Both the position numbers and the translations under genes were made by a program. A stretch of DNA of 64,000 nt from Gemmatimonadales bacterium (GTDB lineage Bacteria > Gemmatimonadota > Gemmatimonadetes > Gemmatimonadales > GWC2-71-9). This document shows, in pieces, positions 1 through 64,000 of the stretch (positions are counted from its first letter, which is position 1; each line of letters starts with the position of its first letter). Under the pieces are notes generated by a model. The model was given only the letters and a program-made list of their open reading frames with translations. It did not search any database and was not told the DNA's origin. The DNA lies in the NCBI GenBank assembly GCA_965248285.1, contig CBDFJJ010000010.1:133062-197061 (forward strand), given 5' to 3'.

Positions 1-423
1 GTGGCGACCGACGTGACGCAGCCCGGCTACGAGGCGGAGTGTGCGAGTGCGCTGGCGATGGTGGGGAGCTTACCGCCGACGGCCCGGCGACGGACGTTGG
101 GGGCGGACAAGGGTTATGATCGGTGCGGGTTTGTCGACACGCTGCGGGCGTTGGGCTGGACGCCCCACGTCACGCCGAACGTGCACCGCACGCGGTTGCG
201 GAGCGCGGTGGATGGCCGGACGACGCGCCATCCCAGCTATGCGATCAGTCAACGGCAGCGCAAAAAAGTGGAAGAGATCTACGGGTGGGGCAAGACGATT
301 GGGTTGTTACGCAAACTCCGACATCGCGGGACCCCGCGGGTCGGGTGGGTGTTTACGTTCACGGCCGCGGTCTACAATCTGATGCGGATACGCACCCTGA
401 CCCTGGCCGAAGGCAGCCCCTGA
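1..423 (+). pseudogene. IS5-family DDE transposase, C-terminal fragment
   Basis: The 140-aa ORF equals the last third of the 16218-17145 transposase frame, apart from one or two substitutions. Confidence 0.8.
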
Positions 424-553
424 TGGGGCAGTGTGGGCCGCATTCGTCACGCCGACCGCACCGCGGGGGCGGTAATAGGGGACCGCACGCTGGTACACCG
501 TCGTGTTACCCGGACAAACGCGGCCCACCATGAATTTTTCCGCAACCTGCTAG
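1..553 (+). mobile_element. IS5-family insertion sequence, 3' part (copy A, cut by window edge)
   Basis: nt 1-553 match 16723-17275 almost base for base. Identity stops after ...CAACCTGCTAG in both copies. The ORF carries a DDE-type GADKGYD motif. Confidence 0.8.
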
Positions 554-940
554 GGTTTCGGCCACGGCTTCTTCGACGATCGCTGCGGTAATGTTACCGT
601 CGCCGGCTTTCTCAACGGCCAGCTCCCACACCACGGGTTGTTCTTCGGGTTCGAGTTTGGTGAGAGGACGGGCCTGGGCTTCGTTGGCTGGAATTTGTAC
701 GCAATTGCGTACAATCAAATTCTCCACCACTCTGGCGCCCGCGATCAATTCGTAGGCACGTTGACGGCCCAAGTCGCATTGGGCTCTGCAATAGGCGTCG
801 AATGTGTCGTACTCGACGGCATAGATGCCATCGTCGCGCATTTCGCGGAGTGCGTTGCCCGTGTTGACGAAACTCTGGAGTCCGCGCCCAATGACCGCGT
901 TTAGTTCCTCGTAGCGTGTCCGTGCAAGTTGTGTCGTCAT
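506..940 (-). CDS. hypothetical prophage early protein (possibly DNA-binding); native 3' end replaced by IS copy A
   Basis: The ATG at 938-940 overlaps the stop of the upstream gene (ATGA). The last ~15 codons run into the IS (junction 553/554). No family recognised. Confidence 0.4.
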   Translation of the reverse strand: MTTQLARTRYEELNAVIGRGLQSFVNTGNALREMRDDGIYAVEYDTFDAYCRAQCDLGRQRAYELIAGARVVENLIVRNCVQIPANEAQARPLTKLEPEEQPVVWELAVEKAGDGNITAAIVEEAVAETLAGCGKIHGGPRLSG

Positions 941-1365
941 AGCCGGAATTCGTCGTCGCCCGCCGCGATCAACTGGTACTCCATACCGATGGCGATGAGC
1001 TTGGCACGTCGCAGCGGCAACCACGTCGCGCGGCACTTATTCACCCGAAACGCTTCCTCGATTGCGTCCTCGGTGATGTCGGCCTGTTGCGTCTCGGAGA
1101 TGAGTTCGGGTGTGAGGTCGCGTGATCGCTGCGTTACTTCCCGCAGCCGCGCATGGAAATGCTCAACGATGTCAGGCCGGTCGCTGTTCGCAGCCGTCGC
1201 GGCCATCGTCAACACGTCGGCGAGCGGCCCGCATCGTCCACTGAAATAATCCTCGGCCGTGCGCTCTGAGATCTTCTTCAACGAGGCGTACCGTTGAAAC
1301 ACCAAACGGCTGGTGACGCGTTTCCCGTTGGCGCCCCAATGACGCCGGCGTAGAGTGGTCGCCAT
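937..1365 (-). CDS. hypothetical prophage early protein
   Basis: ORF starting MATTLRRRHW. Its first 27 codons plus the upstream region are duplicated at 3267-3440. Confidence 0.45.
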   Translation of the reverse strand: MATTLRRRHWGANGKRVTSRLVFQRYASLKKISERTAEDYFSGRCGPLADVLTMAATAANSDRPDIVEHFHARLREVTQRSRDLTPELISETQQADITEDAIEEAFRVNKCRATWLPLRRAKLIAIGMEYQLIAAGDDEFRL

Positions 1366-1458
1366 GTCAGCACACACCCAACCATTCATCTACCCGCTGG
1401 CATTCGGCCAAGGCTGCCTTCGCCGATTCGTACCGCTCAGGCAGAGGAGCATGCGCGA
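1285..1458. repeat. 174-bp direct repeat, partner 3267-3440
   Basis: Read by eye as identical, offset 1982 nt. Similarity decays over the next ~20 nt. Confidence 0.8.
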
Positions 1459-1714
1459 CGTCGACATCCGGAGGAGGATGAACCGAGACAGCAACCGATG
1501 TCGTCATGACAACACGCGCCGACCGCTGGTGAGCAACCCGGCGTCCATGGCGAGGTTGAAGTGGAATGAGCCCTTGCCGATGCCATTCACCTCAGGCTTC
1601 CACACTCCATCCTCGAACTGCACAAGGAGTTCCCGCAGGTAGGACAGGTCGCGCTTCACGAGGCGGCCTCGAGGAAGGTCCGGAGACGGGTCTGAGGGTG
1701 GATGTGGAGGACGC

Positions 1715-1972
1715 TCATGCGTCCCACCCGTGGTTGGCTGGCCCTGCGCCTTGTACGCGCCTAGCTTCGGCACGTAAAGACTCTCGGGCACGCTGGATAT
1801 GCACGTCGCCAACCCACATATGAACGGCGATGATCAAGAACGACATTACGAGGCCCCACGCAAGGAGCAGGGCCACTAATACGTATTCGGGGAGATCGCT
1901 CACCAAGGCGACACCGATACCCACACATGCGAGAATCCCGACGACCACAATCCACCGGGGGAAGCTGGCCAT
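1715..1972 (-). CDS. small two-TM membrane protein (paralog of 2548-2853)
   Basis: MASFPRWIVVVGILACVGIGVALV...HMWVGDVHIQRA aligns with MAGFPKWIAVVGTLVCVGIGAALV...HMWVGDGHIQRA. The start is uncertain (1972-1987). Confidence 0.45.
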   Translation of the reverse strand: MASFPRWIVVVGILACVGIGVALVSDLPEYVLVALLLAWGLVMSFLIIAVHMWVGDVHIQRARESLRAEARRVQGAGPANHGWDA

Positions 1973-2444
1973 GTCAGACATTCTCATATCGACGTTCCTC
2001 ACCATCGGGGGCATGTTCGGGGTGGCCGCGCTTGGCGCTCGGGTGCAGATCGTGGTGACGCGAAAGGTCATCGAGGCCGAGCACCGGAAGGTGATGGCCC
2101 AGATCGACGCCGAATCGCGAGTCAAGCGGAGCGAATCCAGGCTCGATCGACTGCACGACACCGTGAGCGACCTGATCGCCGAGTCGGACCCCGACAGCTT
2201 CCCGATCGATCCGAACGCCCAACGTCTCGCTCAACTCATTTCCAGGACACAGATCTTGTTGGATACCCGTATTCCCACACAGGCGGCTCTCAACACCGCT
2301 GTCAACGAACTCGGACTGACCCTCCGGGGCTGGAGGGACCTTCCCGATTCCGTAGAAGCCTTCCGGGCCCATGCGAGGGTCGTCGAGCTCGCCAAGGCCG
2401 TACTCAGGGGCGAGACCGGACGGAGCATCGAGCGCACAGGGTAG
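1971..2444 (+). CDS. membrane-anchored helical protein, unknown function
   Basis: 157-aa ORF with consistently G/C third positions. N-terminal TM (ILISTFLTIGGMFGVAALGA) followed by a helical region. It diverges from 1715-1972 through a shared CATG. Confidence 0.5.
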   Translation: MSDILISTFLTIGGMFGVAALGARVQIVVTRKVIEAEHRKVMAQIDAESRVKRSESRLDRLHDTVSDLIAESDPDSFPIDPNAQRLAQLISRTQILLDTRIPTQAALNTAVNELGLTLRGWRDLPDSVEAFRAHARVVELAKAVLRGETGRSIERTG

Positions 2445-2547
2445 GGCTGCTGTCACGGAGCCGGTCTGCGGATGTATTCGCCAACCCGAGAGATGGGCGA
2501 ACGGCGACGGGTCGATCAGTTCGAGAGATACGAAGCAGTCGCTCATG

Positions 2548-2853
2548 CTAGACATCCCACCGTCGCTCTGCGCTCTCGATGCGCCTAGCTTCGATGCGCC
2601 TAGACTCTTGGGCACGCTGGATATGCCCATCGCCAACCCACATATGAACGGCGACGTTCAAGAACGACATGACGACGGCCCACGCGAATACCAGGACTTT
2701 CAGCACGTGCAGGGGGAGATCGAACACAAGGGCGGCACCGATCCCAACGCATACGAGAGTCCCAACGACTGCGATCCACTTGGGGAATCCGGCCATGTAG
2801 CGGCGTGGACGCAATTCGTGGTGGACCGCCGCCACACGCTGCGCCGAGCTCAT
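2548..2853 (-). CDS. small two-TM membrane protein (paralog of 1715-1972)
   Basis: Paralogy as above. The ATG at 2851-2853 overlaps the upstream stop (ATGA). Confidence 0.45.
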   Translation of the reverse strand: MSSAQRVAAVHHELRPRRYMAGFPKWIAVVGTLVCVGIGAALVFDLPLHVLKVLVFAWAVVMSFLNVAVHMWVGDGHIQRAQESRRIEARRIESAERRWDV

Positions 2854-3134
2854 GACGCCACCCCCGAGGAGCTGCGGACCGTCTTCGAAGACGAAGTCCG
2901 GAAGAGGTTCTCGTAGAGGGTGGGCACGTGACGCCCGACCCACTGAACCGCCTGGTCCGTGGTCAAGATGAGCTTCCGGTCCGGTGTGTCGGGGAGGAAC
3001 TGGCATATGAAGGTCGTCGCGTAGACGACGCAGAGCTCTCCGGGCGTCGCGTCGGGGGTCCAAGCCCAGAACATGTGGAGCCGTGCCTTCGCGTGGGCGG
3101 ATGTCACTTCGGCCTCCCGTAGGCGCTCCATCAC
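2850..3134 (-). CDS. hypothetical prophage protein
   Basis: High GC3 from (V)MERLREAEV to the stop. The longer 173-aa track ORF is a chimera created by the 174-bp repeat. Confidence 0.45.
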   Translation of the reverse strand: MMERLREAEVTSAHAKARLHMFWAWTPDATPGELCVVYATTFICQFLPDTPDRKLILTTDQAVQWVGRHVPTLYENLFRTSSSKTVRSSSGVAS

Positions 3135-3266
3135 GAGAGTCCGCCTTCCATGCTTCGCCTCAGGGCGTCGCGTCTCCGCGCCCCTCACGACACCCCTCCC
3201 TCCCCCGCCAGCACACGCTCGCGAGCCTCCTGTTGGGCCTGCTTGATCCGTTCTTCTCTCCTGCAC

Positions 3267-3440
3267 GGCGTACCGTTGAAACACCAAACGGCTGGTGACG
3301 CGTTTCCCGTTGGCGCCCCAATGACGCCGGCGTAGAGTGGTCGCCATGTCAGCACACACCCAACCATTCATCTACCCGCTGGCATTCGGCCAAGGCTGCC
3401 TTCGCCGATTCGTACCGCTCAGGCAGAGGAGCATGCGCGA
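3267..3440. repeat. 174-bp direct repeat, partner 1285-1458
   Basis: See partner. Confidence 0.8.
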
Positions 3441-3506
3441 TGTCGAGATCCGGGGGAGGAGAAACGGAGTCGCGTCGAGCGACCTCAGTTGCGATGGTCA
3501 CGATGA

Positions 3507-3713
3507 TTATGCGGAGGCTGGATTTGCTTTACGAACGATTTGCAGGGCGCGCTCAAACGCACTCTCCACGACGAAGTGCGCGCGTTTCTTGCCGAGCATT
3601 GCGCAGGCGATGTCGATCGTCCGGCGTTCCTCCTCGGTCGCCCAGCCGCCAACCACTGTTTTCTTGTCGGGGTCGTTAGCGTCGGGTAGATTGCCTACGT
3701 TGCTGGAAGCCAT
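3507..3713 (-). CDS. small ribbon-helix-helix-type DNA-binding protein (Cro-like or antitoxin-like)
   Basis: 68 aa, motif DKKTVVGGWATEEERRTIDIACAMLGK. Divergent from an XRE gene. Positional analog of 61562-61777. Confidence 0.5.
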   Translation of the reverse strand: MASSNVGNLPDANDPDKKTVVGGWATEEERRTIDIACAMLGKKRAHFVVESAFERALQIVRKANPASA

Positions 3714-3818
3714 TGCGTACCTTGGACTTAAAGGGATAGCGCAACTCCATCTAAGGGGAGTTACGCATGATAGTATCCCCTTAAAAGGATTTTGTCAAGA
3801 AAGGGAGTATCCCCTTAA
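3714..3818. promoter_or_regulatory. divergent promoter/operator region of prophage L immunity switch
   Basis: TATCCCCTTAAA at 3774-3785 and 3808-3819. Inverted relatives at 3728-3738 (TTAAAGGGATA) and 3751-3760 (CTAAGGGGAG). TTGTCA at 3792-3797. Confidence 0.5.
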
Positions 3819-4730
3819 ATGGACTGGAAAGTTGCCGAGAACGTCGGCGCGAGGATCGCAGATCTCAGAAAAGCTCTTGGGGGTATATCCCAGCGAAAAC
3901 TGGCCGCGCGAGTAGGGGTGGGCAGCAAGCAGGTGTCAAAATGGGAAAACGGGGACCAGGTTCCGCCTCGAACCCGCCTCGCCTCCTGGGTAGAGCGCGA
4001 AGGTTGGCCGATTGAGATGTTCGCGGAGGGCGGTCCAATGCCCTCCACGGTTGTTAACAAGCCCGTTAACGACCTTTCCGGAGAGGGTCGGGCCCTTTAT
4101 GTGTCGACCATAGCAGGAAGACCGCGCGTGCGTGTAAAGGAGCTTGTCGAGGAGGTTCAGAACAGGATCATGCAAGAGCTTTTTGAGCATGGCCTTGAGC
4201 CCGTGCCGCGAGACAGCATAATCTGGGCCGACACTGAAGCGGCCGAACGGAAGACGAGACTTCTACTCAGGCGGATGGACGATGCTATGGATGAGTTGGT
4301 GGGTGGAAAAATGGGGACAAACGCCAAAATTGGCTTATTTATGGCGAAAACATCGTTCGTGAAGGCCGTCGAGGATCAAAGTCGGCATGCAGGCTTGGAG
4401 CCCACCAAGTGGGTTGCTGATTTGGGGGCGGAGGTCGAGGAAAACCGATCGTCCATAATCGACAAACACATCCAATGGTTGGGGCAGGGCCTCCCGGCCA
4501 TGGTTAAACGGCACGTGGACGAGGTCATAGACGAGATGACACCGGGCCTAGCAGAGGACGATCTAGTTGATGTAGTGATGAATGTAGCAACAGAGGGCGA
4601 GGAGGGACCTAAAGCCTCGGTGATCGCCTCAGGCTCGCGACACGGCGATACTTCGAAGCAGGTGCGGCAGAGCGAATCCACCGACGAGGAGGAAGAGGCA
4701 CCTCCGCAGCAGAAGGAATCAGGCGAATAG
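3819..4730 (+). CDS. XRE-family HTH regulator (CI-like) with long acidic C-terminal extension
   Basis: N-terminus RIADLRKALGGISQRKLAARVGVGSKQVSKWENG is a classic HTH_3. Shares GGPMPS-VVN with 60983-61435. Confidence 0.7.
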   Translation: MDWKVAENVGARIADLRKALGGISQRKLAARVGVGSKQVSKWENGDQVPPRTRLASWVEREGWPIEMFAEGGPMPSTVVNKPVNDLSGEGRALYVSTIAGRPRVRVKELVEEVQNRIMQELFEHGLEPVPRDSIIWADTEAAERKTRLLLRRMDDAMDELVGGKMGTNAKIGLFMAKTSFVKAVEDQSRHAGLEPTKWVADLGAEVEENRSSIIDKHIQWLGQGLPAMVKRHVDEVIDEMTPGLAEDDLVDVVMNVATEGEEGPKASVIASGSRHGDTSKQVRQSESTDEEEEAPPQQKESGE

Positions 4731-4782
4731 CGTCGGACTCGAGGATCGCCTTGATGTCATACTTGTCCAGGTAGCGCTGCAA

Positions 4783-5196
4783 TTGGTAGTTGCTGTTGCC
4801 GCCCTCTGCGACCACGCGAACGTGTCGAAAGAAGGCCACCTCAATATCTCTGGGATCTGGGACACGATTGGGGCACCAGATTTTCCTTGTACCCATGCCG
4901 TCATGCATCTCGCGTTGCGCTTCCGATTTGGCTTCGACGACTCCGACAAGGAACACACGGTCTACGTCGAACTACGTGACCCGGAAGAGAACGTGCGGTG
5001 GGGCATGCAGGGAAGGCTGCGAGCCCGTCAGATTCCCGCTGGACGGTTTCATCACCTGAATCAGATCATCCGGCTGACCGGCGTGCAATTCCCGGGTCCT
5101 GACGACTACCATTTCATCATTCGTGGCGAGACGATCGCCGAAACAAAAGTCCCGTTTCAGGTCCTACAGATTGAGGACACTCCGGCCACACCGTGA
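4783..5196 (+). CDS. hypothetical protein (DUF6941-like by recollection only)
   Basis: 137-aa ORF with TTG start. Its stop overlaps the next start (GTGA). An antisense ORF competes for this region. Confidence 0.4.
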   Translation: MVVAVAALCDHANVSKEGHLNISGIWDTIGAPDFPCTHAVMHLALRFRFGFDDSDKEHTVYVELRDPEENVRWGMQGRLRARQIPAGRFHHLNQIIRLTGVQFPGPDDYHFIIRGETIAETKVPFQVLQIEDTPATP

Positions 5197-5465
5197 CCCG
5201 GCGGCGGCGGCTCTTAGAAGAGATGCGTGACGATTCTCACGGATGGTCATGGCTCGATGCGGAATACTTGTTGCAGGAATGGGGATTCAAGCCCCATGAG
5301 GACCTGGACGATACTCGACCTGACGGGGCCTATTTATGGGAACATCCAGACGTACCCGGCGTTATATTCGACGTGCCGAGGTGGGAGCCGCTCGCTTCGG
5401 GGGTTATTCGGGCACTTGTTCGGTACGTTGACATCGTTCGTGAAAGACTCGGAATCGAAGACTGA
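5193..5465 (+). CDS. HicA-like putative toxin
   Basis: 90 aa. Layout LLQEWGF...GAYLWEHPD...VIFDVPRWEPL...VIRALVRYV resembles the HicA fold order. Sits immediately upstream of a HicB-like gene. Confidence 0.4.
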   Translation: MTRRRRLLEEMRDDSHGWSWLDAEYLLQEWGFKPHEDLDDTRPDGAYLWEHPDVPGVIFDVPRWEPLASGVIRALVRYVDIVRERLGIED

Positions 5466-5477
5466 GGTTTTAGAATC

Positions 5478-5804
5478 ATGCCCCGAATACTGGCAAACTA
5501 CACGATCAAGACACAGTGGGAGCCCGCACCCAACGGCGATGGCCTCCTGTTCTTGCTCACACTCGAAGAGATCCCTGGATGTATGGCACAGGGTCGCAGC
5601 TATCGTGAGGCGCGGCGCCAACTCCAGAGAATCTTTCCAAAGTTTCTTGAGGCCATGCGCGCACGCGGCATTGAGCCCCCCGCCCCACGAGAGGGCACCG
5701 TCCGCGTCGCTGATCTGCTTATCGGAATCGACAACAATCTGCGCATTCCGCTCCGACCTGGGCTTCGATCGGATCGCGTAGTTCGAGAGTACGAGTTCGT
5801 GTAA
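5478..5804 (+). CDS. HicB-family antitoxin-like protein
   Basis: LLTLEEIPGCMAQGRSYREARRQLQRIFPKFLEAMRARGIEPPAP matches the HicB N-domain pattern (pelpGC.aqG.t.eEA). Confidence 0.6.
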   Translation: MPRILANYTIKTQWEPAPNGDGLLFLLTLEEIPGCMAQGRSYREARRQLQRIFPKFLEAMRARGIEPPAPREGTVRVADLLIGIDNNLRIPLRPGLRSDRVVREYEFV

Positions 5805-6043
5805 CCGTTGTTGTAAGGTTGTTGATATCGACGACACATAAAAGCTCCTTGACCCCCGCAGGGCAGGGGAAAAGAAAAGCCTCCTTGCGGGGGCTCTGTC
5901 CTGATGGACTAAGACACCGCCGGTCTGACGCAGCCCTTTGTGGTCGGTGCCCTGGCGCGGTAAGATTAATCAACTGCTATCATACAAGCTAACGTTTCTT
6001 GGTGTATGTCATTTATATACAATGACTTATCACTAACACTCTT

Positions 6044-7458
6044 AGAGGTATTGTCAAATGTTGTGGATCGGTGAGTGATCAAGCGGCGACCTTCCGATCC
6101 GTGTTCTCTTTGTCAGTTTCCTGCATACCATCTTTGAATTGTTCTCCTGCCAACACCAGGGGGAGAAGTTCTGGAGCGTTGAGTTTCCGCCAACGTTGCT
6201 GCGCCATCTCCAACAGCTTGAACGCCATCGTCAGCCCTTTGCTCCGCGAGCCCGCTCCCTTGGTCACGCGCTGTCGTAACCGGACCGTCGCGAAGGCAGA
6301 CTCGATCACGTTCGTCGAACGGATATGTTTCCAATGCTCGGCCGGAAAATCAAAATGGCTGTACAGGTGCTCCTGGTCCCGCGTGAGCGAGGCGACCGCC
6401 TTGGGATACTTGGCCGCATACGCGGTGGCGAAACGCTCGACCAGCGCCTCGGCCTCCGCACGCGACTCCGCATACATCATCTCGCGCAACACCCGCTTCG
6501 CCGCCGGCTGCAAACGTTTCGGAAGCTTGTCCAACACGTTGGCCATCCGGTGCACCCAGTCGCGCTGCTGCCGCGTCGCCGGCCACACCTCCCGCACCGC
6601 TGCCCAGAACCCCAACGCGCCATCCCCAATCGCCAGCACCGGGGCCCGCATCCCCCGACGCTTCAGATCGCGCAACACCGCCAACCAGCTCTCCGTGCTC
6701 TCCCGATAGCCGTCCTCCACCGCGATCAGCTCTTTCGTCCCATCCGCCCGGGCGCCCAGCATCACCAGCGTACACAGCCGGTCGGCCTCGAGGCGAATGT
6801 TGAAGTGGATCCCGTCGACCCAGACGTACACATACTCCCGATCACGCAGATCACGCTGGCGAAACGCCTGGTATTCCCCCTCCCACGCCGCCGTCAATCG
6901 CGTGATCGTCGTCGGGGACAAGCCTGATGCGTCCTCACCCAACAAGATCGGCAACGCCTCGCGAAAATCTCCCGTCGACAGACCGCGCAGATACAACACC
7001 GGCAAGACCTCCGCCACCTTCGGCGACCGCCGCATATAGGGAGGCAAAATCTTGCTCGTGAACTGCGCCCGCATACGACGGTCATGCACCCGTGGCGCGG
7101 TCACCGTGACCGTACCAGCACCCAGCGTCACCTTGCGGGGACGGGCTTTGCCATTGCGCACCACCAGGGCGCGGCCCTCTCCGTCTCGCTCAATCCGATA
7201 TCGCTCGACATACTCGGTCACTTCCGCGTCCAACGCACTCACCAGCATCCGCCGAGCTCCCTCTCTGGCAAGCTCGTCCAGGTCTGCGAACAGTCCGTTC
7301 CCTTTGCTCTCAGACGCATTCTCTATTATCCTCAACATCGGTGGCGTGTCCTTTCTCCGGTCGTCACAACCGGATCTCGTGTACGTTTCAACTGACTACA
7401 CGAAAGGATACGCCGCCTTTCTCATTCCTCCAATCCACAACTTTCGAAAATAACTCCC
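6044..7458 (-). mobile_element. IS256-family insertion sequence, full length
   Basis: Imperfect terminal IRs (GAGGTATTGTCAAATGTTGTGGATCGG vs GGAGTTATTTTCGAAAGTTGTGGATTGG). Second copy at 15098-16217. I could not find a TSD. Confidence 0.8.
6079..7338 (-). CDS. IS256-family (mutator-type) transposase
   Basis: 419-aa ORF with typical IS256 N-terminus (LDELAREGARRMLVSALDAEV) and DDE region. Confidence 0.95.
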   Translation of the reverse strand: MLRIIENASESKGNGLFADLDELAREGARRMLVSALDAEVTEYVERYRIERDGEGRALVVRNGKARPRKVTLGAGTVTVTAPRVHDRRMRAQFTSKILPPYMRRSPKVAEVLPVLYLRGLSTGDFREALPILLGEDASGLSPTTITRLTAAWEGEYQAFRQRDLRDREYVYVWVDGIHFNIRLEADRLCTLVMLGARADGTKELIAVEDGYRESTESWLAVLRDLKRRGMRAPVLAIGDGALGFWAAVREVWPATRQQRDWVHRMANVLDKLPKRLQPAAKRVLREMMYAESRAEAEALVERFATAYAAKYPKAVASLTRDQEHLYSHFDFPAEHWKHIRSTNVIESAFATVRLRQRVTKGAGSRSKGLTMAFKLLEMAQQRWRKLNAPELLPLVLAGEQFKDGMQETDKENTDRKVAA

Positions 7459-7509
7459 CGTGGGGGGCGACTCCCACCCCACCCCTTATCTAAGACCGGG
7501 AGGCTGCAA

Positions 7510-7998
7510 ATGCGAACCTCTTATCTCGTCCTCGCACTCGTGTGTGTCCTGCGCCCAGATTCAGTATTGGGACAAGACGTGGTATCTGAACGCTCCATCG
7601 GGTTCTATGCGGGCGCCGATATCACACAAATCGATGAATGGAAACACCGCCGGATCGGTGTCACCTATCCAGTGCCGTTGGTCGGTGTACTCGAGTTCTA
7701 CCCGCAGGTCGATCTCGTCATCGGAAATGAGCGTTTTTGGCAGGCGCTGATGAACGTACGCGTTCGACTTCCCGTGGGGCGTGACGACCACATCCGGGGG
7801 TGGTGGTATGTTGGGACCGGTCTGGCGGTTTGGTCCGGGGGATCAAGGCCCGCTTTGTTCTCGGGGATTCAGATCCTTCCTTCGCTTGGCATGCAACCGT
7901 TCGCCGAGCTCCGTGTTTACGAGAGGAATTCCACGGCTCCGTTCGAGGACGGCGGAGGACTTGAGTTGATTGGAGGAATGACTATCCGTTTGCGTTAG
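7510..7998 (+). CDS. secreted small protein, possibly outer-membrane beta-barrel-like
   Basis: Signal peptide [14 protein letters not shown]. Alternating hydrophobic C-terminus ending [17 protein letters not shown] upstream. Confidence 0.45.
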
Positions 7999-8029
7999 TG
8001 TGGCTTTTGATGGCACTGGGCACCACCTA

Positions 8030-8522
8030 GTGTAGTGCGCCGCTAAAGCGGTTAGCACGAGTGATTTTTGCCAGAATGTCTTTCGCGGTGGCGGTCCAGA
8101 CGAAGGGTTTCGGGGCACGGTTTCTGTCGTCGATGTAGGCCGTGATCGCGTGCACGAGCTGGCCGACGCTGTGGACTGCGAGGCGCTTGAGCTGGCGCTG
8201 CGTGAGTTCGGAGGAAGCGCTCGACGAGGTTCAGCCACGAAGACGAGGTGGGCACGAAGTGGAAGTGCACCCGGGGGTGCCTGTCCAGCCAGGCCTTCAC
8301 CTTGGCATGCTTGGGCGTGGCGAAGTTGTCGAGGATGAAGTGCAGGTCGAGTTCCGGGTCGGACCGTTTCTCGGAGGAACTCCAGGTGGATGACCTCTCC
8401 GGTGCGATGTCCCAGCGCCGCGAACAGCGTCGTGGTCCCGTGCCGCTTGTAGTCGTGCGTCATGGTGTCCGCCCGCCCCTTCTTGAGCGGCAGCCCCGGC
8501 TGCGTCCGGTCCAGGGCCGGCC
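8030..8522 (-). pseudogene. IS630-family transposase remnant (frameshifted, 5'-truncated)
   Basis: [15 protein letters not shown] and [22 protein letters not shown] lie in two different frames. Confidence 0.7.
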
Positions 8523-8810
8523 TGGATTGATGAACTCGAAGGTTGCAAGGCCGACGGGGAGACACAAGTTGAGGCGTTTGCGAACCTCGAAGAAGTGTTC
8601 CATGACTATATCGCAGCCAAAAGGGAATGGGACAGCATCATCCCAGAACCGGCCAGGCCCCCGGTGCGCTATCCTCCGTCGGCTACCACAAACGCGGATA
8701 CCGGAATGGACGTCATCATGCAAGAGCATCCAGAGTTGACGGATGTCGCAGGAGTGTTCGCGCCAGAGAATGAAGCCGCAATAACTGGCGGAACCCTTGT
8801 AGCAGCATAA
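8523..8810 (+). pseudogene. HicB-like antitoxin fragment, N-terminally cut by the IS630 remnant
   Basis: The open frame without a start reads [42 protein letters not shown]. Confidence 0.45.
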
Positions 8811-8851
8811 GGACTCCCGTGATTTGATGACTGTTCATAGTGCAAGACTAG

Positions 8852-8884
8852 ACTCTCGGGACACTGTTCCCGGGAGTTTTTTTA
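8852..8884 (+). terminator. intrinsic terminator
   Basis: ACTCTCGGGA / TCCCGGGAGT stem followed by T7. Confidence 0.6.
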
Positions 8885-8977
8885 TGAGCACCGTAAACCT
8901 GGATCTACTCCGGCTGGCTCACACCACTACCTCACCGCACCGACGCGAGCCCCTTCTATCCCTGGCCGGAAAACTGG

Positions 8978-9400
8978 CTAGAAAAACGGGTCGACGGCCT
9001 TGACCAACTCGGGCCGCGCTGGCCGGACCTTGATGTAAGCGTTCTGTTCCTCGGCATCGGTTTCAGTTTGGGTTCGCGACCCACCACCAGCCGCCCCGAT
9101 CGTCAGGACGCGCTCACCGACGACGTGCCAAACGATCTCGACGTGTCCAATCTTCGACCCGCGAAACCAGAAGAGTAGGCAGCCCGGTTTGAGCCTTGTC
9201 ACCTCACGGCCCTGAAAACGCTTGGCGAGTCCGTCGGCCGTCCAATCGCCTTGCGCCGGTAGGATTCCGACCGACTTGAGGTGCTCGATCACCAAGCCCG
9301 AGCAGTCGAAGCCCGCGATCGGGTCGTCGCCGCCCCAGCGGTACGGCTTGCCGAGCTCTCGCTCCCAGAGGTAGAGCGCGATCGAGCGGAGGTTCTTCAC
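8978..9400 (-). CDS. NlpC/P60-family peptidoglycan hydrolase (endolysin), prophage L
   Basis: PYRWGGDDPIAGFDCSGLV catalytic Cys motif and GHVEIV His. About 95% identical to 56616-57038. Confidence 0.85.
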   Translation of the reverse strand: MKNLRSIALYLWERELGKPYRWGGDDPIAGFDCSGLVIEHLKSVGILPAQGDWTADGLAKRFQGREVTRLKPGCLLFWFRGSKIGHVEIVWHVVGERVLTIGAAGGGSRTQTETDAEEQNAYIKVRPARPELVKAVDPFF

Positions 9401-9660
9401 TTCTTTCCGTTCTTCCAGCCGCGCAACACGGCGGTAAAGCTGTGCGTGTACGCCGTGCCGAGCCCAAAGGCAATCAACGGCACGGCCACCGGCCCGCCGA
9501 TCCGCTCGAGCAACAACCCGGCCACGCCTGCCAACGCCACGAGGCTCCCGGTGATCATCCGGGGGATCTTGTCGCCGACGAGGCGCCGGTCCACCACTTG
9601 GGGAATCGGCTCACCGCACTTCGGACACGTGTTCACCGACGGGATCATCATGTTGGTCAT
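9397..9660 (-). CDS. zinc-ribbon two-TM membrane protein of the lysis cassette
   Basis: CPKCGEPIP plus two TM stretches. Protein identical to 56356-56619. Confidence 0.55.
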   Translation of the reverse strand: MTNMMIPSVNTCPKCGEPIPQVVDRRLVGDKIPRMITGSLVALAGVAGLLLERIGGPVAVPLIAFGLGTAYTHSFTAVLRGWKNGKK

Positions 9661-9884
9661 CGTTCACTCCTTACTGCGGGACAGCTCGGCCACGGTGGGA
9701 TATCCAACGCCCGCTCGATCCGACACATGCGCGTGTTCATCTCGGCGACCGAACGCTGCGTGTCGTTCCAGGTGCGGCCGAGACTAAATCCCGTGGTGAG
9801 GACGGCGATGATGAGCACGATCGCCGCAATCGCCCAGCCGGGGATGTGGACGCCGTGGTTCAATCGCGATATCGTCATCATCAT
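9657..9884 (-). CDS. holin-like single-TM protein
   Basis: 75 aa with one TM, immediately upstream of the lysin. Homolog at 56132-56359. Confidence 0.5.
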   Translation of the reverse strand: MMMTISRLNHGVHIPGWAIAAIVLIIAVLTTGFSLGRTWNDTQRSVAEMNTRMCRIERALDIPPWPSCPAVRSER

Positions 9885-12643
9885 CGACCCCGGTACAAGA
9901 GTTCAAACGTGCTTTGCTGCACATCTCCACCATCAATCGTCACCGTCATATTTCCACCCCCGATGACGACCAACAGCAGGCTAACCTCGACGTAATCATC
10001 TTTGGCGAGTTCGGCTGTCAGATCGAAAGGCCAGGCGCCCTCGGTGTCGGTTTGTGAGCTATACAGATTCCCAATCGAACCCAAGTAGCTGGACCCGTTT
10101 AGTTTGATTCGAAACAGCATGTTCGCCGTCGCCACCGCCGACCACCCGGACCACCGAAGAACACCACGAATCGTATAAGTCCCGGCAAACGTGGCCGTGA
10201 GCCGGCTGTTGTTCGTCGCCGTGTCGTGATGACTTTCGTTATCGAACACCTCCGAATCCCACGCCAAGAAATTTTCGCTCGCCGGGTTAACGTACGTGAC
10301 GTTGCTGCCGTGGAACACCCGCACGGTCGGCCCTTTCCGGAGCTCGATCGTCACCGCCTCGCTACTCGCGAGGATGTCCGAGAGACTGCGCACCCAGAGC
10401 GTAAACGCGGTTCCCAACGCATCGTGGACACCGACGATCGTCCCAATCACCCAGAGCTGACCGCGCAATTCACGGCTGCCGATCGGATCCCGCATCACGA
10501 ATTGTTTCGTGGGCACAATCACCCGATCGCCGAATTGCAGTTCGGGGTAGGGGTAGATGCACCGAAAGCGCCACAACCGGACGCCCATGCCAAACGCGTT
10601 GAAGTGGCGTTCGACGACGGTTTCGGCCAGCGTGGTGTCGTCGATCCATTTGCCGACCGTATCCGAGAGCCGTTTCGGCGGTCCCAAGTTCGAGATCCCG
10701 AGGGCGGTCAATGCCACCCCATGAAACCCGCGATGCTCCAAGGTGTACTGGCGACTCTGCACGTCGTAATCGTACGCGAGAAACACTTCGGGCGTGCGCA
10801 GCGCGAGGCCGGGACTCACGGACTCGACGGTGATCTCCCGCTCATGAAAGAGCATGACGACGAAGTCGTCAGCAAACAGATCGAAGAACCGCACCCGTCC
10901 TGCGTCCGTCCCCCATGCGCCGCCGGCAATAAACGCAACCGCGTCAGCCTCGGTCTTCGCATCGGACAAAGCCGTGACGACCGCATCGGGATCCCGCTCC
11001 CCGATCCGCTTGGCGATCGTGGTGGTGTCGTCGGTGATGCCTTGCCCGCGGTACTTGCCCGCGAGCCCAATCTGCCCGTCGAGGAGGTCATCGCTCACCT
11101 CCTTGAGCGTCTCGATCCCCACGGTGGCGTTGTAGTTCAGGATGTCGCGCGTCAGCGGCGAACCAGAGGCCACCGGCAGGGCCGCCCGCAGCAAAGTGAG
11201 GGCCGAATCCCACTGGCATTCGATCTCCGTCGCGCGCGGATCGTAATCGTAGGCGATCGGAAACGTGTCGATGTGCAGCCACTTGTGGCGATCGAGATCC
11301 GGGTGCCCGATCATGATCCGCCAGGCAATCTCGGCCACGTCGTAGTCGACCAGTAACTCGGTAATCTGGTCGTTGAAATCCTCGCGGCCGTCGCGCATGC
11401 TCGTGATCACCGCGCGGCTGATCTCGCTCCGCATCTCGTACGGATGCACATTCCACTCGACGTCGACGGTGGCGAGGCGGTCGAAGGAGATCCGGGTGAG
11501 CTCGCGCACCCCCAACTGTTTTAACCGCGGAGTCGTGTTCAGCGCGGTGTTGGTTTTCAGTTGGGCGCGAATCTCGTACGTTTGCTGTGTCGGTGTAAGA
11601 CCAGACAGGTCCTTGCCACCGGTGCCACCAGGTAGCGAATTATCGACACCGATGAGATCACCGTCCAAAAACTCCGTCCAGGCGTCGGGCGCCGCTTTGC
11701 GAATCTCGCCCACGATCGCGGTGTCACTGGGGGTCCGTCCCACCAGGACACACTCGAGATCCTTCGTCGGCGCGGCCCCGAGATTGATAATCGTGCCCCC
11801 GCCGGCGACGGAAAACGTGACCGTCGCATCCGAATAGCTTTCCGCTATGATCGCCAGGCGGGGACACTCGTCGACAGGGACATCGGGCTCCGACCAGCGC
11901 CCGCGTCCGTCCCCAACCGCGTTCTCGGTCAACGTGGTTTGCTCAAGCGTCACGCCTGACGTAGTGACACTCGGTGTCGCCGTATCGGCGCTGAATCCCA
12001 CGTTACCCGCGGCGGATCCATCGGCCTTCAACGCCAGGATGCGGATGTAGGTCGTGGGACGGATCGCCATCGCCCCCGGCATGATGATGGGCCGCTCGAG
12101 CTTCGGCTTGGCCCCGTTATCGCTACCGCTGAAGTCGAAGATGTATTCCGCTTCCGCGGTCCCCGTGGCCGCGACGCGTTTGGCCGAGCCGATCGCCTGG
12201 ATCTCCAACGTTTGCGCGATGAACACGCTTGCCGGCCACACCCGATGCACGCGGTAGAGTATCATCTTCCACCAGACGACTTCTTTCGCCGCCGCGGTCC
12301 GTTTCGGGTGCAGGTACGCTTTGACTTGCTGGATCTCGAAGTCGCGGTCCAGCGTGCCTGCCCACGTGACCTTGGCAACCGACCAGGGCGAGGCCCGGTC
12401 GAGATCGGTCATGTACGTATCGCTATTGGTGTGCTCGACCGTAGTCGAGAACGACCCCGTGAGCCGCAGGTCGCCGTTCGGCGCGACCTGGAGGCCGGTC
12501 GGCGAATCGGCGTTGTTCCAGTCGGTGTCGAAGGCCCGCACGTCTTCATTAACGGGCACGATCGCTTCGGGGATCACACGCGCACGTCCGGTAATCGGGG
12601 CCTTGCGCAACATGCGGACGAGCTCGGGATGAATCGCTCTCAT
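9881..12643 (-). CDS. phage tail host-specificity protein, prophage L copy
   Basis: 920 aa, last large gene before the lysis cassette. The first ~770 aa are near-identical to 53363-56131. The last 150 aa are unrelated in sequence. Confidence 0.75.
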   Translation of the reverse strand: MRAIHPELVRMLRKAPITGRARVIPEAIVPVNEDVRAFDTDWNNADSPTGLQVAPNGDLRLTGSFSTTVEHTNSDTYMTDLDRASPWSVAKVTWAGTLDRDFEIQQVKAYLHPKRTAAAKEVVWWKMILYRVHRVWPASVFIAQTLEIQAIGSAKRVAATGTAEAEYIFDFSGSDNGAKPKLERPIIMPGAMAIRPTTYIRILALKADGSAAGNVGFSADTATPSVTTSGVTLEQTTLTENAVGDGRGRWSEPDVPVDECPRLAIIAESYSDATVTFSVAGGGTIINLGAAPTKDLECVLVGRTPSDTAIVGEIRKAAPDAWTEFLDGDLIGVDNSLPGGTGGKDLSGLTPTQQTYEIRAQLKTNTALNTTPRLKQLGVRELTRISFDRLATVDVEWNVHPYEMRSEISRAVITSMRDGREDFNDQITELLVDYDVAEIAWRIMIGHPDLDRHKWLHIDTFPIAYDYDPRATEIECQWDSALTLLRAALPVASGSPLTRDILNYNATVGIETLKEVSDDLLDGQIGLAGKYRGQGITDDTTTIAKRIGERDPDAVVTALSDAKTEADAVAFIAGGAWGTDAGRVRFFDLFADDFVVMLFHEREITVESVSPGLALRTPEVFLAYDYDVQSRQYTLEHRGFHGVALTALGISNLGPPKRLSDTVGKWIDDTTLAETVVERHFNAFGMGVRLWRFRCIYPYPELQFGDRVIVPTKQFVMRDPIGSRELRGQLWVIGTIVGVHDALGTAFTLWVRSLSDILASSEAVTIELRKGPTVRVFHGSNVTYVNPASENFLAWDSEVFDNESHHDTATNNSRLTATFAGTYTIRGVLRWSGWSAVATANMLFRIKLNGSSYLGSIGNLYSSQTDTEGAWPFDLTAELAKDDYVEVSLLLVVIGGGNMTVTIDGGDVQQSTFELLYRGR

Positions 12644-12996
12644 GGGGCGTAGTCCGCCGGATCGTCCCCGAACCAGATCACCGCAGGAATATCGACGGCC
12701 TTCTCGACGTCCGTCGGTCGCTTGTCGGCGACCTTGACCTGCGCTCGGATCTTCCCGTCGGGACTGTCGCGCTCGACCTCGACACGAAGAAAATTCGCTC
12801 GCTCGCTCGGGTTGAGTTCTCGCACGGTCTGACCGAGTCGCGTGCCGATCGCCGCGATGTCGGGGCGGTCGGCTTCCGCCGCGATGACGTGGAGAAATTG
12901 CGGCGTCTCGTGATACACGCGGGCGTTATCGAAGACCTCTACGCCGTTTCCGTCGAGCCACTCAGCGCGGGGAATCCGCCAAAAGGATCGGGTCAT
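12640..12996 (-). CDS. small phage tail-associated protein
   Basis: 118 aa, ATGA-coupled on both sides. Homolog at 52998-53366. Confidence 0.55.
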   Translation of the reverse strand: MTRSFWRIPRAEWLDGNGVEVFDNARVYHETPQFLHVIAAEADRPDIAAIGTRLGQTVRELNPSERANFLRVEVERDSPDGKIRAQVKVADKRPTDVEKAVDIPAVIWFGDDPADYAP

Positions 12997-13802
12997 TGTT
13001 GGGTCGCCTTCCGACAGTCGCCGAGCGAATGGACCCCAGCCACGGACATGAGGTCGATCAAGTTGAAATAGCCCGGCGTCCCGACGAGCGAGACGCTCAG
13101 AATCGCCGAGCCCCATTTTTTATCGGTCGCGAGCGCTTGCGCGGCCGACGCGGAACCGCTCGCCTCGGTCCCACTGTTGATCGATTGATGCATCTGCACG
13201 CTCCCGTCGGCGTTCAGTACGGCACGGAGTTCGACGACATCGTTGATCGCCGGAAGCGCGGCGGAAGTCGACTCAACGCTCGCGGCGGCCCCGTCGGTGT
13301 GCCGGACCCGCCATCCCGTTTCCGCTCGGATGTGCAGACTTGGATTCGAGGCTGCGATCTGCATGAGCCGCAGCCCCGAATCGGCGATGATCGCGCCCCG
13401 CTCGCGGAATCGCGCGTAAAAGGTCGCCTCCTGCATCCCGACGTCGAAGGGAAACGTCATCGATTCCGTCGCGCGAATGACGGGGCTTCCCGCCGTCTCG
13501 ATGTAGGACGAGGCAAACGGTACGTTGACCTCCCCCTGCCCGCCCCACAGAATCACGTAAGACGCACCATCCCCGTTGTACGTGACGCTGGCGTCGGTTG
13601 TTGCCAGATAGCAGATGAGCCGGGCCGTCGTGACGCCGCCGCCGATGCTGCCGACGACGACACAGCGATACCAGTCATTACCGAGGGCTTCGATGTACGA
13701 ACGAGCGTGGGATCCCGTCCCGCCAACCGTGCCCTCGGTGCCCTTCGCGCCCGTACTGAGAAAAGCGCCACACTGGCAGGAAATTCGAGGGTGGGGGGGC
13801 GT
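12993..13802 (-). pseudogene. 5'-truncated homolog of tail gene 51673-53001
   Basis: The open frame has no start upstream of 13556. Homology to the R copy begins near 13765. The C-terminus ...GVHSLGDCRKATQQ is shared. Confidence 0.7.
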
Positions 13803-13984
13803 CTACTTTCTCTTGCACACCGAGGCCGGGCCCCCACAGGGGGGAGAATCGAATCGCCCGACTAGTCGCACGCCCGCGCAGATTTTCACAACGAAATTCT
13901 GGCACCGTGCCAGATCCGAATGGCGGAGAAGGTGCTCGCCGCAGTAATTTCTAGGGTGCTCGCGGGTGCCCGCCCACGAGCGTT

Positions 13985-14290
13985 CAAAAACGTGGTGGAG
14001 TTATTTTCGAAAGTTGTGGATTGGCGGAATGAGAAAGGCGGCGTATCCTTTCGTGTAGTCGCTTGAAACTCACACGAGATCCGGTTTGTCACAACCGGAG
14101 AAAGGACACGCCACCCGATGTTGAGAATAATGGGGGATGGCTCCGGAAGCAAAGAGAACGGACAGTTGGCCGACCTGGACGAGCTTGCCAGAGAGGGAGC
14201 TCGGCGCATGCTGGTGAGTGCGTTGGACGCTGAGGTTGGCGCGTATGTGGAGCGCCACCGGAGCGATCGAGACGCGGAGGGCGGTGAAAC
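13985..14290 (+). mobile_element. diverged IS256-family left-end fragment (IR plus first ~57 codons)
   Basis: GGAGTTATTTTCGAAAGTTGTGGATTGG end, then MLRIMGDGSGSKENGQLADLDELAREGARRMLVSALDAEV. Homology then stops. Confidence 0.7.
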
Positions 14291-14312
14291 GGCCCAAACC
14301 AAGGAGGGAAGT

Positions 14313-15097
14313 ATGCGATTCCAAGCGGGGTTTTTTGGGGGCCTGCTTCTGGTGTTCAGTGCGTGTGGTGATCCCACGATCGCAAACTTGGACCATGATA
14401 GTGGCGTCATGCTGGAAAGCCGTTCCGGCACCATAGTTGCAAAAGAAGTGATGCAAGACGGGCTGAGCCAGATTACCCGAGAGGTGGCATTGGCACTGGC
14501 CAATCCCATGGTTCGTCAATCTGTTTTTAAGGCGCTCCACGCGTCGCCGTATCCTGAACACAAGCTCCACTTAGGCACCTTCCTACGACAGAGGGACGCG
14601 ATATTGGGACCCGCCATGGCTACTGCCCGCGGCCAAGCGGCTACCGTGGCGGATGTGCTAGCGACGTTGGACGGCATCATTGACCTCGAATTCTACATGC
14701 CCGTGAAGGATCATTTTGCCGAATGGGAAGGAGGCAACAATCTTATTGTGGCTAGTGTTCTTCGGGACGATGGAACGATACCGATCGCGTTTGATCTTTC
14801 AGGAGACCGTTTTCCGATCGCGTCCGCCGAAGACCCCCCAGAAGTTCCGGCACTAGTGCTGGTGCCGGTAGAAACAGATTTTTCTCGCCCGCAGGTTTCG
14901 ACATACGAGGCCGGGGCTGCAGCTAGCGCGGCAACCACCCCCGGAATCTACATGATGAGTGAGTATATTCCGGACGACCATGAGGGTTGGTCGGCGGGCG
15001 ATCCGGAGTTTGAGGTGCACGTCTTTCCTGAGGTATCTGGCGAGTTTGTGGATAAGTATTGTTCTGGTAACGGAAAGACCGGTTCGCGCAACTATGA
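14313..15097 (+). pseudogene. lipoprotein gene, 3'-truncated by IS256 copy 2
   Basis: Lipobox LLLVFSAC. The frame runs straight into the IS256 end at 15098. Confidence 0.6.
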
Positions 15098-16217
15098 GAG
15101 GTATTGTCAAATGTTGTGGATCGGTGAGTGATCAAGCGGCGACCTTCCGATCCGTGTTCTCTTTGTCAGTTTCCTGCATACCATCTTTGAATTGTTCTCC
15201 TGCCAACACCAGGGGGAGAAGTTCTGGAGCGTTGAGTTTCCGCCAACGTTGCTGCGCCATCTCCAACAGCTTGAACGCCATCGTCAGCCCTTTGCTCCGC
15301 GAGCCCGCTCCCTTGGTCACGCGCTGTCGTAACCGGACCGTCGCGAAGGCAGACTCGATCACGTTCGTCGAACGGATATGTTTCCAATGCTCGGCCGGAA
15401 AATCAAAATGGCTGTACAGGTGCTCCTGGTCCCGCGTGAGCGAGGCGACCGCCTTGGGATACTTGGCCGCATACGCGGTGGCGAAACGCTCGACCAGCGC
15501 CTCGGCCTCCGCACGCGACTCCGCATACATCATCTCGCGCAACACCCGCTTCGCCGCCGGCTGCAAACGTTTCGGAAGCTTGTCCAACACGTTGGCCATC
15601 CGGTGCACCCAGTCGCGCTGCTGCCGCGTCGCCGGCCACACCTCCCGCACCGCTGCCCAGAACCCCAACGCGCCATCCCCAATCGCCAGCACCGGGGCCC
15701 GCATCCCCCGACGCTTCAGATCGCGCAACACCGCCAACCAGCTCTCCGTGCTCTCCCGATAGCCGTCCTCCACCGCGATCAGCTCTTTCGTCCCATCCGC
15801 CCGGGCGCCCAGCATCACCAGCGTACACAGCCGGTCGGCCTCGAGGCGAATGTTGAAGTGGATCCCGTCGACCCAGACGTACACATACTCCCGATCACGC
15901 AGATCACGCTGGCGAAACGCCTGGTATTCCCCCTCCCACGCCGCCGTCAATCGCGTGATCGTCGTCGGGGACAAGCCTGATGCGTCCTCACCCAACAAGA
16001 TCGGCAACGCCTCGCGAAAATCTCCCGTCGACAGACCGCGCAGATACAACACCGGCAAGACCTCCGCCACCTTCGGCGACCGCCGCATATAGGGAGGCAA
16101 AATCTTGCTCGTGAACTGCGCCCGCATACGACGGTCATGCACCCGTGGCGCGGTCACCGTGACCGTACCAGCACCCAGCGTCACCTTGCGGGGACGGGCT
16201 TTGCCATTGCGCACCAC
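15098..16217 (-). mobile_element. IS256-family copy 2, truncated
   Basis: Matches 6044-7163 of copy 1. Identity ends at ...GCGCACCACC (16217). Confidence 0.85.
15132..16217 (-). pseudogene. IS256 transposase lacking the first ~58 codons
   Basis: The 361-aa ORF is identical to residues 59-419 of 6079-7338. Confidence 0.85.
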
Positions 16218-17275
16218 CCCGGAACATTTGTTACGCGCGTTATTGCTGCAGGTGGTGTATACGATCCGGAGCGAGCGGCAGCTGATGGAGCAGCTCGATT
16301 ACAACATCCTGTACCGATGGTTTGTGGGGTTGAATCTGGACGACGCGGTGTGGGTGCCGACGGTCTTTACGAAGAATCGGACGCGGCTGGTCGAGGGGGG
16401 CATCGCGGATGCGTTTCTGGCCGAAGTGTTACAGGAGGCGGAGCGGCGGGCGTTGTTGTCGAATGAGCATTTCACCGTCGACGGGACCTTGCTGGACGCG
16501 TGGGCGAGTCAGAAGAGTTTTCAGCCGAAGGCCGGCACCCGCCCGCCAACGGACGATGATCCGGGGAATCCGAGCGTGACGTTTCGCCAGGAGAAACGGA
16601 CGAATGCGACGCATGCGTCGCGGACGGACCCGGAGGCGCGGTTGACGCGGAAGAGTGGGGGGCAAGGCGCGCAATTGGCGTACTTGGCGAGTGTGTTGAT
16701 GGATAATCGGCACGGGCTCGTGGTGGCGACCGACGTGACGCAGCCCGGCTACGAGGCGGAGTGTGCGAGTGCGCTGGCGATGGTGGGGAGCTTACCGCCG
16801 ACGGCCCGGCGTCGGACGTTGGGGGCGGACAAGGGTTATGATCGGTGCGGGTTTGTCGACACGCTGCGGGCGTTGGGCTGGACGCCCCACGTCACGCCGA
16901 ACGTGCACCGCACGCGGTTGCGGAGCGCGGTGGATGGCCGGACGACGCGCCATCCCAGCTATGCGATCAGTCAACGGCAGCGCAAAAAAGTGGAAGAGAT
17001 CTACGGGTGGGGCAAGACGATTGGGTTGTTACGCAAACTCCGACATCGCGGGACCCCGCGGGTCGGGTGGGTGTTTACGTTCACGGCCGCGGTCTACAAT
17101 CTGATGCGGATACGCACCCTGACCCTGGCCGGAGGCAGCCCCTGATGGGGCAGTGTGGGCCGCATTCGTCACGCCGACCGCACCGCGGGGGCGGTAATAG
17201 GGGACCGCACGCTGGTACACCGTCGTGTTACCCGGACAAACGCGGCTCACCATCAATTTTTCCGCAACCTGCTAG
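16218..17275 (+). mobile_element. IS5-family copy B, 5'-truncated, abutting IS256 copy 2
   Basis: Frame starts mid-domain (PEHLLRALLLQVVYTIRSERQLMEQLDYNILYRWFVGL). The 346-aa track ORF is a read-through chimera. Confidence 0.8.
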
Positions 17276-18069
17276 AGAATGCCCGCCAACTCGAAAGACA
17301 GGGGGGCAATCTCCATTTTCACCACGCGCCGCGGATCGGCCTTCGAAACCATGAATATCCATGGGAGTTGGCCGCTCATGTTGACCTGCCAAGTGTCGAA
17401 CTCGCCTGCGGGGACGGTCACCATGCCGCCGTCGGTGACGTTTAACGTCTCTTGCGAAAATGTTTGCGTGGGGGGCTGAAAAATGCCCAGCGTAAAGCTC
17501 GCCCCGTCTGCCAAGGCCATGGTTGGCACGATCGTGCTCAGCATGTCGAGATCGTAGACCCGGGTACCAAACACGGTGTCGATCGTGGCTTCGATGGCTC
17601 CGGAGACGGATCCGGTCACCCGGCCACCCTCGTCGTACGTCAGCTGCGCCTGAATCGTCTGTCCCATCTGGCTGGCCGCCTGTTCATATGTGATGGGGTC
17701 CAAGGAGGCAGCATCGAGCACGTACTCTACGGATTGCCCTCCCAGCGCGCCGACTTGGATTTCGGATTTGACCGAGAAGACCGGACGATCGCCATGCATG
17801 CTGCTTTCAATGGTTCGCGTCAACGCGCCGAGCAGACTGCCTTGTGTCATGACCGAAAAGGAATCGCGCCCGACCACCAACTGACTCGGATCGAATACGA
17901 TCGCTTGATTGTGCAGAATCGCATTCATCTGCCCGCTGGCGCGTTCAACGAGTTGCAGCGTTCCGGGCTTGTTGAGCCGATAGTCACCGAACGCGATGGG
18001 CTGCTGGGCGGCGGACGGCGCTGTGGCAAGGAGGGAGACAAGAGCGGCGAAGAGGGCCAGACGGAACAT
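17272..18069 (-). CDS. secreted protein, unknown function (C-terminus possibly IS-truncated)
   Basis: Signal peptide MFRLALFAALVSLLATAPSAAQQ. The stop codon (17272-17274) lies within the last bases of IS5 copy B. Confidence 0.5.
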   Translation of the reverse strand: MFRLALFAALVSLLATAPSAAQQPIAFGDYRLNKPGTLQLVERASGQMNAILHNQAIVFDPSQLVVGRDSFSVMTQGSLLGALTRTIESSMHGDRPVFSVKSEIQVGALGGQSVEYVLDAASLDPITYEQAASQMGQTIQAQLTYDEGGRVTGSVSGAIEATIDTVFGTRVYDLDMLSTIVPTMALADGASFTLGIFQPPTQTFSQETLNVTDGGMVTVPAGEFDTWQVNMSGQLPWIFMVSKADPRRVVKMEIAPLSFELAGIL

Positions 18070-18127
18070 GGACAGCCTCAGAAGGCATTGATGGCGTTGC
18101 TTACGCTACTGGGGTTGGAAGGGTGCG

Positions 18128-19609
18128 TCAATCACCCGTTCGGCTGACGGCGATCCAATCCGCAACATGGGAAGCATCGGGCGGTCGCGAGGAGAGTGAG
18201 ACCACGACCAGAATGACGATGTTGACAGCGAGTCCCACCAGACCCTCATGGAGATCGAAGGGCCTCCAGCCGGGTCGCAAAATGAGCAGCCCGGTCACCG
18301 AGATTCCTGAGAGCAACCCCGCTACCACTCCTGACGCGGTCGCTCTACGCCATAGAAACGCCGCATACACGGGTGGAGCGAGTTGGACGATGGCCCCGTA
18401 CGCGGCCAGCAACATGCCCACGAGCGATAGGCCGCTCGGCAGAGCGATGCCGTAACCGAGGATTCCGACACCAACGGCCGACCATCGGATCAGCCGGCGC
18501 TGGTCGTGCTGGCTCAGTCTGTCGCCGCGCGTCGCACCGTAGACGTCGGTCACGGCGATCGAGGCGGCCCCGTGCACCAACGCGTCTCCGGTAGACATGG
18601 AGGCAGCAAGCGCGCCGGCGCAGAAGAGCCCAACGACAATTGCGGGAAGTCCGGACGTGAGCATGATGTGCGGCATGATCGCGTCGGAATTCGAGGGAGA
18701 CGACGCGTAGAGGATTCCGGCGAATCCCACCAGGAAGAGGGGGAGGAGGAAAACCTGAAAGGTCGGAAACAACAGGATCGTTCGTCGGATGGTGGCGTCG
18801 TCCTTTGCCGCAAACGCTTTCATGAATAGATGCGGCCACATCATCAAGCCGATGGAAGAAACGATGACGGCCGACGTGTACGCGACCGGCGTCCATGGTT
18901 CACCGGATGCGTCGAGGCCCGGTGCGGTCAGCATTCCCGGCCTGGTTGCGGCGATTTGTTCGAACATCGGGCCTATGCCGCCGTATAGCTTGTACGGGAT
19001 GTAAATCCCGAATGCCCAGGCGATGCCGAGCATCAGCACGCCCTGAAAAACGTTGGTCCAGCCGACGCCCATCACTCCACTGCGCCACACGTAGATCAGC
19101 ACGACGCCGTAAGCGACCGCCGCCCCAACCGGTTGCGGAACGTGACCGTCGGTGACCTGCTCCAGCACGATGCCCGCACCTCGCATCTGCAATGCGACGT
19201 AGGGAAGGATGGCGATGACGCTGATGATGCCGGCGGTGACGGCCACCCACCGGCTCTGGAACCGGTGCGCCAGCATGGCTCCTTGCGTGACGTATCCGTG
19301 CTTGCGACCGAGCCGTGCGGCCCACGGGCCCAGGGCAAAGTACGGCGCCATACCGAGAACGCCGTAACCAAGGATGTAAAAAGCTGCCGCACCGCGGCTA
19401 AACGCCCACCCGGGACCACCCAAGAACGCGAACGCGGAAAAAACCGACGCACCGGTGACGAAATACATGACCAACGTGCCGAACTCGCGGTCGCCGGCGA
19501 CGTAGCCGGCAACGGTATCGCTGGACCGAGCGCTGGGCAGAAGACCCACGATCAGATTGGTCACGAGGTAGGCCGCGACTACGGCGACCACGATTTGCCA
19601 ACTGGTCAC
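18128..19609 (-). CDS. sodium:solute symporter (SSS) family transporter
   Basis: 493 aa, polytopic, SSS-like. Preceded by a small DUF3311-type partner gene. Confidence 0.7.
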   Translation of the reverse strand: MTSWQIVVAVVAAYLVTNLIVGLLPSARSSDTVAGYVAGDREFGTLVMYFVTGASVFSAFAFLGGPGWAFSRGAAAFYILGYGVLGMAPYFALGPWAARLGRKHGYVTQGAMLAHRFQSRWVAVTAGIISVIAILPYVALQMRGAGIVLEQVTDGHVPQPVGAAVAYGVVLIYVWRSGVMGVGWTNVFQGVLMLGIAWAFGIYIPYKLYGGIGPMFEQIAATRPGMLTAPGLDASGEPWTPVAYTSAVIVSSIGLMMWPHLFMKAFAAKDDATIRRTILLFPTFQVFLLPLFLVGFAGILYASSPSNSDAIMPHIMLTSGLPAIVVGLFCAGALAASMSTGDALVHGAASIAVTDVYGATRGDRLSQHDQRRLIRWSAVGVGILGYGIALPSGLSLVGMLLAAYGAIVQLAPPVYAAFLWRRATASGVVAGLLSGISVTGLLILRPGWRPFDLHEGLVGLAVNIVILVVVSLSSRPPDASHVADWIAVSRTGD

Positions 19610-19803
19610 TTACGATAGATCCGATAGAGGATGAAAAAAATCACCATGGATCCGGCGACCCAGGAAAGGACCCACGCAAAGACGAAGGGGATGCCGAGGA
19701 TGAGCGGTTGAATGGTATTGAAGGGCCGAATGCCGGGGAAGGTGATCGCGATGGCCATGGCCGTGAAGTACACCATCGCGATCCACACGGCATTACGTTT
19801 CAT
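19606..19803 (-). CDS. small two-TM protein (DUF3311-like SSS accessory subunit)
   Basis: 65 aa, overlaps the symporter start by 4 nt. Confidence 0.5.
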   Translation of the reverse strand: MKRNAVWIAMVYFTAMAIAITFPGIRPFNTIQPLILGIPFVFAWVLSWVAGSMVIFFILYRIYRK

Positions 19804-20260
19804 TCGACGTCTTTCCCTCGAGTCGAGCGGTTTTGAGTGACTTCAGTTTGCGCCTGGCCTTGGATGCTCTTCTCGCAAAGAAAGTGAAAGGGATCAGGGC
19901 CAGCCCGCCGATCGTTCCCATCACAAGAGTGACCCCCAGATCGTAACTCCCGGCGTTCATGAGTGTCCAGACCGCGCCGACCTCGCTGGCAAGTACGAGA
20001 GTCGCGAATCCGTCGCGGATATGGACCATGTCGTCCTTGAAGCCGCGGAGACGCATCTCGACATTCGTCTCGGCGGCGCCGGTGGCAACCAGCACCCCAG
20101 CAGATGTGTAGATCGAGCCACATTGCGCGCACAGCCGAAGTGGTTGGGAGAACAGGCTGGCCACACCGCGCCACCAATAACGCGTCCAACGCAAACGCTT
20201 CAGGGGCCGCCTGAGAATCTCGAGCGGCGTTCCACACTGCTGGCAGTTGGTGGTGGTCAT
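19793..20260 (-). CDS. zinc-ribbon membrane protein
   Basis: CQQCG...CAQCG pair followed by two TM helices. Confidence 0.45.
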   Translation of the reverse strand: MTTTNCQQCGTPLEILRRPLKRLRWTRYWWRGVASLFSQPLRLCAQCGSIYTSAGVLVATGAAETNVEMRLRGFKDDMVHIRDGFATLVLASEVGAVWTLMNAGSYDLGVTLVMGTIGGLALIPFTFFARRASKARRKLKSLKTARLEGKTSNET

Positions 20261-20308
20261 CGGCCTCAGTTATGCCTTACGGCGCCGTGGCCGGCGGGTT
20301 GCAACCCT

Positions 20309-21211
20309 CTATGGCCGAGTGCGCCGAACAAACAACTCGTACAATCGTCGTTGGACGGGCCCGGGCTGTCCGTTGCCAACCGACCGTCCGTCGACTTCAA
20401 CGATCGGCATGATTTCCATGGTAGTGCCGGCAAGAAACAACTCATCGGCTGACACGAGGTCGGTGAGTTGGATGGGGGCCTCGATGGCGCTGATTCCGGC
20501 TTCTCGGCAGATGTCCAAGGCCACCTGACGTGTGATGCTCGGCAAGATGTAGTTACTCTTCGGGGCCGTTCGAACTTCTCCGTTGAATACGCCGAAGAAG
20601 CTCGACGCCGTCGCCTCCAAAGCCACGCCGTCGCGCACGAGGATCGCCTCGGTGGCCCCTGCTTCTTGCGCACGCTGGTTTGCAAGACAGTTGGCAAGGA
20701 GATTAACACTCTTGATGTCACACCGTGCCCACCGCATGTCGGGAGCCGTAATGACTTTTACCCCTCTTGTGACGTCCCCTTTGGGTTGAAACAGCAACGG
20801 CACCGCGTATGAAGTGGGTTGGATACGGACGTTGGGAAACGCGTGGCCACGGGGTGCCGCGCCGCGCGTGACCTGCATGTACACGAGCGCATCATCTTGA
20901 CCCAGATCGTTTTTTGCCAGAAGTTGCTCGCAGATCTCGCCAAATGCGGCGGCGTCTATTCCCCGAATCTGCAACTCGCACAGGCCGTTGTGCAGGCGCT
21001 GGAGATGAGCCTCGAGGGCAAAAAACCGTCCGCCGTAACTTCGCACGACCTCGTACACCCCGTCGCCGAAGAGAAATCCTCGATCGTCGGGTGATATGCT
21101 GACCGATTGCTTGGCAACATAGTCGCCGTTGAAGAAAACGGTGGGGTTTGTCACGTGTTTGATGGGCCGGATTGCACCGCCGTCATCCTCGACTGCGATA
21201 GCAAACTCCAA
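20309..21211 (-). CDS. class IV aminotransferase (D-amino-acid or branched-chain type)
   Basis: RGFLFGDGVYEVVRSYGGRFFALEAHLQRL and later fold-type IV motifs. Confidence 0.8.
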   Translation of the reverse strand: MEFAIAVEDDGGAIRPIKHVTNPTVFFNGDYVAKQSVSISPDDRGFLFGDGVYEVVRSYGGRFFALEAHLQRLHNGLCELQIRGIDAAAFGEICEQLLAKNDLGQDDALVYMQVTRGAAPRGHAFPNVRIQPTSYAVPLLFQPKGDVTRGVKVITAPDMRWARCDIKSVNLLANCLANQRAQEAGATEAILVRDGVALEATASSFFGVFNGEVRTAPKSNYILPSITRQVALDICREAGISAIEAPIQLTDLVSADELFLAGTTMEIMPIVEVDGRSVGNGQPGPVQRRLYELFVRRTRP

Positions 21212-21564
21212 AACATGGCCCCCCAGCCGATGAGGAAACAGACCCCACCAATCGGTGTGATGGCACCAAGCCAGCCGATTCCCGTGAAGGCGAGAAGGTA
21301 AAGACTACCCGAAAAGACAACCGTCCCCGCCACGAAAAGTTTCCCCGCCCACTGAAGCAGCGCTGTCGGATGGTTGGCCGAAAACGCCCCGACCAACAGG
21401 AGGCCAAAGGCATGATACACCTGATACTGGACCGCCGTGTCAAACACCTCCAGCGACTCACCCGAGATCCGGCCTTCCAGCACGTGGGCACCAAACGCGC
21501 CCGCGCCAACCGCAAGCAGGGCCGACCCGGCCCCGATCGCCGCCAAGGCACGTCCGTCCGTCAC
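21151..21564 (-). CDS. DUF423-family membrane protein
   Basis: GAGAFGAHVLEG...YQVYHAFGLL pattern. GTG start at 21564. The 341-aa track ORF is an upstream over-extension. Confidence 0.6.
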   Translation of the reverse strand: MTDGRALAAIGAGSALLAVGAGAFGAHVLEGRISGESLEVFDTAVQYQVYHAFGLLLVGAFSANHPTALLQWAGKLFVAGTVVFSGSLYLLAFTGIGWLGAITPIGGVCFLIGWGAMFWSLLSQSRMTAVQSGPSNT

Positions 21565-21791
21565 GCGGCGTCCTCCGGTTGGGCATCGTCCGGGGGTTTC
21601 CCAATTACCGCTCGGGCATGCGGCGCCGCTGCTTCGCCCACCAGAAGCGTTGCACCTGGGTTGATGGGCCCGTGGAGAATCCCCTCCGTGGACTGAATGA
21701 GGTAAGGGATACCAGCGGCCTCCAGCAGGCCGCCCGCCATTTCGGCCTCCGCCTTCGTGTGAAAGTTGGCAATCGCCACCAAATCGCTCAT
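21561..21791 (-). CDS. small DUF2007-like protein
   Basis: VAIANFHTKAEAEMAGGLLEAAGIPYLIQ is typical of this family. Confidence 0.45.
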   Translation of the reverse strand: MSDLVAIANFHTKAEAEMAGGLLEAAGIPYLIQSTEGILHGPINPGATLLVGEAAAPHARAVIGKPPDDAQPEDAA

Positions 21792-21818
21792 TTGTCTTAA
21801 TTCCCGCCGCTATCAAGG

Positions 21819-23249
21819 CTATCCAACTCGAATGCTGATCACGAAAGTTACCACGAAAATGGCGACGACGTTGAGCCACCAACCCGCCCGGGCCATGTCC
21901 GCGGAGCGTATTCGCCCCGACCCGAACACGATCGCGTTGGGAGGAGTCGCCACCGGGAGCATAAAGGCCATCGAAGAGGCCATGGCGGCCACCATCATGA
22001 GGGGCAAGGGGTCGAGGTTCAGCCCGGCCGCAACCCCCGCCATGAGCGGCATGCCGAGCGCCGCTGTGGCTGTGTTGCTTGTCAGCTCGGTCAGGAAGAC
22101 AAAGACGGCCGCCGTTGCCAAGTACACGACGGTGGTAGGGGCTCCACGGAGTCCTTCCAAGAATCCTCCAACCCACTGGGTCAGCCCGCTGTCGGCAAAT
22201 GCGGCCGCAAGCGCCAGGCCGCCTCCAAAAAGCAGGAGAATACCCCAGGGGATCTTCTTGGCCGACTCCCAGTTCAAGGCCACGCCGTGACGGCTTTTGG
22301 GCAGTGGAATGACGAACAACAGGAGTGCGGCCCCGATAGCGATTCCCGCATCGGTGAGGTTGGGGAGAAAATCGGTCAGACCCGGAATGCTGACACCCCC
22401 GATGAGCTTGGGGGCGCGTAGGATCCAGGCGAGGGCGGTCAGGGTGAAAACCCCGAGGATATACTTTTCGGCCGCTGACAACCGGCCGAGCTGCGCCCGT
22501 TGTTTCTCTACGGTGGATGCCAGCGCGGGAAGATCGCCCCGCACATGGAAAAGACGGATCAACACAAACCAGCAGATTGCGAGCATCGGAACGGCGGCCA
22601 GCATCCCGATCATCATCCAGCTTCCGAAGCCGACATCGACATTCAGTATGTCGCTCGCCGCGGCTGCCAGAATCGCGTTCGGCGGCGTGCCGATGAGCGT
22701 TGCAACGCCACCGATCGAACAGGAGTAGGCGATGCCGAGCATGAGCGCCACGGCAAATTTTCCGTTTCCGGCGCTATCGGACGTCTCGGCACCCTCCACG
22801 ACCGCGCCGGCAATGGGCAGCATCATGACGGCGGTGGCGGTGTTCGAGATCCACATGCTCAGAAACGCCGCTGCCAACATGAATCCGAGGAGGACACGCG
22901 GTGCTTGCGTTCCCGAGATTCGCACCGTTGCCAAGGCAAAGCGTTTGTCCAAGTTCCAACGCTCGAGTGTGGCGGCGAGAAAAAAGCCGCCAAGAAACAA
23001 GAACATGATGGGGTTGGCATACGATACGGTTACGTCGCCGACGGCCTTGTCGGTGATCAACGGCAACGCAACGACGGGGAGCAACGCCGTTGCCTCCAGC
23101 GGCACGATCGCCGTCAGCCACCAGAGGGCCATCCAGGCGGCCAATCCCGCCACGTGCCAGGCCTCTTCGCTGAGAGTACCGGGCGCTGGCAACAACGCGG
23201 TGACGATCAGTAGAATCGGGCCGGCTGGTAGGATTAGTTTCTTCAGCAT
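21819..23249 (-). CDS. DASS-family (SLC13-type) sodium-coupled anion symporter
   Basis: 476 aa, polytopic, with paired SNTA/TPPN hairpin motifs (WISNTATAVM, GTPPNAI, TSNTATAA, ATPPNAIV). Confidence 0.8.
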   Translation of the reverse strand: MLKKLILPAGPILLIVTALLPAPGTLSEEAWHVAGLAAWMALWWLTAIVPLEATALLPVVALPLITDKAVGDVTVSYANPIMFLFLGGFFLAATLERWNLDKRFALATVRISGTQAPRVLLGFMLAAAFLSMWISNTATAVMMLPIAGAVVEGAETSDSAGNGKFAVALMLGIAYSCSIGGVATLIGTPPNAILAAAASDILNVDVGFGSWMMIGMLAAVPMLAICWFVLIRLFHVRGDLPALASTVEKQRAQLGRLSAAEKYILGVFTLTALAWILRAPKLIGGVSIPGLTDFLPNLTDAGIAIGAALLLFVIPLPKSRHGVALNWESAKKIPWGILLLFGGGLALAAAFADSGLTQWVGGFLEGLRGAPTTVVYLATAAVFVFLTELTSNTATAALGMPLMAGVAAGLNLDPLPLMMVAAMASSMAFMLPVATPPNAIVFGSGRIRSADMARAGWWLNVVAIFVVTFVISIRVG

Positions 23250-23400
23250 GACGGGGGTCGGGGGTCGGGGGTCGGGTCTCGACTGCGGGATTCGGGGATC
23301 GGGGATCGGGGGTCGGGTCGTGGGTTGTTGGGTGGCGGATCCATTCGCATCGGTCTCGGCATTGAAACCCGACCCCCGACCCCCGACCCCCGACCCCCGT
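23250..23400. repeat. intergenic hairpin H1 built from (GGGGTC)n and its complement
   Basis: + strand ACGGGGGTCGGGGGTCGGGGGTCGGGT (23251-23277) pairs with ACCCGACCCCCGACCCCCGACCCCCGACCCCCGT (23368-23400). It fills the whole gap between a stop and the next start. Confidence 0.9.
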
Positions 23401-24266
23401 CATACAGGTATGAGCGCCAGCGGATTCGTTCGAGTGATTTTGTTCTTCACGTCGTCCGGCAACGGCAACGCCAAGAACTGATCGAGATTCCGCCGCAGAT
23501 CTTTGACGCCCGGGCTCGGCCAATCGGTCCCCCACACGACTCGGTCGGCGATTTCCTCCAATCGTGGGAAATACTCGAGCAACCGCTTCGGTGGTATGCC
23601 CGACAGCTCGAGGTGAACCCTCTTGTGGCGTCGGAGCACGAAGAACGCTTCGTCCATCCACAGTGGCCGTCCGCCGTGCGCCATGACGATGGTGAGATCG
23701 GGAAAGTCGATGGCGACGTCGTCGATTTCCATCGGCCGCCCGTACTTGCTTCGCGCCCCGGGGAAGATGCTCGTCCCGGTATGAATCAAGACCGGCAAGC
23801 CGCGATCCTCGCAACGCCGATAAATCCGGCCCAGGTTGTCGAGACCCATCGTGTGAGCGTTCGCTGGATAGACTTGATGAGGTGGATGAATCTTGAGACA
23901 TCGGATTCCCATGTCGAGTAGCGCTTCGACCTGCCCTTCGGGATCGGTGGTGAAGCGCGGGTGGACGCCACCGAACGGAAGCAGACGCTCCGGATCTGCG
24001 GAGGCATACTCTGCTGCAAATGAATTTGTTTCGTCGGTAAATCCCATGAGGTCGGGACTCGGGTAGTTGATGAGCCCGACGCGCCAGATGTCTGCTTTGT
24101 CGAGTATGTCGAGCAGGAGCTTGGGATCGTCCATAATCGCTTGGAGACGATCCCGTTTCTCTTCCTGGCCACTCCACATGACTTTCGCAACTTCCGGCTT
24201 GAGCTGACGCCACGGCTGAATGTGGATGTGGAGGTCGGAGATGCCGGGGAGTTGTCTAGTCGTCAC
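23400..24266 (-). CDS. amidohydrolase-family (TIM-barrel metal hydrolase) protein
   Basis: ISDLHIHIQPW...HTGTS...MAHGG motifs. GTG start chosen at 24266 because the upstream extension only translates repeat H2. Confidence 0.65.
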   Translation of the reverse strand: MTTRQLPGISDLHIHIQPWRQLKPEVAKVMWSGQEEKRDRLQAIMDDPKLLLDILDKADIWRVGLINYPSPDLMGFTDETNSFAAEYASADPERLLPFGGVHPRFTTDPEGQVEALLDMGIRCLKIHPPHQVYPANAHTMGLDNLGRIYRRCEDRGLPVLIHTGTSIFPGARSKYGRPMEIDDVAIDFPDLTIVMAHGGRPLWMDEAFFVLRRHKRVHLELSGIPPKRLLEYFPRLEEIADRVVWGTDWPSPGVKDLRRNLDQFLALPLPDDVKNKITRTNPLALIPV

Positions 24267-24288
24267 GGAGCGAGTCGAATCCGGATAA

Positions 24289-24420
24289 GGGAGGAGGGAG
24301 GAGGGAGGAGGCCGTCGCCCCACACCGTTCCCAACCCAAGGGAGGAGGGAGGAGGGAGGAGGCCCCCCACCCTTCCACCCGGGGGGGTGGACGGGCGGGG
24401 CCTCCTCCCTCCTCCCTCCC
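24289..24420. repeat. intergenic hairpin H2 built from (GGGAGGA)n and its complement
   Basis: GGGAGGAGGGAGGAGGGAGGAGG at 24289-24311 and 24340-24362. Complement GGGGCCTCCTCCCTCCTCCCTCCC at 24397-24420. Confidence 0.9.
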
Positions 24421-24461
24421 AAACTCCTCCCTGAGGTGGGGCAAGGGAAAGGGGAGCTTAG

Positions 24462-25244
24462 TCATCGTCCGGTGAAGGTTGGCTTCCGTTTGTTCAAAAA
24501 CGCATCAACGCCTTCTTTCTTGTCTTCCGAGGCAAAGGCCAGCGAGAAGAGCGTCACCTCTTGCTTCAAACCCTCGTCCAATGACGTACGCATGCTGGTT
24601 CGCACGGCTTGCTTGATCATGCGCAAGGCCACGGGGCTCTTTGACGCGATGGAGTCTGCCAGTTCTTTGGCGCGTGCTTCGAGTTGATCAGGGGGTACTA
24701 CCTCGTCGACCAGCCCTATGCGGTGGGCCTCGTCCGCGCGGATGAAATCCCCCGTGTACAGCATTTTCAACGCGGCACCCATGCCCACCAGTCGTGGCAG
24801 GCGTTGTGTTCCGCCGCCTCCGGGTAGCAGACCCAGGTTGATCTCCGGCTGACCCAGCTTGGCCTTTTCCGAGGCGATGCGAATGTCGCAGGCCAGGGCG
24901 AGCTCGCAACCACCGCCGAGACAGAAACCATTGATGGCGGCGATGATGGGCTTCGGAAATTGGTCAACGGCAAGGAACGCGGACGAGTCGGTCATCACCC
25001 GGAATTGTTCTACCGAGCTTCGGCCCTCGAACTCGGCGATGTCGGCGCCCGCCACGAACGACTTCTCGCCGGCGCCGGTGAGGATCACCACCCGGATGTC
25101 GTCGTTCGCCGCCAGGTCGTTCAACTCCTCCACGATGCGGTTGCGGGTGGCGATGTTGAGTGCGTTGAGTTTATCGGGACGGTTGATTGTGAGCGTCGCA
25201 ACGTGACCGTCGATATTCTTGAGAACTACTTGTTCGGTGGCCAT
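24462..25244 (-). CDS. enoyl-CoA hydratase/isomerase (crotonase) family
   Basis: TINRPDKLNAL...FVAGADI...GGGCELALACDIRIA. Confidence 0.85.
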   Translation of the reverse strand: MATEQVVLKNIDGHVATLTINRPDKLNALNIATRNRIVEELNDLAANDDIRVVILTGAGEKSFVAGADIAEFEGRSSVEQFRVMTDSSAFLAVDQFPKPIIAAINGFCLGGGCELALACDIRIASEKAKLGQPEINLGLLPGGGGTQRLPRLVGMGAALKMLYTGDFIRADEAHRIGLVDEVVPPDQLEARAKELADSIASKSPVALRMIKQAVRTSMRTSLDEGLKQEVTLFSLAFASEDKKEGVDAFLNKRKPTFTGR

Positions 25245-26080
25245 TCGTAGAACCCTTTTCCGGTTTTTTTCCCAAGCTCGCCCGCGGCGACCTTATCCCG
25301 CAGCAGGGCAGGGGGCTCGTAGTGGGGTTGCTTGAGTTCTTGATGTAAGTAATCGGCGATCGCCAATCGTACGTCGAGTCCGACGAGATCCGATACCCTG
25401 AGCGGTCCCATCGGATGACCATACCCCAGCTCGAGCGCCTTGTCGATGTCTTCGGGTCTTGCGACGCCTTGCTCGACCATGCGCATCGCTTCCAGTCCCA
25501 AGACAACACCAAGACGCGACGACGCGAATCCGGGGGAGTCGGTGACGACGATCGGTTGCTTTCCCATCTTTATGGTGATCTCGCGTGCGCGTTCGATCAC
25601 ATCGGAGTCGGTCTGTTGGTGGCGCACCAACTCCACCAACTTCATGATATGCACCGGATTGAAAAAGTGCATGCCCAGCACGCGACCAGGCTGTTTTGTC
25701 ACCTCGGCAATCGATGTCACGGAAAGCGACGAGGTGTTCGTCGCGAGGATGGCCGACGGGAGCGTCGCGGAGTCCAATCGCACAAACAGCTCACGTTTGA
25801 TATCCAGGTCTTCGATCACAGCCTCGATGACCACGTCGGCGCCCGACACGGCGGCTTCCAATTCCTCGATCATGGCAAGGCGCCCCAGCGCGTACTGAGC
25901 GTCCTGTGCCGAGATTTTTCCTCGCTCGACGCCCCCGTCGAGGTTTTTCTGTATCATGCCCGCGGCAGCGGTCAACGCATCAATGTTGCTATCGGTGAGG
26001 GCGGTCTCGTAGCCCGCCAGGGCTGCTACCTGCGCGATACCGTGCCCCATGGTACCTGCTCCCACAACGGCCACATTCAT
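25226..26080 (-). CDS. 3-hydroxyacyl/3-hydroxybutyryl-CoA dehydrogenase
   Basis: VAVVGAGTMGHGIAQV Rossmann motif and typical HBD body. Confidence 0.9.
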   Translation of the reverse strand: MNVAVVGAGTMGHGIAQVAALAGYETALTDSNIDALTAAAGMIQKNLDGGVERGKISAQDAQYALGRLAMIEELEAAVSGADVVIEAVIEDLDIKRELFVRLDSATLPSAILATNTSSLSVTSIAEVTKQPGRVLGMHFFNPVHIMKLVELVRHQQTDSDVIERAREITIKMGKQPIVVTDSPGFASSRLGVVLGLEAMRMVEQGVARPEDIDKALELGYGHPMGPLRVSDLVGLDVRLAIADYLHQELKQPHYEPPALLRDKVAAGELGKKTGKGFYEWPPNK

Positions 26081-26745
26081 GACAAGAGTTTCCTCAGACG
26101 ATCGGGATAGTCTGTGCAGATGCCATCAACACCCATGTCGATGAACTCCTCCATACGTGCGGGGTCGTTGACGGTCCACGGGATGATCCTCGCCCCGAAC
26201 GCATGAACCGCCGCGACCAACTCATCGTCAATCAACTCTTGGCTTTGCCACAACTCTGCGGCGCCCGACTGCTCGAGTTGGATAAGCGGGTTGAGGGGGT
26301 ACGACGCCGACAGCACCCCGCCCACCAACCCGTCGCGCGCCTGCAACAGTCGACGTACGATCCGGTGGTCGAAGGAATGTACGTGGTAGTTATCCGGGAC
26401 CGGTCCGGAAGCAAGCATTTCTAAGAACCGGGCTTGGTGTTCGGTGTCCAAGGTCTTGACCTCGACGAAAACCGTCGGCCCCGTGCCGAGGAGCTCGAGC
26501 ACCTCGGACAACGTGGGAACGTGTTCACCATTGGGTAACCGCTGCTGCCGGACCCGCTCGAGGGGCGACGTGGGGATATGTGCGTTACCGACCGTCTCGT
26601 GGTGGTGCACCACCACCGATCCATCCGCGGTCGCGTGAACGTCCAGTTCAATCGCGTCGGCTCCCAGGTCTATGGCCGCGCGAAACGCGGCAAGTGAATT
26701 CTCGGTCTCCGCGCCCGACGCGCCTCGGTGCGCGATAACTAACAA
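26077..26745 (-). CDS. glycerophosphodiester phosphodiesterase family protein
   Basis: VIAHRGASGAETENSLAAFRAAIDLGADAIELDVH. Confidence 0.85.
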   Translation of the reverse strand: MLVIAHRGASGAETENSLAAFRAAIDLGADAIELDVHATADGSVVVHHHETVGNAHIPTSPLERVRQQRLPNGEHVPTLSEVLELLGTGPTVFVEVKTLDTEHQARFLEMLASGPVPDNYHVHSFDHRIVRRLLQARDGLVGGVLSASYPLNPLIQLEQSGAAELWQSQELIDDELVAAVHAFGARIIPWTVNDPARMEEFIDMGVDGICTDYPDRLRKLLS

Positions 26746-26755
26746 CTAACGGCTC

Positions 26756-27562
26756 CTATTTGCCGCTAAATCGGGGTTGACGTTTTTCCAGGAAGGCCTT
26801 GAGGCCTTCGGTGGCATCTTCGCTCGAGAAGCAGCTCAACTGATGATCCAACTCCAAGTCGAGCATGCCACTCAAGTCTTGGTCTTCACTTCGATAGATC
26901 GCTTTCTTTGCCAGTGCCAGCGCTAGCGGGGGCTTCTGCGCCAGCGCTCGCGCGAGTTGGTGGGTTTCGGCCTCGAGCTGTTCGTGTGGCACTACCGTGT
27001 TGAACAGACCGATGCGATGACCCTCCTCAGCACCGATCATTTCGCCGGAGAAGATCAATTCGAGCGCTTTGGCGGATCCCACGAGCCGCGGAAGGAAGTA
27101 GGTGCCGCCCCAGTCCGGGTGGAGTCCGATCCTGTTGAACGTTTGGCCGATGGACGCCTTCTCGGAGGCGATGCGAATGTCGCATGCCAGCGCCATGTTG
27201 GCGCCGCCGCCCGCCGCCGGTCCGTTGACACTTGCCACCACCGGCTTCGGTGTCGTGCGAATCGTCGTCACCACCTCGCGCCCGGCCTCGACCAGTTCGT
27301 GGAACGCATCGGTGTCGTTGCGCTCCATCAGCTCTTTCATGTACCCGATATCCGCACCAGCGCAAAACGCACGCCCCGCGCCCGTAATGACCAACACGCG
27401 CACGTCGTCGTGATCCGCCATTTCCCGTACCGCTTGGGTGACTTCTTGCCGCATCGAGCCCGCGAATGCGTTGAGTTTTTCGGGTCGGTTGAGTGTAATC
27501 GTCCCGACGCCATCTTCTACCGACGTCAGGACGTTTTCGAATGTCGTGATACCCGTCGTCAT
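26756..27562 (-). CDS. enoyl-CoA hydratase/isomerase family
   Basis: ATG at 27562 (MTTGITTFENV...). TLNRPEKLNAF, GGGANMALACDIRIA. Confidence 0.85.
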   Translation of the reverse strand: MTTGITTFENVLTSVEDGVGTITLNRPEKLNAFAGSMRQEVTQAVREMADHDDVRVLVITGAGRAFCAGADIGYMKELMERNDTDAFHELVEAGREVVTTIRTTPKPVVASVNGPAAGGGANMALACDIRIASEKASIGQTFNRIGLHPDWGGTYFLPRLVGSAKALELIFSGEMIGAEEGHRIGLFNTVVPHEQLEAETHQLARALAQKPPLALALAKKAIYRSEDQDLSGMLDLELDHQLSCFSSEDATEGLKAFLEKRQPRFSGK

Positions 27563-28752
27563 ACCCGCTCCACGATCATCGCGACGCCTTGGCCGACGCC
27601 GATGCACATGGTGGCGAGGCCGAACTGGCCGTCGGTCCGCCGGAGGGCGTGCACGAGTGTGGTGAGAATCTTGGCACCGGTACAGCCCAGCGGGTGGCCG
27701 AGGGCGATTCCCCCACCATACACGTTCACCTTGGAAGCGTCGAGGTTCAATTCGCGGATGCACGCGATAGCCTGCGCGGCAAACGCTTCATTCAACTCGA
27801 TGAGATCGATATCGTCGATCGAAAGATTTGCTCGCTGTAAGGCTTTTTTCGTCGCCGGGATCGGGCCCAAGCCCATGCACGAGGGATCCACTCCAGCCAC
27901 CGCCGTGGTGACCACGCGGGCGAGCGGCTCGGCACCATCCGGAAGCGAGGCGTCATCCGTAACCAATAACGCGGCAGCGCCGTCGTTGATCCCGCTCGAG
28001 GTTCCGGCGGTCACGGTGCCTTCCTTCATGAAAGCCGGCTTGAGCTTCGCGAGCTTTTCCCTGCTTACGTCGGGTCGGGGATGCTCGTCCCGCTCGAACA
28101 TCACCTCGCTGCCGTCTCGCTGGGGTAGGGGTACGGGCACGATTTCATTTTGGAAAACGCAGCTGGCCTGCGCTTCCTTGGCGCGTCGCTGGCTTTCGAG
28201 TGCAAATGCATCTTGATCTTCACGCGTGATACCGTGCTGTTTTGCGACCACTTCCGCCGTCTCGCCGAGCGAGATCGTCCACTCTTTGCGCAGCTTCGGA
28301 TTGACGAAGCGCCACCCGACGGTCGTGTCGGCCACCTCGGGCACGCGCCGGTCCCACGATTTTCCTTTCTTGAGCATGACGTAGGGTGCGCGCGTCATGC
28401 TGTCGACTCCCCCCGCCAGGAACGCACTACCCTCGCCGGCCTTGATCGCGTGCGCCGCGTTGGTCACCGCTTGCAATCCCGAACCGCACAATCGATTCAC
28501 GGTCTGCGCGGGAACGTCGACGGGAAAGCCGGCCAAGAGCGTGGCCATTCGCGCAACGTTGCGGTTGTCTTCGCCGGACTGATTCGCGCATCCCAGAATC
28601 ACGTCGTCGAGCTTGGCCGGGTCGAAACCCGTTCGTTCAATCACCGCTTTCATCGGAATGGCGGCAAGGTCGTCGGGCCGGACCCCGGCCAGGGAACCGC
28701 CGTGGGTGCCGACGGGTGTGCGAACCGCGGCGACGATGAAGGGCTCGCTCAC
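27559..28752 (-). CDS. acetyl-CoA C-acyltransferase (thiolase)
   Basis: VNRLCGSGLQAV, NEAFAAQ, GGGIALGHPLGCTGA. GTG start at 28752. The longer ORF only translates repeat H3. Confidence 0.9.
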   Translation of the reverse strand: MSEPFIVAAVRTPVGTHGGSLAGVRPDDLAAIPMKAVIERTGFDPAKLDDVILGCANQSGEDNRNVARMATLLAGFPVDVPAQTVNRLCGSGLQAVTNAAHAIKAGEGSAFLAGGVDSMTRAPYVMLKKGKSWDRRVPEVADTTVGWRFVNPKLRKEWTISLGETAEVVAKQHGITREDQDAFALESQRRAKEAQASCVFQNEIVPVPLPQRDGSEVMFERDEHPRPDVSREKLAKLKPAFMKEGTVTAGTSSGINDGAAALLVTDDASLPDGAEPLARVVTTAVAGVDPSCMGLGPIPATKKALQRANLSIDDIDLIELNEAFAAQAIACIRELNLDASKVNVYGGGIALGHPLGCTGAKILTTLVHALRRTDGQFGLATMCIGVGQGVAMIVERV

Positions 28753-28770
28753 CGCTACCCCCAACCCATG

Positions 28771-28855
28771 GACGGAAGGACGGAAGGACGGAATGTAAGT
28801 GCGATGTGGCCTGAGGGAGGAGCCTTCCGTCCTTCCGTCTTTCCGTCCTTCCGTC
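28771..28855. repeat. intergenic hairpin H3 built from (GGACGGAA)n and its complement
   Basis: GACGGAAGGACGGAAGGACGGAA (28771-28793) pairs with TTCCGTCCTTCCGTCTTTCCGTCCTTCCGTC (28825-28855). Confidence 0.9.
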
Positions 28856-28856
28856 A

Positions 28857-30287
28857 TCACAACCCCACCCACACGGTCTTCGTCTCGAGAAACCCGTCGA
28901 GCGACTCGCGGCCAAGGTCGCGCCCAAACCCGCTAGCCTTGTAACCGCCGAACGGGGCGGCCGGATCGTACATGTTATAGGTGTTGATCCACACGGTCCC
29001 GGCTCGGATATCCCGTGCGACGCGATGCGCCTTTTTTAAATCCTTCGTCCAGATGCCGGCCGCCAATCCGTACATGGTATCGTTGGCCAAGGCGATCCCG
29101 TGTTCGACGTCGTCGAACGACATGACCGCAAGCACGGGTCCGAAGATCTCTTCGTCTACGATCTTCATCCCGGGCTTGGTGTCGTCGAACACCGTCGCTT
29201 CGACAAAGTATCCTTTTCCGTTCACGTCGCGCGCGTTTCCGCCCGCAACCAGGGTTGCCTCTTTTTTGCCGGATTCGATGTATGAGAGGACGGTCTCCTG
29301 TTGTGCTTTCGACACGACGGCACCAAGGCGGCTATTCTTGTCCAACGGGTCGCCGGGTTCGAGTTTTTTCGACCGCTCGACCAATTGCTCGACGACCTGG
29401 TCCTTCACCGACTGTTCCACTAAGAGTCGAGAACCCGCTGCGCACACTTCACCTTTGCCGTAGAAGATGCCGGTCTGCGCACCGCGCACCGCGCTCTTCA
29501 AGTCGGCGTCGGCGAAAATGATGTTCGGGCTCTTCCCTCCGAGTTCCAGCGTCACTCGCTTCACCGTATCCGTGGCGTCGTGCATGACCTGCTTGCCGAT
29601 TTCGGTGGAACCGGTAAACGTTATCTTGTTGACGCCAGGGTGACGCACCAACGCTGTTCCGGCGGTGGATCCGCCTCCCGGCAGCACGTTGAACGCACCG
29701 GGCGGGAATCCCACGTCGAGCATGATCTCGGCCATGGCCAACGCGGTGAGAGGCGTCTCCGAAGCGGGTTTGAGAATCACCGTGCAACCGGCAGCGAGCG
29801 CCGGAGCAAACTTCCACGTCGCCAAGTTGAGTGGGAAATTCCACGGGACGATCGCTCCTACCACACCCATCGGCTCGCGCAGCGTGTAGACGAAGAACGG
29901 GCCGTTCACCGGCAGCGTGTCGCCGGTAATCTTGTCGGCCCATCCCGCGTAGTATCGCATCGTTTCGACGCTCATCGCCACGTCGATCTTCGATTCGAAC
30001 AGCAACTTGCCGTTTTGCAACGTCTCCAGCTTGGCCACTTCCGGCATGCGCTCCGCCAACAGATCCGCGGCCTTGGTCAGCAATTTGCCGCGCTTGCGTG
30101 CGTCCATCTGGCGCCACTCGTCGCTCTCGAAACACGTGCGGGCGGCGTCTACCGTCGCGTCGACGTCGGCGGCGTTGGCTTTCGCCACCTGTGCGATGAC
30201 TTCTTCCGTCGCCGGGTTGGTGACGTCGAACCGTTCGCCCGAAGCCGCGGCGCACCATTCGTTGTTTATAAAGAGATCGGTTTTCAC
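28857..30287 (-). CDS. NAD(P)-dependent aldehyde dehydrogenase
   Basis: 476 aa with FTGSTEIGK, LELGGKSP, EEIFGPV motifs. Confidence 0.9.
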   Translation of the reverse strand: MKTDLFINNEWCAAASGERFDVTNPATEEVIAQVAKANAADVDATVDAARTCFESDEWRQMDARKRGKLLTKAADLLAERMPEVAKLETLQNGKLLFESKIDVAMSVETMRYYAGWADKITGDTLPVNGPFFVYTLREPMGVVGAIVPWNFPLNLATWKFAPALAAGCTVILKPASETPLTALAMAEIMLDVGFPPGAFNVLPGGGSTAGTALVRHPGVNKITFTGSTEIGKQVMHDATDTVKRVTLELGGKSPNIIFADADLKSAVRGAQTGIFYGKGEVCAAGSRLLVEQSVKDQVVEQLVERSKKLEPGDPLDKNSRLGAVVSKAQQETVLSYIESGKKEATLVAGGNARDVNGKGYFVEATVFDDTKPGMKIVDEEIFGPVLAVMSFDDVEHGIALANDTMYGLAAGIWTKDLKKAHRVARDIRAGTVWINTYNMYDPAAPFGGYKASGFGRDLGRESLDGFLETKTVWVGL

Positions 30288-31117
30288 TATTTGCCTTTGA
30301 ATTCGGCCGTGCGTTTGTCCACGAAGGCGGCGATTCCTTCCTTCGCGTCCTCACTTTGGAACAGGAGTTGTTGCAATTCGCGCTCGATCGCCAAACCCGA
30401 CTCCATCGGCACTTCTACACCGGATTGTACGGCACGCTTGATGTGCCCCACCGCCTTGGCGGGTTTGTTGGGTGGGCAGAACTGCTTGGCATAGAGCATC
30501 ACGTCCTCCCAGAAGCTCTTGTTCGGGAGAACCTTGTTGACGATTCCCATTTCCAACGCGGTGTCGAAGGAAACCAGCTCGCCGGTGATCATGAACTCTA
30601 TCGCCTTCGACTTGCCGAGGATTCGACCGAGTCGCTGCGTGCCGCCGGTACCGGGGAGCACCCCGTAGTTCACCTCGGGTAGACCAATTCGACCGGCATT
30701 CTCCCGCGCGAGGCGGATATCGCAGGCTAACGCAATCTCGAGACCGCCGCCGACCGTGTGTCCGTTCATCGCGGCGATCGTCAATTTCGGGGTGTGCTCG
30801 AGACGCAGCAACGTCTCGTTCGCGTGGAGGCAGAAGCAATACTTGAACTGCGGAGTAACCGAGTTCAGCATACCGAAGTTGGCGCCTGCCGAAAAGAACT
30901 TGTCTCCCTTACCTCGCAGGACGATCACGAACGCGGAAGGGTCCATACGGGCTTTGAGTATGGCCGCGTCGAGTTGCAGATTCATTTCGTAGGTGTAGGT
31001 GTTGGCGGGCGGATCGTCCATTTCGATTACCGCGATACCGTCCTCCGCAGTGTAATGAATGAGCTCGCCGGTTTCCGTATCGGTGGTCGGAGCAGCGGTC
31101 GTCGCCATGTGGGTCAT
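30287..31117 (-). CDS. enoyl-CoA hydratase/isomerase family
   Basis: FFSAGANFGML...GGGLEIALACDIRLA. Confidence 0.8.
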   Translation of the reverse strand: MTHMATTAAPTTDTETGELIHYTAEDGIAVIEMDDPPANTYTYEMNLQLDAAILKARMDPSAFVIVLRGKGDKFFSAGANFGMLNSVTPQFKYCFCLHANETLLRLEHTPKLTIAAMNGHTVGGGLEIALACDIRLARENAGRIGLPEVNYGVLPGTGGTQRLGRILGKSKAIEFMITGELVSFDTALEMGIVNKVLPNKSFWEDVMLYAKQFCPPNKPAKAVGHIKRAVQSGVEVPMESGLAIERELQQLLFQSEDAKEGIAAFVDKRTAEFKGK

Positions 31118-31722
31118 CCTCCGGGTAAGACCGGGGCGTGAAAGTGCGTGGCCAACCCGCTCAGGAAGAGTCGAGAGAATTGCTCGGACAAGGCCTCCGG
31201 AGAGACCGATCCAGTCGGGTCATACCAGTTGTATATCCAGTTCATCATGCCGAACAGCGCGTAGCTCGCTACGTGCGGATCGATTCCGGACTCGTGGGCG
31301 CCGTCTGCCGATTGGATGAGGTCCGTCAACAGTGCGACATAACGACGCTTGAGTGCGTTGATGGTATCGAGGCGCTCTCCCTGCAGGCTCTCGGCCTCGT
31401 GCGACAGCACCTTCGTTTCACTCATGTGTCCTGCAAAAAACATAACGTGGTGGCGTATGAAACGTTCGAGTCGTTGCCGGGGGTCGGTGCCCGGCGCGAG
31501 GGCCGTCTCGGCGCCCGAGAGGACCCGTGTGAAGCAGCGTTGCTGGATGAGGAAGAGCAGTTCGGCTTTGCCTTCTACGTAATGGTAAATACCGGCGAGG
31601 CTCATGCCGGTCTCGCGCGCCGGGTCTCGCATGGTCGTCCGATGGTACCCCTTGTCGGCAATGACCCGGGCCGCGGTAGCCAGTAGGCGATCGACTCGTT
31701 GGTCGTAGGAGAGCATTACCAT
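31114..31722 (-). CDS. TetR-family transcriptional regulator
   Basis: N-terminal HTH (AARVIADKGYHRTTMRDPARETGMSLAGIYHYV). Heads the acyl-CoA cluster. Confidence 0.85.
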   Translation of the reverse strand: MVMLSYDQRVDRLLATAARVIADKGYHRTTMRDPARETGMSLAGIYHYVEGKAELLFLIQQRCFTRVLSGAETALAPGTDPRQRLERFIRHHVMFFAGHMSETKVLSHEAESLQGERLDTINALKRRYVALLTDLIQSADGAHESGIDPHVASYALFGMMNWIYNWYDPTGSVSPEALSEQFSRLFLSGLATHFHAPVLPGG

Positions 31723-32893
31723 TCGAACGTTCGTTCGGGGAGCCTAAAGGATAGGCTAGGAAAGGTCAAGCCGCTCGTCTGGATGACCTTATATTGCTAT
31801 ATGACAAGTGTTTACGATGCCTCACTTAACATGCCGCCCTCGCCGGCGTCTACCGGTTTGTGACGACACCGGTGCCCCTCGGTGATTCGCCGCCCGATGG
31901 CGATCTCATCGAGGCCTGGCGCGACGGAGACGAAGCCGCTGCCGGCGCGCTGGTCCGGCGCCACGCCACGGCTCTGGCACGGTTTCTATCCGGGGCCGGG
32001 GCGGGTGAGGATGTCGATGACCTGGTTCAGGAGACTTTTTTCCGCGCCTTCAGACGGATCGAGACGTTCAAGGGGGCTTCCAGTTTCCGGACGTGGCTCA
32101 TGACGATTGGGTCGAACATCCTGAAGGATGCATGGCGCCGCCGATCGCGGCGACCGGTGGTGGCGCTCGAGGATCGCGAGATCGTCGACCAGGCCAGCGA
32201 CCCTCAGGGCGAGGCCGTCGCCGAGGATGTCGCGGCCCGGCTGGGAGCGTGCGTCAAGACCCTCCCCAGACTGCAACGCCCGGGCCGCGGTAGCCAGTAG
32301 GCGATCGACTCGTTGGTCGTAGGAGAGCATTACCATTCGAACGTTCGTTCGGGGAGCCTAAAGGATAGGCTAGGAAAGGTCAAGCCGCTCGTCTGGATGA
32401 CCTTATATTGCTATATGACAAGTGTTTACGATGCCTCACTTAACATGCCGCCCTCGCCGGCGTCTACCGGTTTGTGACGACACCGGTGCCCCTCGGTGAT
32501 TCGCCGCCCGATGGCGATCTCATCGAGGCCTGGCGCGACGGAGACGAAGCCGCTGCCGGCGCGCTGGTCCGGCGCCACGCCACGGCTCTGGCACGGTTTC
32601 TATCCGGGGCCGGGGCGGGTGAGGATGTCGATGACCTGGTTCAGGAGACTTTTTTCCGCGCCTTCAGACGGATCGAGACGTTCAAGGGGGCTTCCAGTTT
32701 CCGGACGTGGCTCATGACGATTGGGTCGAACATCCTGAAGGATGCATGGCGCCGCCGATCGCGGCGACCGGTGGTGGCGCTCGAGGATCGCGAGATCGTC
32801 GACCAGGCCAGCGACCCTCAGGGCGAGGCCGTCGCCGAGGATGTCGCGGCCCGGCTGGGAGCGTGCGTCAAGACCCTCCCCAGACTGCAACGC
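31666..32893. repeat. 614-bp tandem duplication, no differences seen (31666-32279 and 32280-32893)
   Basis: The unit contains the TetR 5' end, the divergent promoter region and the first ~140 codons of the ECF sigma gene. Junction ...CTGCAACGC|CCGGGCCGCGG. Confidence 0.9.
31860..32300 (+). pseudogene. truncated ECF sigma factor copy (region 2 only), product of the duplication
   Basis: First 140 aa identical to 32474-33028, then 6 junction-derived codons and a stop. Confidence 0.8.
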
Positions 32894-33028
32894 GATGTGT
32901 TCCTGTTGCGTGCGCAACAGGGAATGCCATATGAAGAGATCGCGGGCGCGCTCGGCACCACGCCGGGAGCGGCACGCGTACATTATCACCATGCCATCAA
33001 GCGGCTGAAGGCGCAATTGAGAGACTGA
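32474..33028 (+). CDS. ECF-type RNA polymerase sigma-70 factor
   Basis: 184 aa. Region 2 (DVDDLVQETFFRAFRRIETF) and region 4 (MPYEEIAGALGTTPGAARVHYHHAIKRL). Confidence 0.85.
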   Translation: MTTPVPLGDSPPDGDLIEAWRDGDEAAAGALVRRHATALARFLSGAGAGEDVDDLVQETFFRAFRRIETFKGASSFRTWLMTIGSNILKDAWRRRSRRPVVALEDREIVDQASDPQGEAVAEDVAARLGACVKTLPRLQRDVFLLRAQQGMPYEEIAGALGTTPGAARVHYHHAIKRLKAQLRD

Positions 33029-33465
33029 TGAACGAGCGCGACATTGAGCGGGCAGGCGCTGCTGAGAGACTCATGAACGAGCGCGACATCGAGCAGGCAG
33101 CGGCGCAGCTGGGATCCGACGTCCACATCGACGTCGAACAGACGGCGCAACGGGTGGTTGCGCGGCTACGCGAAGCACCTCGTCGCGCGGCGTGGTGGCA
33201 AGGCACTGCGGCGCTTCGAGCGGCGGCGGCGGTGGCGGTGCTCGTGACGGGAGGCGTGCTCGTCGATCGTGCCATCGACAACTCCGCCGCACGAGACGGT
33301 GCCATTGCGCTGCCTGTTGGACTCGAGGAACTCTCGACCACAGGACTCACAGAGGTTCTCGATTCGTTGGACCTGTTTACGCCGGCTTCAGAGTTCATAC
33401 CGCCTTCGTTTAACGAATTGGACGAAGGGCAACTGCGCACACTGTTGGCGGCGATGGAGGGATAG
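33028..33465 (+). CDS. putative single-TM anti-sigma factor
   Basis: ATGA-coupled to the sigma gene. One TM (ALRAAAAVAVLVTGGVLV). The N-terminus contains a 45-bp tandem repeat, so the start is ambiguous (33028 or 33073). Confidence 0.5.
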   Translation: MNERDIERAGAAERLMNERDIEQAAAQLGSDVHIDVEQTAQRVVARLREAPRRAAWWQGTAALRAAAAVAVLVTGGVLVDRAIDNSAARDGAIALPVGLEELSTTGLTEVLDSLDLFTPASEFIPPSFNELDEGQLRTLLAAMEG

Positions 33466-33954
33466 ATGCGGAAAACAATTTTGGGCGTGTTGTTGGTCTT
33501 CGTGATCGGGCCACTTGCTGCGCAGGACCAAGGACCACCCGCACGCGAGGCGTTGCGTCGTCAGGTGATGGAGCGGTTCGTGCAGAACTTCATTCGGCAG
33601 GCGGGACTGGACGACGAGCAACGCCTCGAGTTCCAAGAAACCATGCAACGTCAATTTCGCGATAGGGCCCAGCAAGAGCAGCGGCGGCGCCAACTCATTC
33701 GGGCGCTCGACGAGCAGATGCGGCCCGGCGTTGCGGCCAGCCCGGACAGCGTGTCTGCGCTGCTCGAGTCGCTTGTGGTGTTGGGAGAAGACGTGGCTGC
33801 CGCCGTCCGGACACAACAGGAGGAGTACGCAGCGTTTCTCTCACCGATACAGCGGGGCGTGTTTGTGATTCACTACGAGCGATTCCGACGGCAGATCGAG
33901 AACGTGCAACGCCGCCAGATGCCCCGCCGGGGTAACCGGCCGCCCGGGAGCTAG
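33466..33954 (+). CDS. periplasmic helical protein (Spy/CpxP-like by composition)
   Basis: Signal peptide MRKTILGVLLVFVIGPLAAQ, charged helical repeats, third gene of the sigma operon. Confidence 0.4.
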   Translation: MRKTILGVLLVFVIGPLAAQDQGPPAREALRRQVMERFVQNFIRQAGLDDEQRLEFQETMQRQFRDRAQQEQRRRQLIRALDEQMRPGVAASPDSVSALLESLVVLGEDVAAAVRTQQEEYAAFLSPIQRGVFVIHYERFRRQIENVQRRQMPRRGNRPPGS

Positions 33955-34192
33955 CGCTTAACGATTGCAGATTTCAGACTGCAGATTTCAGAACCGTACC
34001 ATCGATACCCCGGCCTTGGCTTTAATGGGCAGGGGGTGGATCCGCGTTCTCTAAAGCTTTAGCGTCATCCGTGGCTGCTTGCGCTCGGGGTTTGTTGTTT
34101 GAGGTGGGGCGGGGGATCCGCGTCCTAAGGCTTTAGCGTCATACGCGGCTGATTTTCCGCTCCGGAGATTTGGCTATATTCCCGACCCACTT

Positions 34193-34231
34193 GCCCGAGT
34201 GGCGGAATGGCAGACGCGCCGGACTCAAAAT
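34193..34231 (+). pseudogene. tRNA-Leu(CAA) 5' half, ending in the anticodon loop
   Basis: GCCCGAG-TG-GCGG-AATGGCAGA-CGC-G-CCGGA-CTCAAAA-T. The next bases (ACGAC) cannot close the anticodon stem, and no T-arm or acceptor 3' strand follows. Confidence 0.7.
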
Positions 34232-34495
34232 ACGACGCCCAGAGTTTCGACGTTTTCCCTTTGTTGGTTTCTCTAGTAAAAACGTTCCCTCAGTAACACC
34301 GCGTTCCCTCCGAGAACCTGCTGACGTCACCGAGACGTCACCGAGCGGGGTTGCGATATGATGATCCGCCCCCTCCCCTACGGCGAAGATCGTCCCTCCG
34401 ATTTCACTGGTGATCACCCCACTCGACGGCCTCGAGCTTCCGAGCCCCCAATCTGGTAGGGGCTCCCCCACCAGGTCTCAAGGAGAACCATTTAA

Positions 34496-34825
34496 ATGAC
34501 GACGACTGAAGGTCTCGCCCGCGATGCCCTACTCGGCATCGACGTTGAGCTCCCGGACGGCTCGACCGTCCGGTGTAAGGCGCTCCCGCTCGCGACGTCG
34601 ATCGAGTTCCTCGAGCTGATCGAGAAGTACGGCCAAGGCGACATCGGGGCGTTGCGGAGGATCCTTCGCGAGTTCCCGAACGCTGTCGAGGCGGACGGCG
34701 CCTTCGAAGCACTGACGCCAGGCGAAGTGATCGACATGCTCATACGTTTTTTCGCGGCCCGGCGGTCGACGCCGCCGTCCGGGCCGACACCCGAGACGCC
34801 GAGCCCCTCCGGATCGACGACATGA
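34496..34825 (+). CDS. phage tail assembly chaperone-like protein
   Basis: 109 aa, AAGGAG RBS, two genes upstream of the tape measure. Confidence 0.4.
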   Translation: MTTTEGLARDALLGIDVELPDGSTVRCKALPLATSIEFLELIEKYGQGDIGALRRILREFPNAVEADGAFEALTPGEVIDMLIRFFAARRSTPPSGPTPETPSPSGSTT

Positions 34826-35091
34826 TTGCCGAGTACGCGCTTGCCTACGGCCCACCCGATCCATCGATGCCGTGGCCGATGTTCGTGTTGCTGGTTCAAC
34901 GAACTAACCAGGCGTTTGCGCGCCGGCTGCTGGCCACTATGCATGGTGTCGGATGGGCGATCGGGAAGGCATTCGGCGGGAGTCAAACCCTGCAGCTCGA
35001 CATGATGCGTGTGCAGGTTGAGCGCGTTGCGTTCCCAGGGCAGAAGTCGAAAGGGTCGGTGTTCGGGCTCAAGCAATCCCAGGGAGGATAA
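34822..35091 (+). CDS. small phage protein (second chaperone position)
   Basis: ATGA-coupled, lies between the chaperone and the tape measure. Confidence 0.35.
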   Translation: MIAEYALAYGPPDPSMPWPMFVLLVQRTNQAFARRLLATMHGVGWAIGKAFGGSQTLQLDMMRVQVERVAFPGQKSKGSVFGLKQSQGG

Positions 35092-35093
35092 CG

Positions 35094-35276
35094 ATGGTTG
35101 ATTTTGCCGGCGCCAATAGTCCACCCACGGCTTCGAACGCACCAACGACACGGAAGGCGAACCGCGCTGGACGCGTCGCCGCGAGCGGGCTCCTGTGGGG
35201 ATGCATGGGTGTCTGCGCGCTCCTGCTCTTCGTCGCTGGTCTCGGGCTCGTCCGACTCCTGCAATGGCTTTGGTGA
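35094..35276 (+). CDS. small membrane protein
   Basis: 60 aa with C-terminal TM LLWGCMGVCALLLFVAGLGLV. Confidence 0.3.
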   Translation: MVDFAGANSPPTASNAPTTRKANRAGRVAASGLLWGCMGVCALLLFVAGLGLVRLLQWLW

Positions 35277-35284
35277 GGTGATGT

Positions 35285-37045
35285 ATGGTCGATAAAAAAG
35301 TCGGCATCACGCTGAAGGGCCGAGACCTCGCGTCCAAGGCGCTCGGTAAAGTCCGCGGCACGATCAACCGCATCAAGTCTGCGGTGTTCTCGCTGCAGGG
35401 CGCCTTGGTGGGGGTCGGCGTCTTGATGGTCGGACGCATCACGCGTTCGTTCGTCACCGCCTTCACCAAGCAGCAGGATGCCGTCGAGGGTCTCCGAGCC
35501 TCGCTCATCGCCACCGGCAAGGACGGAGAAGCGTCACTTCGCCGTCTCACCGAGCACGCTGCCGAGCTCCAGAAGGTGACCAAAGTCGGCGATGAGGCGA
35601 CGATCGCGGCCATGGCCTCGCTTGCGCTGATGGCGCCGTCGCTTGACGTCCCGGCCCTCGAGCGGGCGCAGCGGGCCATGATCGGGCTCGCTGATGTGTT
35701 TTTCAAAGGCGACTTGGAGGCGGCCGCGCTCCAAATCGGGAAGACGGTCGGGGGCACTACGAACGCGCTCAGTCGGTACACCATCGAGGTCGACATGGCG
35801 GGAGACGCCAACGCGCGGATGAATCAGATCGTTGAGCAAGCGAATCGGTTCTTTGACGTCTCCAAAGCCCGAGCGCAAACGCTCGCCGGCCGGTTGGCAC
35901 GACTCGGCAACAGTTGGGGCGACCTGAAAGAACGGATCGGGCAGTTCCTCGGCGAGTCGCCGCTGGTCAACGCTTTTCTCGACGAGATACGCACGATCGT
36001 CGAGGATGTGACCGGCGCGCTCAACCGGGGCGGACCGCAGATCTTCGAGGCGTTTGCGGCCCTCGGGCAAATCGCCGGCAACGCATTCGTCGAGGCGTTC
36101 CTGCGGGTCGTGCAACTCCTCCACGCCTCGATGGACAACGTCGTCGACTTCCTCGGCGATAAGATCGAGGCGACGTTCAAGCGGAAATTCCCGGCGCTCA
36201 AGGTGGCGTTCGACATCATCACGAAGAAGGTCGACATCGCCGGTCCGGAGACGGCACGCCCAGAGACCGGACCCACGCTCATCGACCGCATGATCGCCGA
36301 GCGCCAGGCGGCGCGCATCGCGGCGCGGGAACGCCTCGCCGCGGCCGGCGCCGGATTCGCGCCTCCCCCTCCCCCCACCACTCCGCCCCCTCCCCCCACC
36401 ACTCCGCCACGTCCCCCGACGGACGCAGAAATCCGTCGTGCTGACCTCACGGCCCGGTTCGGCGGACAACTCCCTGGGGTGCAAGGTGCCGTGACCCGTG
36501 GGGTGGCGGGTGGTGTGAACATGAGCCCACTCCTGCCGCGACCCGCGGACCTGAAAGCGCTCGTGACCTCATCGAAGGAATACGGCGAGGCCCTGAGGAA
36601 ATCGAACGCCTTGCTCATCGAGGCGAAGCGGCGCCAAGAGGAAGCCGCGGAGGCGGCGCGTGCTGCGGCGGTGGCGGCCTTGCAGTCCTGGGCGTTCGCC
36701 GCCAGCGAGTTGATTAGATCGCTCCAGGGCGGCGGTCTGTTCGGCATCCTTGGCGCCATCGGTGGGATCGCCTCACTCCTTCCTGGCGGGCAGATCCTCG
36801 GCGGGGCATTGTTGGCTGGATCGGCCGTGGGCGGTGCGCTGTCTAACAGGAACGGCCAGCCGGTGCGCGTGGACGTGGAACGGTTCGGTAGTCAGGCAGA
36901 GGGGCAGCTCTCGAACACCCGCCGAGGTCTGGAGCGTGTCGAGATCACGATCGTGGACCCGCGCACCGACTTTCGACGGGTCGTCCAGGAGATTCAGGCG
37001 CTCGAGGCGCGCGACGGTATAGCCCGAACGACGGTGAGGCCCTGA
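35285..37045 (+). CDS. phage tail tape measure protein
   Basis: 586 aa, helical. TMP-type N-terminus (...GDEATIAAMASLALMAPSL...). PPPPTTPPPPPTTPP repeat and Gly-rich C-terminus. Confidence 0.8.
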   Translation: MVDKKVGITLKGRDLASKALGKVRGTINRIKSAVFSLQGALVGVGVLMVGRITRSFVTAFTKQQDAVEGLRASLIATGKDGEASLRRLTEHAAELQKVTKVGDEATIAAMASLALMAPSLDVPALERAQRAMIGLADVFFKGDLEAAALQIGKTVGGTTNALSRYTIEVDMAGDANARMNQIVEQANRFFDVSKARAQTLAGRLARLGNSWGDLKERIGQFLGESPLVNAFLDEIRTIVEDVTGALNRGGPQIFEAFAALGQIAGNAFVEAFLRVVQLLHASMDNVVDFLGDKIEATFKRKFPALKVAFDIITKKVDIAGPETARPETGPTLIDRMIAERQAARIAARERLAAAGAGFAPPPPPTTPPPPPTTPPRPPTDAEIRRADLTARFGGQLPGVQGAVTRGVAGGVNMSPLLPRPADLKALVTSSKEYGEALRKSNALLIEAKRRQEEAAEAARAAAVAALQSWAFAASELIRSLQGGGLFGILGAIGGIASLLPGGQILGGALLAGSAVGGALSNRNGQPVRVDVERFGSQAEGQLSNTRRGLERVEITIVDPRTDFRRVVQEIQALEARDGIARTTVRP

Positions 37046-37689
37046 TGCCCCCCCTCCTCGATGTCGAATTCGACTCCCGGGACACGGAACGGTTTCTCGG
37101 TGGCCTGGCCAAGCAAACCTCGTTCGCGTTGTCCGTTGCCATCAACGACACACTCAAAGACGCACAGAAGGTGCAGCGATCGCACCAACGGCGCGTGTTC
37201 ACGGTTCGCCGGCCGCAGTTCGTCGATCGGTCGGTCAAGATCAAACCCTTCGCGACGAAGCGGACGCTCGAGGGCACGATGGCGATTGATCCGCCTGGTG
37301 GGCAGCAGCGCTCCGACATTATCGCGAAGTTCGAACGCGGTGGACAGAAACGCCCTCGAGACGGACGCCACCTTGCCGTGCCCATCGACGTGAAGCGCAC
37401 GAAGGCCGGCGTGGTCACCCGCCGCAATCGTCCCAAGGGCTTCCTCTTCAAACGCGTCGGGCGATCGATACGCGGAGAGCGTCGCACGTTCATCATCCCC
37501 GGTGTGGGGATTTTCCAGCGCGTTGGTAGGCGGAAGAACTCGCGGATCCGTTTGCTCTATGCGTTCAAGACGCAAGTCCGGATTGATCGACGGCTCGATT
37601 TCATCACCAACGCCGAGCGGGTGGTGCGGCAGATGTTTGACCGGAATTTCGATCGCGCGTTTGATCGTGCAGTGGCGACGGCACGATGA
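37045..37689 (+). CDS. basic phage structural-module protein, unknown function
   Basis: 214 aa. The start overlaps the TMP stop (TGATG). Not homologous to 50822-51673. Confidence 0.4.
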   Translation: MPPLLDVEFDSRDTERFLGGLAKQTSFALSVAINDTLKDAQKVQRSHQRRVFTVRRPQFVDRSVKIKPFATKRTLEGTMAIDPPGGQQRSDIIAKFERGGQKRPRDGRHLAVPIDVKRTKAGVVTRRNRPKGFLFKRVGRSIRGERRTFIIPGVGIFQRVGRRKNSRIRLLYAFKTQVRIDRRLDFITNAERVVRQMFDRNFDRAFDRAVATAR

Positions 37690-37813
37690 AGCGCAGACCC
37701 GACGACGATCGCGAAGCGGATCGGCGAGCGGGATCCCGATGCAGCCGTGTTCCCGGGTCACTTCAAGACGGAATTCGCGCGCGCCCTGAGAACGGCAAGG
37801 AGATAGGACGAGT

Positions 37814-38230
37814 ATGACAACAACACAGACGAAACCAGAACCCAAGACCGGCAGCGTCGGTGCGCTGATCCAGCAAGCCGAGGAAGCGCAGGCACGCGGA
37901 CGCGAGATCCTCGATGAACTGAACGAGATGAACAGGGTGTACGTGCAGCTGCTCGAAGCGTTGGAGGTACACGAAGCCACCATCGCCCGTATATGCGCGA
38001 CGAGGTCAGTACGCTCAACGCATATCACGGAAGAAGCCTGTCGAGTTGCCGCGCTGAGCGTCAACGCCTTGCTACGGCACCCACATCGGTCACCGGCATG
38101 TTGCGATGGGTGGTGTTGTTGCGATGGGTGGTGTTACCGCAGGTCGTTGCGGATGGACCGTATTGGGTCGGACAGTCACCAACGCACGCGCGGTTTCAAG
38201 GAGAGGTTTAGGGGTCGCTGCGGTCCCTGA
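37814..38230 (+). CDS. hypothetical; may be two short genes (37814-~37990 and 37993-38211)
   Basis: GC3 signal is good only for the first ~55 codons. An 18-bp tandem repeat lies at about 38101-38136. Confidence 0.25.
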   Translation: MTTTQTKPEPKTGSVGALIQQAEEAQARGREILDELNEMNRVYVQLLEALEVHEATIARICATRSVRSTHITEEACRVAALSVNALLRHPHRSPACCDGWCCCDGWCYRRSLRMDRIGSDSHQRTRGFKERFRGRCGP

Positions 38231-38259
38231 CGTACCGTCCCGATCTCCATGTACCAGGA

Positions 38260-38475
38260 ATGGACGAGATCCGCGCACGAAAGAAGGTGGCCCATGGATT
38301 GTTCCTTGGGAGGATCGTCAAGCCGAAGTGTTGTTCGCGGTGCGGTGCGGTGCCACCAAGGCATCGACCGCACGGACACCACGAGGATTACGAGTATCCC
38401 CTGGGCGTTGCACGGCTTTGTGCCGACTGCCACACAGCGCACCATGGGCATACGTGTTGCAAGAAAAAAACGTAA
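38260..38475 (+). CDS. HNH endonuclease, last 2 codons supplied by the inserted transposon
   Basis: CSRCG...HGHHEDYEYPL...LCADCHTAHH. Sits in the position upstream of the terminase, typical of HNH-assisted cos phages. Confidence 0.75.
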   Translation: MDEIRARKKVAHGLFLGRIVKPKCCSRCGAVPPRHRPHGHHEDYEYPLGVARLCADCHTAHHGHTCCKKKT

Positions 38476-38508
38476 TAACATACTTGACTCACCCAGTCGG
38501 GGTATGCC

Positions 38509-39369
38509 ATGATTGAGGCGTACCACTTCTACAGGCTGGGATGTCTCATGGAGTTGATCGAAACAGGGATGCTAGTTCATCAGGGGTATCTCTTGGGGAC
38601 GGTGCAGTATGTAACCGAGGGATTGTCGATTCGTAGCATGAGAATCGGTACGCAAGAACCCATTGACCTAGAAAGGCTCATTACGCGAACCGAAGGTGAG
38701 CCACTATCCGCAGAGTGGAGGGGTGCTTGGAAAGGACTTTTGGAACGGCTGCAAAGTGAATGTCAAAAACTGCATCTGAAAGCTTCGCTCTATTCGATCC
38801 GTGGAGCGCTGGAACACCTCAAAGACGAAGAGGCGACTTTAGACTTGTTCAAAAAGCATTGTGAACAGATTGCGGGGCGATTGGCGGACGAGCTTCGCGA
38901 AACGGTATGTGTCGCTATTGATCCAATGCACGCCAAATTTTTATCAGATAATCAATTACCGTTTGGCTCAGAGGTGGCTGACCGGTTTCCAAGGGCACAG
39001 GTAGACATAGAAGAAGCCGGCATATGTCTTGCTTTTCATCGCGGAACTGCTTGCGTATTCCACCTAATGCGCGTGCTAGAGGTTGCCCTTCAAGTTCTGG
39101 GCGCCGATCTCAACATTCCAAAACCCGACCGTAATTGGCAGAACCTCTTAAACGAAATTGACAAAGCGGTGAAAGGGTTACCATACCAGTCGCAAGCCGA
39201 TAAGGACGCCCGCGCCCTACGATCAGAGGCGGCGGTCCATCTTCGACAGGTTAAGGACGCGTGGCGTAACTACGTAATGCACCCGAGAGACACCTATACT
39301 GTTGATCAGGCCACAGATGTTTGGAACCACACCAAGGCGTTTATGTCGAGCCTTGCAAAGTTCCTCTAG
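38509..39369 (+). CDS. HEPN-like protein (passenger; candidate defence/abortive-infection RNase)
   Basis: 286-aa ORF (alternative start 38548). C-terminal helical domain with WRNYVMHP (Rx4H). The two 60-nt lines I counted gave 48-52% G+C, against 67% in a terminase line. Confidence 0.45.
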   Translation: MIEAYHFYRLGCLMELIETGMLVHQGYLLGTVQYVTEGLSIRSMRIGTQEPIDLERLITRTEGEPLSAEWRGAWKGLLERLQSECQKLHLKASLYSIRGALEHLKDEEATLDLFKKHCEQIAGRLADELRETVCVAIDPMHAKFLSDNQLPFGSEVADRFPRAQVDIEEAGICLAFHRGTACVFHLMRVLEVALQVLGADLNIPKPDRNWQNLLNEIDKAVKGLPYQSQADKDARALRSEAAVHLRQVKDAWRNYVMHPRDTYTVDQATDVWNHTKAFMSSLAKFL

Positions 39370-39527
39370 GGAAGATGACTGTCGCTATCTGTTTGCTTGC
39401 GCGCATCCGTCAGCAGTTCCGATTTGGGGACAGATACGATCTTGCGTACCAGTTCGGCGGTACGTCGCAACGCCTCATCCCCGTCCGGCTCGGGGTCCGG
39501 ACGGGGTTTCTCTTTCCTGTCGGTCAT
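39366..39527 (-). CDS. 53-aa hypothetical protein downstream of the transposase
   Basis: My own translation: MTDRKEKPRPDPEPDGDEALRRTAELVRKIVSVPKSELLTDARKQTDSDSHLP. Below the track's size cut-off. Its stop overlaps the HEPN-like stop (CTAG). Confidence 0.3.
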   Translation of the reverse strand: MTDRKEKPRPDPEPDGDEALRRTAELVRKIVSVPKSELLTDARKQTDSDSHLP

Positions 39528-39566
39528 TTGCGTTTCTTCGGTCCGCGTTTCAGGTATGGCCCTCGC

Positions 39567-40541
39567 TCATCCTGGCGTCGTCGCCGGGTCCAGGTCCGCG
39601 CCGATCAGTTCGGCGTAGGTCAGCCGCTTGCCGATGATCCGCCGCATCACGTCGATGAACCGGGCCACGTCCTTGGTCTTGCGGTTGTTGAACCGGAACA
39701 CCTGTTCATCAAGGTAGCGGAACAAATGAAACGGCTCCACCGAAACGTACGTGCCGCGCATCCCGCGCTTCAACAGGCTCCAGAAGTTCTCCAGGCCGTT
39801 GACGTGGATCTTCCCTTTGGCGTAGGACGTGGCGTGGTTGATGACCTTGTGGACGTAGAGCCGCCGCAGCGAGACGTAGGAGCGGAGTTGGTCGGTGTAG
39901 ACGGTGGCCCCGGGCTCGACATGTTCATCCACGACGCGGCTCACTGTCTCTTTCCGAATGTTGGGGACGATCTCGGTACGGACGGTGCTGTGGCCCTTCC
40001 GTGCCTTCCGGTCCAGCACGCCCATGACGGCAGTCTTGCCGCTGGTCCCGGCCCGCCGACCGACCATGACCCGCTGTTTCCGCGCCAATGGCATGAACCG
40101 CGCCTTGCCACCGATGAAGGTCTCGTCAATCTCGACCTCACCGTCAATGCGATCGAAGGTCTGGGTCTGCATCGCCAACCGGATACGGTGGAGCATAAAC
40201 CACGAGGTTTTCTGCGTCACGCCGAGCGCCCGACCCAGCTCGTAGGAACTGATGCCGTTCTTGGCATTGGCCAGCATCCAGATGGCGGGCAACCACTTGG
40301 ACAGCGCAACCGGGGAATCTTCGAAGATCGTCCCGACCTTCGCCGAGAATTGCCGCTTACAGCTACGGCACTTCCATATGCGGCGGGTCTTGAGGAAAGA
40401 CGGCTCTGTGGCCTCGCAGCGCGGGCAGGTGACGCCCTCGGGCCACCGCATGGCGACGATGAAATCCAAGGCCACCTGGGGGTTCTGGAAGAAGGTCACG
40501 GCTTCGAGCAGGGATCGGGGAGCAGCGATTGTCTTGTTCAT
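39567..40541 (-). CDS. IS1595-family (ISXO2-like) transposase
   Basis: N-terminal zinc ribbon CPRCE...CRSCKRQFS, then IDETFIGGK and a DDE body. Confidence 0.9.
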   Translation of the reverse strand: MNKTIAAPRSLLEAVTFFQNPQVALDFIVAMRWPEGVTCPRCEATEPSFLKTRRIWKCRSCKRQFSAKVGTIFEDSPVALSKWLPAIWMLANAKNGISSYELGRALGVTQKTSWFMLHRIRLAMQTQTFDRIDGEVEIDETFIGGKARFMPLARKQRVMVGRRAGTSGKTAVMGVLDRKARKGHSTVRTEIVPNIRKETVSRVVDEHVEPGATVYTDQLRSYVSLRRLYVHKVINHATSYAKGKIHVNGLENFWSLLKRGMRGTYVSVEPFHLFRYLDEQVFRFNNRKTKDVARFIDVMRRIIGKRLTYAELIGADLDPATTPG

Positions 40542-40705
40542 GTACCCAATCTAAGGGCATAGGCTGGGTGTGTCAAGTATATTAGAGCGGAAAAAAAGGT
40601 ACTTCTGGCGCTTGAAGCCGTGAGGGTAACGCACGAGCACAGACGATCACTATATACGGCATGTGCGCAAGTCTATGTCGTGTCGTGTGTTCGGGAAGGC
40701 TGTTC

Positions 40706-41215
40706 ATGGTAACAAAGAGATCGACCCAGGCGACATCGCGCAACGCGCGGGTCACGCAAACAGCGTTGGCCAAATTATTCCGCGTTGACGTGCGAACGAT
40801 TCAGCGGTGGACCAAAGCCGGTATGCCGCGAGAGGGCGCCAGCCGGTCCTCCAAGTACGACTTGCCCCAGTGCATCGCGTGGCGACGGGAGGAAGACCGG
40901 AAAGAGGCCGAGGATCTCCGGCACCCCAAGACGTTCGAGGAAGCCCGGGCGCGGAAGATGGCGGCCGAGGCGGAATTGGCAGAACTCGACGTGATGGAGC
41001 GGCGCGGTGAGCTTGGCACGGTCGAGGAGATGGACGAAGTGATCACGACGGGGTTCGGTCGGATGCGGGCGTACGGCTTGGGTGCACCCTCTCGCCATGC
41101 TCGGGACTTTGTTGGACTCAAGACCGTGACGGCTGCGCGCAACGCCGTCCGACACCTGATCACCGAATTGTTCGACGCGTTCCATCGCATGGGCGAGGAA
41201 GACGAGGCTGCGTGA
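40706..41215 (+). CDS. terminase small subunit (Nu1-like HTH)
   Basis: VTQTALAKLFRVDVRTIQRWTKAGMP. Its stop overlaps the TerL start. The start could also be 40661. Confidence 0.65.
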   Translation: MVTKRSTQATSRNARVTQTALAKLFRVDVRTIQRWTKAGMPREGASRSSKYDLPQCIAWRREEDRKEAEDLRHPKTFEEARARKMAAEAELAELDVMERRGELGTVEEMDEVITTGFGRMRAYGLGAPSRHARDFVGLKTVTAARNAVRHLITELFDAFHRMGEEDEAA

Positions 41216-43128
41216 GTGTGGCGCTGGAGAACCTCACTGGTCCCGCGGAGGTCAGTGACCGATTTCGCGAGCACGCCCAGGCGATCTTTGCCCCGCCGGA
41301 GGATCTAACCGGGAGCGAGTGGGCCGATAAGTACCGCGTGATCAGCCCCGGCAACCCGGAGCCCGGTCCCTGGCGCACCGATCGCGCGCCCTACCTGCGC
41401 GAGATCATGAACGTCTGTACCGACCAAAGCGTCGGCGACAAACGTGTGGTGTTCATGAAGTCCGCCCGGGTGGGTGGGACCCAGGCCGGATGTAATGTGA
41501 TCGGGTTCTATACCCATGAAGTCCCGTCCCAGATGCTCGTGGTCCAGCCTACCAAGGAAGACGCCGAAGGATTTTCGAAAGAACAGTTGAAGCCCATGAT
41601 CGACGACACGCCCGTCCTCCGGGAGACCTATTACCCTGAAACGGGCCGGCGAGATTCCCGCAACACCATCCTCAAGAAGTCGTTCCCCGGGGGATTCTTG
41701 GTCATGGTGGGATCGAACAGCGCCTCGGGTTTTCGACGGCGCGACATTCAACGGGTGTTCTTGGAAGAGGTCGACGGTTACGGGCGGGTGGCGCGCGGGA
41801 GTTCGACCAATGCGGAAGGTGACCCGGTCACCCTGGCCGTCAAACGCACCCAGAACTACGACGACCGGCTGATCTACGAGAACTCCACCCCGACCATCAA
41901 GGGGCAGTCGCGCATCGAGCACGACTTCACCCTCTCCGATCAGCGTCGGTATTTCGTCCCCTGCCCCTTCTGCGGCCACATGCAGGTGTTGCACTGGCGC
42001 AACCTGCGCTGGGTGGACAATGACCCGGCGACGGTGCAGTACACCTGCGGGGAGATTTCCAACGAGGGCGAACTCGAGGCAGGATGCGGGAAACCGATCG
42101 AGGAACACCAGAAGCAATGGATGCTCCGCCGTGGGGAGTGGCGGGCCTCCCATGCGGGCCGGCGGATTATCGGCTTTCACCTCTGGGCGGCGTATTCACC
42201 CTTTACCACGTGGGAACGCTTGGTCGAGGAGTGGCTCAACGCCCAGGGCAACAACGAGCTCCTGCAGGTCTTCGTTAACACCGTGCTCGGGGAGACATGG
42301 GAGGGGCCCGCCGGCGAACAAATCGACCACACGGGACTCCTGGCCCGGCGCGAGCGGTATGCCACCGACGTGCCGGCCGGCGTGGGGCTGCTGACCGCAG
42401 GAACGGACGTGCAGGGCGATCGCCTCGAGGTCAGCGTGTGGGGGTGGGGAAAGGGAGAGGAGCAGTGGCTGATTGATCACCAAGTGCTTTTTGGCGACCC
42501 ACACCACGACGAGGTGTGGCGGCAGTTGGACGTGGTGCTCGATCGTCCGTGGAAGCACGCCTCCGGAGCCGACCTCCATCTCCGCGCCATGGGTGTCGAC
42601 GCGGGGGGGCATCATACCCTTGAGGTCCATCAATACTGTGCGGCTCGCTTTTCCCGGGGGGTGATGGCCATGCGAGGGGCCAACGTCCCGGGCGCGGCCG
42701 CGCTCCAGACACCGAGCACGAAAAGCAAAGCGAAAGGGAAACTGTGGACGACGGGCACGGAGGCGCTGAAGGATCTCTTGTATGCCCGGTTGAAACTCAC
42801 CACATCCGCACCGGGGTACGTCCATTTCCCGGTGCACATTGAGGACGAGTACTTCCGGCAACTCACGGCCGAGAAGGCGGTCACGCGCTATGTGAAGAGT
42901 CGGCCGGTGCGCAGGTACGACTTAAAACCCGGCCACCGGAACGAGGCGCTCGACTGTGCGGTCCTGGCGATCGCGGCGTTGATTGCGCTGGGGCCTATTC
43001 GCGACCATCTCGGCGTGTTGGTTGAACAGGTCAACGAAGCTGGCCGGTCGGGGCGGAAGGCCCCGGCGGGCAGGAGGCGACGACGCCTCCGCCGGACGGG
43101 GACCCTTTCCCGTGGCGTTGAGGTGTGA
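41212..43128 (+). CDS. terminase large subunit, lambda GpA family
   Basis: 638 aa. GSEWADKYRVISPGNPEPGPWRTDRAPYLREIMN is the GpA signature region. Confidence 0.9.
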   Translation: MSVALENLTGPAEVSDRFREHAQAIFAPPEDLTGSEWADKYRVISPGNPEPGPWRTDRAPYLREIMNVCTDQSVGDKRVVFMKSARVGGTQAGCNVIGFYTHEVPSQMLVVQPTKEDAEGFSKEQLKPMIDDTPVLRETYYPETGRRDSRNTILKKSFPGGFLVMVGSNSASGFRRRDIQRVFLEEVDGYGRVARGSSTNAEGDPVTLAVKRTQNYDDRLIYENSTPTIKGQSRIEHDFTLSDQRRYFVPCPFCGHMQVLHWRNLRWVDNDPATVQYTCGEISNEGELEAGCGKPIEEHQKQWMLRRGEWRASHAGRRIIGFHLWAAYSPFTTWERLVEEWLNAQGNNELLQVFVNTVLGETWEGPAGEQIDHTGLLARRERYATDVPAGVGLLTAGTDVQGDRLEVSVWGWGKGEEQWLIDHQVLFGDPHHDEVWRQLDVVLDRPWKHASGADLHLRAMGVDAGGHHTLEVHQYCAARFSRGVMAMRGANVPGAAALQTPSTKSKAKGKLWTTGTEALKDLLYARLKLTTSAPGYVHFPVHIEDEYFRQLTAEKAVTRYVKSRPVRRYDLKPGHRNEALDCAVLAIAALIALGPIRDHLGVLVEQVNEAGRSGRKAPAGRRRRRLRRTGTLSRGVEV

Positions 43129-43341
43129 ATGTTTGACGGGATTCCCACAAGGCCGGTGCGAAAGTGTCCGCACTGTCACCGAGCCCTCAACGTACGGGTC
43201 GCTCGACACGCCCGGGGAAAACTGGAATACGATCCCGGCGAAGTCGTGATCACCGTACGGTGCCACCGGTCGGATTGTGGGAGGATCGTGCCGCTCACAG
43301 CGGAGGATCTCCACTTCGTCGAACGTCAGGGGATTGCGTAA
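43129..43341 (+). CDS. small zinc-ribbon protein
   Basis: CPHCH...CHRSDC. Confidence 0.4.
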   Translation: MFDGIPTRPVRKCPHCHRALNVRVARHARGKLEYDPGEVVITVRCHRSDCGRIVPLTAEDLHFVERQGIA

Positions 43342-43488
43342 CGTATTGGCTGTCCCTAGCTTTGAGCGTAACAACACAGTAGGGCCACAGGCGCCTTGGA
43401 GCGCCACAGATGCCTTGGAGCGTCACAGGCCCCCGCTTTCGACATGCGTGTCGAGCGGGGGCTTTTCTTCGTTTTGGGCGGGCAGGCC

Positions 43489-43812
43489 ATGGCCGGAACG
43501 TTCTTCGCCGACAAACGCGACGCGGTGCAAACCGCCATTACTCAGGTCGAGACGGTTGCGTCGGCGACGCTCGACGGCACGACCTACGGGAAGACGGATC
43601 TTCCGTACCTCTATGATCTTGAGGAACTCCGGTCGCTCCAGGCCGCGCGCCAGGACATCCTCGAGCGCAACCAAGCTGCGGCGATCGCTGGTCGGCGCGT
43701 TGATCGGGCTGGCTTGGATCAGGTCAACGCGCAAATCGAAAAGGTCCGCGCCCGCGTGAACCGGCACGCGCGCAAGGGGCTCACGGTCCGCCGGGTTGTA
43801 CCGGTCGCCTGA
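43489..43812 (+). CDS. gpW-like head-tail joining protein
   Basis: Lies between terminase and portal as in lambda. Start chosen at MAGTFFADKRD. Confidence 0.45.
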   Translation: MAGTFFADKRDAVQTAITQVETVASATLDGTTYGKTDLPYLYDLEELRSLQAARQDILERNQAAAIAGRRVDRAGLDQVNAQIEKVRARVNRHARKGLTVRRVVPVA

Positions 43813-45428
43813 TGTTCGGTATTGAATTCCCCGCCCCAACGGCCGTCGATCGCCTAGTCGGGATGTTTTCCCCCAAAGCAGAGCTGAATCGGCTCAAAGC
43901 CCGTGCGGCCCTGCGGTTCTTCGGCCCCGGCGGGTACAGTGGGGCCAGCAAAACCCGCCCATCCCTCAAGGCCTACCATCCGCGGGCACGAAGCGCCGAC
44001 GAGGATATCCTCGGCGACGTCGTCGACCTGCGTGCGCGCAGTCGCGATTTGGTGCGCAATACGCCCATCGCGACCGGTGCCCTGAACACGATGACCACCC
44101 ATGCGGTGGGATCCGGGCTCGCGCTCCAATCACAAATCGATCGCGAATTCCTCGGCTTGTCGGACGACGACGCCGATGCGTGGGAGCGTCAGGCCGAACG
44201 CCTCTGGCGCGCATGGTCGGCCACCTCGGCCTGCGACATCACCGGCCATTCGGATTTCGGTGCCCTGCAGGACCTGGTCCTTCGATCGACGCTCGAAAGC
44301 GGCGATATCCTCCCGGTGCGGCGTTTTGTCGAGCGACGTGGGGACGTACTCGGGCTCAAGGTGCAACTGATCGAAGCGGACCGGATTTCCAACCCTGAGC
44401 GTGAACCGAACACGGACCGGCTCGTGGACGGCGTCGAGTTCGACGCCAACGGCCGTCCGGTCCGCTACCACGTGGCCAACCGTCACCCCAACGCGCTGTC
44501 GCTCGGCTTCACCGACATGTTGGTATGGACGGCCATCCCTGCGGTGGATCGTCGCAGCGGCGAACGGCGCGCGTTGCACGTCTTCCGGAAGATCCGCCCG
44601 GGGCAAACCCGGGGGGTCCCGATCTTTGCCCCGGTCATCGAACCGTTGAAACAGCTTGGTCGATATACAGACGCCGAGCTCATGGCCGCCGTGGTTGCGT
44701 CGTTCTTCACGGTCTTTGTGAAATCGGGATTGGCCGAACAAGGGCTGGATTTCGCGCCACTCGATCCGGACGACACCAACCCGCCGAAGGACTACGAGTA
44801 CAAGCTGGGGAGTGGGTCCGTCGTGGGTTTGGCGGACGGCGAAGAGGTGCAGATCGCCGATCCCAAGCGACCCAATGACCGCTTCGATCCGTTCGTCATG
44901 GCGGTGTTGCGGCAGGTCGGGGCGGCGATCGAGGTCCCGTTCGAACTCCTCGTCAAACATTTCACGTCGAGCTACAGCGCCTCGCGAGCCGCGCTGCTGG
45001 AGGCGTGGCGGGCGGTCATGACGCGTCGGACGTGGCTCGCGCGGATGTTCTGCCAACCCTCGTACGAATGGGCCATCGCCGAAGCGGTCACGCGTGGGAT
45101 GCTCCGCGCTCCCGGATTCTTTGCCAACCCGATGTTCCGTCGCGCCTGGTGCGGCACGCGGTGGATCGGTCCGGCCCAAGGCCAGATCGATCCGTTGAAG
45201 GAAATCAATGCGGCCGAGAAACGGCTGGACGTCGGTGTCTCGACCATCGCGGAAGAAACCGCCCAGTTCACCGGCGGCGATTGGGAGCGGAACCACGCGC
45301 AGCAGGTGAAGGAAAAGACCATGCGGCAGCGCGACGGTCTCGGGGGCGCACCAACTCCTCCTACGGCCACGGCCGTGCTCGAGGAACCTGCGGACGCGGT
45401 GGACAAGGAAGAGGACGACGATGCGTAA
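43812..45428 (+). CDS. portal protein, lambda family
   Basis: GYSGASKTRPSLKAYHPRARSADEDILGDVVDLRARSRDLVRNTPIATGAL. Confidence 0.9.
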   Translation: MFGIEFPAPTAVDRLVGMFSPKAELNRLKARAALRFFGPGGYSGASKTRPSLKAYHPRARSADEDILGDVVDLRARSRDLVRNTPIATGALNTMTTHAVGSGLALQSQIDREFLGLSDDDADAWERQAERLWRAWSATSACDITGHSDFGALQDLVLRSTLESGDILPVRRFVERRGDVLGLKVQLIEADRISNPEREPNTDRLVDGVEFDANGRPVRYHVANRHPNALSLGFTDMLVWTAIPAVDRRSGERRALHVFRKIRPGQTRGVPIFAPVIEPLKQLGRYTDAELMAAVVASFFTVFVKSGLAEQGLDFAPLDPDDTNPPKDYEYKLGSGSVVGLADGEEVQIADPKRPNDRFDPFVMAVLRQVGAAIEVPFELLVKHFTSSYSASRAALLEAWRAVMTRRTWLARMFCQPSYEWAIAEAVTRGMLRAPGFFANPMFRRAWCGTRWIGPAQGQIDPLKEINAAEKRLDVGVSTIAEETAQFTGGDWERNHAQQVKEKTMRQRDGLGGAPTPPTATAVLEEPADAVDKEEDDDA

Positions 45429-46758
45429 GCGCGTGATGAAGAAGCAGCTTGCGCAGATGCAGGCCGCCCATGCCACTCGCCGACCGGCGGGACATGCGCT
45501 CGAGTTGGCCCTCGAGGCCCCGTGGGCCATCACCGAAGAAGCCTTGCGCAACATCCTGGCCATTGCAGGCCGGGAAAATCCGTCACCCGAAGCCATCGCG
45601 GCGACACTCGGGCGCGAACTCGACAACACGCAGCGGACGACTGTTCGGGACGGGGTCGCCACGATTCCTGTCACCGGCCCACTCTTCCGGAAAGCCAACC
45701 TGCTCACGCGGATCAGTGGCGCGACATCAATGGAAGTGTTGGCCCAAGACATCACGACGGCCCTGGAATCCCCAGAGGTCGATGCGCTGCTGTTCGACTA
45801 CAACAGTCCGGGCGGGATGGTCGACGGCACGTCGGAGCTTGGGGATCTGATGTTCGACGCGCGCGGCAAGAAGCCCATGGTTGCCTTTGTGTCGTTCCAG
45901 TGCAACTCCGGCGCGTTTTGGCTGGCGAGTGCCGCGGACGAGATCGTGGTCGGCGACACCGCCATCGTGGGGAACCTCGGCGTGCGATTCACCTACCTCG
46001 ACGAGACGAAGGCGCTGGCGATGGCCGGTCTTCGCGAGATCGAGATCATTTCGAGCCAAACCCCCCGCAAGGCCATGGATCCCGCCAAACGAGACGGCCG
46101 GGCGCAGATCCAAGAAATGGCGGATCATCTCGCGGAGGTCTTTCTGGCAAAAGTCGCGCGGAACCGCGACGTGTCGTTCGACACCGTCCTCAACGCATAC
46201 GGCCAGGGCGGCGTGTTCGTCGGAGAAGCCGCCGTTGACGCGGGGGTCGCGGAGCGTACGGCCACCTACGAAACGCTACACGCCGAACTCGTCGCGCGCG
46301 GCAAGCCGACGACGGCGTTGTTCACCGGCGCGTCCGGCGCCATCAACCAGGAGACGCTCTCCATGGACACCGAGAACAAGGATGTGACGCCGGAAGCCAA
46401 GGCGCTCACGAAAGAAGAGCTTGAAGCGCAATACCCCGCGTTCGTCACGGCGTGCAAGACCGACGCAGCGACGGCGGAACGTGATCGCTTGGCCGGGATC
46501 GACGCGCTCGCCGAGCCAGGGCACGAGACGCTCATCACCGCGTGCAAAAACGATCCCGACTGTACGCCCGAAACGGCAGCCTTCCGGATCAAGCTCGCCG
46601 AGAAGACCGCCAACGCCCGCCGCCTCGAGGCGTTGCAGACGGACGAGGAGGAACTCGAGAAGCCAAACCCGTTGGCGTCCGATGCGACCGACGAAAACGG
46701 TGAAACCATGGGCAAGCGGATTGCGGCCCAGTTCCAGCAACTGACCCAGTCGGCCTAA
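45421..46758 (+). CDS. S49-family head maturation protease with scaffold-like C-terminus
   Basis: FDYNSPGGMVDG motif. Acidic helical C-terminal half. Confidence 0.8.
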   Translation: MRKRVMKKQLAQMQAAHATRRPAGHALELALEAPWAITEEALRNILAIAGRENPSPEAIAATLGRELDNTQRTTVRDGVATIPVTGPLFRKANLLTRISGATSMEVLAQDITTALESPEVDALLFDYNSPGGMVDGTSELGDLMFDARGKKPMVAFVSFQCNSGAFWLASAADEIVVGDTAIVGNLGVRFTYLDETKALAMAGLREIEIISSQTPRKAMDPAKRDGRAQIQEMADHLAEVFLAKVARNRDVSFDTVLNAYGQGGVFVGEAAVDAGVAERTATYETLHAELVARGKPTTALFTGASGAINQETLSMDTENKDVTPEAKALTKEELEAQYPAFVTACKTDAATAERDRLAGIDALAEPGHETLITACKNDPDCTPETAAFRIKLAEKTANARRLEALQTDEEELEKPNPLASDATDENGETMGKRIAAQFQQLTQSA

Positions 46759-46803
46759 GTGCGGGCCGTCGACACACCCGAACGGCGTTCGTAGGAGGAA
46801 TCC

Positions 46804-47466
46804 ATGACGACCTCGTCTTATAGCCAGACCTCGTTTACTCCGGATCGCCTGTTCGGTGATCCGCCACCCAAGCTGTCGCGCAAGATCACCCTGTTGAGCG
46901 GACAAAACCTCGCGCGCGGTGCCGTCCTTGGCAAGATCACCGGTGGGGTCGGCGCGACCGACGACGATGGCGTGGTCGATGCCGGGAACACCGGCGATGG
47001 CACGATCGGCACCGTGAGCGCGGTCGCGGGGGCGCAACCTGGCGTCTACACGATCACGTTCATCGAACCTGCCGCCAACCTCGGCACGTTCACGGTCGAA
47101 GATCCCAACGGGGTCGAGATCGGGACGGGTGTGGTCGGGACGCAGTTCTCGAAGCAAGTCCAGTTCACCATCGCGGATGGCGCAACGGACTTCATCGCGG
47201 GTGACATTTTCCGAATCACGGTCACGGCGGTGGCGACCGAGAAGTACACGCTATCGGCGGCGGCGGCGACCGACGGGTCGGAAACTCCGGACGCCGTACT
47301 GGCGGAAGCCACGGATGCCAGCGCGGGCGACAAGGGAGCGATGGCGTACTTCGATGGCGCCTTCAACGAAGACCGTGTGGTGCTCGGTGCCGGACATACG
47401 GTGGCGAGCATCCGCGACGGCCTCCGGGAAAAGAACATCGAGCTCGGGAAACCCCTCAGCGCGTAA
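46804..47466 (+). CDS. head decoration protein
   Basis: Lies between the protease and the capsid gene. LSGQNLARGAVLGKITGG pattern. Confidence 0.55.
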   Translation: MTTSSYSQTSFTPDRLFGDPPPKLSRKITLLSGQNLARGAVLGKITGGVGATDDDGVVDAGNTGDGTIGTVSAVAGAQPGVYTITFIEPAANLGTFTVEDPNGVEIGTGVVGTQFSKQVQFTIADGATDFIAGDIFRITVTAVATEKYTLSAAAATDGSETPDAVLAEATDASAGDKGAMAYFDGAFNEDRVVLGAGHTVASIRDGLREKNIELGKPLSA

Positions 47467-47495
47467 CCCTGTGCACTACGGAGGCAACGAGACCC

Positions 47496-48530
47496 ATGCC
47501 TGATCTTTTTTCCACGGACGTGCTGAACGGTATTGTCCGCAACCTGAAGATTCCCCAAACGGGCATCTTGGATCGGTATTTCCCGGACGTCCAGACAGAA
47601 GACTCCGAGGAAATCCACTTCGACCGCGAGACCGGAAAGCGACGGGTATCGCCGTTTGTCAGCCCGCTCGTCGAAGGCCAGATCGTCGAAGAAGAGGGCT
47701 TTCAGACCGATTCGTTCAAGCCGGCCTACATCAAGGACAAGCGTCCGTTCGATGCCAATCGCCCGTTCAAGCGCGTGATCGGCGAGCAGATCGGCGGCAC
47801 ACTGTCCCCGCAGGCGCGGATGGAACAGGTCGCCGCCACGACGCTACGCGATCAACTGACCATGCTCACGCGGCGCTTCGAGCTGATGGCGGTCAAGACG
47901 CTGGTGGACGGACAAATCACGATCGTCGGCGACAAGTATCCCACGAAGGTGGTCGACTTCAACCGCGACGCCACGTTGGATCCTGCGGATCTCACCGGCA
48001 CGGCACGCTGGAGCCAAGCCGGCTCCGCGCCGCTCGATGACCTCCAGACGTGGAGCGATCTCTGCGTGGTCAAGGAAGGGGTCGCGCCGGTCGATGTCAT
48101 CCTGGCCGTCGACGTGTGGAAGGAATTCCGGAACCACGCGGACGTGAAGGATCGGCTCGACACGCGGCGTGGGGTCGGTGGGGGCCCGCTCGATCTCGGA
48201 GCGCAGCTCGGCGAAGGCATGACGTTCCGCGGCACCATTGATGGCTTCAACCTCTTCACGTACGCCGGATGGTACGTCGATCCGGTCGACGACACGGAAA
48301 AGAAAATCTTTCCCGATGGTGGGGTGTTGATGGTGGGTCCGGTCGAAGGCGTTCGCGCCTTCGGGGCGATCCGAGACCATGACACCCTGATGGCCGTGCC
48401 GTGGTTCGTGAAGTCGTGGCTCGAGGAGGATCCGTCGGTCCGGTTCATCCTCTTGCAGAGCGCGCCCCTCATGGTGCCGTACCGCATCAATGCGACCCTG
48501 TCGGTTGATGTGCTGAACGGTGGCGCGTAA
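47496..48530 (+). CDS. major capsid protein, lambda gpE family
   Basis: MPDLFSTDVLNGIVRNLKIPQTGILDRYFP... is typical of the gpE N-terminus. 344 aa. Confidence 0.85.
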   Translation: MPDLFSTDVLNGIVRNLKIPQTGILDRYFPDVQTEDSEEIHFDRETGKRRVSPFVSPLVEGQIVEEEGFQTDSFKPAYIKDKRPFDANRPFKRVIGEQIGGTLSPQARMEQVAATTLRDQLTMLTRRFELMAVKTLVDGQITIVGDKYPTKVVDFNRDATLDPADLTGTARWSQAGSAPLDDLQTWSDLCVVKEGVAPVDVILAVDVWKEFRNHADVKDRLDTRRGVGGGPLDLGAQLGEGMTFRGTIDGFNLFTYAGWYVDPVDDTEKKIFPDGGVLMVGPVEGVRAFGAIRDHDTLMAVPWFVKSWLEEDPSVRFILLQSAPLMVPYRINATLSVDVLNGGA

Positions 48531-48539
48531 TCGCCGTCG

Positions 48540-48830
48540 ATGGTGTTTATGGATGAGGACCGGGATGCCTTGCTGGCTGACTTCGGCGTCGACGTGACCG
48601 TCGGCGCCGAGACGGTCAAGGGCATCTACGACATCGACGAGTTAATCGGTGAGGCACCAGAAGGGTTGCAGGTGGCAGGCACCGAAGAACTCGTTGTGGC
48701 CAAAGCCCCATTGCCCGCGTCGTTTGTCCGTGAGGCGCCGGTGACGATTCTCGGCGTCGGCACGCGCGTGATTCGAAAGCTGGCCCCGTGGCCCCCGGAT
48801 GGACGCTTCACCGGCATGGTGGTGGCCTGA
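48540..48830 (+). CDS. head-tail connector/adaptor-like protein
   Basis: 96 aa, immediately after the capsid gene. LADFGVDVTVGAETVKGIYD pattern. Confidence 0.4.
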   Translation: MVFMDEDRDALLADFGVDVTVGAETVKGIYDIDELIGEAPEGLQVAGTEELVVAKAPLPASFVREAPVTILGVGTRVIRKLAPWPPDGRFTGMVVA

Positions 48831-49376
48831 ATGCGTGCCGCCGTGATGACCATTCGCATGGTGAGCGATTGGCTCGCCGACGCGAACAACGGGGTGAATG
48901 CCGAGATCGCCAAGCTCGTAACCGAAGACTTGCTCGACGCCGGCGACGCCGTGCCGCCGAACGTGGAGGCGATCTTGACGGCCACGAAGGATGACATTGC
49001 CACACGTCGCGAGCTGCCGACGGATACCAAGACGCCCATCCTGATGGTCGTGCAAGGTGACGCGCTGAATGTACCGCAAGCACACACGCAAAACCGGATC
49101 GACGTCAGCGATCTTCCGGTCGGCGTGTTGTACGGCACCCGCGCCGTGATGACCGCAGCTGGCGAAGAGGACGCGTACTACACACTGGATGCGGCCATGC
49201 GATCGCTGAACAACCTGTGGGCTGGACCGAATGAGAGCGCACGGACACGCAAAGGCATCGAGATCAGCAAACTGAACGGCTATCAGGTTCTGCCCACAGA
49301 CAGCGAGACCGCGGACCGTGGTCTCCAACTCGCGCTGATCGCACGATTCCACGTGCGGGAGACGACACCAATATGA
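48831..49376 (+). CDS. hypothetical phage head-tail protein
   Basis: Position only. Confidence 0.35.
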   Translation: MRAAVMTIRMVSDWLADANNGVNAEIAKLVTEDLLDAGDAVPPNVEAILTATKDDIATRRELPTDTKTPILMVVQGDALNVPQAHTQNRIDVSDLPVGVLYGTRAVMTAAGEEDAYYTLDAAMRSLNNLWAGPNESARTRKGIEISKLNGYQVLPTDSETADRGLQLALIARFHVRETTPI

Positions 49377-49657
49377 GCAAGAAGACCTCCCCGCCGACCC
49401 CTCCAGCGAGAACCCAAGTGCCACCGCGCCGCCGAGGGGGCTTGTACGTCGACGGCGCGCGTGTCGAACCCGAGACCACCGGGAAAACGCATACCGAGAT
49501 CGAAGAGGAGCGGCAGAAGAAGCGTGCCAAGGCACGAGCGGCCCGACGTTCCGACCCGATGCCTGGCGAGGCCGAGGAGGCTTCGATGACAACCGATGTG
49601 GCGCAAACGGCAGACACCCAACCCGAGGTGAGCGATGCCCCATCCGATCCTGATTGA
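49373..49657 (+). CDS. low-complexity Pro/Arg/acidic phage protein
   Basis: ATGA-coupled ORF. Composition only. Confidence 0.3.
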   Translation: MSKKTSPPTPPARTQVPPRRRGGLYVDGARVEPETTGKTHTEIEEERQKKRAKARAARRSDPMPGEAEEASMTTDVAQTADTQPEVSDAPSDPD

Positions 49658-50582
49658 GGCCGTCGCCGCGAAGATCGAGTCGACCTATCGCACGGACCCC
49701 ACGCCCACGGCGGCGAACGACATCATCCGGCTGGCCGAGCCGTTTCTGCAATCGTTTGAGATCGAGCACCTCGCGCCCAACCGGCGTGAGAATGTGATCT
49801 CGGGTGGCCTCGCTCCAGTGGCACCGGGCGTCCCGCATGGCCGTGTCGCGCGTGGACGATTGGTCGCGGAGGTCCGGGGCGCGGGTGCGGCGTACAGTGC
49901 GTCTGTCCGACCAGAGGTGGATGTCTGTCTTCGGGCCGGCGGATACGCCGCGACCATCGATACGACACCCAGCGCAGAGAAAGCCACCTACGCCCGCGCG
50001 GACACCGGCCACGAATCGATGACGCTCTACATCTGGGGCGAGGGAAATCTGTTCAAGGTCGTTGGGACGCGGACGGCGATCGAATGGCTCGCCACAAACG
50101 GCGAGCACAGCCTGTTCGCGTTCGATTGGATGGGGTTCCTGGATGCCGATCCCGCCACGGCCGCGAAGCCGACCGAAACGTTTGTGACGGCGGTCCAACA
50201 AGCGGCCGTCGGGATGGCGTTCGCCGTGGGCGCTTGGAGCCCCGATCACGCCACCGCCACGTGGCGCTCTGGGGCGGAGTTGATGGCGATTCCGAGCGGC
50301 AACCACTCCACGGGGTGGTCCGAAATCGCGATCGCGAAGTTCAATCCCGAACTCGAGTTCTCCGCGCAGAGCGTACCGCTGGCGACCTACGATCCTTACG
50401 GCGATTTCAAAGCCGCTACCGCACGGCAGATCGACTGGACGGTGGGTGGGTCGCAATACAGCCGCGCCGATTTGGCCGCTGCGGCTGCGTATCTGCGCGA
50501 GAACCCCGGACACGGCGATATCGACGGGTTTACCGCCTGGCCGGTGACGTACCTGGCCGATGGATCGATCGTGTTCGACTGA
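49635..50582 (+). CDS. putative major tail protein
   Basis: 315 aa, in the last slot before where the chaperone/TMP genes are expected. Confidence 0.35.
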   Translation: MPHPILIEAVAAKIESTYRTDPTPTAANDIIRLAEPFLQSFEIEHLAPNRRENVISGGLAPVAPGVPHGRVARGRLVAEVRGAGAAYSASVRPEVDVCLRAGGYAATIDTTPSAEKATYARADTGHESMTLYIWGEGNLFKVVGTRTAIEWLATNGEHSLFAFDWMGFLDADPATAAKPTETFVTAVQQAAVGMAFAVGAWSPDHATATWRSGAELMAIPSGNHSTGWSEIAIAKFNPELEFSAQSVPLATYDPYGDFKAATARQIDWTVGGSQYSRADLAAAAAYLRENPGHGDIDGFTAWPVTYLADGSIVFD

Positions 50583-50737
50583 GCCCACGTAGTGCCTCGG
50601 TCCGTCGTCGCCCTCCGGGCGGCGGCGAGACCGAGTGCCCGACAAGCCCTACCAGCTCTCCCCCGTGAGCGGGAGAGTCGCCCAACGTCTCCGAACCGCA
50701 ACCTGTGGGAGGTGGGTGGCGTGCCCGATACCGCCTG

Positions 50738-50822
50738 TTATGACTCGTATGATGCTGTCCAAGACATCCGCAGTCTTGAGGCGCGTGACGGCGTGTCGCG
50801 TATTCCGGCGAGCTTCGGCTGA
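50738..50822 (+). pseudogene. 3' remnant of a tape measure gene
   Basis: ...DAVQDIRSLEARDGVSRIPASFG* parallels the TMP end ...RVVQEIQALEARDGIARTTVRP*. Both have the same TGATG junction to the next gene. Confidence 0.6.
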
Positions 50823-51673
50823 TGGGTCAGGGGCTCTTTCTTGCCGACAACGTCTTCAATGGGGGTTTTCCTGGCTCCCAATACCCTGACCACGTCATCA
50901 CCGCCGAAGAAGAGGCGACCGACCACGAAGTCTGGCGGGTCGCCGATGGCCGACGGTCGCCCACGGATTACTGGACGTCGACGACGGCCAACTCGGACAC
51001 GTGGATAGAGGTGAAGTGTGATCGTGCGCGCGGTGCCAACATGGTCGTGATCGACGCCGGGCACAACCTCGCCGGCGAAACGGTGAAGATCGAAGGCTCC
51101 GATGACAACTTCACCACGATCGACACGATCCACAACGACGTGATGCCGTCCGTAAGCTCGCCCGGCAACATCGATAACACCCTCGGCATCGTGACCGAGG
51201 AAGGCGCGTGGCTCCGACGCTTCCCGCTTCGTGCCCATCTCTACTATCGCGCCTTCATTCCCGCGATGGGCGCGAACCTCACACCCGAGATTGTCGGGCT
51301 CTGGCTGGGCCTCGCGTGGGAAACGGAAGTCGCGTGGCCGCCGGTCGCGGAAAACCAAATGGAGCTCGCGGGCCAAGAATCCCTCAGTCCCGATCTCTGG
51401 CGTGGACGCAGCGGGCTCGCGATCGGGCGTACCGATGTGATGACGTTGAAACTCCCGAGTTTCTTTGCCTACGATCAGGCCCGCTTCCATATCGAGGGGT
51501 TGTTCGCGGCCAACCATCCGACCTGGATCCTCTACAACACCGATCAGGCGGACCGTGCGGTCCTGGCCGGCCCACGTCTCGGCCGCATCGGGTTCCGTTT
51601 TGGCTCCCCGACGGATTGGGGCTACCAGCAAATTGGGCTGGATTGGGTTGAACACGAGCCGTTGAGGATCTAA
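50822..51673 (+). CDS. phage tail protein with a discoidin/galactose-binding-like segment
   Basis: WTSTTANSDTWIEVKCDRARGANMVVIDAGHNLAGETVKIEGSDD. Confidence 0.4.
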   Translation: MGQGLFLADNVFNGGFPGSQYPDHVITAEEEATDHEVWRVADGRRSPTDYWTSTTANSDTWIEVKCDRARGANMVVIDAGHNLAGETVKIEGSDDNFTTIDTIHNDVMPSVSSPGNIDNTLGIVTEEGAWLRRFPLRAHLYYRAFIPAMGANLTPEIVGLWLGLAWETEVAWPPVAENQMELAGQESLSPDLWRGRSGLAIGRTDVMTLKLPSFFAYDQARFHIEGLFAANHPTWILYNTDQADRAVLAGPRLGRIGFRFGSPTDWGYQQIGLDWVEHEPLRI

Positions 51674-53001
51674 TGGCGATTCATCCTTCGCAGATCCTGT
51701 TCTACGCCGGCGGCCGCTCGCTCGAGTTGTTTGGGCCTCCGTCACGGCGCACCGCGCCGATCGCGCGGCGCGGCGAAGACATTATCGAAACGTTCAGCCG
51801 AGCGTCCACCGGCAGTTACGTCGACGCCAAGGGCGAGGTGAAGCTGGCGGAATCCGCCGTGCAGCGTATCGAGATGGCCGATATTGTTACCGCCGGCGTC
51901 TTTGATACCCCGACGTTCTTGCTGGAAAAACGCCGAACCAACGGGGTCATACGCGCGGCGGAGTTCGATAACGCCTCCTGGACGAAGACGCGCGCGAGCG
52001 TGAGCGCGAACGCCGACACGGCTCCAGACGGCGCGACGGTCGCCGATCGACTGATCGAGGATAGCACGGCGTCGGCCACCCACTTCACGCGCCAAGACAT
52101 CACGATCACGGCGGACGGCAACGTCGTCTGGTCCGTCTTCGCCAAAGCGGGGACGCGGAGTATGATCGCCCTGCGGATCGAGGACACGACAGCGGCGGAT
52201 ACCGTCACGACGTGGTTCAATCTCAGTACGGGCGCGAAGGGCACGGAGGGCACGGTGACCGGGACGGGCGCACACGCGCGGTCGTTCATCGAGGCGCTGG
52301 GGAATGGGTGGTATCGGTGCGTGATCGTGGGCAACATCGGCGGGGGTGTGACGACGGGCCGCCTCCGTCTTTTTCTGGCAACCGTGGACGCTCAGACGGG
52401 CTATAGCGGCGACGGGTCCTCTTACGTGATCCTCTGGGGCGCGCAAGGCGAGGTCAACGTCCCGTTTCACTCTTCCTACAACGCCACGGTGGGGAGTACG
52501 GTCGCAGGATCCCACGAGCAGATGCACTACACGTTCACCGCGCGACCCCAAGCGATGACGGCCTACCTGCGCTTTGTCGAGCGGGGAAACATTATCGCCT
52601 CGACGACGGCGCGACTGCTACACATTGGGAGCGGTACGCAGGGCGCTACTCCCCGCTTCGAGATACAGGAATCGGGCGGGTTCTATCGCGTGCGCCACGA
52701 TAACGGCACCATTGTCAACGTCAAGAATTTGGCCGCCGCGCCTGCGTTCGGGGACACCGTCGAATTGGTGGGACAGTTAAACGCCAACGGTAGCATCAAG
52801 ATTATTCAGTCTATTAACGGTGCTGCCGCCACGGAGCAGGAGCAGACCACCGCTGCCACACTCGCGGCGGCGTGGGCCGGCACGGAGATTTGGATTAACA
52901 GTGTTGCCACGAGTAGCCCCGGCTTCGCGAAGTATCTGGACGTCGCGGTCTTCGCGGGCGTCCACAGCCTAGCCGATTGTCGGAAGGCCACCCAACAATG
53001 A
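51673..53001 (+). CDS. phage tail/baseplate protein
   Basis: 442 aa. The C-terminal half is paralogous to 12993-13802. Confidence 0.5.
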   Translation: MAIHPSQILFYAGGRSLELFGPPSRRTAPIARRGEDIIETFSRASTGSYVDAKGEVKLAESAVQRIEMADIVTAGVFDTPTFLLEKRRTNGVIRAAEFDNASWTKTRASVSANADTAPDGATVADRLIEDSTASATHFTRQDITITADGNVVWSVFAKAGTRSMIALRIEDTTAADTVTTWFNLSTGAKGTEGTVTGTGAHARSFIEALGNGWYRCVIVGNIGGGVTTGRLRLFLATVDAQTGYSGDGSSYVILWGAQGEVNVPFHSSYNATVGSTVAGSHEQMHYTFTARPQAMTAYLRFVERGNIIASTTARLLHIGSGTQGATPRFEIQESGGFYRVRHDNGTIVNVKNLAAAPAFGDTVELVGQLNANGSIKIIQSINGAAATEQEQTTAATLAAAWAGTEIWINSVATSSPGFAKYLDVAVFAGVHSLADCRKATQQ

Positions 53002-53366
53002 CCCGTTCGTTTTGGAAGATTCCGCGCGCCGCCTGGCTGACCACCGACGAAGAGGGCACGATCGTCAACGCCTTCGAGAACGTCGTCGTCTACCACGAGA
53101 CGCCGCAATTTCTCCACGTCATCGCGGCGGAAGCCGACCGCCCCGACATCGCGGCGATCGGCACGCGACTCGGTCAGACCGTGCGAGAACTCAACCCGAG
53201 CGAGCGTGCGAATTTTCTTCGTGTCGAGGTCGAGCGCGACAGTCCCGACGGGAAGATCCGAGCGCAGGTCAAGGTCGCCGACAAGCGACCGACGGACGTC
53301 GAGAAGGCCGTCGATATTCCTGCGGTGATCTGGTTCGGGGACGATCCGGCGGACTACGCCCCATGA
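52998..53366 (+). CDS. small phage tail-associated protein
   Basis: ATGA-coupled on both sides. The C-terminal ~85 aa are identical to 12640-12996. Confidence 0.55.
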   Translation: MTRSFWKIPRAAWLTTDEEGTIVNAFENVVVYHETPQFLHVIAAEADRPDIAAIGTRLGQTVRELNPSERANFLRVEVERDSPDGKIRAQVKVADKRPTDVEKAVDIPAVIWFGDDPADYAP

Positions 53367-56131
53367 GAGCGATTCATCCCGAGCTCGTCCGCATGTTGCG
53401 CAAGGCCCCGATTACCGGACGTGCGCGTGTGATCCCGGAAGCGATCGTGCCCGTTAATGAAGACGTGCGAGCCTTCGACACCGACTGGAACAACGCCGAT
53501 TCGCCGACCGGCCTCCAGGTCGCGCCGAACGGCGACCTGCGGCTCACGGGGTCGTTCTCGACTACGGTCGAGCACACCAATAGCGATACGTACATGACCG
53601 ATCTCGACCGGGCCTCGCCCTGGTCGGTTGCCAAGGTCACGTGGGCAGGCACGCTGGACCGCGACTTCGAGATCCAGCAAGTCAAAGCGTACCTGCACCC
53701 GAAACGGACCGCGGCGGCGAAAGAAGTCGTCTGGTGGAAGATGATACTCTACCGCGTGCATCGGGTGTGGCCGGCAAGCGTGTTCATCGCGCAAACGTTG
53801 GAGATCCAGGCGATCGGCTCGGCCAAACGCGTCGCGGCCACGGGGACCGCGGAAGCGGAATACATCTTCGACTTCAGCGGTAGCGATAACGGGGCCAAGC
53901 CGAAGCTCGAGCGGCCCATCATCATGCCGGGGGCGATGGCGATCCGTCCCACGACCTACATCCGCATCCTGGCGTTGAAGGCCGATGGATCCGCCGCGGG
54001 TAACGTGGGATTCAGCGCCGATACGGCGACACCGAGTGTCACTACGTCAGGCGTGACGCTTGAGCAAACCACGTTGACCGAGAACGCGGTTGGGGACGGA
54101 CGCGGGCGCTGGTCGGAGCCCGATGTCCCTGTCGACGAGTGTCCCCGCCTGGCGATCATAGCGGAAAGCTATTCGGATGCGACGGTCACGTTTTCCGTCG
54201 CCGGCGGGGGCACGATTATCAATCTCGGGGCCGCGCCGACGAAGGATCTCGAGTGTGTCCTGGTGGGACGGACCCCCAGTGACACCGCGATCGTGGGCGA
54301 GATTCGCAAAGCGGCGCCCGACGCCTGGACGGAGTTTTTGGACGGTGATCTCATCGGTGTCGATAATTCGCTACCTGGTGGCACCGGTGGCAAGGACCTG
54401 TCTGGTCTTACACCGACACAGCAAACGTACGAGATTCGCGCCCAACTGAAAACCAACACCGCGCTGAACACGACTCCGCGGTTAAAACAGTTGGGGGTGC
54501 GCGAGCTCACCCGGATCTCCTTCGACCGCCTCGCCACCGTCGACGTCGAGTGGAATGTGCATCCGTACGAGATGCGGAGCGAGATCAGCCGCGCGGTGAT
54601 CACGAGCATGCGCGACGGCCGCGAGGATTTCAACGACCAGATTACCGAGTTACTGGTCGACTACGACGTGGCCGAGATTGCCTGGCGGATCATGATCGGG
54701 CACCCGGATCTCGATCGCCACAAGTGGCTGCACATCGACACGTTTCCGATCGCCTACGATTACGATCCGCGCGCGACGGAGATCGAATGCCAGTGGGATT
54801 CGGCCCTCACTTTGCTGCGGGCGGCCCTGCCGGTGGCCTCTGGTTCGCCGCTGACGCGCGACATCCTGAACTACAACGCCACCGTGGGGATCGAGACGCT
54901 CAAGGAGGTGAGCGATGACCTCCTCGACGGGCAGATCGGGCTCGCGGGCAAGTACCGCGGGCAAGGCATCACCGACGACACGACCACGATCGCGAAGCGG
55001 ATCGGGGAGCGGGATCCCGACATGGTCGTCACGGCTTTGTCCGATGCGAAGACCGAGGCTGACGCGGTTGCGTTTATTGCCGGCGGCGCATGGGGGACGG
55101 ACGCAGGACGGGTGCGGTTCTTCGATCTGTTTGCTGACGACTTCGTCGTCATGCTCTTTCATGAGCGGGAGATCACCGTCGAGTCCGTGAGTCCCGGCCT
55201 CGCGCTGCGCACGCCCGAAGTGTTTCTCGCGTACGATTACGACGTGCAGAGTCGCCAGTACACCTTGGAGCATCGCGGGTTTCATGGGGTGGCATTGACC
55301 GCCCTCGGGATCTCGAACTTGGGACCGCCGAAACGGCTCTCGGATACGGTCGGCAAATGGATCGACGACACCACGCTGGCCGAAACCGTCGTCGAACGCC
55401 ACTTCAACGCGTTTGGCATGGGCGTCCGGTTGTGGCGCTTTCGGTGCATCTACCCCTACCCCGAACTGCAATTCGGCGATCGGGTGATTGTGCCCACGAA
55501 ACAATTCGTGATGCGGGATCCGATCGGCAGCCGTGAATTGCGCGGTCAGCTCTGGGTGATTGGGACGATCGTCGGTGTCCACGATGCGTTGGGAACCGCG
55601 TTTACGCTCTGGGTGCGCAGTCTCTCGGACATCCTCGCGAGTAGCGAGGCGGTGACGATCGAGCTCCGGAAACGCCTCGTCGCCCGGTGCTACCATAGCG
55701 TGGCCACGGTCTCGTATAGCGCGGGCGGAACGGGTAGCGGTTCGCTGGCGTGGGATAACGAAGTCTTCGACCCCGAAGGGATGCACGACAACTCGACCAA
55801 CAACGAACGGTTCACCGTCCCGACGACGGGCACCTATCGCATTCAAGGCGCCATCAAGTATTCGAATTACGCCGTGACCGGCAGCGGGTACGTGCTTCTC
55901 GAGATCAAGAAAAACGGCGCCACCACCCTGCACTACATCCTCAACGCCGGCAATACCTTTCCACCCGCTGCGTCAGGTTCCCTGCCCTACACCGCGTTGG
56001 TTGATCTCACGGCCGGGGACTACATCACGCTCGATATCCGCTGCGCCGTGATCGTCTCCGGGTCTGCCCAGATGGACATCGAGGGCGGCGCGGCGACGGA
56101 TTCGACCTATGAGATCGCCTGGGAAGGCTAG
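53363..56131 (+). CDS. phage tail host-specificity protein, prophage R copy
   Basis: 922 aa from the ATG at 53363. The track ORF from 53012 is an over-extension. Confidence 0.75.
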   Translation: MRAIHPELVRMLRKAPITGRARVIPEAIVPVNEDVRAFDTDWNNADSPTGLQVAPNGDLRLTGSFSTTVEHTNSDTYMTDLDRASPWSVAKVTWAGTLDRDFEIQQVKAYLHPKRTAAAKEVVWWKMILYRVHRVWPASVFIAQTLEIQAIGSAKRVAATGTAEAEYIFDFSGSDNGAKPKLERPIIMPGAMAIRPTTYIRILALKADGSAAGNVGFSADTATPSVTTSGVTLEQTTLTENAVGDGRGRWSEPDVPVDECPRLAIIAESYSDATVTFSVAGGGTIINLGAAPTKDLECVLVGRTPSDTAIVGEIRKAAPDAWTEFLDGDLIGVDNSLPGGTGGKDLSGLTPTQQTYEIRAQLKTNTALNTTPRLKQLGVRELTRISFDRLATVDVEWNVHPYEMRSEISRAVITSMRDGREDFNDQITELLVDYDVAEIAWRIMIGHPDLDRHKWLHIDTFPIAYDYDPRATEIECQWDSALTLLRAALPVASGSPLTRDILNYNATVGIETLKEVSDDLLDGQIGLAGKYRGQGITDDTTTIAKRIGERDPDMVVTALSDAKTEADAVAFIAGGAWGTDAGRVRFFDLFADDFVVMLFHEREITVESVSPGLALRTPEVFLAYDYDVQSRQYTLEHRGFHGVALTALGISNLGPPKRLSDTVGKWIDDTTLAETVVERHFNAFGMGVRLWRFRCIYPYPELQFGDRVIVPTKQFVMRDPIGSRELRGQLWVIGTIVGVHDALGTAFTLWVRSLSDILASSEAVTIELRKRLVARCYHSVATVSYSAGGTGSGSLAWDNEVFDPEGMHDNSTNNERFTVPTTGTYRIQGAIKYSNYAVTGSGYVLLEIKKNGATTLHYILNAGNTFPPAASGSLPYTALVDLTAGDYITLDIRCAVIVSGSAQMDIEGGAATDSTYEIAWEG

Positions 56132-56359
56132 ATGATGATGACACTCCCTCGCTTAAATCACGGTGTCCACATTCCCGGCTGGGCCATCACCGCGATTGTC
56201 TTAGTGGTGGCCGTGCTGACGGCGGGGTTCAGCGTCGGCCGCACCTGGAACGACACGCAGCGTTCGGTCGCCGAGATGAACACGCGCATGTGTCGGATCG
56301 AGCGGGCGTTGGATATCCCACCGTGGCCGAGCTGTCCCGCAGTAAGGAGTGAACGATGA
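56132..56359 (+). CDS. holin-like single-TM protein
   Basis: Homolog of 9657-9884. Confidence 0.5.
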   Translation: MMMTLPRLNHGVHIPGWAITAIVLVVAVLTAGFSVGRTWNDTQRSVAEMNTRMCRIERALDIPPWPSCPAVRSER

Positions 56360-56619
56360 CCAACATGATGATCCCGTCGGTGAACACGTGTCCGAAGTGC
56401 GGTGAGCCGATTCCCCAAGTGGTGGACCGGCGCCTCGTCGGCGACAAGATCCCCCGGATGATCACCGGGAGCCTCGTGGCGTTGGCAGGCGTGGCCGGGT
56501 TGTTGCTCGAGCGGATCGGCGGGCCGGTGGCCGTGCCGTTGATTGCCTTTGGGCTCGGCACGGCGTACACGCACAGCTTTACCGCCGTGTTGCGCGGCTG
56601 GAAGAACGGAAAGAAGTGA
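56356..56619 (+). CDS. zinc-ribbon two-TM lysis-cassette protein
   Basis: Identical protein to 9397-9660. Confidence 0.55.
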   Translation: MTNMMIPSVNTCPKCGEPIPQVVDRRLVGDKIPRMITGSLVALAGVAGLLLERIGGPVAVPLIAFGLGTAYTHSFTAVLRGWKNGKK

Positions 56620-57038
56620 AGAACCTCCGCTCGATCGCGCTCTACCTCTGGGAGCGGGAGCTCGGCACGCCGTACCGCTGGGGCGGCGACGACCCGATCG
56701 CGGGTTTCGACTGCTCGGGGTTGGTGATCGAGCACCTTAAGGCGGTCGGGATCCTGCCGGCGCAAGGCGATTGGACGGCCGAGGGGCTCGCCAAGCGGTT
56801 CGAGGGCCGCGAGGTGACCAAGCTCAAACCGGGCTGCCTACTCTTCTGGTTCCGCGGCTCGAAGATCGGGCACGTCGAAATCGTATGGCACGTGATCGGG
56901 GAACGCGTCCTGACGATCGGGGCGGCTGGTGGTGGGTCGCGCACCCAGACTGCAGCCGACGCCGAGGAGCAAAACGCCTATATCAAGGTCCGGCCAGCGC
57001 GGCCGGAGTGGGTCAAGGCCGTCGATCCCTTTTTCTAG
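56616..57038 (+). CDS. NlpC/P60-family endolysin, prophage R
   Basis: PYRWGGDDPIAGFDCSGLV and GHVEIV motifs. Confidence 0.85.
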   Translation: MKNLRSIALYLWERELGTPYRWGGDDPIAGFDCSGLVIEHLKAVGILPAQGDWTAEGLAKRFEGREVTKLKPGCLLFWFRGSKIGHVEIVWHVIGERVLTIGAAGGGSRTQTAADAEEQNAYIKVRPARPEWVKAVDPFF

Positions 57039-57273
57039 CCAGTCTTCCGGCCAGGGATAGAAGGGGCTCGCGTCGGTGCGGTGCGGTGGTGGTGTGAGCC
57101 AGTCGCTGTAGATCCACTGAGTGATGCCCACAAAAAGGTATGGGTCAGTTTGAAATCTGACCCTGTTGCCCTCCCGCCCGTAGGTCCCCTAGCTTTCAGC
57201 TATGCCGAAGAAGAAACCCGAACCGGGCAAGCTCCGCGAGGATGTTGTGCCTCTCTCGCTACCCGCTCTGGTG
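57030..57273. repeat. 244-bp inverted repeat, left arm (partner 60807-61050)
   Basis: I reverse-complemented the right arm and compared it base by base: identical over 244 nt. Confidence 0.9.
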
Positions 57274-57535
57274 CCGGGGCGTTCTGCCTGAGTAGATAGA
57301 GCCGGTACGCAGTATCAAGATTCATCCAGAACTGAGCGCTAGTGCCCAACGCGGCACTGAAAAGCACTGCTGCGTCTGGCGACAGGGTGCGCTTGCCGGA
57401 GATGATACTACTTACAAAGCTCTGGTGGCGGCCAATGATTCTCGCAAACTGCTTTTGTGTCCAACCCCGCTCTTCCAACTCGTCCCGTAAGAACTCACCA
57501 GGGGGGAACGCTTCAGCCGGTGCAAATTCCGTCAT
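57200..57535 (-). CDS. HigA-type HTH antitoxin; last ~24 codons read into the repeat arm
   Basis: GEFLRDELEERGWTQKQFARIIGRHQSFVSSIISGKRTLSPDAAVLFSAALGTSAQFWMNLDTAY. Confidence 0.7.
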   Translation of the reverse strand: MTEFAPAEAFPPGEFLRDELEERGWTQKQFARIIGRHQSFVSSIISGKRTLSPDAAVLFSAALGTSAQFWMNLDTAYRLYLLRQNAPAPERVAREAQHPRGACPVRVSSSA

Positions 57536-57550
57536 GCTGCTCTCCCTCCG

Positions 57551-57848
57551 TTAGTGGTAATCTTCAATCGCAATTATTCCAACCTTCTTGTTTGGGCTCT
57601 CGCCTCTGAGTTCAACCACAAGTCGCCATTGTTTGTTGATACGAAGAGATCGCTGGTGCTTGCGTTTCCCTTTCAGTTTTTCGAAGCGTAGCGATTTGTG
57701 CTTGTATAGGTCCCGTTCGTCGGCCGCCGCTCGGATAGCCTGCATCACCTTTCGGAATCCTCGATCTACGGCGTCCCCCGAACCACCCGTAGCACCACGA
57801 TCAGCCTCTAGTTTTTGAAGGGCGGCGTCCCTCGTGCTCTACTTCCAT
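57551..57848 (-). pseudogene. HigB-type toxin with an apparent 1-nt frameshift
   Basis: C-terminus LRFEKLKGKRKHQRSLRINKQWRLVVEL...IEDYH. The N-terminal homology (DAALQKLEAD...FRKV) has no start. The ATG at 57846-57848 is one frame off. CCC run at 57829-57831. Confidence 0.6.
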
Positions 57849-57945
57849 GTCCAAGGATAGTCGATTACCGTAAAATTATCGGTAGTGGGTCATTTTGAAT
57901 TGTTGAGGCTCTGCGCGACGAGCTTGCCCCTGTTAGCTTTCATAT

Positions 57946-58200
57946 ATGCCGAAAAAGAAGCCCATTGCGAAAACCAAGCTCCGTCCCGACATGAACGAGA
58001 CGGCGCATCGCGTGATGCTGGAAGCGACAGGCCAGGTCCCTAAGACTGTCCCGCCCGGTGAGCGCGAGGATAGCGAAAAAAACCCCGAGGCGGTGAAACG
58101 TGGGGCGAAGGGCGGCGAGGCCCGGGCTAAGGTACTGACCGACGAGGAGCGCGAAAGAATCGCGCAGACGGCCGCCCTGGCGCGGTGGAAGAAGGACTAG
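57946..58200 (+). CDS. small basic protein (MPKKKP..., C-terminal KGGEARAKVLTDEERERIAQTAALARWKK)
   Basis: 84 aa. Its start context is homologous to the truncated ORF inside both 244-bp arms. Confidence 0.5.
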   Translation: MPKKKPIAKTKLRPDMNETAHRVMLEATGQVPKTVPPGEREDSEKNPEAVKRGAKGGEARAKVLTDEERERIAQTAALARWKKD

Positions 58201-58688
58201 TAGTCCGACCCGGACTCAGCCATTCCGCGTGCGATCCGACGCAGCTCCACGTCGAGGGTGAAGTCTTTCTCGACAGTGATAGGTTCTTGGTCGGGATTGA
58301 TACGATTCCAGTGGTCCATGTCGAAGGTAAGCTGGGTGATGTCGCCGACGGTCTGTTCACGGCGCATCGTCTTCGACGCCTCCATCGGTGTCCGGTCGGC
58401 CTCGTCGATGTCGATCCACAGGTGTAGCTGGTCCCGATTCTCGTCGGTCACGACGTACATGTGGTTGACCCGGTAAGGCTCTCCCGTCTCGGGGTCCGTC
58501 CGCGTCTCCTCGCGCGCCGCTTGGGAGAATCTACGGACGAGTTGTTCACGCGGGTCCTTCGGCTCCGGCAACGGATACCCCATCGTATCAATGGCCCAGG
58601 CGACCACGGCCTTCATATCCACCGACGGATTACCGGTCTCGTCTCGGTAGTGACGAATGAGTTTCTGCATCTCTTGATTCTGGCTCAT
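58197..58688 (-). CDS. hypothetical 163-aa protein, no family recognised
   Basis: Second gene of an operon with the XRE-M78 fusion (20-nt gap). Confidence 0.55.
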   Translation of the reverse strand: MSQNQEMQKLIRHYRDETGNPSVDMKAVVAWAIDTMGYPLPEPKDPREQLVRRFSQAAREETRTDPETGEPYRVNHMYVVTDENRDQLHLWIDIDEADRTPMEASKTMRREQTVGDITQLTFDMDHWNRINPDQEPITVEKDFTLDVELRRIARGMAESGSDY

Positions 58689-58708
58689 TGTGCTTGGTCC
58701 TGAAGTGA

Positions 58709-59854
58709 CTAGGAAACGATTGGAGCGACATCACCCCATCCGTCGTGCATGACGTTGGGCAGGACGACTGACCGCACCCTGGCCAAATGCTTTTGAAAGC
58801 GGTCGTATCGCTCTGTGGCGTGTTGGATCTGGCCAGCCACTAGGCCAGGGTGAACATTCACCAGTTTAGCAAAGCTCAGAAGGTCCCTTTCGGTGAATAT
58901 CGGGGCCTTGCACGCTATGAATTGATTTAGGGTCTTCGTTGGAACGCAAAAATCAGCCGCAGCCTTGTTGGCGATACGTTCCTGTTCCTCTACGTCGGGG
59001 CCGATGCCCGCTCGATCGCCTTCAAGTTCGGCGTCGAAAGCGACGGTGGCCCGGCCATCTCCACGCAGGACGTGCTCACATTCGTGACGGAGCACGAACC
59101 AAAAGTTATCGATGCGGTCGTGCCTCATTGTCAGGCCAATCACCGGAGACCGATCGTCGAGCCAGAAGCACACCCCATCAATCTTGGCCGACTTCAGCGA
59201 CTCAACGATCACTAGTCTGATCCCCGCTTCGGCCAAGATGCGTGGAGCCCTCCGTGCCTCTTCGGCTGAAGCCAATAGGGTACGGAGCTGCCTGATCGCC
59301 CTTTGCATCGCCTTCGTCGAGTATCGGGGCACCACCATCACGGTGGCGATCTGCCTGACGCGATACAGCCAGGCAAGCTGTGCCGGGGTCACGTCGCTGT
59401 TGACGGAGGTCTTCTTCGTTGCGTGCGGCAAGATCTCGATGTTGGATGGTGACTCCACGTCGAAAAAACTGGCCAGCGCGGATTCCACTTGCTCGGTGTT
59501 CTTCATGTCGTCGATAGCCAACCATCCTCGGCAAGTCATCTCTTTGACAGGTAGGTCGCCGTATAACTGAGCACGTCGAGCCCGACTTGGGTCGGGCATT
59601 GTCTCGATGCGTGCGCGAGCCAGGTCATAGTTCTTTTGAAGGCCCAGGAAGGTTTCGGCTGGCACACCAAAAACCTCCGACAAAGCGAGCGCCTTGGGGG
59701 CATCGAGGGGTTGCCTGTCGGTGGCAATCCGGGCCACATGGGCACGACTTATTTCCAAGACCGTCGCGAGCACTTCTTGGGTCCAGTCCTTCTGCGAAAG
59801 AAGCCACCGGATGAGTTGCCCTGGCGTCTGGAAGTCCGGCGGGTTGTTTGACAT
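58709..59854 (-). CDS. HTH (XRE/HigA-like) fused to ImmA/IrrE-type M78 metallopeptidase
   Basis: N-terminus WTQEVLATVLEISRAHVARIATDRQPL...FLGLQKNYDL. C-terminus has HEXXH (RHECEHVLRGD). Confidence 0.75.
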   Translation of the reverse strand: MSNNPPDFQTPGQLIRWLLSQKDWTQEVLATVLEISRAHVARIATDRQPLDAPKALALSEVFGVPAETFLGLQKNYDLARARIETMPDPSRARRAQLYGDLPVKEMTCRGWLAIDDMKNTEQVESALASFFDVESPSNIEILPHATKKTSVNSDVTPAQLAWLYRVRQIATVMVVPRYSTKAMQRAIRQLRTLLASAEEARRAPRILAEAGIRLVIVESLKSAKIDGVCFWLDDRSPVIGLTMRHDRIDNFWFVLRHECEHVLRGDGRATVAFDAELEGDRAGIGPDVEEQERIANKAAADFCVPTKTLNQFIACKAPIFTERDLLSFAKLVNVHPGLVAGQIQHATERYDRFQKHLARVRSVVLPNVMHDGWGDVAPIVS

Positions 59855-59927
59855 GGGAGGAATGTATGCGATGTTCGAAATAATACAACAACATTGCTTG
59901 TGCTTAGCAGTTGACTATATTATAGAC

Positions 59928-60797
59928 ATGAACAGACTGTCAGATGCCAAGCGCGCAGCAATCCTACGGTGCCTCACCGAAGGCAATTCCATCCGGTCCA
60001 CGGCCCGCATTACCGGCACCGTGAAAGCCACCGTCCTAAAGTTGCTGGTCGAAACGGGCGAGTTCTGCTCGAACTATCAGGAGCAAGTTCTACGGGATCT
60101 GGACTGCAAGCGTATCGAAGCCGACGAAATTTGGGCCTTCATCGGAGCGAAACAGAGGAACCCGAAGAAGGCGGGGGACGGTGACATTTGGACGTTCACG
60201 GCTCTCGACCCCGATTCCAAGCTGATGGTCGCATGGCTCGTTGGCGACAGAAGCCCCAAGAGTGCCACCATTTTCATGAAGGATCTGGCGTCACGAGTCT
60301 CGGACAAGATCCAGCTAACGACGGATGGTCACGGGATGTACCTGAGCGCCGTACGTGCGGCTTTCAGTTTCCTCGACGTAGACTACGCACAAGTTGTGAA
60401 AAAATACGGCCAGCTAGGGACCACAGAGGAACGGCGGCGTTACTCACCACCGACATGCACCGGGGCCAAGAAGGTCAGAATGATCGGCAACCCCAACCCG
60501 GACCTGATCTCAACATCCATGGTCGAGCGCAGCAACCTACAGCTTCGGATGTCTTCACGGCGATTCACCCGCTTGACGAGCGGATTCAGCCGGAAGGCCG
60601 AGAATCACGCCCACGCGGTCAGCCTGACCTTCATGGCGTACAACTTCTGCACGCTCCACGGGACCCTCACGAAGGCGCGCGGTGGCCTCAAGACGACCCC
60701 AGCGATGGCCGCTGGCCTTACAAAGCGCCCTTGGAAGATTGAGGACGTCCTGGCCCTCATGGATGGGGCGTACCGTACGACCGCGAATTCAAAATGA
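59928..60797 (+). CDS. IS1-family transposase (single-ORF type)
   Basis: N-terminal HTH (AAILRCLTEGNSIRSTARITG), then ADEIWAFIGAKQ...WTFTALD...TTDGHGMY. Confidence 0.8.
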   Translation: MNRLSDAKRAAILRCLTEGNSIRSTARITGTVKATVLKLLVETGEFCSNYQEQVLRDLDCKRIEADEIWAFIGAKQRNPKKAGDGDIWTFTALDPDSKLMVAWLVGDRSPKSATIFMKDLASRVSDKIQLTTDGHGMYLSAVRAAFSFLDVDYAQVVKKYGQLGTTEERRRYSPPTCTGAKKVRMIGNPNPDLISTSMVERSNLQLRMSSRRFTRLTSGFSRKAENHAHAVSLTFMAYNFCTLHGTLTKARGGLKTTPAMAAGLTKRPWKIEDVLALMDGAYRTTANSK

Positions 60798-60806
60798 CCC
60801 ACTACC

Positions 60807-61050
60807 CACCAGAGCGGGTAGCGAGAGAGGCACAACATCCTCGCGGAGCTTGCCCGGTTCGGGTTTCTTCTTCGGCATAGCTGAAAGCTAGGGGACCTAC
60901 GGGCGGGAGGGCAACAGGGTCAGATTTCAAACTGACCCATACCTTTTTGTGGGCATCACTCAGTGGATCTACAGCGACTGGCTCACACCACCACCGCACC
61001 GCACCGACGCGAGCCCCTTCTATCCCTGGCCGGAAGACTGGCTAGAAAAA
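60807..61050. repeat. 244-bp inverted repeat, right arm
   Basis: See the left arm. Confidence 0.9.
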
Positions 61051-61435
61051 CGGAACTCGCAGCACGAGACCTAAGTTCCTCGTCGGTCAACACGCTGTCG
61101 GGCGCTTCCCGTAAAATCGCTCCGGCCCTAACGACCGCCTCAGACAACACCGCGATCGCCTCCCCTGCCCGTGTGACTCGCTCCATGCCGTTCTTGCCGT
61201 AGGAGACGTAAACGGGACCGTTGACGACACTAGAGGGCATCGGCCCACCGTCTGAAAACACCCTCAGCGGTGCCCCTATGAGCTTGGCTAGTTGCCGTAC
61301 AAACTCCGGCGGGACCTCGTTCCGTCCTCGCTCCCACGACTGAACGGTACTACGGCCACGAAAGACGACGTCCCCAAAGTCGTCCTGGCTCATATCAAAG
61401 ATGTTCTTCCGGACGTCGCGAAGTCGCTCTCCCAT
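60983..61435 (-). CDS. XRE-family HTH regulator (CI-like), 3' end replaced by the repeat arm
   Basis: MGERLRDVRKNIFDMSQDDFGDVVFRGRSTVQSWERG. Alternative TTG start at 61480. From 61050 downward the frame translates the arm. Confidence 0.6.
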   Translation of the reverse strand: MGERLRDVRKNIFDMSQDDFGDVVFRGRSTVQSWERGRNEVPPEFVRQLAKLIGAPLRVFSDGGPMPSSVVNGPVYVSYGKNGMERVTRAGEAIAVLSEAVVRAGAILREAPDSVLTDEELRSRAASSVFLASLPARDRRGSRRCGAVVV

Positions 61436-61473
61436 ATCCTTTGCTGGACGCCAAGTTTGAGCCACATTCCCTC

Positions 61474-61524
61474 TTGACAATCTCTAATATTGAGCATATT
61501 ATAGTACCATAAGCTCAACATTAG
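61474..61524 (+). promoter_or_regulatory. sigma-70-type promoter with flanking operator half-sites
   Basis: TTGACA (61474-61479), 17 nt, TATTAT (61497-61502). Inverted CTAATATTGAGC (61484-61495) / GCTCAACATTAG (61513-61524). Confidence 0.55.
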
Positions 61525-61561
61525 ATGTTTTGGCGATAAAGGCTTAACCGACGGTAAATCG

Positions 61562-61777
61562 ATGACTTCCAACAATCTGCCTCTCGTAAACGACCCCGAC
61601 AAGAAGGAAAACTGGCTCCCGGCATCGACCCGACTCCGGTCGTCGGATCGTACGCTCATCAAGCGCGCGGTACTGGAGATCGAGAGCCAAGGACGAAGCG
61701 GCTACACGCTCTCGGACTTCTTGCGGGAATCCGCGCTTGAGAGGGCAGAGGCGATTCTCGAAGGCGCAGCGGCCTAG
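61562..61777 (+). CDS. small ribbon-helix-helix-type protein (DUF1778/Cro-like)
   Basis: NDPDKKENWLPASTRLRSSDRTLIKRAVL. Positional analog of 3507-3713. Confidence 0.5.
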   Translation: MTSNNLPLVNDPDKKENWLPASTRLRSSDRTLIKRAVLEIESQGRSGYTLSDFLRESALERAEAILEGAAA

Positions 61778-61787
61778 GTCTCTCCTC

Positions 61788-62189
61788 ATGAGCACCAGAG
61801 TAAAGCCGCGTTGGATTCGGCCCAACGACAAACGGAGCACCTGTCGTGCGGTGTACGCTCGGCTGGCTGAGTTGGAGGGGATCGCCGAGTCCACCGCCCG
61901 TGATCAGTTCGTCGGCTACCTCACGCCGGCGGAACGACTCGCTGGTCGCCTCTCGAATCAGATCGCCGCCTGCCAGGATGTCCAGCGGTACGACATGATC
62001 GTCGAGCTGCTGATGGACCTCTGGAAAGTGGCGCTCGGCATCCCGCCTGACTGGGAAACCGCGAAACACGACTACGACGTCGCGGACTCGACGGAAGAAA
62101 CCGACCAAGCGGACTTCGATCACCTCGAACGCAATGGGTCTCGTGAAGCGCCTGCATTGGGTTCGGCGTCGCCGGGTCGTGTCGCGTGA
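61788..62189 (+). CDS. hypothetical prophage early protein
   Basis: 133 aa from MSTRVKPRW. Same slot as 937-1365. Confidence 0.4.
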   Translation: MSTRVKPRWIRPNDKRSTCRAVYARLAELEGIAESTARDQFVGYLTPAERLAGRLSNQIAACQDVQRYDMIVELLMDLWKVALGIPPDWETAKHDYDVADSTEETDQADFDHLERNGSREAPALGSASPGRVA

Positions 62190-62465
62190 GATCGCTCGCG
62201 CCCAACGATACATCGCCGCCGGCGACCAGCGGTTTCTCGCGTGAGCCAGACCGAACTCGTGCTCTCGTTTGTGCTCGTGGCTCTGCGCCGGATGGGTGCT
62301 CGGCTACCGCTACCACGTGCTCAAGGTGCGGGAGATACAGGCCCGTCGCATCAAGCGGATGGCGTTCGAGTGGCTGTGCTGGCGCGCCGCCGTGCAGGAG
62401 AGAAGAACGGATCAAGCAGGCCCAACAGGAGGCTCGCGAGCGTGGTGCTCAGGAGGAAGAGGGGG

Positions 62466-62987
62466 CTATTTGCAGTGGTTTAGAGATCCGATCGCTTCCG
62501 GGGCACCGTTCAGGCCGAATACCACGGTGTACGTGTTTGCGCTGTGTCCAAAACGCAACGCGACACGATTCTGACCTTGGGCTAGTGCCTCAACGAACTT
62601 GCTTGCCGTCTCGTCCAAAGCAGCCATTCCGCCATCCATCGACCTCCAATTCTCGGTGACTGGCTCATTCCGATCGGTGCGCCAAGTCATCGATCGATTC
62701 CATGTCTCGCCGATGATATCGAGCCGAATTGACGAGTTGCTCAGTGAACTCTGGTCGACCATTACGCCCACGCTGAATGTGCCCTCGACGCAATAAATCG
62801 CCAAGATCCACTTTTCGGCCTCGTCCTGCGTGACGGCCCGCGACGCGTTGGCGTCCGTGATCGGATCTAACGACTCTTGGTAGAACCAATCGCCCATGGC
62901 TACGATATCCTGGCCGTTGGCAATATCCGGAAGCAACAAAAATGACACGCAGGCCCCTAGGGTCCGAAGGAAAAGGGATCGTTTCAC
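62466..62987 (-). CDS. secreted protein, unknown function
   Basis: Signal peptide MKRSLFLRTLGACVSFLLLPDIANGQ. GTGA-coupled to the upstream gene. Confidence 0.5.
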   Translation of the reverse strand: MKRSLFLRTLGACVSFLLLPDIANGQDIVAMGDWFYQESLDPITDANASRAVTQDEAEKWILAIYCVEGTFSVGVMVDQSSLSNSSIRLDIIGETWNRSMTWRTDRNEPVTENWRSMDGGMAALDETASKFVEALAQGQNRVALRFGHSANTYTVVFGLNGAPEAIGSLNHCK

Positions 62988-63187
62988 CGATCGTCCTTCC
63001 GAAAAATCAGGAGGAAAACGTCTTTGTCGCCCAGCCCCATAAACCGAGCGGTGTCCCCGGCAACGATCCGATCAAGCGTCCATCCGTCTTTTGCGGTGTG
63101 ATTAATGAGGTTCTCGAGGTCCCCAGAAGTGAGTCGGCCCGAGATGAACGATTTCTTTTTCTTCTCGATGACTTTGTAGGTAGGCAC
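62984..63187 (-). CDS. DUF4177-like small protein
   Basis: VPTYKVIEKKK...LINHTAKDGWTLDRIV...FLLIFRK. GAGAGGG RBS before the GTG at 63187. Confidence 0.55.
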   Translation of the reverse strand: MPTYKVIEKKKKSFISGRLTSGDLENLINHTAKDGWTLDRIVAGDTARFMGLGDKDVFLLIFRKDDR

Positions 63188-63434
63188 AGTGCCCTCTCGG
63201 TCGCGTTGATTAGGCCATCCGGCCCCACATCTCGTGAAACACCCCTGTAACACCCCCCCAGCAGAGCCCACCTTAAATTTCCTATATTCATAGGGTTACG
63301 CGCCTGGCAGGGGTGTAACACTCCTGCCCAGGCTGCTGTCCCCAGCTCCGAAGATGCACCACGGGACAGCGAGGTCAAGGCGGGCCGTCTCTGGCCCAAA
63401 TCTCAGAGGAATTGTTGACAATGCGTCAGAGCCC

Positions 63435-64000
63435 TCACCCCTTATCCGTGTGCGCCCACCAGACGACGCGCCCCATGATTCGGGCTCGATCATCGAGCGG
63501 CTGCGGCTCGTACTCTTCGTTGTCGCTGTCCGCCCACCAGCGGTGCTTGCGTTTGCGGAGACGCTTGACCACCGGGCCTTCGTCCGTCCGTAGCGCGTAG
63601 ATCCAGCCGCTGCGCGGTGCGCAGCGAGTCTCATCGACCAGCGCCGCGTCTCCGTCGAAGATCGTGCGCTCCATACTATCGCCTGATACATCGACCAGGG
63701 AGACGTCCTTGGCCCTCAGCCTTTGCTTGCGCAGCCAGCTTGTGCGGAATTTGACCTCACCGGCGACGGGCTCTTGGTCGGCGAACGTTCCGGTTCCCGC
63801 CGCTAGCCGGACATCCTCGGACTCGTAGCGTCTGACGGACTCGTAGTCTTCGTCCCGCCAGCCCGGCGCTGACTGGATCGGGGACACGTCGGGGTCGGTG
63901 AGGTCGGCTGCTGCCTGCAGCCGCTCCAGCTCCGCCTCGGTACGCTCCAGCGCAGCTTCCAGCTGCTCGCGCTTGCGCGCCTCCTCCCGGCGGATCCGGG
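63435..64000 (-). CDS. S24-peptidase (LexA/CI-type) repressor, N-terminus beyond the window
   Basis: VSGDSMERTIFDGD...GPVVKRL Ser/Lys dyad. My translation shows the frame stays open to nt 64000 through a coiled-coil (RIRREEARKREQLEAALERTEAELERLQAAAD). Confidence 0.75.
   Translation of the reverse strand, partial: RIRREEARKREQLEAALERTEAELERLQAAADLTDPDVSPIQSAPGWRDEDYESVRRYESEDVRLAAGTGTFADQEPVAGEVKFRTSWLRKQRLRAKDVSLVDVSGDSMERTIFDGDAALVDETRCAPRSGWIYALRTDEGPVVKRLRKRKHRWWADSDNEEYEPQPLDDRARIMGRVVWWAHTDKG

Follow-up and report, generated by a model that had tools for sequence, protein, structure and literature searches.

A cargo-carrying IS1-clade transposon beside the decayed relic of a sister element at a prophage end

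The window (the whole 64-kb stretch of DNA analysed here) contains at 57881–60806 a unit of 2,926 bp bounded by perfect 21-bp inverted repeats. A gene for a small basic protein of 84 aa (p84; 57946–58200, + strand) starts 65 nt after the left repeat (IRL) and is followed on the opposite strand by two genes that we call C (p163, 163 aa; 58197–58688, − strand) and B (p381, 381 aa; 58709–59854, − strand). A divergent intergenic region of 73 bp (59855–59927) separates gene B from a transposase gene (59928–60797, + strand) that encodes 289 aa from a conserved MNRL start and whose stop codon falls within the right repeat (IRR). A promoter-like site at 59943–59914 (− strand), a consensus match only, overlaps the start of the transposase gene, and Rfam and tRNA scans of the element region returned nothing.

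The left repeat (57881–57901, + strand) and the right repeat (60786–60806, − strand) are the same 21-mer, GGTAGTGGGTCATTTTGAATT, which is found exactly twice in the window, with none expected in shuffled sequences. IS1-family ends follow the GGnnnTG rule of ISfinder, with terminal repeats of about 20–30 bp, and both ends of the window element fit this rule, starting with a GGTAGTG that is kept in 32 relatives (family consensus GGTAGTGGGTCAGTTTGAAAT). Identical 21-mers terminate the copies in L001, L002, and L085, of which the first two carry 9-bp target duplications (CAACGCCCC and CGATCGAGC, respectively). That relatives end on the same 21-mer with target duplications shows that the 21-bp repeats are the true ends of the element. 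The sequence-only reading had drawn these same bounds, and copies that could have shown the 21-mer not to be the terminus (L001 and L002) in fact end on it. Perfect target duplications of 8–9 bp, as in the IS1 family, flank 28 of 32 related elements (8 bp in 24, 9 bp in 4), the 9-bp ones being found in the four closest relatives among the 28. The earlier observation that the flanks of the window copy do not match also stands, in that AAAATTATC on the left and CACCAGAGC on the right share no direct repeat.

The transposase scores 38 bits against Pfam PF03400 (DDE_Tnp_IS1), whose gathering score is 24.1, as anticipated from its earlier description as a single-ORF IS1-type enzyme at the right end. 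The NCBIfam IS1 model is its best match (59 bits) yet falls under the cut-off of 100, which points to a divergent member of the IS1 family. Among about 8,000 homologues those that are named are called IS1 family transposase and nearly all carry a precomputed PF03400 assignment. Residues D66, D133, and E200 are invariant. In the classical IS1 subgroup insA and insB' are joined by −1 frameshifting, whereas the window element has no such fusion: one ORF of 289 aa, which brings an N-terminal HTH region of its own, encodes the transposase, and the element is therefore placed with the single-ORF subgroups and not with IS1 proper. The ISMhu11-type subgroup of the ISfinder classification is like it in having a single transposase ORF and passengers inside the inverted repeats, but the clade of the window element has a conserved gene for a 70–90-aa basic protein at the left end, which may set it apart, and a cargo dominated by genes of toxin–antitoxin (TA) and defence type. 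As in the transporter IS (tIS) concept (PMC9330008), genes B and C lie inside the inverted repeats and have moved together with the ends: the same repeats and gene layout occur at other sites at 89–98 per cent DNA identity (L001, L085, and L084). The segment 57881–60806 is thus a real and intact-looking 2.9-kb transposon, a structurally intact unit of the IS1 clade. A metagenome scan with the 21-mer returned at least 120 loci, at which 15 end pairs were called automatically, 8 of them with 8-bp duplications, and these statistics are not relied on. A megablast comparison of the element with plasmids gave no match.

A homologue of p84 is present in all 33 elements examined, and in 29 of them its place is the left end, on the same (+) strand as the transposase gene, irrespective of the cargo. 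Homologues number 403 cluster representatives at E ≤ 1e-3, and the element in L003 likewise begins within a p84 gene. Profile searches with Pfam, NCBIfam, PADLOC, and PDB gave nothing significant for p84, and the protein is unrelated by sequence to InsA of IS1 and has no zinc finger. Being found with every kind of cargo, p84 is a conserved core gene of this IS1 clade and not a passenger. Of three passenger genes proposed from the sequence alone, the two encoding 163 and 381 aa are cargo and the 84-aa gene belongs to the core.

The cargo occupies a swappable slot between p84 and the transposase gene, on the strand opposite to that core. A search for other copies and their contents recovered the same 21-mer ends and three different cargoes (B plus C; P63C; SDH_protease plus a 63-aa gene), each flanked by transposases 89–96 per cent identical to that of the window. 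Across the family, cargo matches in Pfam extend to HTH/M78, P63C, DNA methylases, AbiEii-type AAA, HNH, HipA, PemK, and HigB. The cargo of the window element is a two-gene module of B and C. Protein B joins a HigA-like Xre HTH to an ImmA/IrrE-type M78 metallopeptidase (Pfam HTH_3 and Peptidase_M78), which bears out its earlier description as an XRE-M78 fusion; its N-terminus matches TIGR02607 HigA and its HExxH motif reads HECEH. Gene C is the downstream partner of the Xre-M78 gene and is found alongside B homologues in L001, L015, L038, L044, L058, L067, and L071. Profile searches of Pfam, NCBIfam, PADLOC, and PDB gave nothing significant for p163, and a Foldseek search of its AF2 model (pLDDT 94) against PDB and BFVD gave no match at E ≤ 0.001. 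In the distant relatives L015, L038, L044, L067, and L071 a HigB-like gene (A) precedes B to form A-B-C operons. The 73 bp between B and the transposase gene leave no space for such a gene in the window element, whose module is the B-C version of that three-gene HigB-like/Xre-M78/C operon. Elements of the B-C form are also found in L001, L084–L087, and Roseicitreum antarcticum (CP061498.1, L088).

PD-lambda-2 is an anti-phage system of Escherichia coli that protects by abortive infection and in which A neutralises the toxic B (Vassallo et al. 2022, PMC9519451). Its middle component, likewise a HigA-like Xre HTH with a peptidase, is homologous to protein B of the window (PADLOC PD-Lambda-2_B, PDLC03982, E 1e-47; protein residues 5–362 on profile positions 54–394 of 402). 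A small third gene follows the middle one in both, and the distant IS relatives have the same three-gene order with the HigB-like gene first; the window element differs in lacking the HigB-like A. The PADLOC model for PD-lambda-2 C matched neither p163 nor five of its homologues at E ≤ 0.01, and the A and C models gave no match for the HigB-like and C proteins of the relatives, so the link to PD-lambda-2 rests on B and on gene order, and p163 is a positional analogue only of PD-lambda-2 C. A further difference is that the window module forms the cargo of a transposon. By this analogy the most likely function of the B-C module would be that of a TA-like module for abortive infection or addiction, carried along by the IS. 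A bioRxiv article treats TA genes as integral passengers of Tn3-family transposons (bioRxiv 10.1101/848275), and there, as in the window element, the TA module lies beside the transposition genes inside the transposon. The two cases differ in transposase family and in TA type, and the slot of the window module is cassette-like, being filled with other cargo in sister elements.

To the left of the element lies a lambda-like prophage with genes for a terminase, a portal, an S49 protease, and an NlpC/P60 protein. An NlpC/P60 paralogue, 92 per cent identical, lies at 8900–9885 in a paralogous prophage without any element, and homology between the two prophages ends at an A-run just before 57137. 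The empty prophage-end site would be expected to read ...CCCACAAAAA, then a terminator, as it does at 8850–8900; the window is in general rich in large inverted paralogous segments.

From 57137 to 57238 (+ strand) the sequence aligns to the left end of the intact element. This relic, which belongs to an element that we designate IS', begins with a left repeat (IRL') of GGTA-TGGGTCAGTTTGAAAT, the family consensus minus 1 nt, and 65 nt beyond it stands ATG MPKKKPEPGKLR, the beginning of a p84 homologue, so that even the relic preserves the start of this gene. A second, inverted copy of the same left end is found at 60842–60943, and a search of the window for the core motif of the element ends gave 4 matches against 0.01 expected. 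Two further reading frames belong to IS'. The first (B'; 57203–57535, − strand) was called as HigA (TIGR02607 and HTH_3) and resembles the N-termini of the cargo B proteins, and its tail, ERVAREAQHPRGACPVR, can be aligned to the linker REAxLRxxFPVRE of longer homologues. B' is what remains of an Xre-M78 protein, namely its N-terminal HTH and linker, which break off after ...PVR and run into left-end sequence of IS'. The second (A'; 57554–57848, − strand; Pfam HigB-like_toxin) has its ATG at 57848, with the intact element lying 32 bp upstream, and is frameshifted after codon 4–5 (MEVE), as judged from three-frame translations against the intact A genes of L015, L038, L044, L067, and L071. A reading of 57203–57848 as a HigBA type II toxin–antitoxin pair was rejected on these grounds, the HigB-like ORF being frameshifted and the 'HigA' a truncated Xre-M78 N-terminus. 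IS' is a decayed sister element of the same family that was inserted just after the prophage NlpC/P60 gene. A scan of viral contigs for the ends of the IS and of IS' found none.

The relic lies within one arm of an inverted repeat that adjoins the right end of the intact element. The sequence-only reading had placed the element at the edge of a repeat of 244 bp; the adjacency holds, and the repeat measures 248 bp, is inverted, has arms that are 100 per cent identical (57026–57273, + strand, and 60807–61054, − strand), and contains the left end of IS', which had been overlooked. The left arm is in its native context, continuous with NlpC/P60 as judged from the 92 per cent identical paralogue, and comprises the last 13 bp of that gene with downstream sequence (57026–57136), the left end of IS', and the 3' part of B'. 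The right arm is an inverted partial copy that starts at the first base past IRR, which defines the junction J1 (60806/60807), and its outer end joins a truncated Xre gene at J2 (61054/61055). The Xre ORF (60983–61480) runs 24 codons into the right arm, and its paralogue at 3819–4730 encodes 303 aa. An invertible tail-fibre segment of the Gin/Cin type was considered for this arrangement and rejected, there being no invertase gene and the IS and TA genes lying between the arms.

Long perfect inverted repeats at both borders, each arm with a sequence like an IS end, might suggest that the mobile unit is the whole 4,029-bp segment 57026–61054 with 248-bp terminal repeats, the 21-bp repeats being internal to it. 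We give this almost no credence and reject it: the outer borders (GTCGATCCC and CGGAACTCG) show no direct repeat, the left arm is continuous with an NlpC/P60 region that is conserved in the element-free paralogous prophage, IRL' carries a 1-nt deletion and the arms hold left ends only, and the 21-mers are proven ends in other copies.

The missing target duplication is open to a different explanation. Recombination between IS copies is the classical origin of hybrid flanks, and homologous recombination between two copies at different sites, with the 248-bp repeat unrelated to it, would yield a reciprocal copy of the form …CGCCCCGG CACCAGAGC/IRL … IRR/AAAATTATC…. Related populations do hold multiple near-identical copies, and duplications are also missing in L022, L045, L072, and L085. 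The last is a near-identical second copy, and loss of duplications may be common in this group, which also tells against the rejoining reading that we prefer below. Such recombination, however, makes no duplication that starts exactly at an IS terminus, and here DNA lying 607 bp from the left end recurs, perfectly and inverted, as the right flank, with the 'target' at its first position intact; moreover, the window has one copy only. We therefore hold this exchange to be very improbable. A further copy of AAAATTATC, as expected of a lost duplication, was sought in the window and none was found.

It might also be suspected that the contig is chimeric around the IS and that neither the inverted 248 bp nor the missing duplication is biological. 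The related contigs derive from metagenomes assembled at low coverage (named, for example, ctg..._3x_l), and in one metagenome contig, L118, the flank is inverted in a plainly artefactual way, where L170 has a normal duplication at the same site. Artefacts of the L118 type, though, reuse the directly adjoining flank, whereas the arm here lies 607 bp from IRL, and both J1 and J2 are unique and share no repeat that could mislead an assembler. An assembly error thus seems very improbable as well. The inverted duplication was seen in the window copy alone among 34 element calls checked, and a metagenome scan for J1 found none.

There is reason to think, then, that the element was rearranged after insertion in a way tied to the adjacent repeat, as had been proposed from the sequence: IRR abuts an inverted copy while the site of the left copy, which ends 607 bp left of the element, is uninterrupted. 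The reading that we consider probable as a whole is that of a cargo-carrying, single-ORF IS1-clade element with a B-C module, nested in IS' and later rejoined at its right end. IS' would have entered the end of the lambda-like prophage directly behind its NlpC/P60 gene and then decayed by a 1-nt deletion in IRL', an internal deletion that joined the start of p84' to the truncated B', and the frameshift in A'. The present IS would have inserted 32 bp upstream of A', and its right end would later have been joined, in inverted orientation, between 57273 and 57274, at a site 607 bp left of the IS, so that IRR now borders that region's inverted copy of 248 bp. The flank first present on the right would have disappeared, and with it the other copy of the target duplication, the remainder of IS', and the 3' end of an Xre gene. 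This rejoining of the right end to the inverted copy would explain why the target duplication is missing. The right end may have attacked within its own molecule or on a sister, with template switching or deletion as the next step. The fall of the duplication boundary exactly at the IS terminus and the uninterrupted 'empty' left site mark J1 as a secondary joint made by the transposase; J2 is an illegitimate joint. Look-ups of the exact transposase, NlpC/P60, Xre-165, and HigA proteins found nothing in the collection searched, and hence no sibling or empty-site contig in the pre-rearrangement state, and so we infer how the duplication arose and in what order the events fell.

The adjacent deletions and duplicative inversions of IS1 in E. 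coli are similar in that they, too, connect an exact IS terminus to a neighbouring site of one molecule with no matching target duplication. A standard duplicative inversion should leave two IS copies, and the lack of a second one in the window is a point against the reading of a rejoined right end; nor do the textbook products predict an inverted 248-bp duplication of target-side DNA. Adjacent deletions are a classical IS1 activity, and one could have followed a longer inverted duplication of the prophage end and IS'. By intramolecular replicative transposition (direct orientation), it would have cut away the interior of one copy, set IRR at an arbitrary point, and left 248 bp of that copy. 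This sequence of events accounts for a precise IRR joint without duplication and for an inner limit of the repeat at the IS end, and it suits a window with many large inverted paralogous segments. It nevertheless requires a prior inverted duplication that is itself unexplained and that includes 111 bp of prophage DNA outside IS', no duplicated sequence could be traced past the 248 bp, and J2 would still truncate the Xre gene, such that we judge it unlikely, if less so than exchange between copies or misassembly.

The element is not of a new kind and is a useful example of a widespread and little-described group of cargo-carrying IS1 elements. The group is large and broad, spanning Gemmatimonadota, Acidobacteriota, Actinomycetes, Chloroflexota, and Proteobacteria, and the window copy documents its precise ends. 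Its members bear cassettes of TA and defence-like type and share a small protein that is conserved and uncharacterised, and the window copy provides a concrete route by which modules like PD-lambda-2 could pass between genomes and into prophages. The locus also offers a clear case of a sister nested within a sister, followed by an inverted duplication mediated by an IS end.

More tentatively, and with the balance of our judgement against it, the clade might be a dedicated shuttle for TA and defence cassettes, in which p84 and the transposase form a fixed two-gene chassis, cassettes are swapped between sisters, the HTH of B exerts control, and the B-C form is self-contained. Cassettes may be exchanged by recombination in the shared ends of sisters, for which nested sisters would be an opportunity. 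In members that carry B, its hypervariable Xre HTH may bind the 73-bp divergent region and thereby control expression of the transposase, and this expression may be tied to a stress or phage signal sensed by the M78 peptidase, in the manner of ImmR/ImmA in ICEBs1. If the clade were such a shuttle, the B-C form would amount to a PD-lambda-2 variant complete in itself, without need of a HigB-like partner. The copy in Roseicitreum antarcticum belongs to a cultured bacterium, and this makes the biology of the group accessible to experiment.

The element at 57881–60806 is bounded by perfect 21-bp inverted repeats, as the sequence-only reading had proposed: the window has two copies, and no more, of the 21-mer GGTAGTGGGTCATTTTGAATT, at 57881–57901 (+) and 60786–60806 (−), against a chance expectation of 0. 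In contigs of the closest relatives the elements end on the same 21-mers, which establishes these as the true termini of the IS. Other copies were checked for differing ends, and both L001 (transposase 96 per cent identical; same four-gene layout and a 9-bp duplication, CAACGCCCC) and L002 (92 per cent; perfect copies of the 21-mer at both ends, duplication CGATCGAGC) terminate on it. A single scan of species-representative genomes returned 80 further loci in Gemmatimonadota, Acidobacteriota, Actinomycetes, Chloroflexota, Proteobacteria and others. A script called such end pairs in 32 of these (consensus GGTAGTGGGTCAGTTTGAAAT; element length 1.8–3.9 kb). Perfect target duplications flank 28 of the 32, measuring 9 bp for the four closest and 8 bp for the remaining 24, and one more element has a duplication that matches at 7/8 positions.

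The transposase (59928–60797, +; 289 aa, conserved start MNRL... at 59928) matches Pfam DDE_Tnp_IS1 at 38 bits (gathering score 24.1), and its best NCBIfam model is IS1, at 59 bits and under the cut-off of 100, with the IS6, IS1595 and IS630 models scoring far below. A homology search found ∼8,000 relatives, almost all bearing PF03400 and many named 'IS1 family transposase'. These matches support the earlier assignment, and the element is classed by them as a single-ORF member of the IS1 family, whereas classical IS1 carries an insA/insB' frameshift. An IS1 subgroup with passenger genes is known, of the ISMhu11 type. The element qualifies as a transporter IS (tIS; PMC9330008) of the IS1 family and works like one.

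Three passenger genes had been counted in it. Two, p163 (58197–58688, −; 163 aa) and p381 (58709–59854, −; 381 aa), are indeed cargo, but the 84-aa gene p84 (57946–58200, +) belongs to the core: a p84-derived profile finds a homologue in 33/33 elements examined, in 29/33 within 450 bp of the left end and on the transposase strand. The homologue is kept whatever the middle contains (the L003 contig begins within one). In a library of 1.8 billion proteins its family counts 403 cluster representatives (E<=1e-3); the family aligns on the motif RPRDxNQLAKxIVDxATGE and a C-terminal GGxKGGKARAxxLTPExRxEIAxKAAxARW, the latter recurring at the N-terminus of P63C cargo proteins; no relatives were found in Pfam or PDB.

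The variable slot lies between p84 and the transposase. A search of other copies and their cargo found that, among relatives with transposases 89–96 per cent identical to that of the window, the slot holds p381 and p163 (genes B and C) in the window, L001 and L084–L087, a P63C protein in L002, and an SDH-type protease plus a 63-aa gene in L003. Family-wide, cargo matches HTH/Xre (10), Peptidase_M78 (5) and P63C (4), together with C5 and N6/N4 DNA methylases, AbiEii-type AAA, HNH, a HipA-like kinase, PemK/MazF and HigB, a repertoire that is by its domains of predicted TA/defence type. Cargo diverges far faster than chassis; identities to L001 are 96 per cent for the transposase, 75 per cent for p84, 57 per cent for B and 36 per cent for C. 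Identity to L084 and L085 is 98 per cent in C and ∼97 per cent in the C-terminal 70 residues of B, but only ∼47 per cent in the HTH of B, residues 8–67 (window 59650–59854 vs L084 4837–5040 and L085 1624–1830), in copies otherwise 95–98 per cent identical; megablast aligned none of the DNA of these copies between IS positions ∼1400–1500 and 2013. The HTH of B thus appears to be a hypervariable specificity segment adjoining the transposase promoter region.

The 381-aa protein is the XRE-M78 fusion it was taken for, with a HigA-type Xre HTH (TIGR02607) and an M78 peptidase domain with the motif HECEH, and it matches PADLOC PD-Lambda-2_B over near full length (E 1e-47). PD-lambda-2, discovered by experiment, is a TA-like abortive-infection system of three genes, in which the Xre-peptidase B is toxic alone, HigB-like A neutralises it and C is needed for defence (PMC9519451). 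More distant slots (L015, L038, L044, L067, L071) run HigB-like gene, B, p163 homologue, exactly the A-B-C order of PD-lambda-2. The IS shares the B homologue with that system but has no HigB-like gene, and only 73 bp separate B from the transposase; B with a p163-like gene alone is found also in L001, L084–L087 and Roseicitreum antarcticum (L088–L090). The PADLOC C and A models match neither p163 nor the HigB-like proteins. The p163 AlphaFold model is of very high confidence (pLDDT 94) and shows three helices, a four-stranded sheet and a 32-residue helix, with nothing at E<=0.001 by Foldseek in PDB and BFVD; its >120 homologues are 'hypothetical'. In R. antarcticum (CP061498.1, L088, ∼1373.4–1376.2 kb) the layout is transposase, Xre-M78-like, p163-like, p84-like, and this cultured alphaproteobacterium offers an experimental host for such an element.

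The IS itself has no direct repeat at its flanks, as had been noted: the outside 9-mers are AAAATTATC (left) and CACCAGAGC (right), and the second AAAATTATC to be expected of a target duplication lies nowhere in the window. The repeat reported beside it exists, but is 248 bp rather than 244, inverted and 100 per cent identical, with arms at 57026–57273 and 60807–61054, the right arm starting at the first base past the right end of the IS. Such an inverted-copy flank was seen in no other element among the 34 element calls checked.

The left arm lies at the tail end of a lambda-like prophage (terminase 41212, portal 43812, S49 protease 45421, fibre-like protein of 1,039 aa at 53012–56128, NlpC/P60 at 56616–57038); an inverted paralogue of this tail end is at 8900–13761. 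NlpC/P60 and the next 100 bp continue homologous to 8900–9885 (92 per cent identity), and the left arm is therefore in its native context. This paralogy ends at an A-run, beyond which the paralogue has a terminator hairpin and the left arm has GGTATGGGTCAGTTTGAAAT, the family end consensus less one G, followed 65 nt later by ATG MPKKKPEPGKLR. Because the end is consensus-like and both spacing and protein start are those of the IS, the region is the left end of a second family element, the decayed sister IS'. The 'HigA' ORF at 57203–57535 has a C-terminal tail, ERVAREAQHPRGACPVR, that aligns with the REAxLRxxFPVRE linker behind the HTH of longer Xre-M78 proteins, and so is the B gene of IS' (B') cut after the linker and fused to the start of its p84. 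The HigB-like ORF is a frameshifted A gene (A'): its MEVE and its ...RDAALQKLEAD... lie in different frames, where intact relatives have MEIEFADKSLALIETD. The would-be divergent region between A' and the IS' transposase is where the IS lies, 32 bp upstream of the A' start codon; neither that transposase nor the right end of IS' is present.

Of NlpC/P60 the right arm, an incomplete copy of the left, keeps just the final 13 bp. At the outer end of the arm (J2, 61054/61055) an Xre gene is broken off, and its reading frame now continues for 24 codons of arm sequence (paralogue 3819–4730, 303 aa). The inner junction of the arm with the IS (J1, 60806/60807) coincides with the IS terminus to the base, and the left-arm equivalent of J1 (57273/57274, within codon 88 of B') is uninterrupted. 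Together these argue that J1 is a transposase-made joint at the right end, which bears out the suggestion of a post-insertion rearrangement tied to the repeat. The site to which the right end would have been joined, in inverted orientation, lies 607 bp to the left of the IS, and J2 would be a second, illegitimate joint. An assembly artefact is unlikely as the source of this structure, with J1 and J2 having no shared repeat. Textbook duplicative inversion yields a J1-type joint, yet it predicts a further copy of the IS and leaves target-side DNA unduplicated, and thus another route is needed. One possibility is a strand transfer, inter-sister or one-ended, with a subsequent template switch into the Xre gene; the other is that adjacent deletion cut back a larger inverted duplication that already existed. 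The DNA at J1 (60798–60825; left copy 57255–57273) contains GCTACCC, resembling CACTACC of the terminus, and forms with it a hairpin across J1 with a 12-bp stem; a preference for end-like targets may lie behind this, or it may be chance.

In the paper library searched, no description was found of p84 as a constant gene, of a slot biased towards TA/defence cargo, of a PD-lambda-2-like module in B-C form, or of sister-in-sister nesting with an IS-end-bounded inverted duplication; none of these makes the element a new kind.

A complete, near-identical copy from another sample (L085 673–3595) has no target duplication either, its flanks being GGACGATTG / GAATCTATC, and adjoins an SDH-type protease gene, the gene type carried as cargo in the sister element L003. 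L084 (3685–3921, 6756–6843), and likewise L086, has a 238-bp insertion immediately ahead of the terminal 41 nt of the IS, in the transposase 3' end, and the left 52 nt of both copies are replaced by an IS1595-family element. The metagenome contigs L118 (186–2713) and L170 (124–2717) share an insertion site; L170 has a normal 8-bp duplication, CGAAACCG, and the two flanks of L118 are perfect reverse complements, probably because the perfect terminal repeats misled a short-read assembly.

The prophage tail-end pairs (fibre-like gene and NlpC/P60; 8900–13761 vs 52221–57116, inverted, ∼40 kb apart) are mosaic in identity, 77–98 per cent by segment (98 per cent for 10334–13020 vs 55672–52974), which suggests recombination or gene conversion between prophages. 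A 62-nt inverted repeat (3210–3270 vs 62388–62449, 98 per cent identity) and Xre paralogues (3819–4730 vs 60986–61480, 40 per cent) indicate distant paralogy, mirror-oriented, of the regions beyond both tail ends as well. The left third of the window is rich in IS elements and rearranged, with two copies of an IS256-family (Transposase_mut) element (6038–7165 and 15091–16218, 99.8 per cent identical) and a 553-bp direct repeat (1–553 and 16723–17275). At 31665–32893 there is a perfect 615-bp tandem duplication (31665–32279 / 32279–32893).

Follow-up and report, generated by a model that had tools for sequence, protein, structure and literature searches.

On a 64,000-nucleotide stretch of a Gemmatimonadales bacterium contig (CBDFJJ010000010.1 of GCA_965248285.1; here called the window), a gene for an XRE-type helix-turn-helix (HTH) domain fused to an M78 peptidase (protein B) is followed by a gene for a small acidic protein (protein C). 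An earlier note, made from the letters alone, took the two for a candidate novel toxin-antitoxin (TA) or phage-sensing pair carried on a transposon inside a prophage and next to HigBA. Here, we ask what this pair does and how far it is new. With a probability of about 50%, we read B and C as an autonomous two-gene TA-like conflict module of the Xre-M78 class, to which RosmerTA and PD-λ-2 belong, which travels as a passenger of an IS1-family insertion sequence (IS) in a prophage. On sequence comparison, the pair is best read as akin to known TA-type antiphage modules and not as an entirely new kind of system; what is new is the family of the partner protein.

Organization of the locus

Both reading frames were recovered on the minus strand, with B encoding 381 aa (Table 1). 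They are separated by 20 nt, AGGA stands 5' of the ATG of C, and no terminator-like site lies between them, in agreement with the proposal of a single operon. B and C are genuine genes rather than chance open reading frames (ORFs), because homologues are numerous (more than 5,700 for B and 126 close ones for C). An exact-sequence lookup of the window's B and of the neighboring "HigA" returned no record.

The pair sits in a 2,926-bp IS1-family IS together with the transposase gene and a gene for an 84-aa basic protein, S84. The end sequence of the IS occurs twice in the window, against 0.01 matches expected by chance, and the identical sequence borders the four-gene unit in dozens of loci. The transposase scored 38 bits against PF03400 (DDE_Tnp_IS1; cutoff, 24.1) and 58.6 against the NCBIfam IS1 equivalog, which has a cutoff of 100; because this second score is below the cutoff, it is a divergent member of the IS1 family. 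Plasmid records annotate its relatives at 45 to 50% identity as "IS1 family transposase." Thus, the word transposon was right insofar as a mobile element carries the pair, but the element is a single IS with passenger genes and 21-nt inverted repeats, not a composite transposon.

IS1-family insertion sequences with passenger genes are called "tIS" in ISfinder terms. The present element shares with IS1-family ISs the DDE_Tnp_IS1 transposase, GGT-initiated terminal inverted repeats, and, in its relatives, target duplications of 8 to 9 bp; unlike IS1-family passenger ISs, it encodes its transposase in one ORF at one end, and two-thirds of its length is taken up by three conserved passenger genes. 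Target duplications of 8 bp were found in relatives L005, L013, and L018, and one of 9 bp (GACAAGGTG) in L104, which holds the same IS variant (B 97% identical). No target-site duplication was found around the window copy, the flanks of which differ (AAATTATC versus CACCAGAG), and this copy has probably been rearranged since insertion.

Sister ISs with the same ends transpose with different cargo. One of them (L102) carries bona fide RosmerTA (RmrT, 1e-97; RmrA, 3e-191), another carries HigB-B-C, and others carry different genes, so that defense- or TA-type cargo is interchangeable on this backbone. This single IS1-family lineage spans Gemmatimonadota, Proteobacteria, Acidobacteriota, Chloroflexota, Omnitrophota, and prophages, with the B-C module, HigB-B-C, and RosmerTA among its TA- or defense-type cargo. 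This suggests that very small transposable elements, besides Tn7- and Tn3-like transposons, can spread such modules. The searchable literature gave no specific description of an IS1 lineage that carries passengers of this kind.

S84 had 61 homologous ORFs, which lie tail to tail after C and share conserved motifs; a search of Pfam gave no match. In a set of 90 loci where B and C are both full length, 57 bear the transposase, and 51 of these have S84 as well. It was never seen in loci confirmed to be transposase-less, and in two contig-end loci with S84 the transposase status was cut off. Genes for a tail protein, an NlpC/P60 protein, and a CI-like S24 repressor lie near the locus and make the suggested prophage surroundings plausible.

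Table 1. Features of the IS and its flanks, in window coordinates
Feature	Position	Strand	Remarks
Left arm, 248-nt perfect inverted duplication	57026..57273	+	Includes the tip of a related second IS, "IS-B" (AGGTATGGGTCAGTTTGAAA at 57136)
"HigA," truncated second B-type Xre-M78 gene	57200..57535	-	N-terminal ~96 residues; homology to B of L017
HigB-like gene remnant (A-type component), start lost	57551..57842	-	65-aa ORF; HigB-like_toxin profile positions 33 to 78 of 91
Left terminal inverted repeat of IS	57881..57901	+	GGTAGTGGGTCATTTTGAATT; perfect 21-nt match to 60786-60806
S84, 84-aa basic passenger protein	57946..58200	+	ORF; pI 9.9; convergent with C
C	58197..58688	-	Acidic alpha/beta protein, 163 aa; uncharacterized family; candidate effector or partner
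B	58709..59854	-	HigA-type HTH (aa ~10-85), linker, M78 ImmA/IrrE zinc peptidase (aa ~200-312), C-terminal helical tail (aa ~316-381)
Divergent control region, 73 bp	59855..59927		Between B and transposase
Single-ORF IS1-family transposase, 289 aa	59928..60797	+	Pfam DDE_Tnp_IS1
Right terminal inverted repeat of IS	60786..60806	-	Perfect 21-nt partner of 57881-57901
Right arm, 248-nt inverted duplication	60807..61054	-	Abuts the right end of the intact IS

Protein B joins a HigA-type HTH to an M78 peptidase

The fusion read from the sequence earlier was confirmed by profile searches. Pfam placed HTH_3 at aa 15 to 67 (E, 4e-7) and Peptidase_M78 (PF06114) at aa 215 to 312 (24.7 bits; cutoff, 22), and the motif RHECEHV occupies aa 256 to 262. 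Within it, HECEH covers residues 257 to 261, and E292 follows in an ExxAN motif. H257, E258, H261, and E292 are invariant among 92 full-length relatives, and by this comparison the catalytic residues of the peptidase half are complete.

An AlphaFold2 model of B (pLDDT, 82.8) was compared by Foldseek. The N terminus matched HigA (2ict) and 6chv with target-normalized TM scores of 0.78 to 0.83; the protease part matched PprI with single-stranded DNA (ssDNA; 8sln) and CapP (7t5t) with a probability of 1.0 and IrrE (3dti) with 0.99. By motif, profile, and modeled fold, B is a member of Peptidase M78 (ImmA/IrrE, COG2856), and its HTH is, by profile and modeled fold, of the HigA type. In NCBIfam, B scored above the TIGR02607 HigA threshold (48.5 versus 47.7) and weakly matched RamB. 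No HigB partner lies 5' of B in the window, where the upstream gene is the divergent transposase.

Among the PADLOC models, PD-Lambda-2_B (PDLC03982) matched B at 1e-47 over aa 5 to 362 (profile positions 54 to 394 of 402), and RmrA matched weakly and partially (E, 0.0026; aa 205 to 264 only).

Protein C defines a partner family

C has a pI of 4.75 and a net charge of -12. As the earlier note had it, the protein could not be assigned to a family: a single-sequence search of Pfam, NCBIfam, PADLOC, and PHROGs gave no match, PADLOC (including the PD-λ-2C and RmrT models) gave nothing even at an E of 10, and 61 aligned family members gave no credible match in Pfam at an E of 1. A C profile run against PDB sequences yielded nothing usable, the best match being designed helical repeats (E, 0.03).

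The AlphaFold2 model of C is confident (pLDDT, 95.1), and the Foldseek comparison proposed for it was run. At an E of 0.001 or less, no match was found in the PDB (best E, 0.4) or in BFVD (best E, 6e-3; an unnamed protein with a query-normalized TM score of 0.48). The profile of the family matches 1,066 clusters at 50% identity. By sequence and model, C represents a large unnamed protein family without a known fold, and a new partner family of about 1,000 such clusters can be defined. Current annotation pipelines label the Xre-M78 partners of C as "HigA antitoxin" or "ImmA/IrrE peptidase." In the 61-sequence alignment, the mean column identity of C was 53%, and the polar residues R59, D65, Y72, R73, H76, D95, R110, D142, and D146 were invariant.

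B and C are inherited together

At some 100 loci, drawn from more than 10 phyla, B was found immediately 5' of C and on the same strand. The pair is thus conserved as neighbors elsewhere, contrary to what the earlier note named as a ground for refutation. The order B then C held at 77 of 80 genome loci and at 26 of 27 viral loci, the exceptions being contig ends or decayed copies. The gap between the genes is roughly 4 to 35 nt, with a few ORFs abutting or overlapping. Judged by this synteny, C is an obligate partner for one clade of Xre-M78 proteins.

As proposed, the pair is mobile cargo, a conserved co-oriented two-gene module within an IS. The module is confined almost wholly to ISs, prophages, plasmids, and integrase-flanked islands. 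This distribution, the strict coinheritance of B and C, and the membership of B in the sequence family of a validated defense protein make it very improbable that B is an ordinary transcription factor with a hitchhiking gene of unrelated housekeeping function and no part in conflict, defense, or transposition, even though XRE-M78-like regulators also govern metabolism and B weakly matches RamB.

The module also occurs without the transposase. Of the 90 loci considered above for S84, 27 have no transposase, and entire clades from Burkholderiales, Xanthomonas, and Acinetobacter are among them. Overall, about 30% of the B-C pairs lack both the transposase and S84, and large conserved stand-alone clades are among these. 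In the deep relatives L017, L127, L129, and L128 (the last inside an IS), a HigB-like toxin gene stands 5' of B-C, in a PD-λ-2-like order.

Decay of single genes was seen at a few loci. C is intact but B has been destroyed in L042, and the same seems to hold for L003 and L009. Of these cases, L042 alone is robust, given that L003 is a contig of 2x coverage and that B is intact in a second assembly of the L009 species. Conversely, C is truncated and B intact in L019, where HigB is present, and this pattern occurred only where HigB is present.

Comparison with known systems

An HTH-M78 fusion beside a small unknown protein was already predicted in 2009 (PMC2701414), and the architecture has been validated as RosmerTA and as PD-λ-2; hence, the claim of novelty cannot be upheld for the architecture. 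RosmerTA (Millman et al. 2022; Ernits et al. 2023, PMC10440598) combines the antitoxin RmrA (HTH plus ImmA-type Zn-peptidase) with diverse RmrT toxins, and deletion of this Xre-M78 antitoxin was unobtainable. PD-λ-2 is an abortive-infection system that has been validated by experiment (Vassallo et al. 2022, PMC9519451); it consists of a HigB-like A (PF09907), an Xre-M78 B, and a P4 Beta-protein C of about 358 aa (PF14350 Beta_protein; supplement of PMC9519451). In that system, B alone is toxic, A rescues the cells, and C is required only for defense (PMC9519451).

With PD-λ-2, the window's module shares the near full-length B match and, in its deep relatives L017 and L127 to L129, the A-B-C order with the HigB-like gene directly 5'. 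Unlike PD-λ-2, the intact copy in the window has no A directly upstream, the 163-aa product of its C gene belongs to another family, which has no name, and the module is embedded in an IS. With RosmerTA, it shares the two-gene layout, in which an Xre-M78 fusion stands beside a small partner that lacks known domains, and the location on mobile elements, including true RosmerTA on a sister IS with the same ends. It differs in that its B matches RmrA only weakly and partially, its C matches no RmrT model, and its B gene comes first. The identification of C as PD-λ-2C was ruled out by size and family, and its identification as RmrT by the lack of a model match.

Close counterparts of B are also the switches ImmR-ImmA of ICEBs1, DdrO-IrrE/PprI of Deinococcus, and CapH-CapP of CBASS, in which an M78 fold with HExxH...E is likewise paired with an XRE HTH; the proteases PprI, IrrE, and CapP supplied the structural matches to its protease part. 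In these switches, repressor and protease are separate, whereas B joins both in one polypeptide, has an HTH of the HigA subtype, and has an obligate third partner, C. The immR-immA genes adjoin int, just as B-C adjoins a recombinase gene.

TA modules are also reported to lie beside the transposase promoter region inside Tn3-family transposons and to be inherited with the unit (Lima-Mendez et al. 2020, PMC7157771), and the window's TA-type module has the same position within its transposable unit. Relative to those elements, the present one is an IS1 element of about 3 kb with no resolvase, its module consists of an Xre-M78 protein, a new protein, and a small basic protein, and the linkage is conserved across many phyla.

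The control region and exchange between IS copies

B and the transposase gene are divergent and lie 57 to 167 bp apart in 58 related IS copies, which represent more than 10 phyla. The motif GTCAAGCAT in this control region tracks the transposase, being present at 46 of 59 loci with a transposase and at 3 of 37 without. A lineage-variable palindrome in the control regions of relatives, some of which have sites of the form AGTTTGC-N8-GCAAACT, is linked to B, and palindromes directly 5' of B or of HigB-B occur both with and without the transposase; by these comparisons, the candidate operator travels with B. The window's own 73-bp control region showed no clear palindrome. A candidate B promoter has its -35 element at 59943 and its -10 element ending at 59914. 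Covariation between the recognition helix of the HTH and the candidate operator was not significant in a fixed-offset partial Mantel test (r, 0.11; p about 0.10); of the tests, only a post-hoc 2x2 comparison gave a positive result (odds ratio, 9; p, 0.005).

The candidate operator together with B codons 1 to ~315 has been swapped (54 to 74% identity) among ISs that are 97 to 100% identical elsewhere, and in these exchanges the tail of B stays with C. Because of this linkage, the tail is the likely interface with C.

Proposed mechanism and alternative readings

In the TA-like reading, dimers of B would bind a palindromic operator just 5' of their own promoter through the HigA-type HTH and repress the B-C operon. 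B would probably influence the transposase promoter as well, because that promoter is only about 60 to 100 bp away on the other strand. B and C would bind each other, with the C-terminal ~65 residues of B as the most likely contact. By analogy with ImmA (PMC10440598), IrrE/PprI, and CapP, a signal such as DNA damage, ssDNA, or phage infection would switch on the M78 peptidase, which would then cut B itself or a partner. Cleavage would derepress the locus and free the harmful partner, which would lead either to abortive infection by growth arrest or to a penalty on cells from which the element has been lost. Without regarding the polarity as settled, we favor that of RosmerTA, in which C would be the effector and B its antitoxin and sensor.

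A TA or defense role is favored by the place of B in the validated PD-λ-2 family, its invariant protease residues, the strict B-C linkage, and the existence of the pair without a transposase. Sister ISs that carry RosmerTA or other cargo, a candidate operator that travels with B, and the exchange of an operator/HTH/protease cassette with the tail kept beside C argue in the same direction. Against it stand a C without detectable similarity to any toxin, antitoxin, or sensor, which is better conserved and more rigid in fold than is usual for an antitoxin but acidic when compared with a typical toxin, and the PD-λ-2 polarity (B toxic, A protective), which differs from that of RosmerTA, in a copy without A. 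The Mantel result and the window's control region without a clear palindrome also weigh against it.

That B and the transposase gene remain divergent from phylum to phylum would also fit a dedicated regulator of transposition. B would then repress the IS1 transposase, comparable to ImmR/ImmA of ICEBs1 or InsA of IS1, self-cleavage under stress would derepress transposition and let the IS escape a doomed host, and C and S84 would be accessory regulators with nothing toxic among them. The shared control region, with its conserved operator-like palindrome and transposase-promoter motif, agrees with such a switch, as does the resemblance of the B protease fold to ssDNA-activated PprI and CapP; exchange of operator, HTH, and protease in the manner of an "immunity region" would be expected under selection to escape trans-repression by resident copies. 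However, we consider it unlikely, given the B-C pairs without transposase or S84, with their large stand-alone clades, and the pairing of B-C with a HigB-like toxin in a validated defense architecture. In addition, this IS backbone also moves with cargo of quite another sort, so that B-C is not required for transposition. Should a repressor-protease truly control the transposase, the 3-kb element would be a compact test system for stress-triggered transposition.

The polarity may also be the reverse one, with B harmful through a deregulated protease and C either replacing the missing HigB-like A as inhibitor or acting as sensor. This is what the toxicity of PD-λ-2 B would predict for a member of the PD-Lambda-2_B family, and C is small and acidic. 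The loss of B from loci with an intact C, and of C only where HigB is present, points the same way, although L042 is the only robust case of a broken B. The Xre-M78 protein of RosmerTA is the antitoxin, however, and the many invariant polar residues of C look more like an active site than an inhibitor, so that we likewise hold the reverse polarity to be improbable.

Finally, both functions may be combined, the IS using B-C as an "escape-or-kill" switch. The repressor-protease would sense DNA damage or phage, derepress the transposase for a jump to a replicating phage or plasmid, and release C as a toxin of unseen fold; exchange of operator, HTH, and protease would create immunity groups among competing IS copies, as in temperate phages. 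We give this combination a small chance.

Remnants beside the IS

The earlier note placed the pair next to HigBA. HigB- and HigA-like genes do adjoin the IS, beyond its left end, but they are not intact. The HigB remnant is homologous to the RelE/HigB of L017 (57% over 92 aa). On its 5' side, this homology stops just a few codons short of an in-frame TAG, which occupies the place expected for the start of the gene, and no start codon lies between this TAG and the 65-aa ORF. The "HigA" is 47% identical to aa 1 to 93 of the 370-aa B of L017, the gene of which follows a HigB-like toxin gene; its homology stops where the second IS end remnant starts. Thus, a decayed A-B' remnant adjoins the window's IS, a further likeness to PD-λ-2. 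The adjoining genes were rejected as the missing A of the intact module, since they lie outside the IS, the HigB has no start, and the "HigA" is a truncated second B. A composite transposon bounded by the 248-nt repeats of the assembled sequence is not supported either: the two arms hold non-IS flank DNA and only one IS tip each.

The gene pair

B, the fusion of a HigA-type HTH and an M78 (ImmA/IrrE) peptidase, and C, its 163-aa partner, are real genes, given the large number of homologues of each. More than 5,700 homologues of B were found; C has 126 close homologues, and its profile was matched by 1,066 clusters at 50% identity, nearly all of them stand-alone proteins of 150 to 165 aa. Both genes lie on the minus strand where the earlier note had placed them, and its description of an HTH and a HEXXH peptidase in one protein was confirmed, as both domains passed Pfam: HTH_3 at aa 15 to 67 and Peptidase_M78 at aa 215 to 312 (24.7 bits; cutoff, 22), with the motif RHECEHV at aa 256 to 262. 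B also passed the HigA equivalog TIGR02607 (48.5; cutoff, 47.7). Among 92 full-length relatives, H257, E258, H261, and E292 showed no variation at all, and the most variable stretch was the HTH recognition helix. In Foldseek searches with the AlphaFold2 model of B (pLDDT, 82.8), the N terminus resembled HigA antitoxins and the protease part matched PprI bound to ssDNA (8sln), IrrE (3dti), and CapP (7t5t).

C had been described as acidic and without a family, and it remains so: its pI is 4.75, and Pfam, NCBIfam, PADLOC, and PHROGs gave no matches. Thirteen residues, mostly polar or charged, were invariant in an alignment of 61 C proteins, including R59, D65, Y72, R73, H76, D95, R110, D142, and D146. 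The AlphaFold2 model was very confident (pLDDT, 95.1), with three N-terminal helices, a four-stranded sheet, a long helix, and a C-terminal helix. The Foldseek comparison that the earlier note had proposed found no match in the PDB (best E value, 0.4) and one weak match in BFVD, to an unnamed viral protein (E value, 6e-3); the C profile matched only designed repeat proteins among PDB sequences (E values of at least 0.03). Because these searches gave nothing usable, C represents an uncharacterized family without a recognizable fold relative in the libraries searched (PDB and BFVD). The partner family is new.

The start of C follows B after 20 nt, AGGA precedes its ATG, and no terminator-like site was found between the genes, so that the cotranscription proposed earlier is the natural reading.

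Features of the module and its surroundings in the window
Feature	Position	Strand	Description
Tail protein	53012-56131		Prophage-like surroundings
NlpC/P60	56616-57038		Prophage-like surroundings
Left duplication arm	57026-57273		248 nt
Tip of second IS	57136		AGGTATGGGTCAGTTTGAAA
"HigBA" remnant	57200-57842		Outside the window IS; unit also given as 57200-57748
IS inverted repeats	57881-57901 and 60786-60806		GGTAGTGGGTCATTTTGAATT, perfect, 21 nt
S84	57946-58200	plus	84-aa basic protein inside the IS
C/S84 overlap	58197-58200		Common CTAG
C	58197-58688	minus	ORF, 163 aa
B	58709-59854	minus	ORF, 381 aa
Divergent stretch	58911-59930		Control region to about codon 315 of B
Transposase	59928-60797	plus	289 aa; 73-bp gap from B
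Right duplication arm	60807-61054		248 nt
HTH repressor-like ORF	60983-61480	minus	165 aa
CI-like S24 repressor	63435-63887	minus	150 aa

Conservation and mobility

The two genes are neighbors elsewhere as well, contrary to the lack of conserved adjacency that the earlier note had named as a ground for refutation. With the C profile, 80 genome loci were recovered from Gemmatimonadota, Alpha-, Beta-, Gamma-, and Deltaproteobacteria, Acidobacteriota, Chloroflexota, Verrucomicrobiota, Nitrospirota, Omnitrophota, and others. B lies upstream of C on the same strand in 77 of them, as the immediate neighbor in all except one (L091); of the other three loci, two are cut by a contig end and one is a decayed copy. 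The pair was also present in 26 of 27 IMG/VR viral loci. Among the 90 loci with full-length B and C, a divergent transposase was present in 57, accompanied in 51 of these by S84, a small basic protein; 27 had neither, 2 had only an upstream HigB-like gene, and 4 could not be classified. The transposase-less loci fall into one Acinetobacter/Moraxella and one Burkholderiales/Xanthomonas clade, with further singletons nested within the IS clades, and integrases or resolvases often adjoin them.

In the window, the inverted repeats bound a 2,926-bp unit of four genes. The transposase has a DDE_Tnp_IS1 domain (38 bits; cutoff, 24.1), and its relatives are annotated as "IS1 family transposase." Four-gene units with the same ends (consensus, GGTAGTGGGTCAGTTTGAAA) occur in unrelated flanks in many phyla, and related ISs have target duplications of 8 bp (L005, L013, and L018) or 9 bp (L104, the variant nearest the window IS, with a 97% identical B). 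Thus, the unit is transposable, an IS1-family insertion sequence carrying three passenger genes. No target duplication was found at the window IS. The transposon of the earlier note stands as a mobile unit but not as a composite transposon. The integration of B-C and a small basic protein into a widespread IS1-family lineage is new.

S84 has conserved N-terminal (KRPRDPNQLAKxIVDIATGE) and C-terminal (GGKARAxxLTPEQRxEIARxAAxARWKK) motifs. No Pfam family was found for it or its homologues, and one S84-type record is annotated as "histone H1." S84 accompanies the transposase and was absent from every stand-alone B-C locus confirmed to lack one. The stop codons of C and S84 overlap tail to tail by 4 nt, as in about 35 of 55 related IS copies, which leaves no room for a terminator and would imply convergent, mutually antisense transcription.

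Relation to known systems

The architecture of B-C is of a known kind, and the novelty suggested for the pair does not extend to it: an Xre-COG2856 fusion beside toxins was predicted to be a toxin-antitoxin (TA) component in 2009 (PMC2701414), and RosmerTA and PD-λ-2 are validated systems of this type. B matched PADLOC PD-Lambda-2_B over nearly its full length (1e-47). The anti-phage system PD-λ-2 comprises HigB-like A, Xre-peptidase B, and C; B is toxic alone and rescued by A, and C is required for defense only (PMC9519451). Its A is PF09907 and its C is a ~358-aa PF14350 "Beta protein" (PMC9519451 supplement), so the window C is not PD-λ-2C; the intact window IS differs from PD-λ-2 in this third gene and in the lack of A. 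On the deepest branch of the B-C family (e.g., L017, L127, and L129), the genes follow a PD-λ-2-like A-B-C order in which C belongs to the 163-aa family. L017 is located on a plasmid of Paraburkholderia, flanked by restriction-modification and Abi genes. On the viral contig of L128 (IMGVR_UViG_3300031991_000106, 2530-5756), HigB, B, C, S84, and the transposase all lie within the IS ends, which ties the three-gene order to the IS lineage.

RosmerTA pairs an HTH-Zn-peptidase antitoxin with diverse toxins (PMC10440598). B-C resembles it in its two-gene architecture, but B is only marginal against models of the antitoxin RmrA and C matches no model of the toxin RmrT. A same-ended sister IS on a Hoeflea sp. 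plasmid (L102; NZ_CP011481, 1055-5278; transposase 48% identical) carries a textbook RosmerTA (RmrT, 1e-97; RmrA, 3e-191) and more small genes, and one on an Acidiphilium multivorum plasmid (L101; NZ_CP041717, 1767-4400) carries an SDH-type (ClpP-like) serine protease gene. Because of this cargo in sister ISs, the slot is seen to hold interchangeable conflict-type modules. An SDH-type serine protease gene also lies directly beside another copy of the IS (L002, 3668-4312), and the Acidiphilium IS has a RES-Xre TA pair as its direct neighbor.

Control region and cassette exchange

The gap between B and the transposase spans 57 to 167 bp in 58 IS copies. It contains the motif GTCAAGCAT, whose complement supplies the TTGAC -35 element of the apparently leaderless transposase and which occurs in 46 of 59 loci with a transposase versus 3 of 37 without. 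The motif is conserved beside the start of the transposase, often as two copies in inverted or direct orientation (e.g., L035, 3704-3836). A palindrome adjoins the B promoter, commonly AGTTTGC-N8-GCAAACT, with lineage variants (TTCCCCTAATGGGGGA, TTAACGGAAGCGTTAA, CGGATTGTGACAATCCG, TGCGATTAATCGCA, and others); similar palindromes directly precede stand-alone B-C pairs and, in A-B-C loci, HigB. Since palindromes occur with and without a transposase, the palindrome moves with B and GTCAAGCAT with the transposase. This linkage fits autoregulation through the HTH of B. Evidence for HTH-palindrome covariation was weak (partial Mantel r = 0.11, P about 0.10; post hoc 2x2 test, odds ratio 9, P = 0.005, uncorrected for relatedness), and no convincing palindrome could be defined in the window's own gap. 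The IS ends (GGGTCAGTTTGAAA) are similar to the left half of the common candidate operator of B (GTCAGTTTG).

Across the transposase, C, S84, and the final ~200 nt of B, the window IS and the L002 IS share 97 to 100% identity, but over the divergent stretch they share just 54 to 74%. From this pattern, the candidate operator, HTH, and protease appear to have been exchanged as one cassette; such exchange between IS copies is new. The tail of B, its C-terminal ~65 residues, is modeled as three or four helices; it remained with C and thus may be the part contacting C. By analogy with phage immunity regions, selection may favor diversity in the repressor/operator part.

Proposed mechanism

We give a probability of about one-half to the reading that B-C belongs, as a TA-like conflict module, to the Rosmer/PD-λ-2 class and that its M78-gated repressor frees a harmful partner upon cleavage. 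B would bind its operator as a repressor, with the M78 domain as a signal-triggered switch. The trigger would probably be DNA damage, ssDNA, or infection, judging from the structural analogy with PprI, CapP, and ImmA, and cleavage would both derepress the locus and free the partner. The mobile defense or addiction function suggested earlier is partly supported: the pair is conserved and lies on a mobile element, and B falls into the PD-λ-2_B family, but the neighboring HigBA is not intact. The leading alternative is that B serves mainly to repress the transposase, which would make the IS a stress-inducible element. Although compatible with the TA-like reading, this is unlikely, as about a third of B-C pairs have no transposase at all and sister ISs are mobile with different cargo.

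Within the TA-like reading, C is favored as the effector by a gene order that would put the antitoxin first, by the putative autoregulation through the HTH of B, and by invariant residues in C that resemble those of an enzyme. In the opposite direction, the precedent of PD-λ-2, the acidity of C, and a sparse decay pattern favor B as the harmful part: B is destroyed and C intact in L042, and in L019 C is truncated and B intact, only with HigB present.

The neighboring remnant and the prophage setting

The HigBA that the earlier note placed beside the pair proved not to be intact. The "HigA" (111 aa) is a B-type fragment, 47% identical to residues 1 to 93 of L017 B; its homology ends at the tip of a second related IS, after which an S84-like ORF starts. 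Over 92 residues, the HigB shares 57% identity with the toxin of L017. This similarity reaches to a few codons from an in-frame TAG at the expected gene start, and no usable start codon was found. The unit combines a decayed HigB with the initial ~96 codons of another Xre-M78 gene (B'), both homologous to HigB-B of L017 and L019. With B' truncated at the second IS tip and HigB without a start, the neighbor reads as an A-B' system in decay, most likely what is left of the cargo of a second, L128-type IS.

A 248-nt perfect inverted duplication has the window IS and this remnant between its arms. Both arms hold the final 13 nt of the NlpC/P60 gene, a spacer of 89 nt, the second IS1-family tip, and the 3' terminus of the truncated B'; they include non-IS flank DNA, and the right one directly adjoins the intact window IS at its right end. 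The duplication may reflect either a genuine rearrangement or an artifact of assembly.

Because the surroundings resemble a prophage end, with a tail protein, NlpC/P60, an HTH repressor-like ORF, and a CI-like S24 repressor nearby, the prophage setting proposed earlier is plausible and "IS in prophage accessory region" is a reasonable description. The final 24 codons of the HTH ORF lie within the right duplication arm. This ORF and the separate S24 (LexA/CI-like) peptidase ORF both match the repressor family phrog_4, over different halves.
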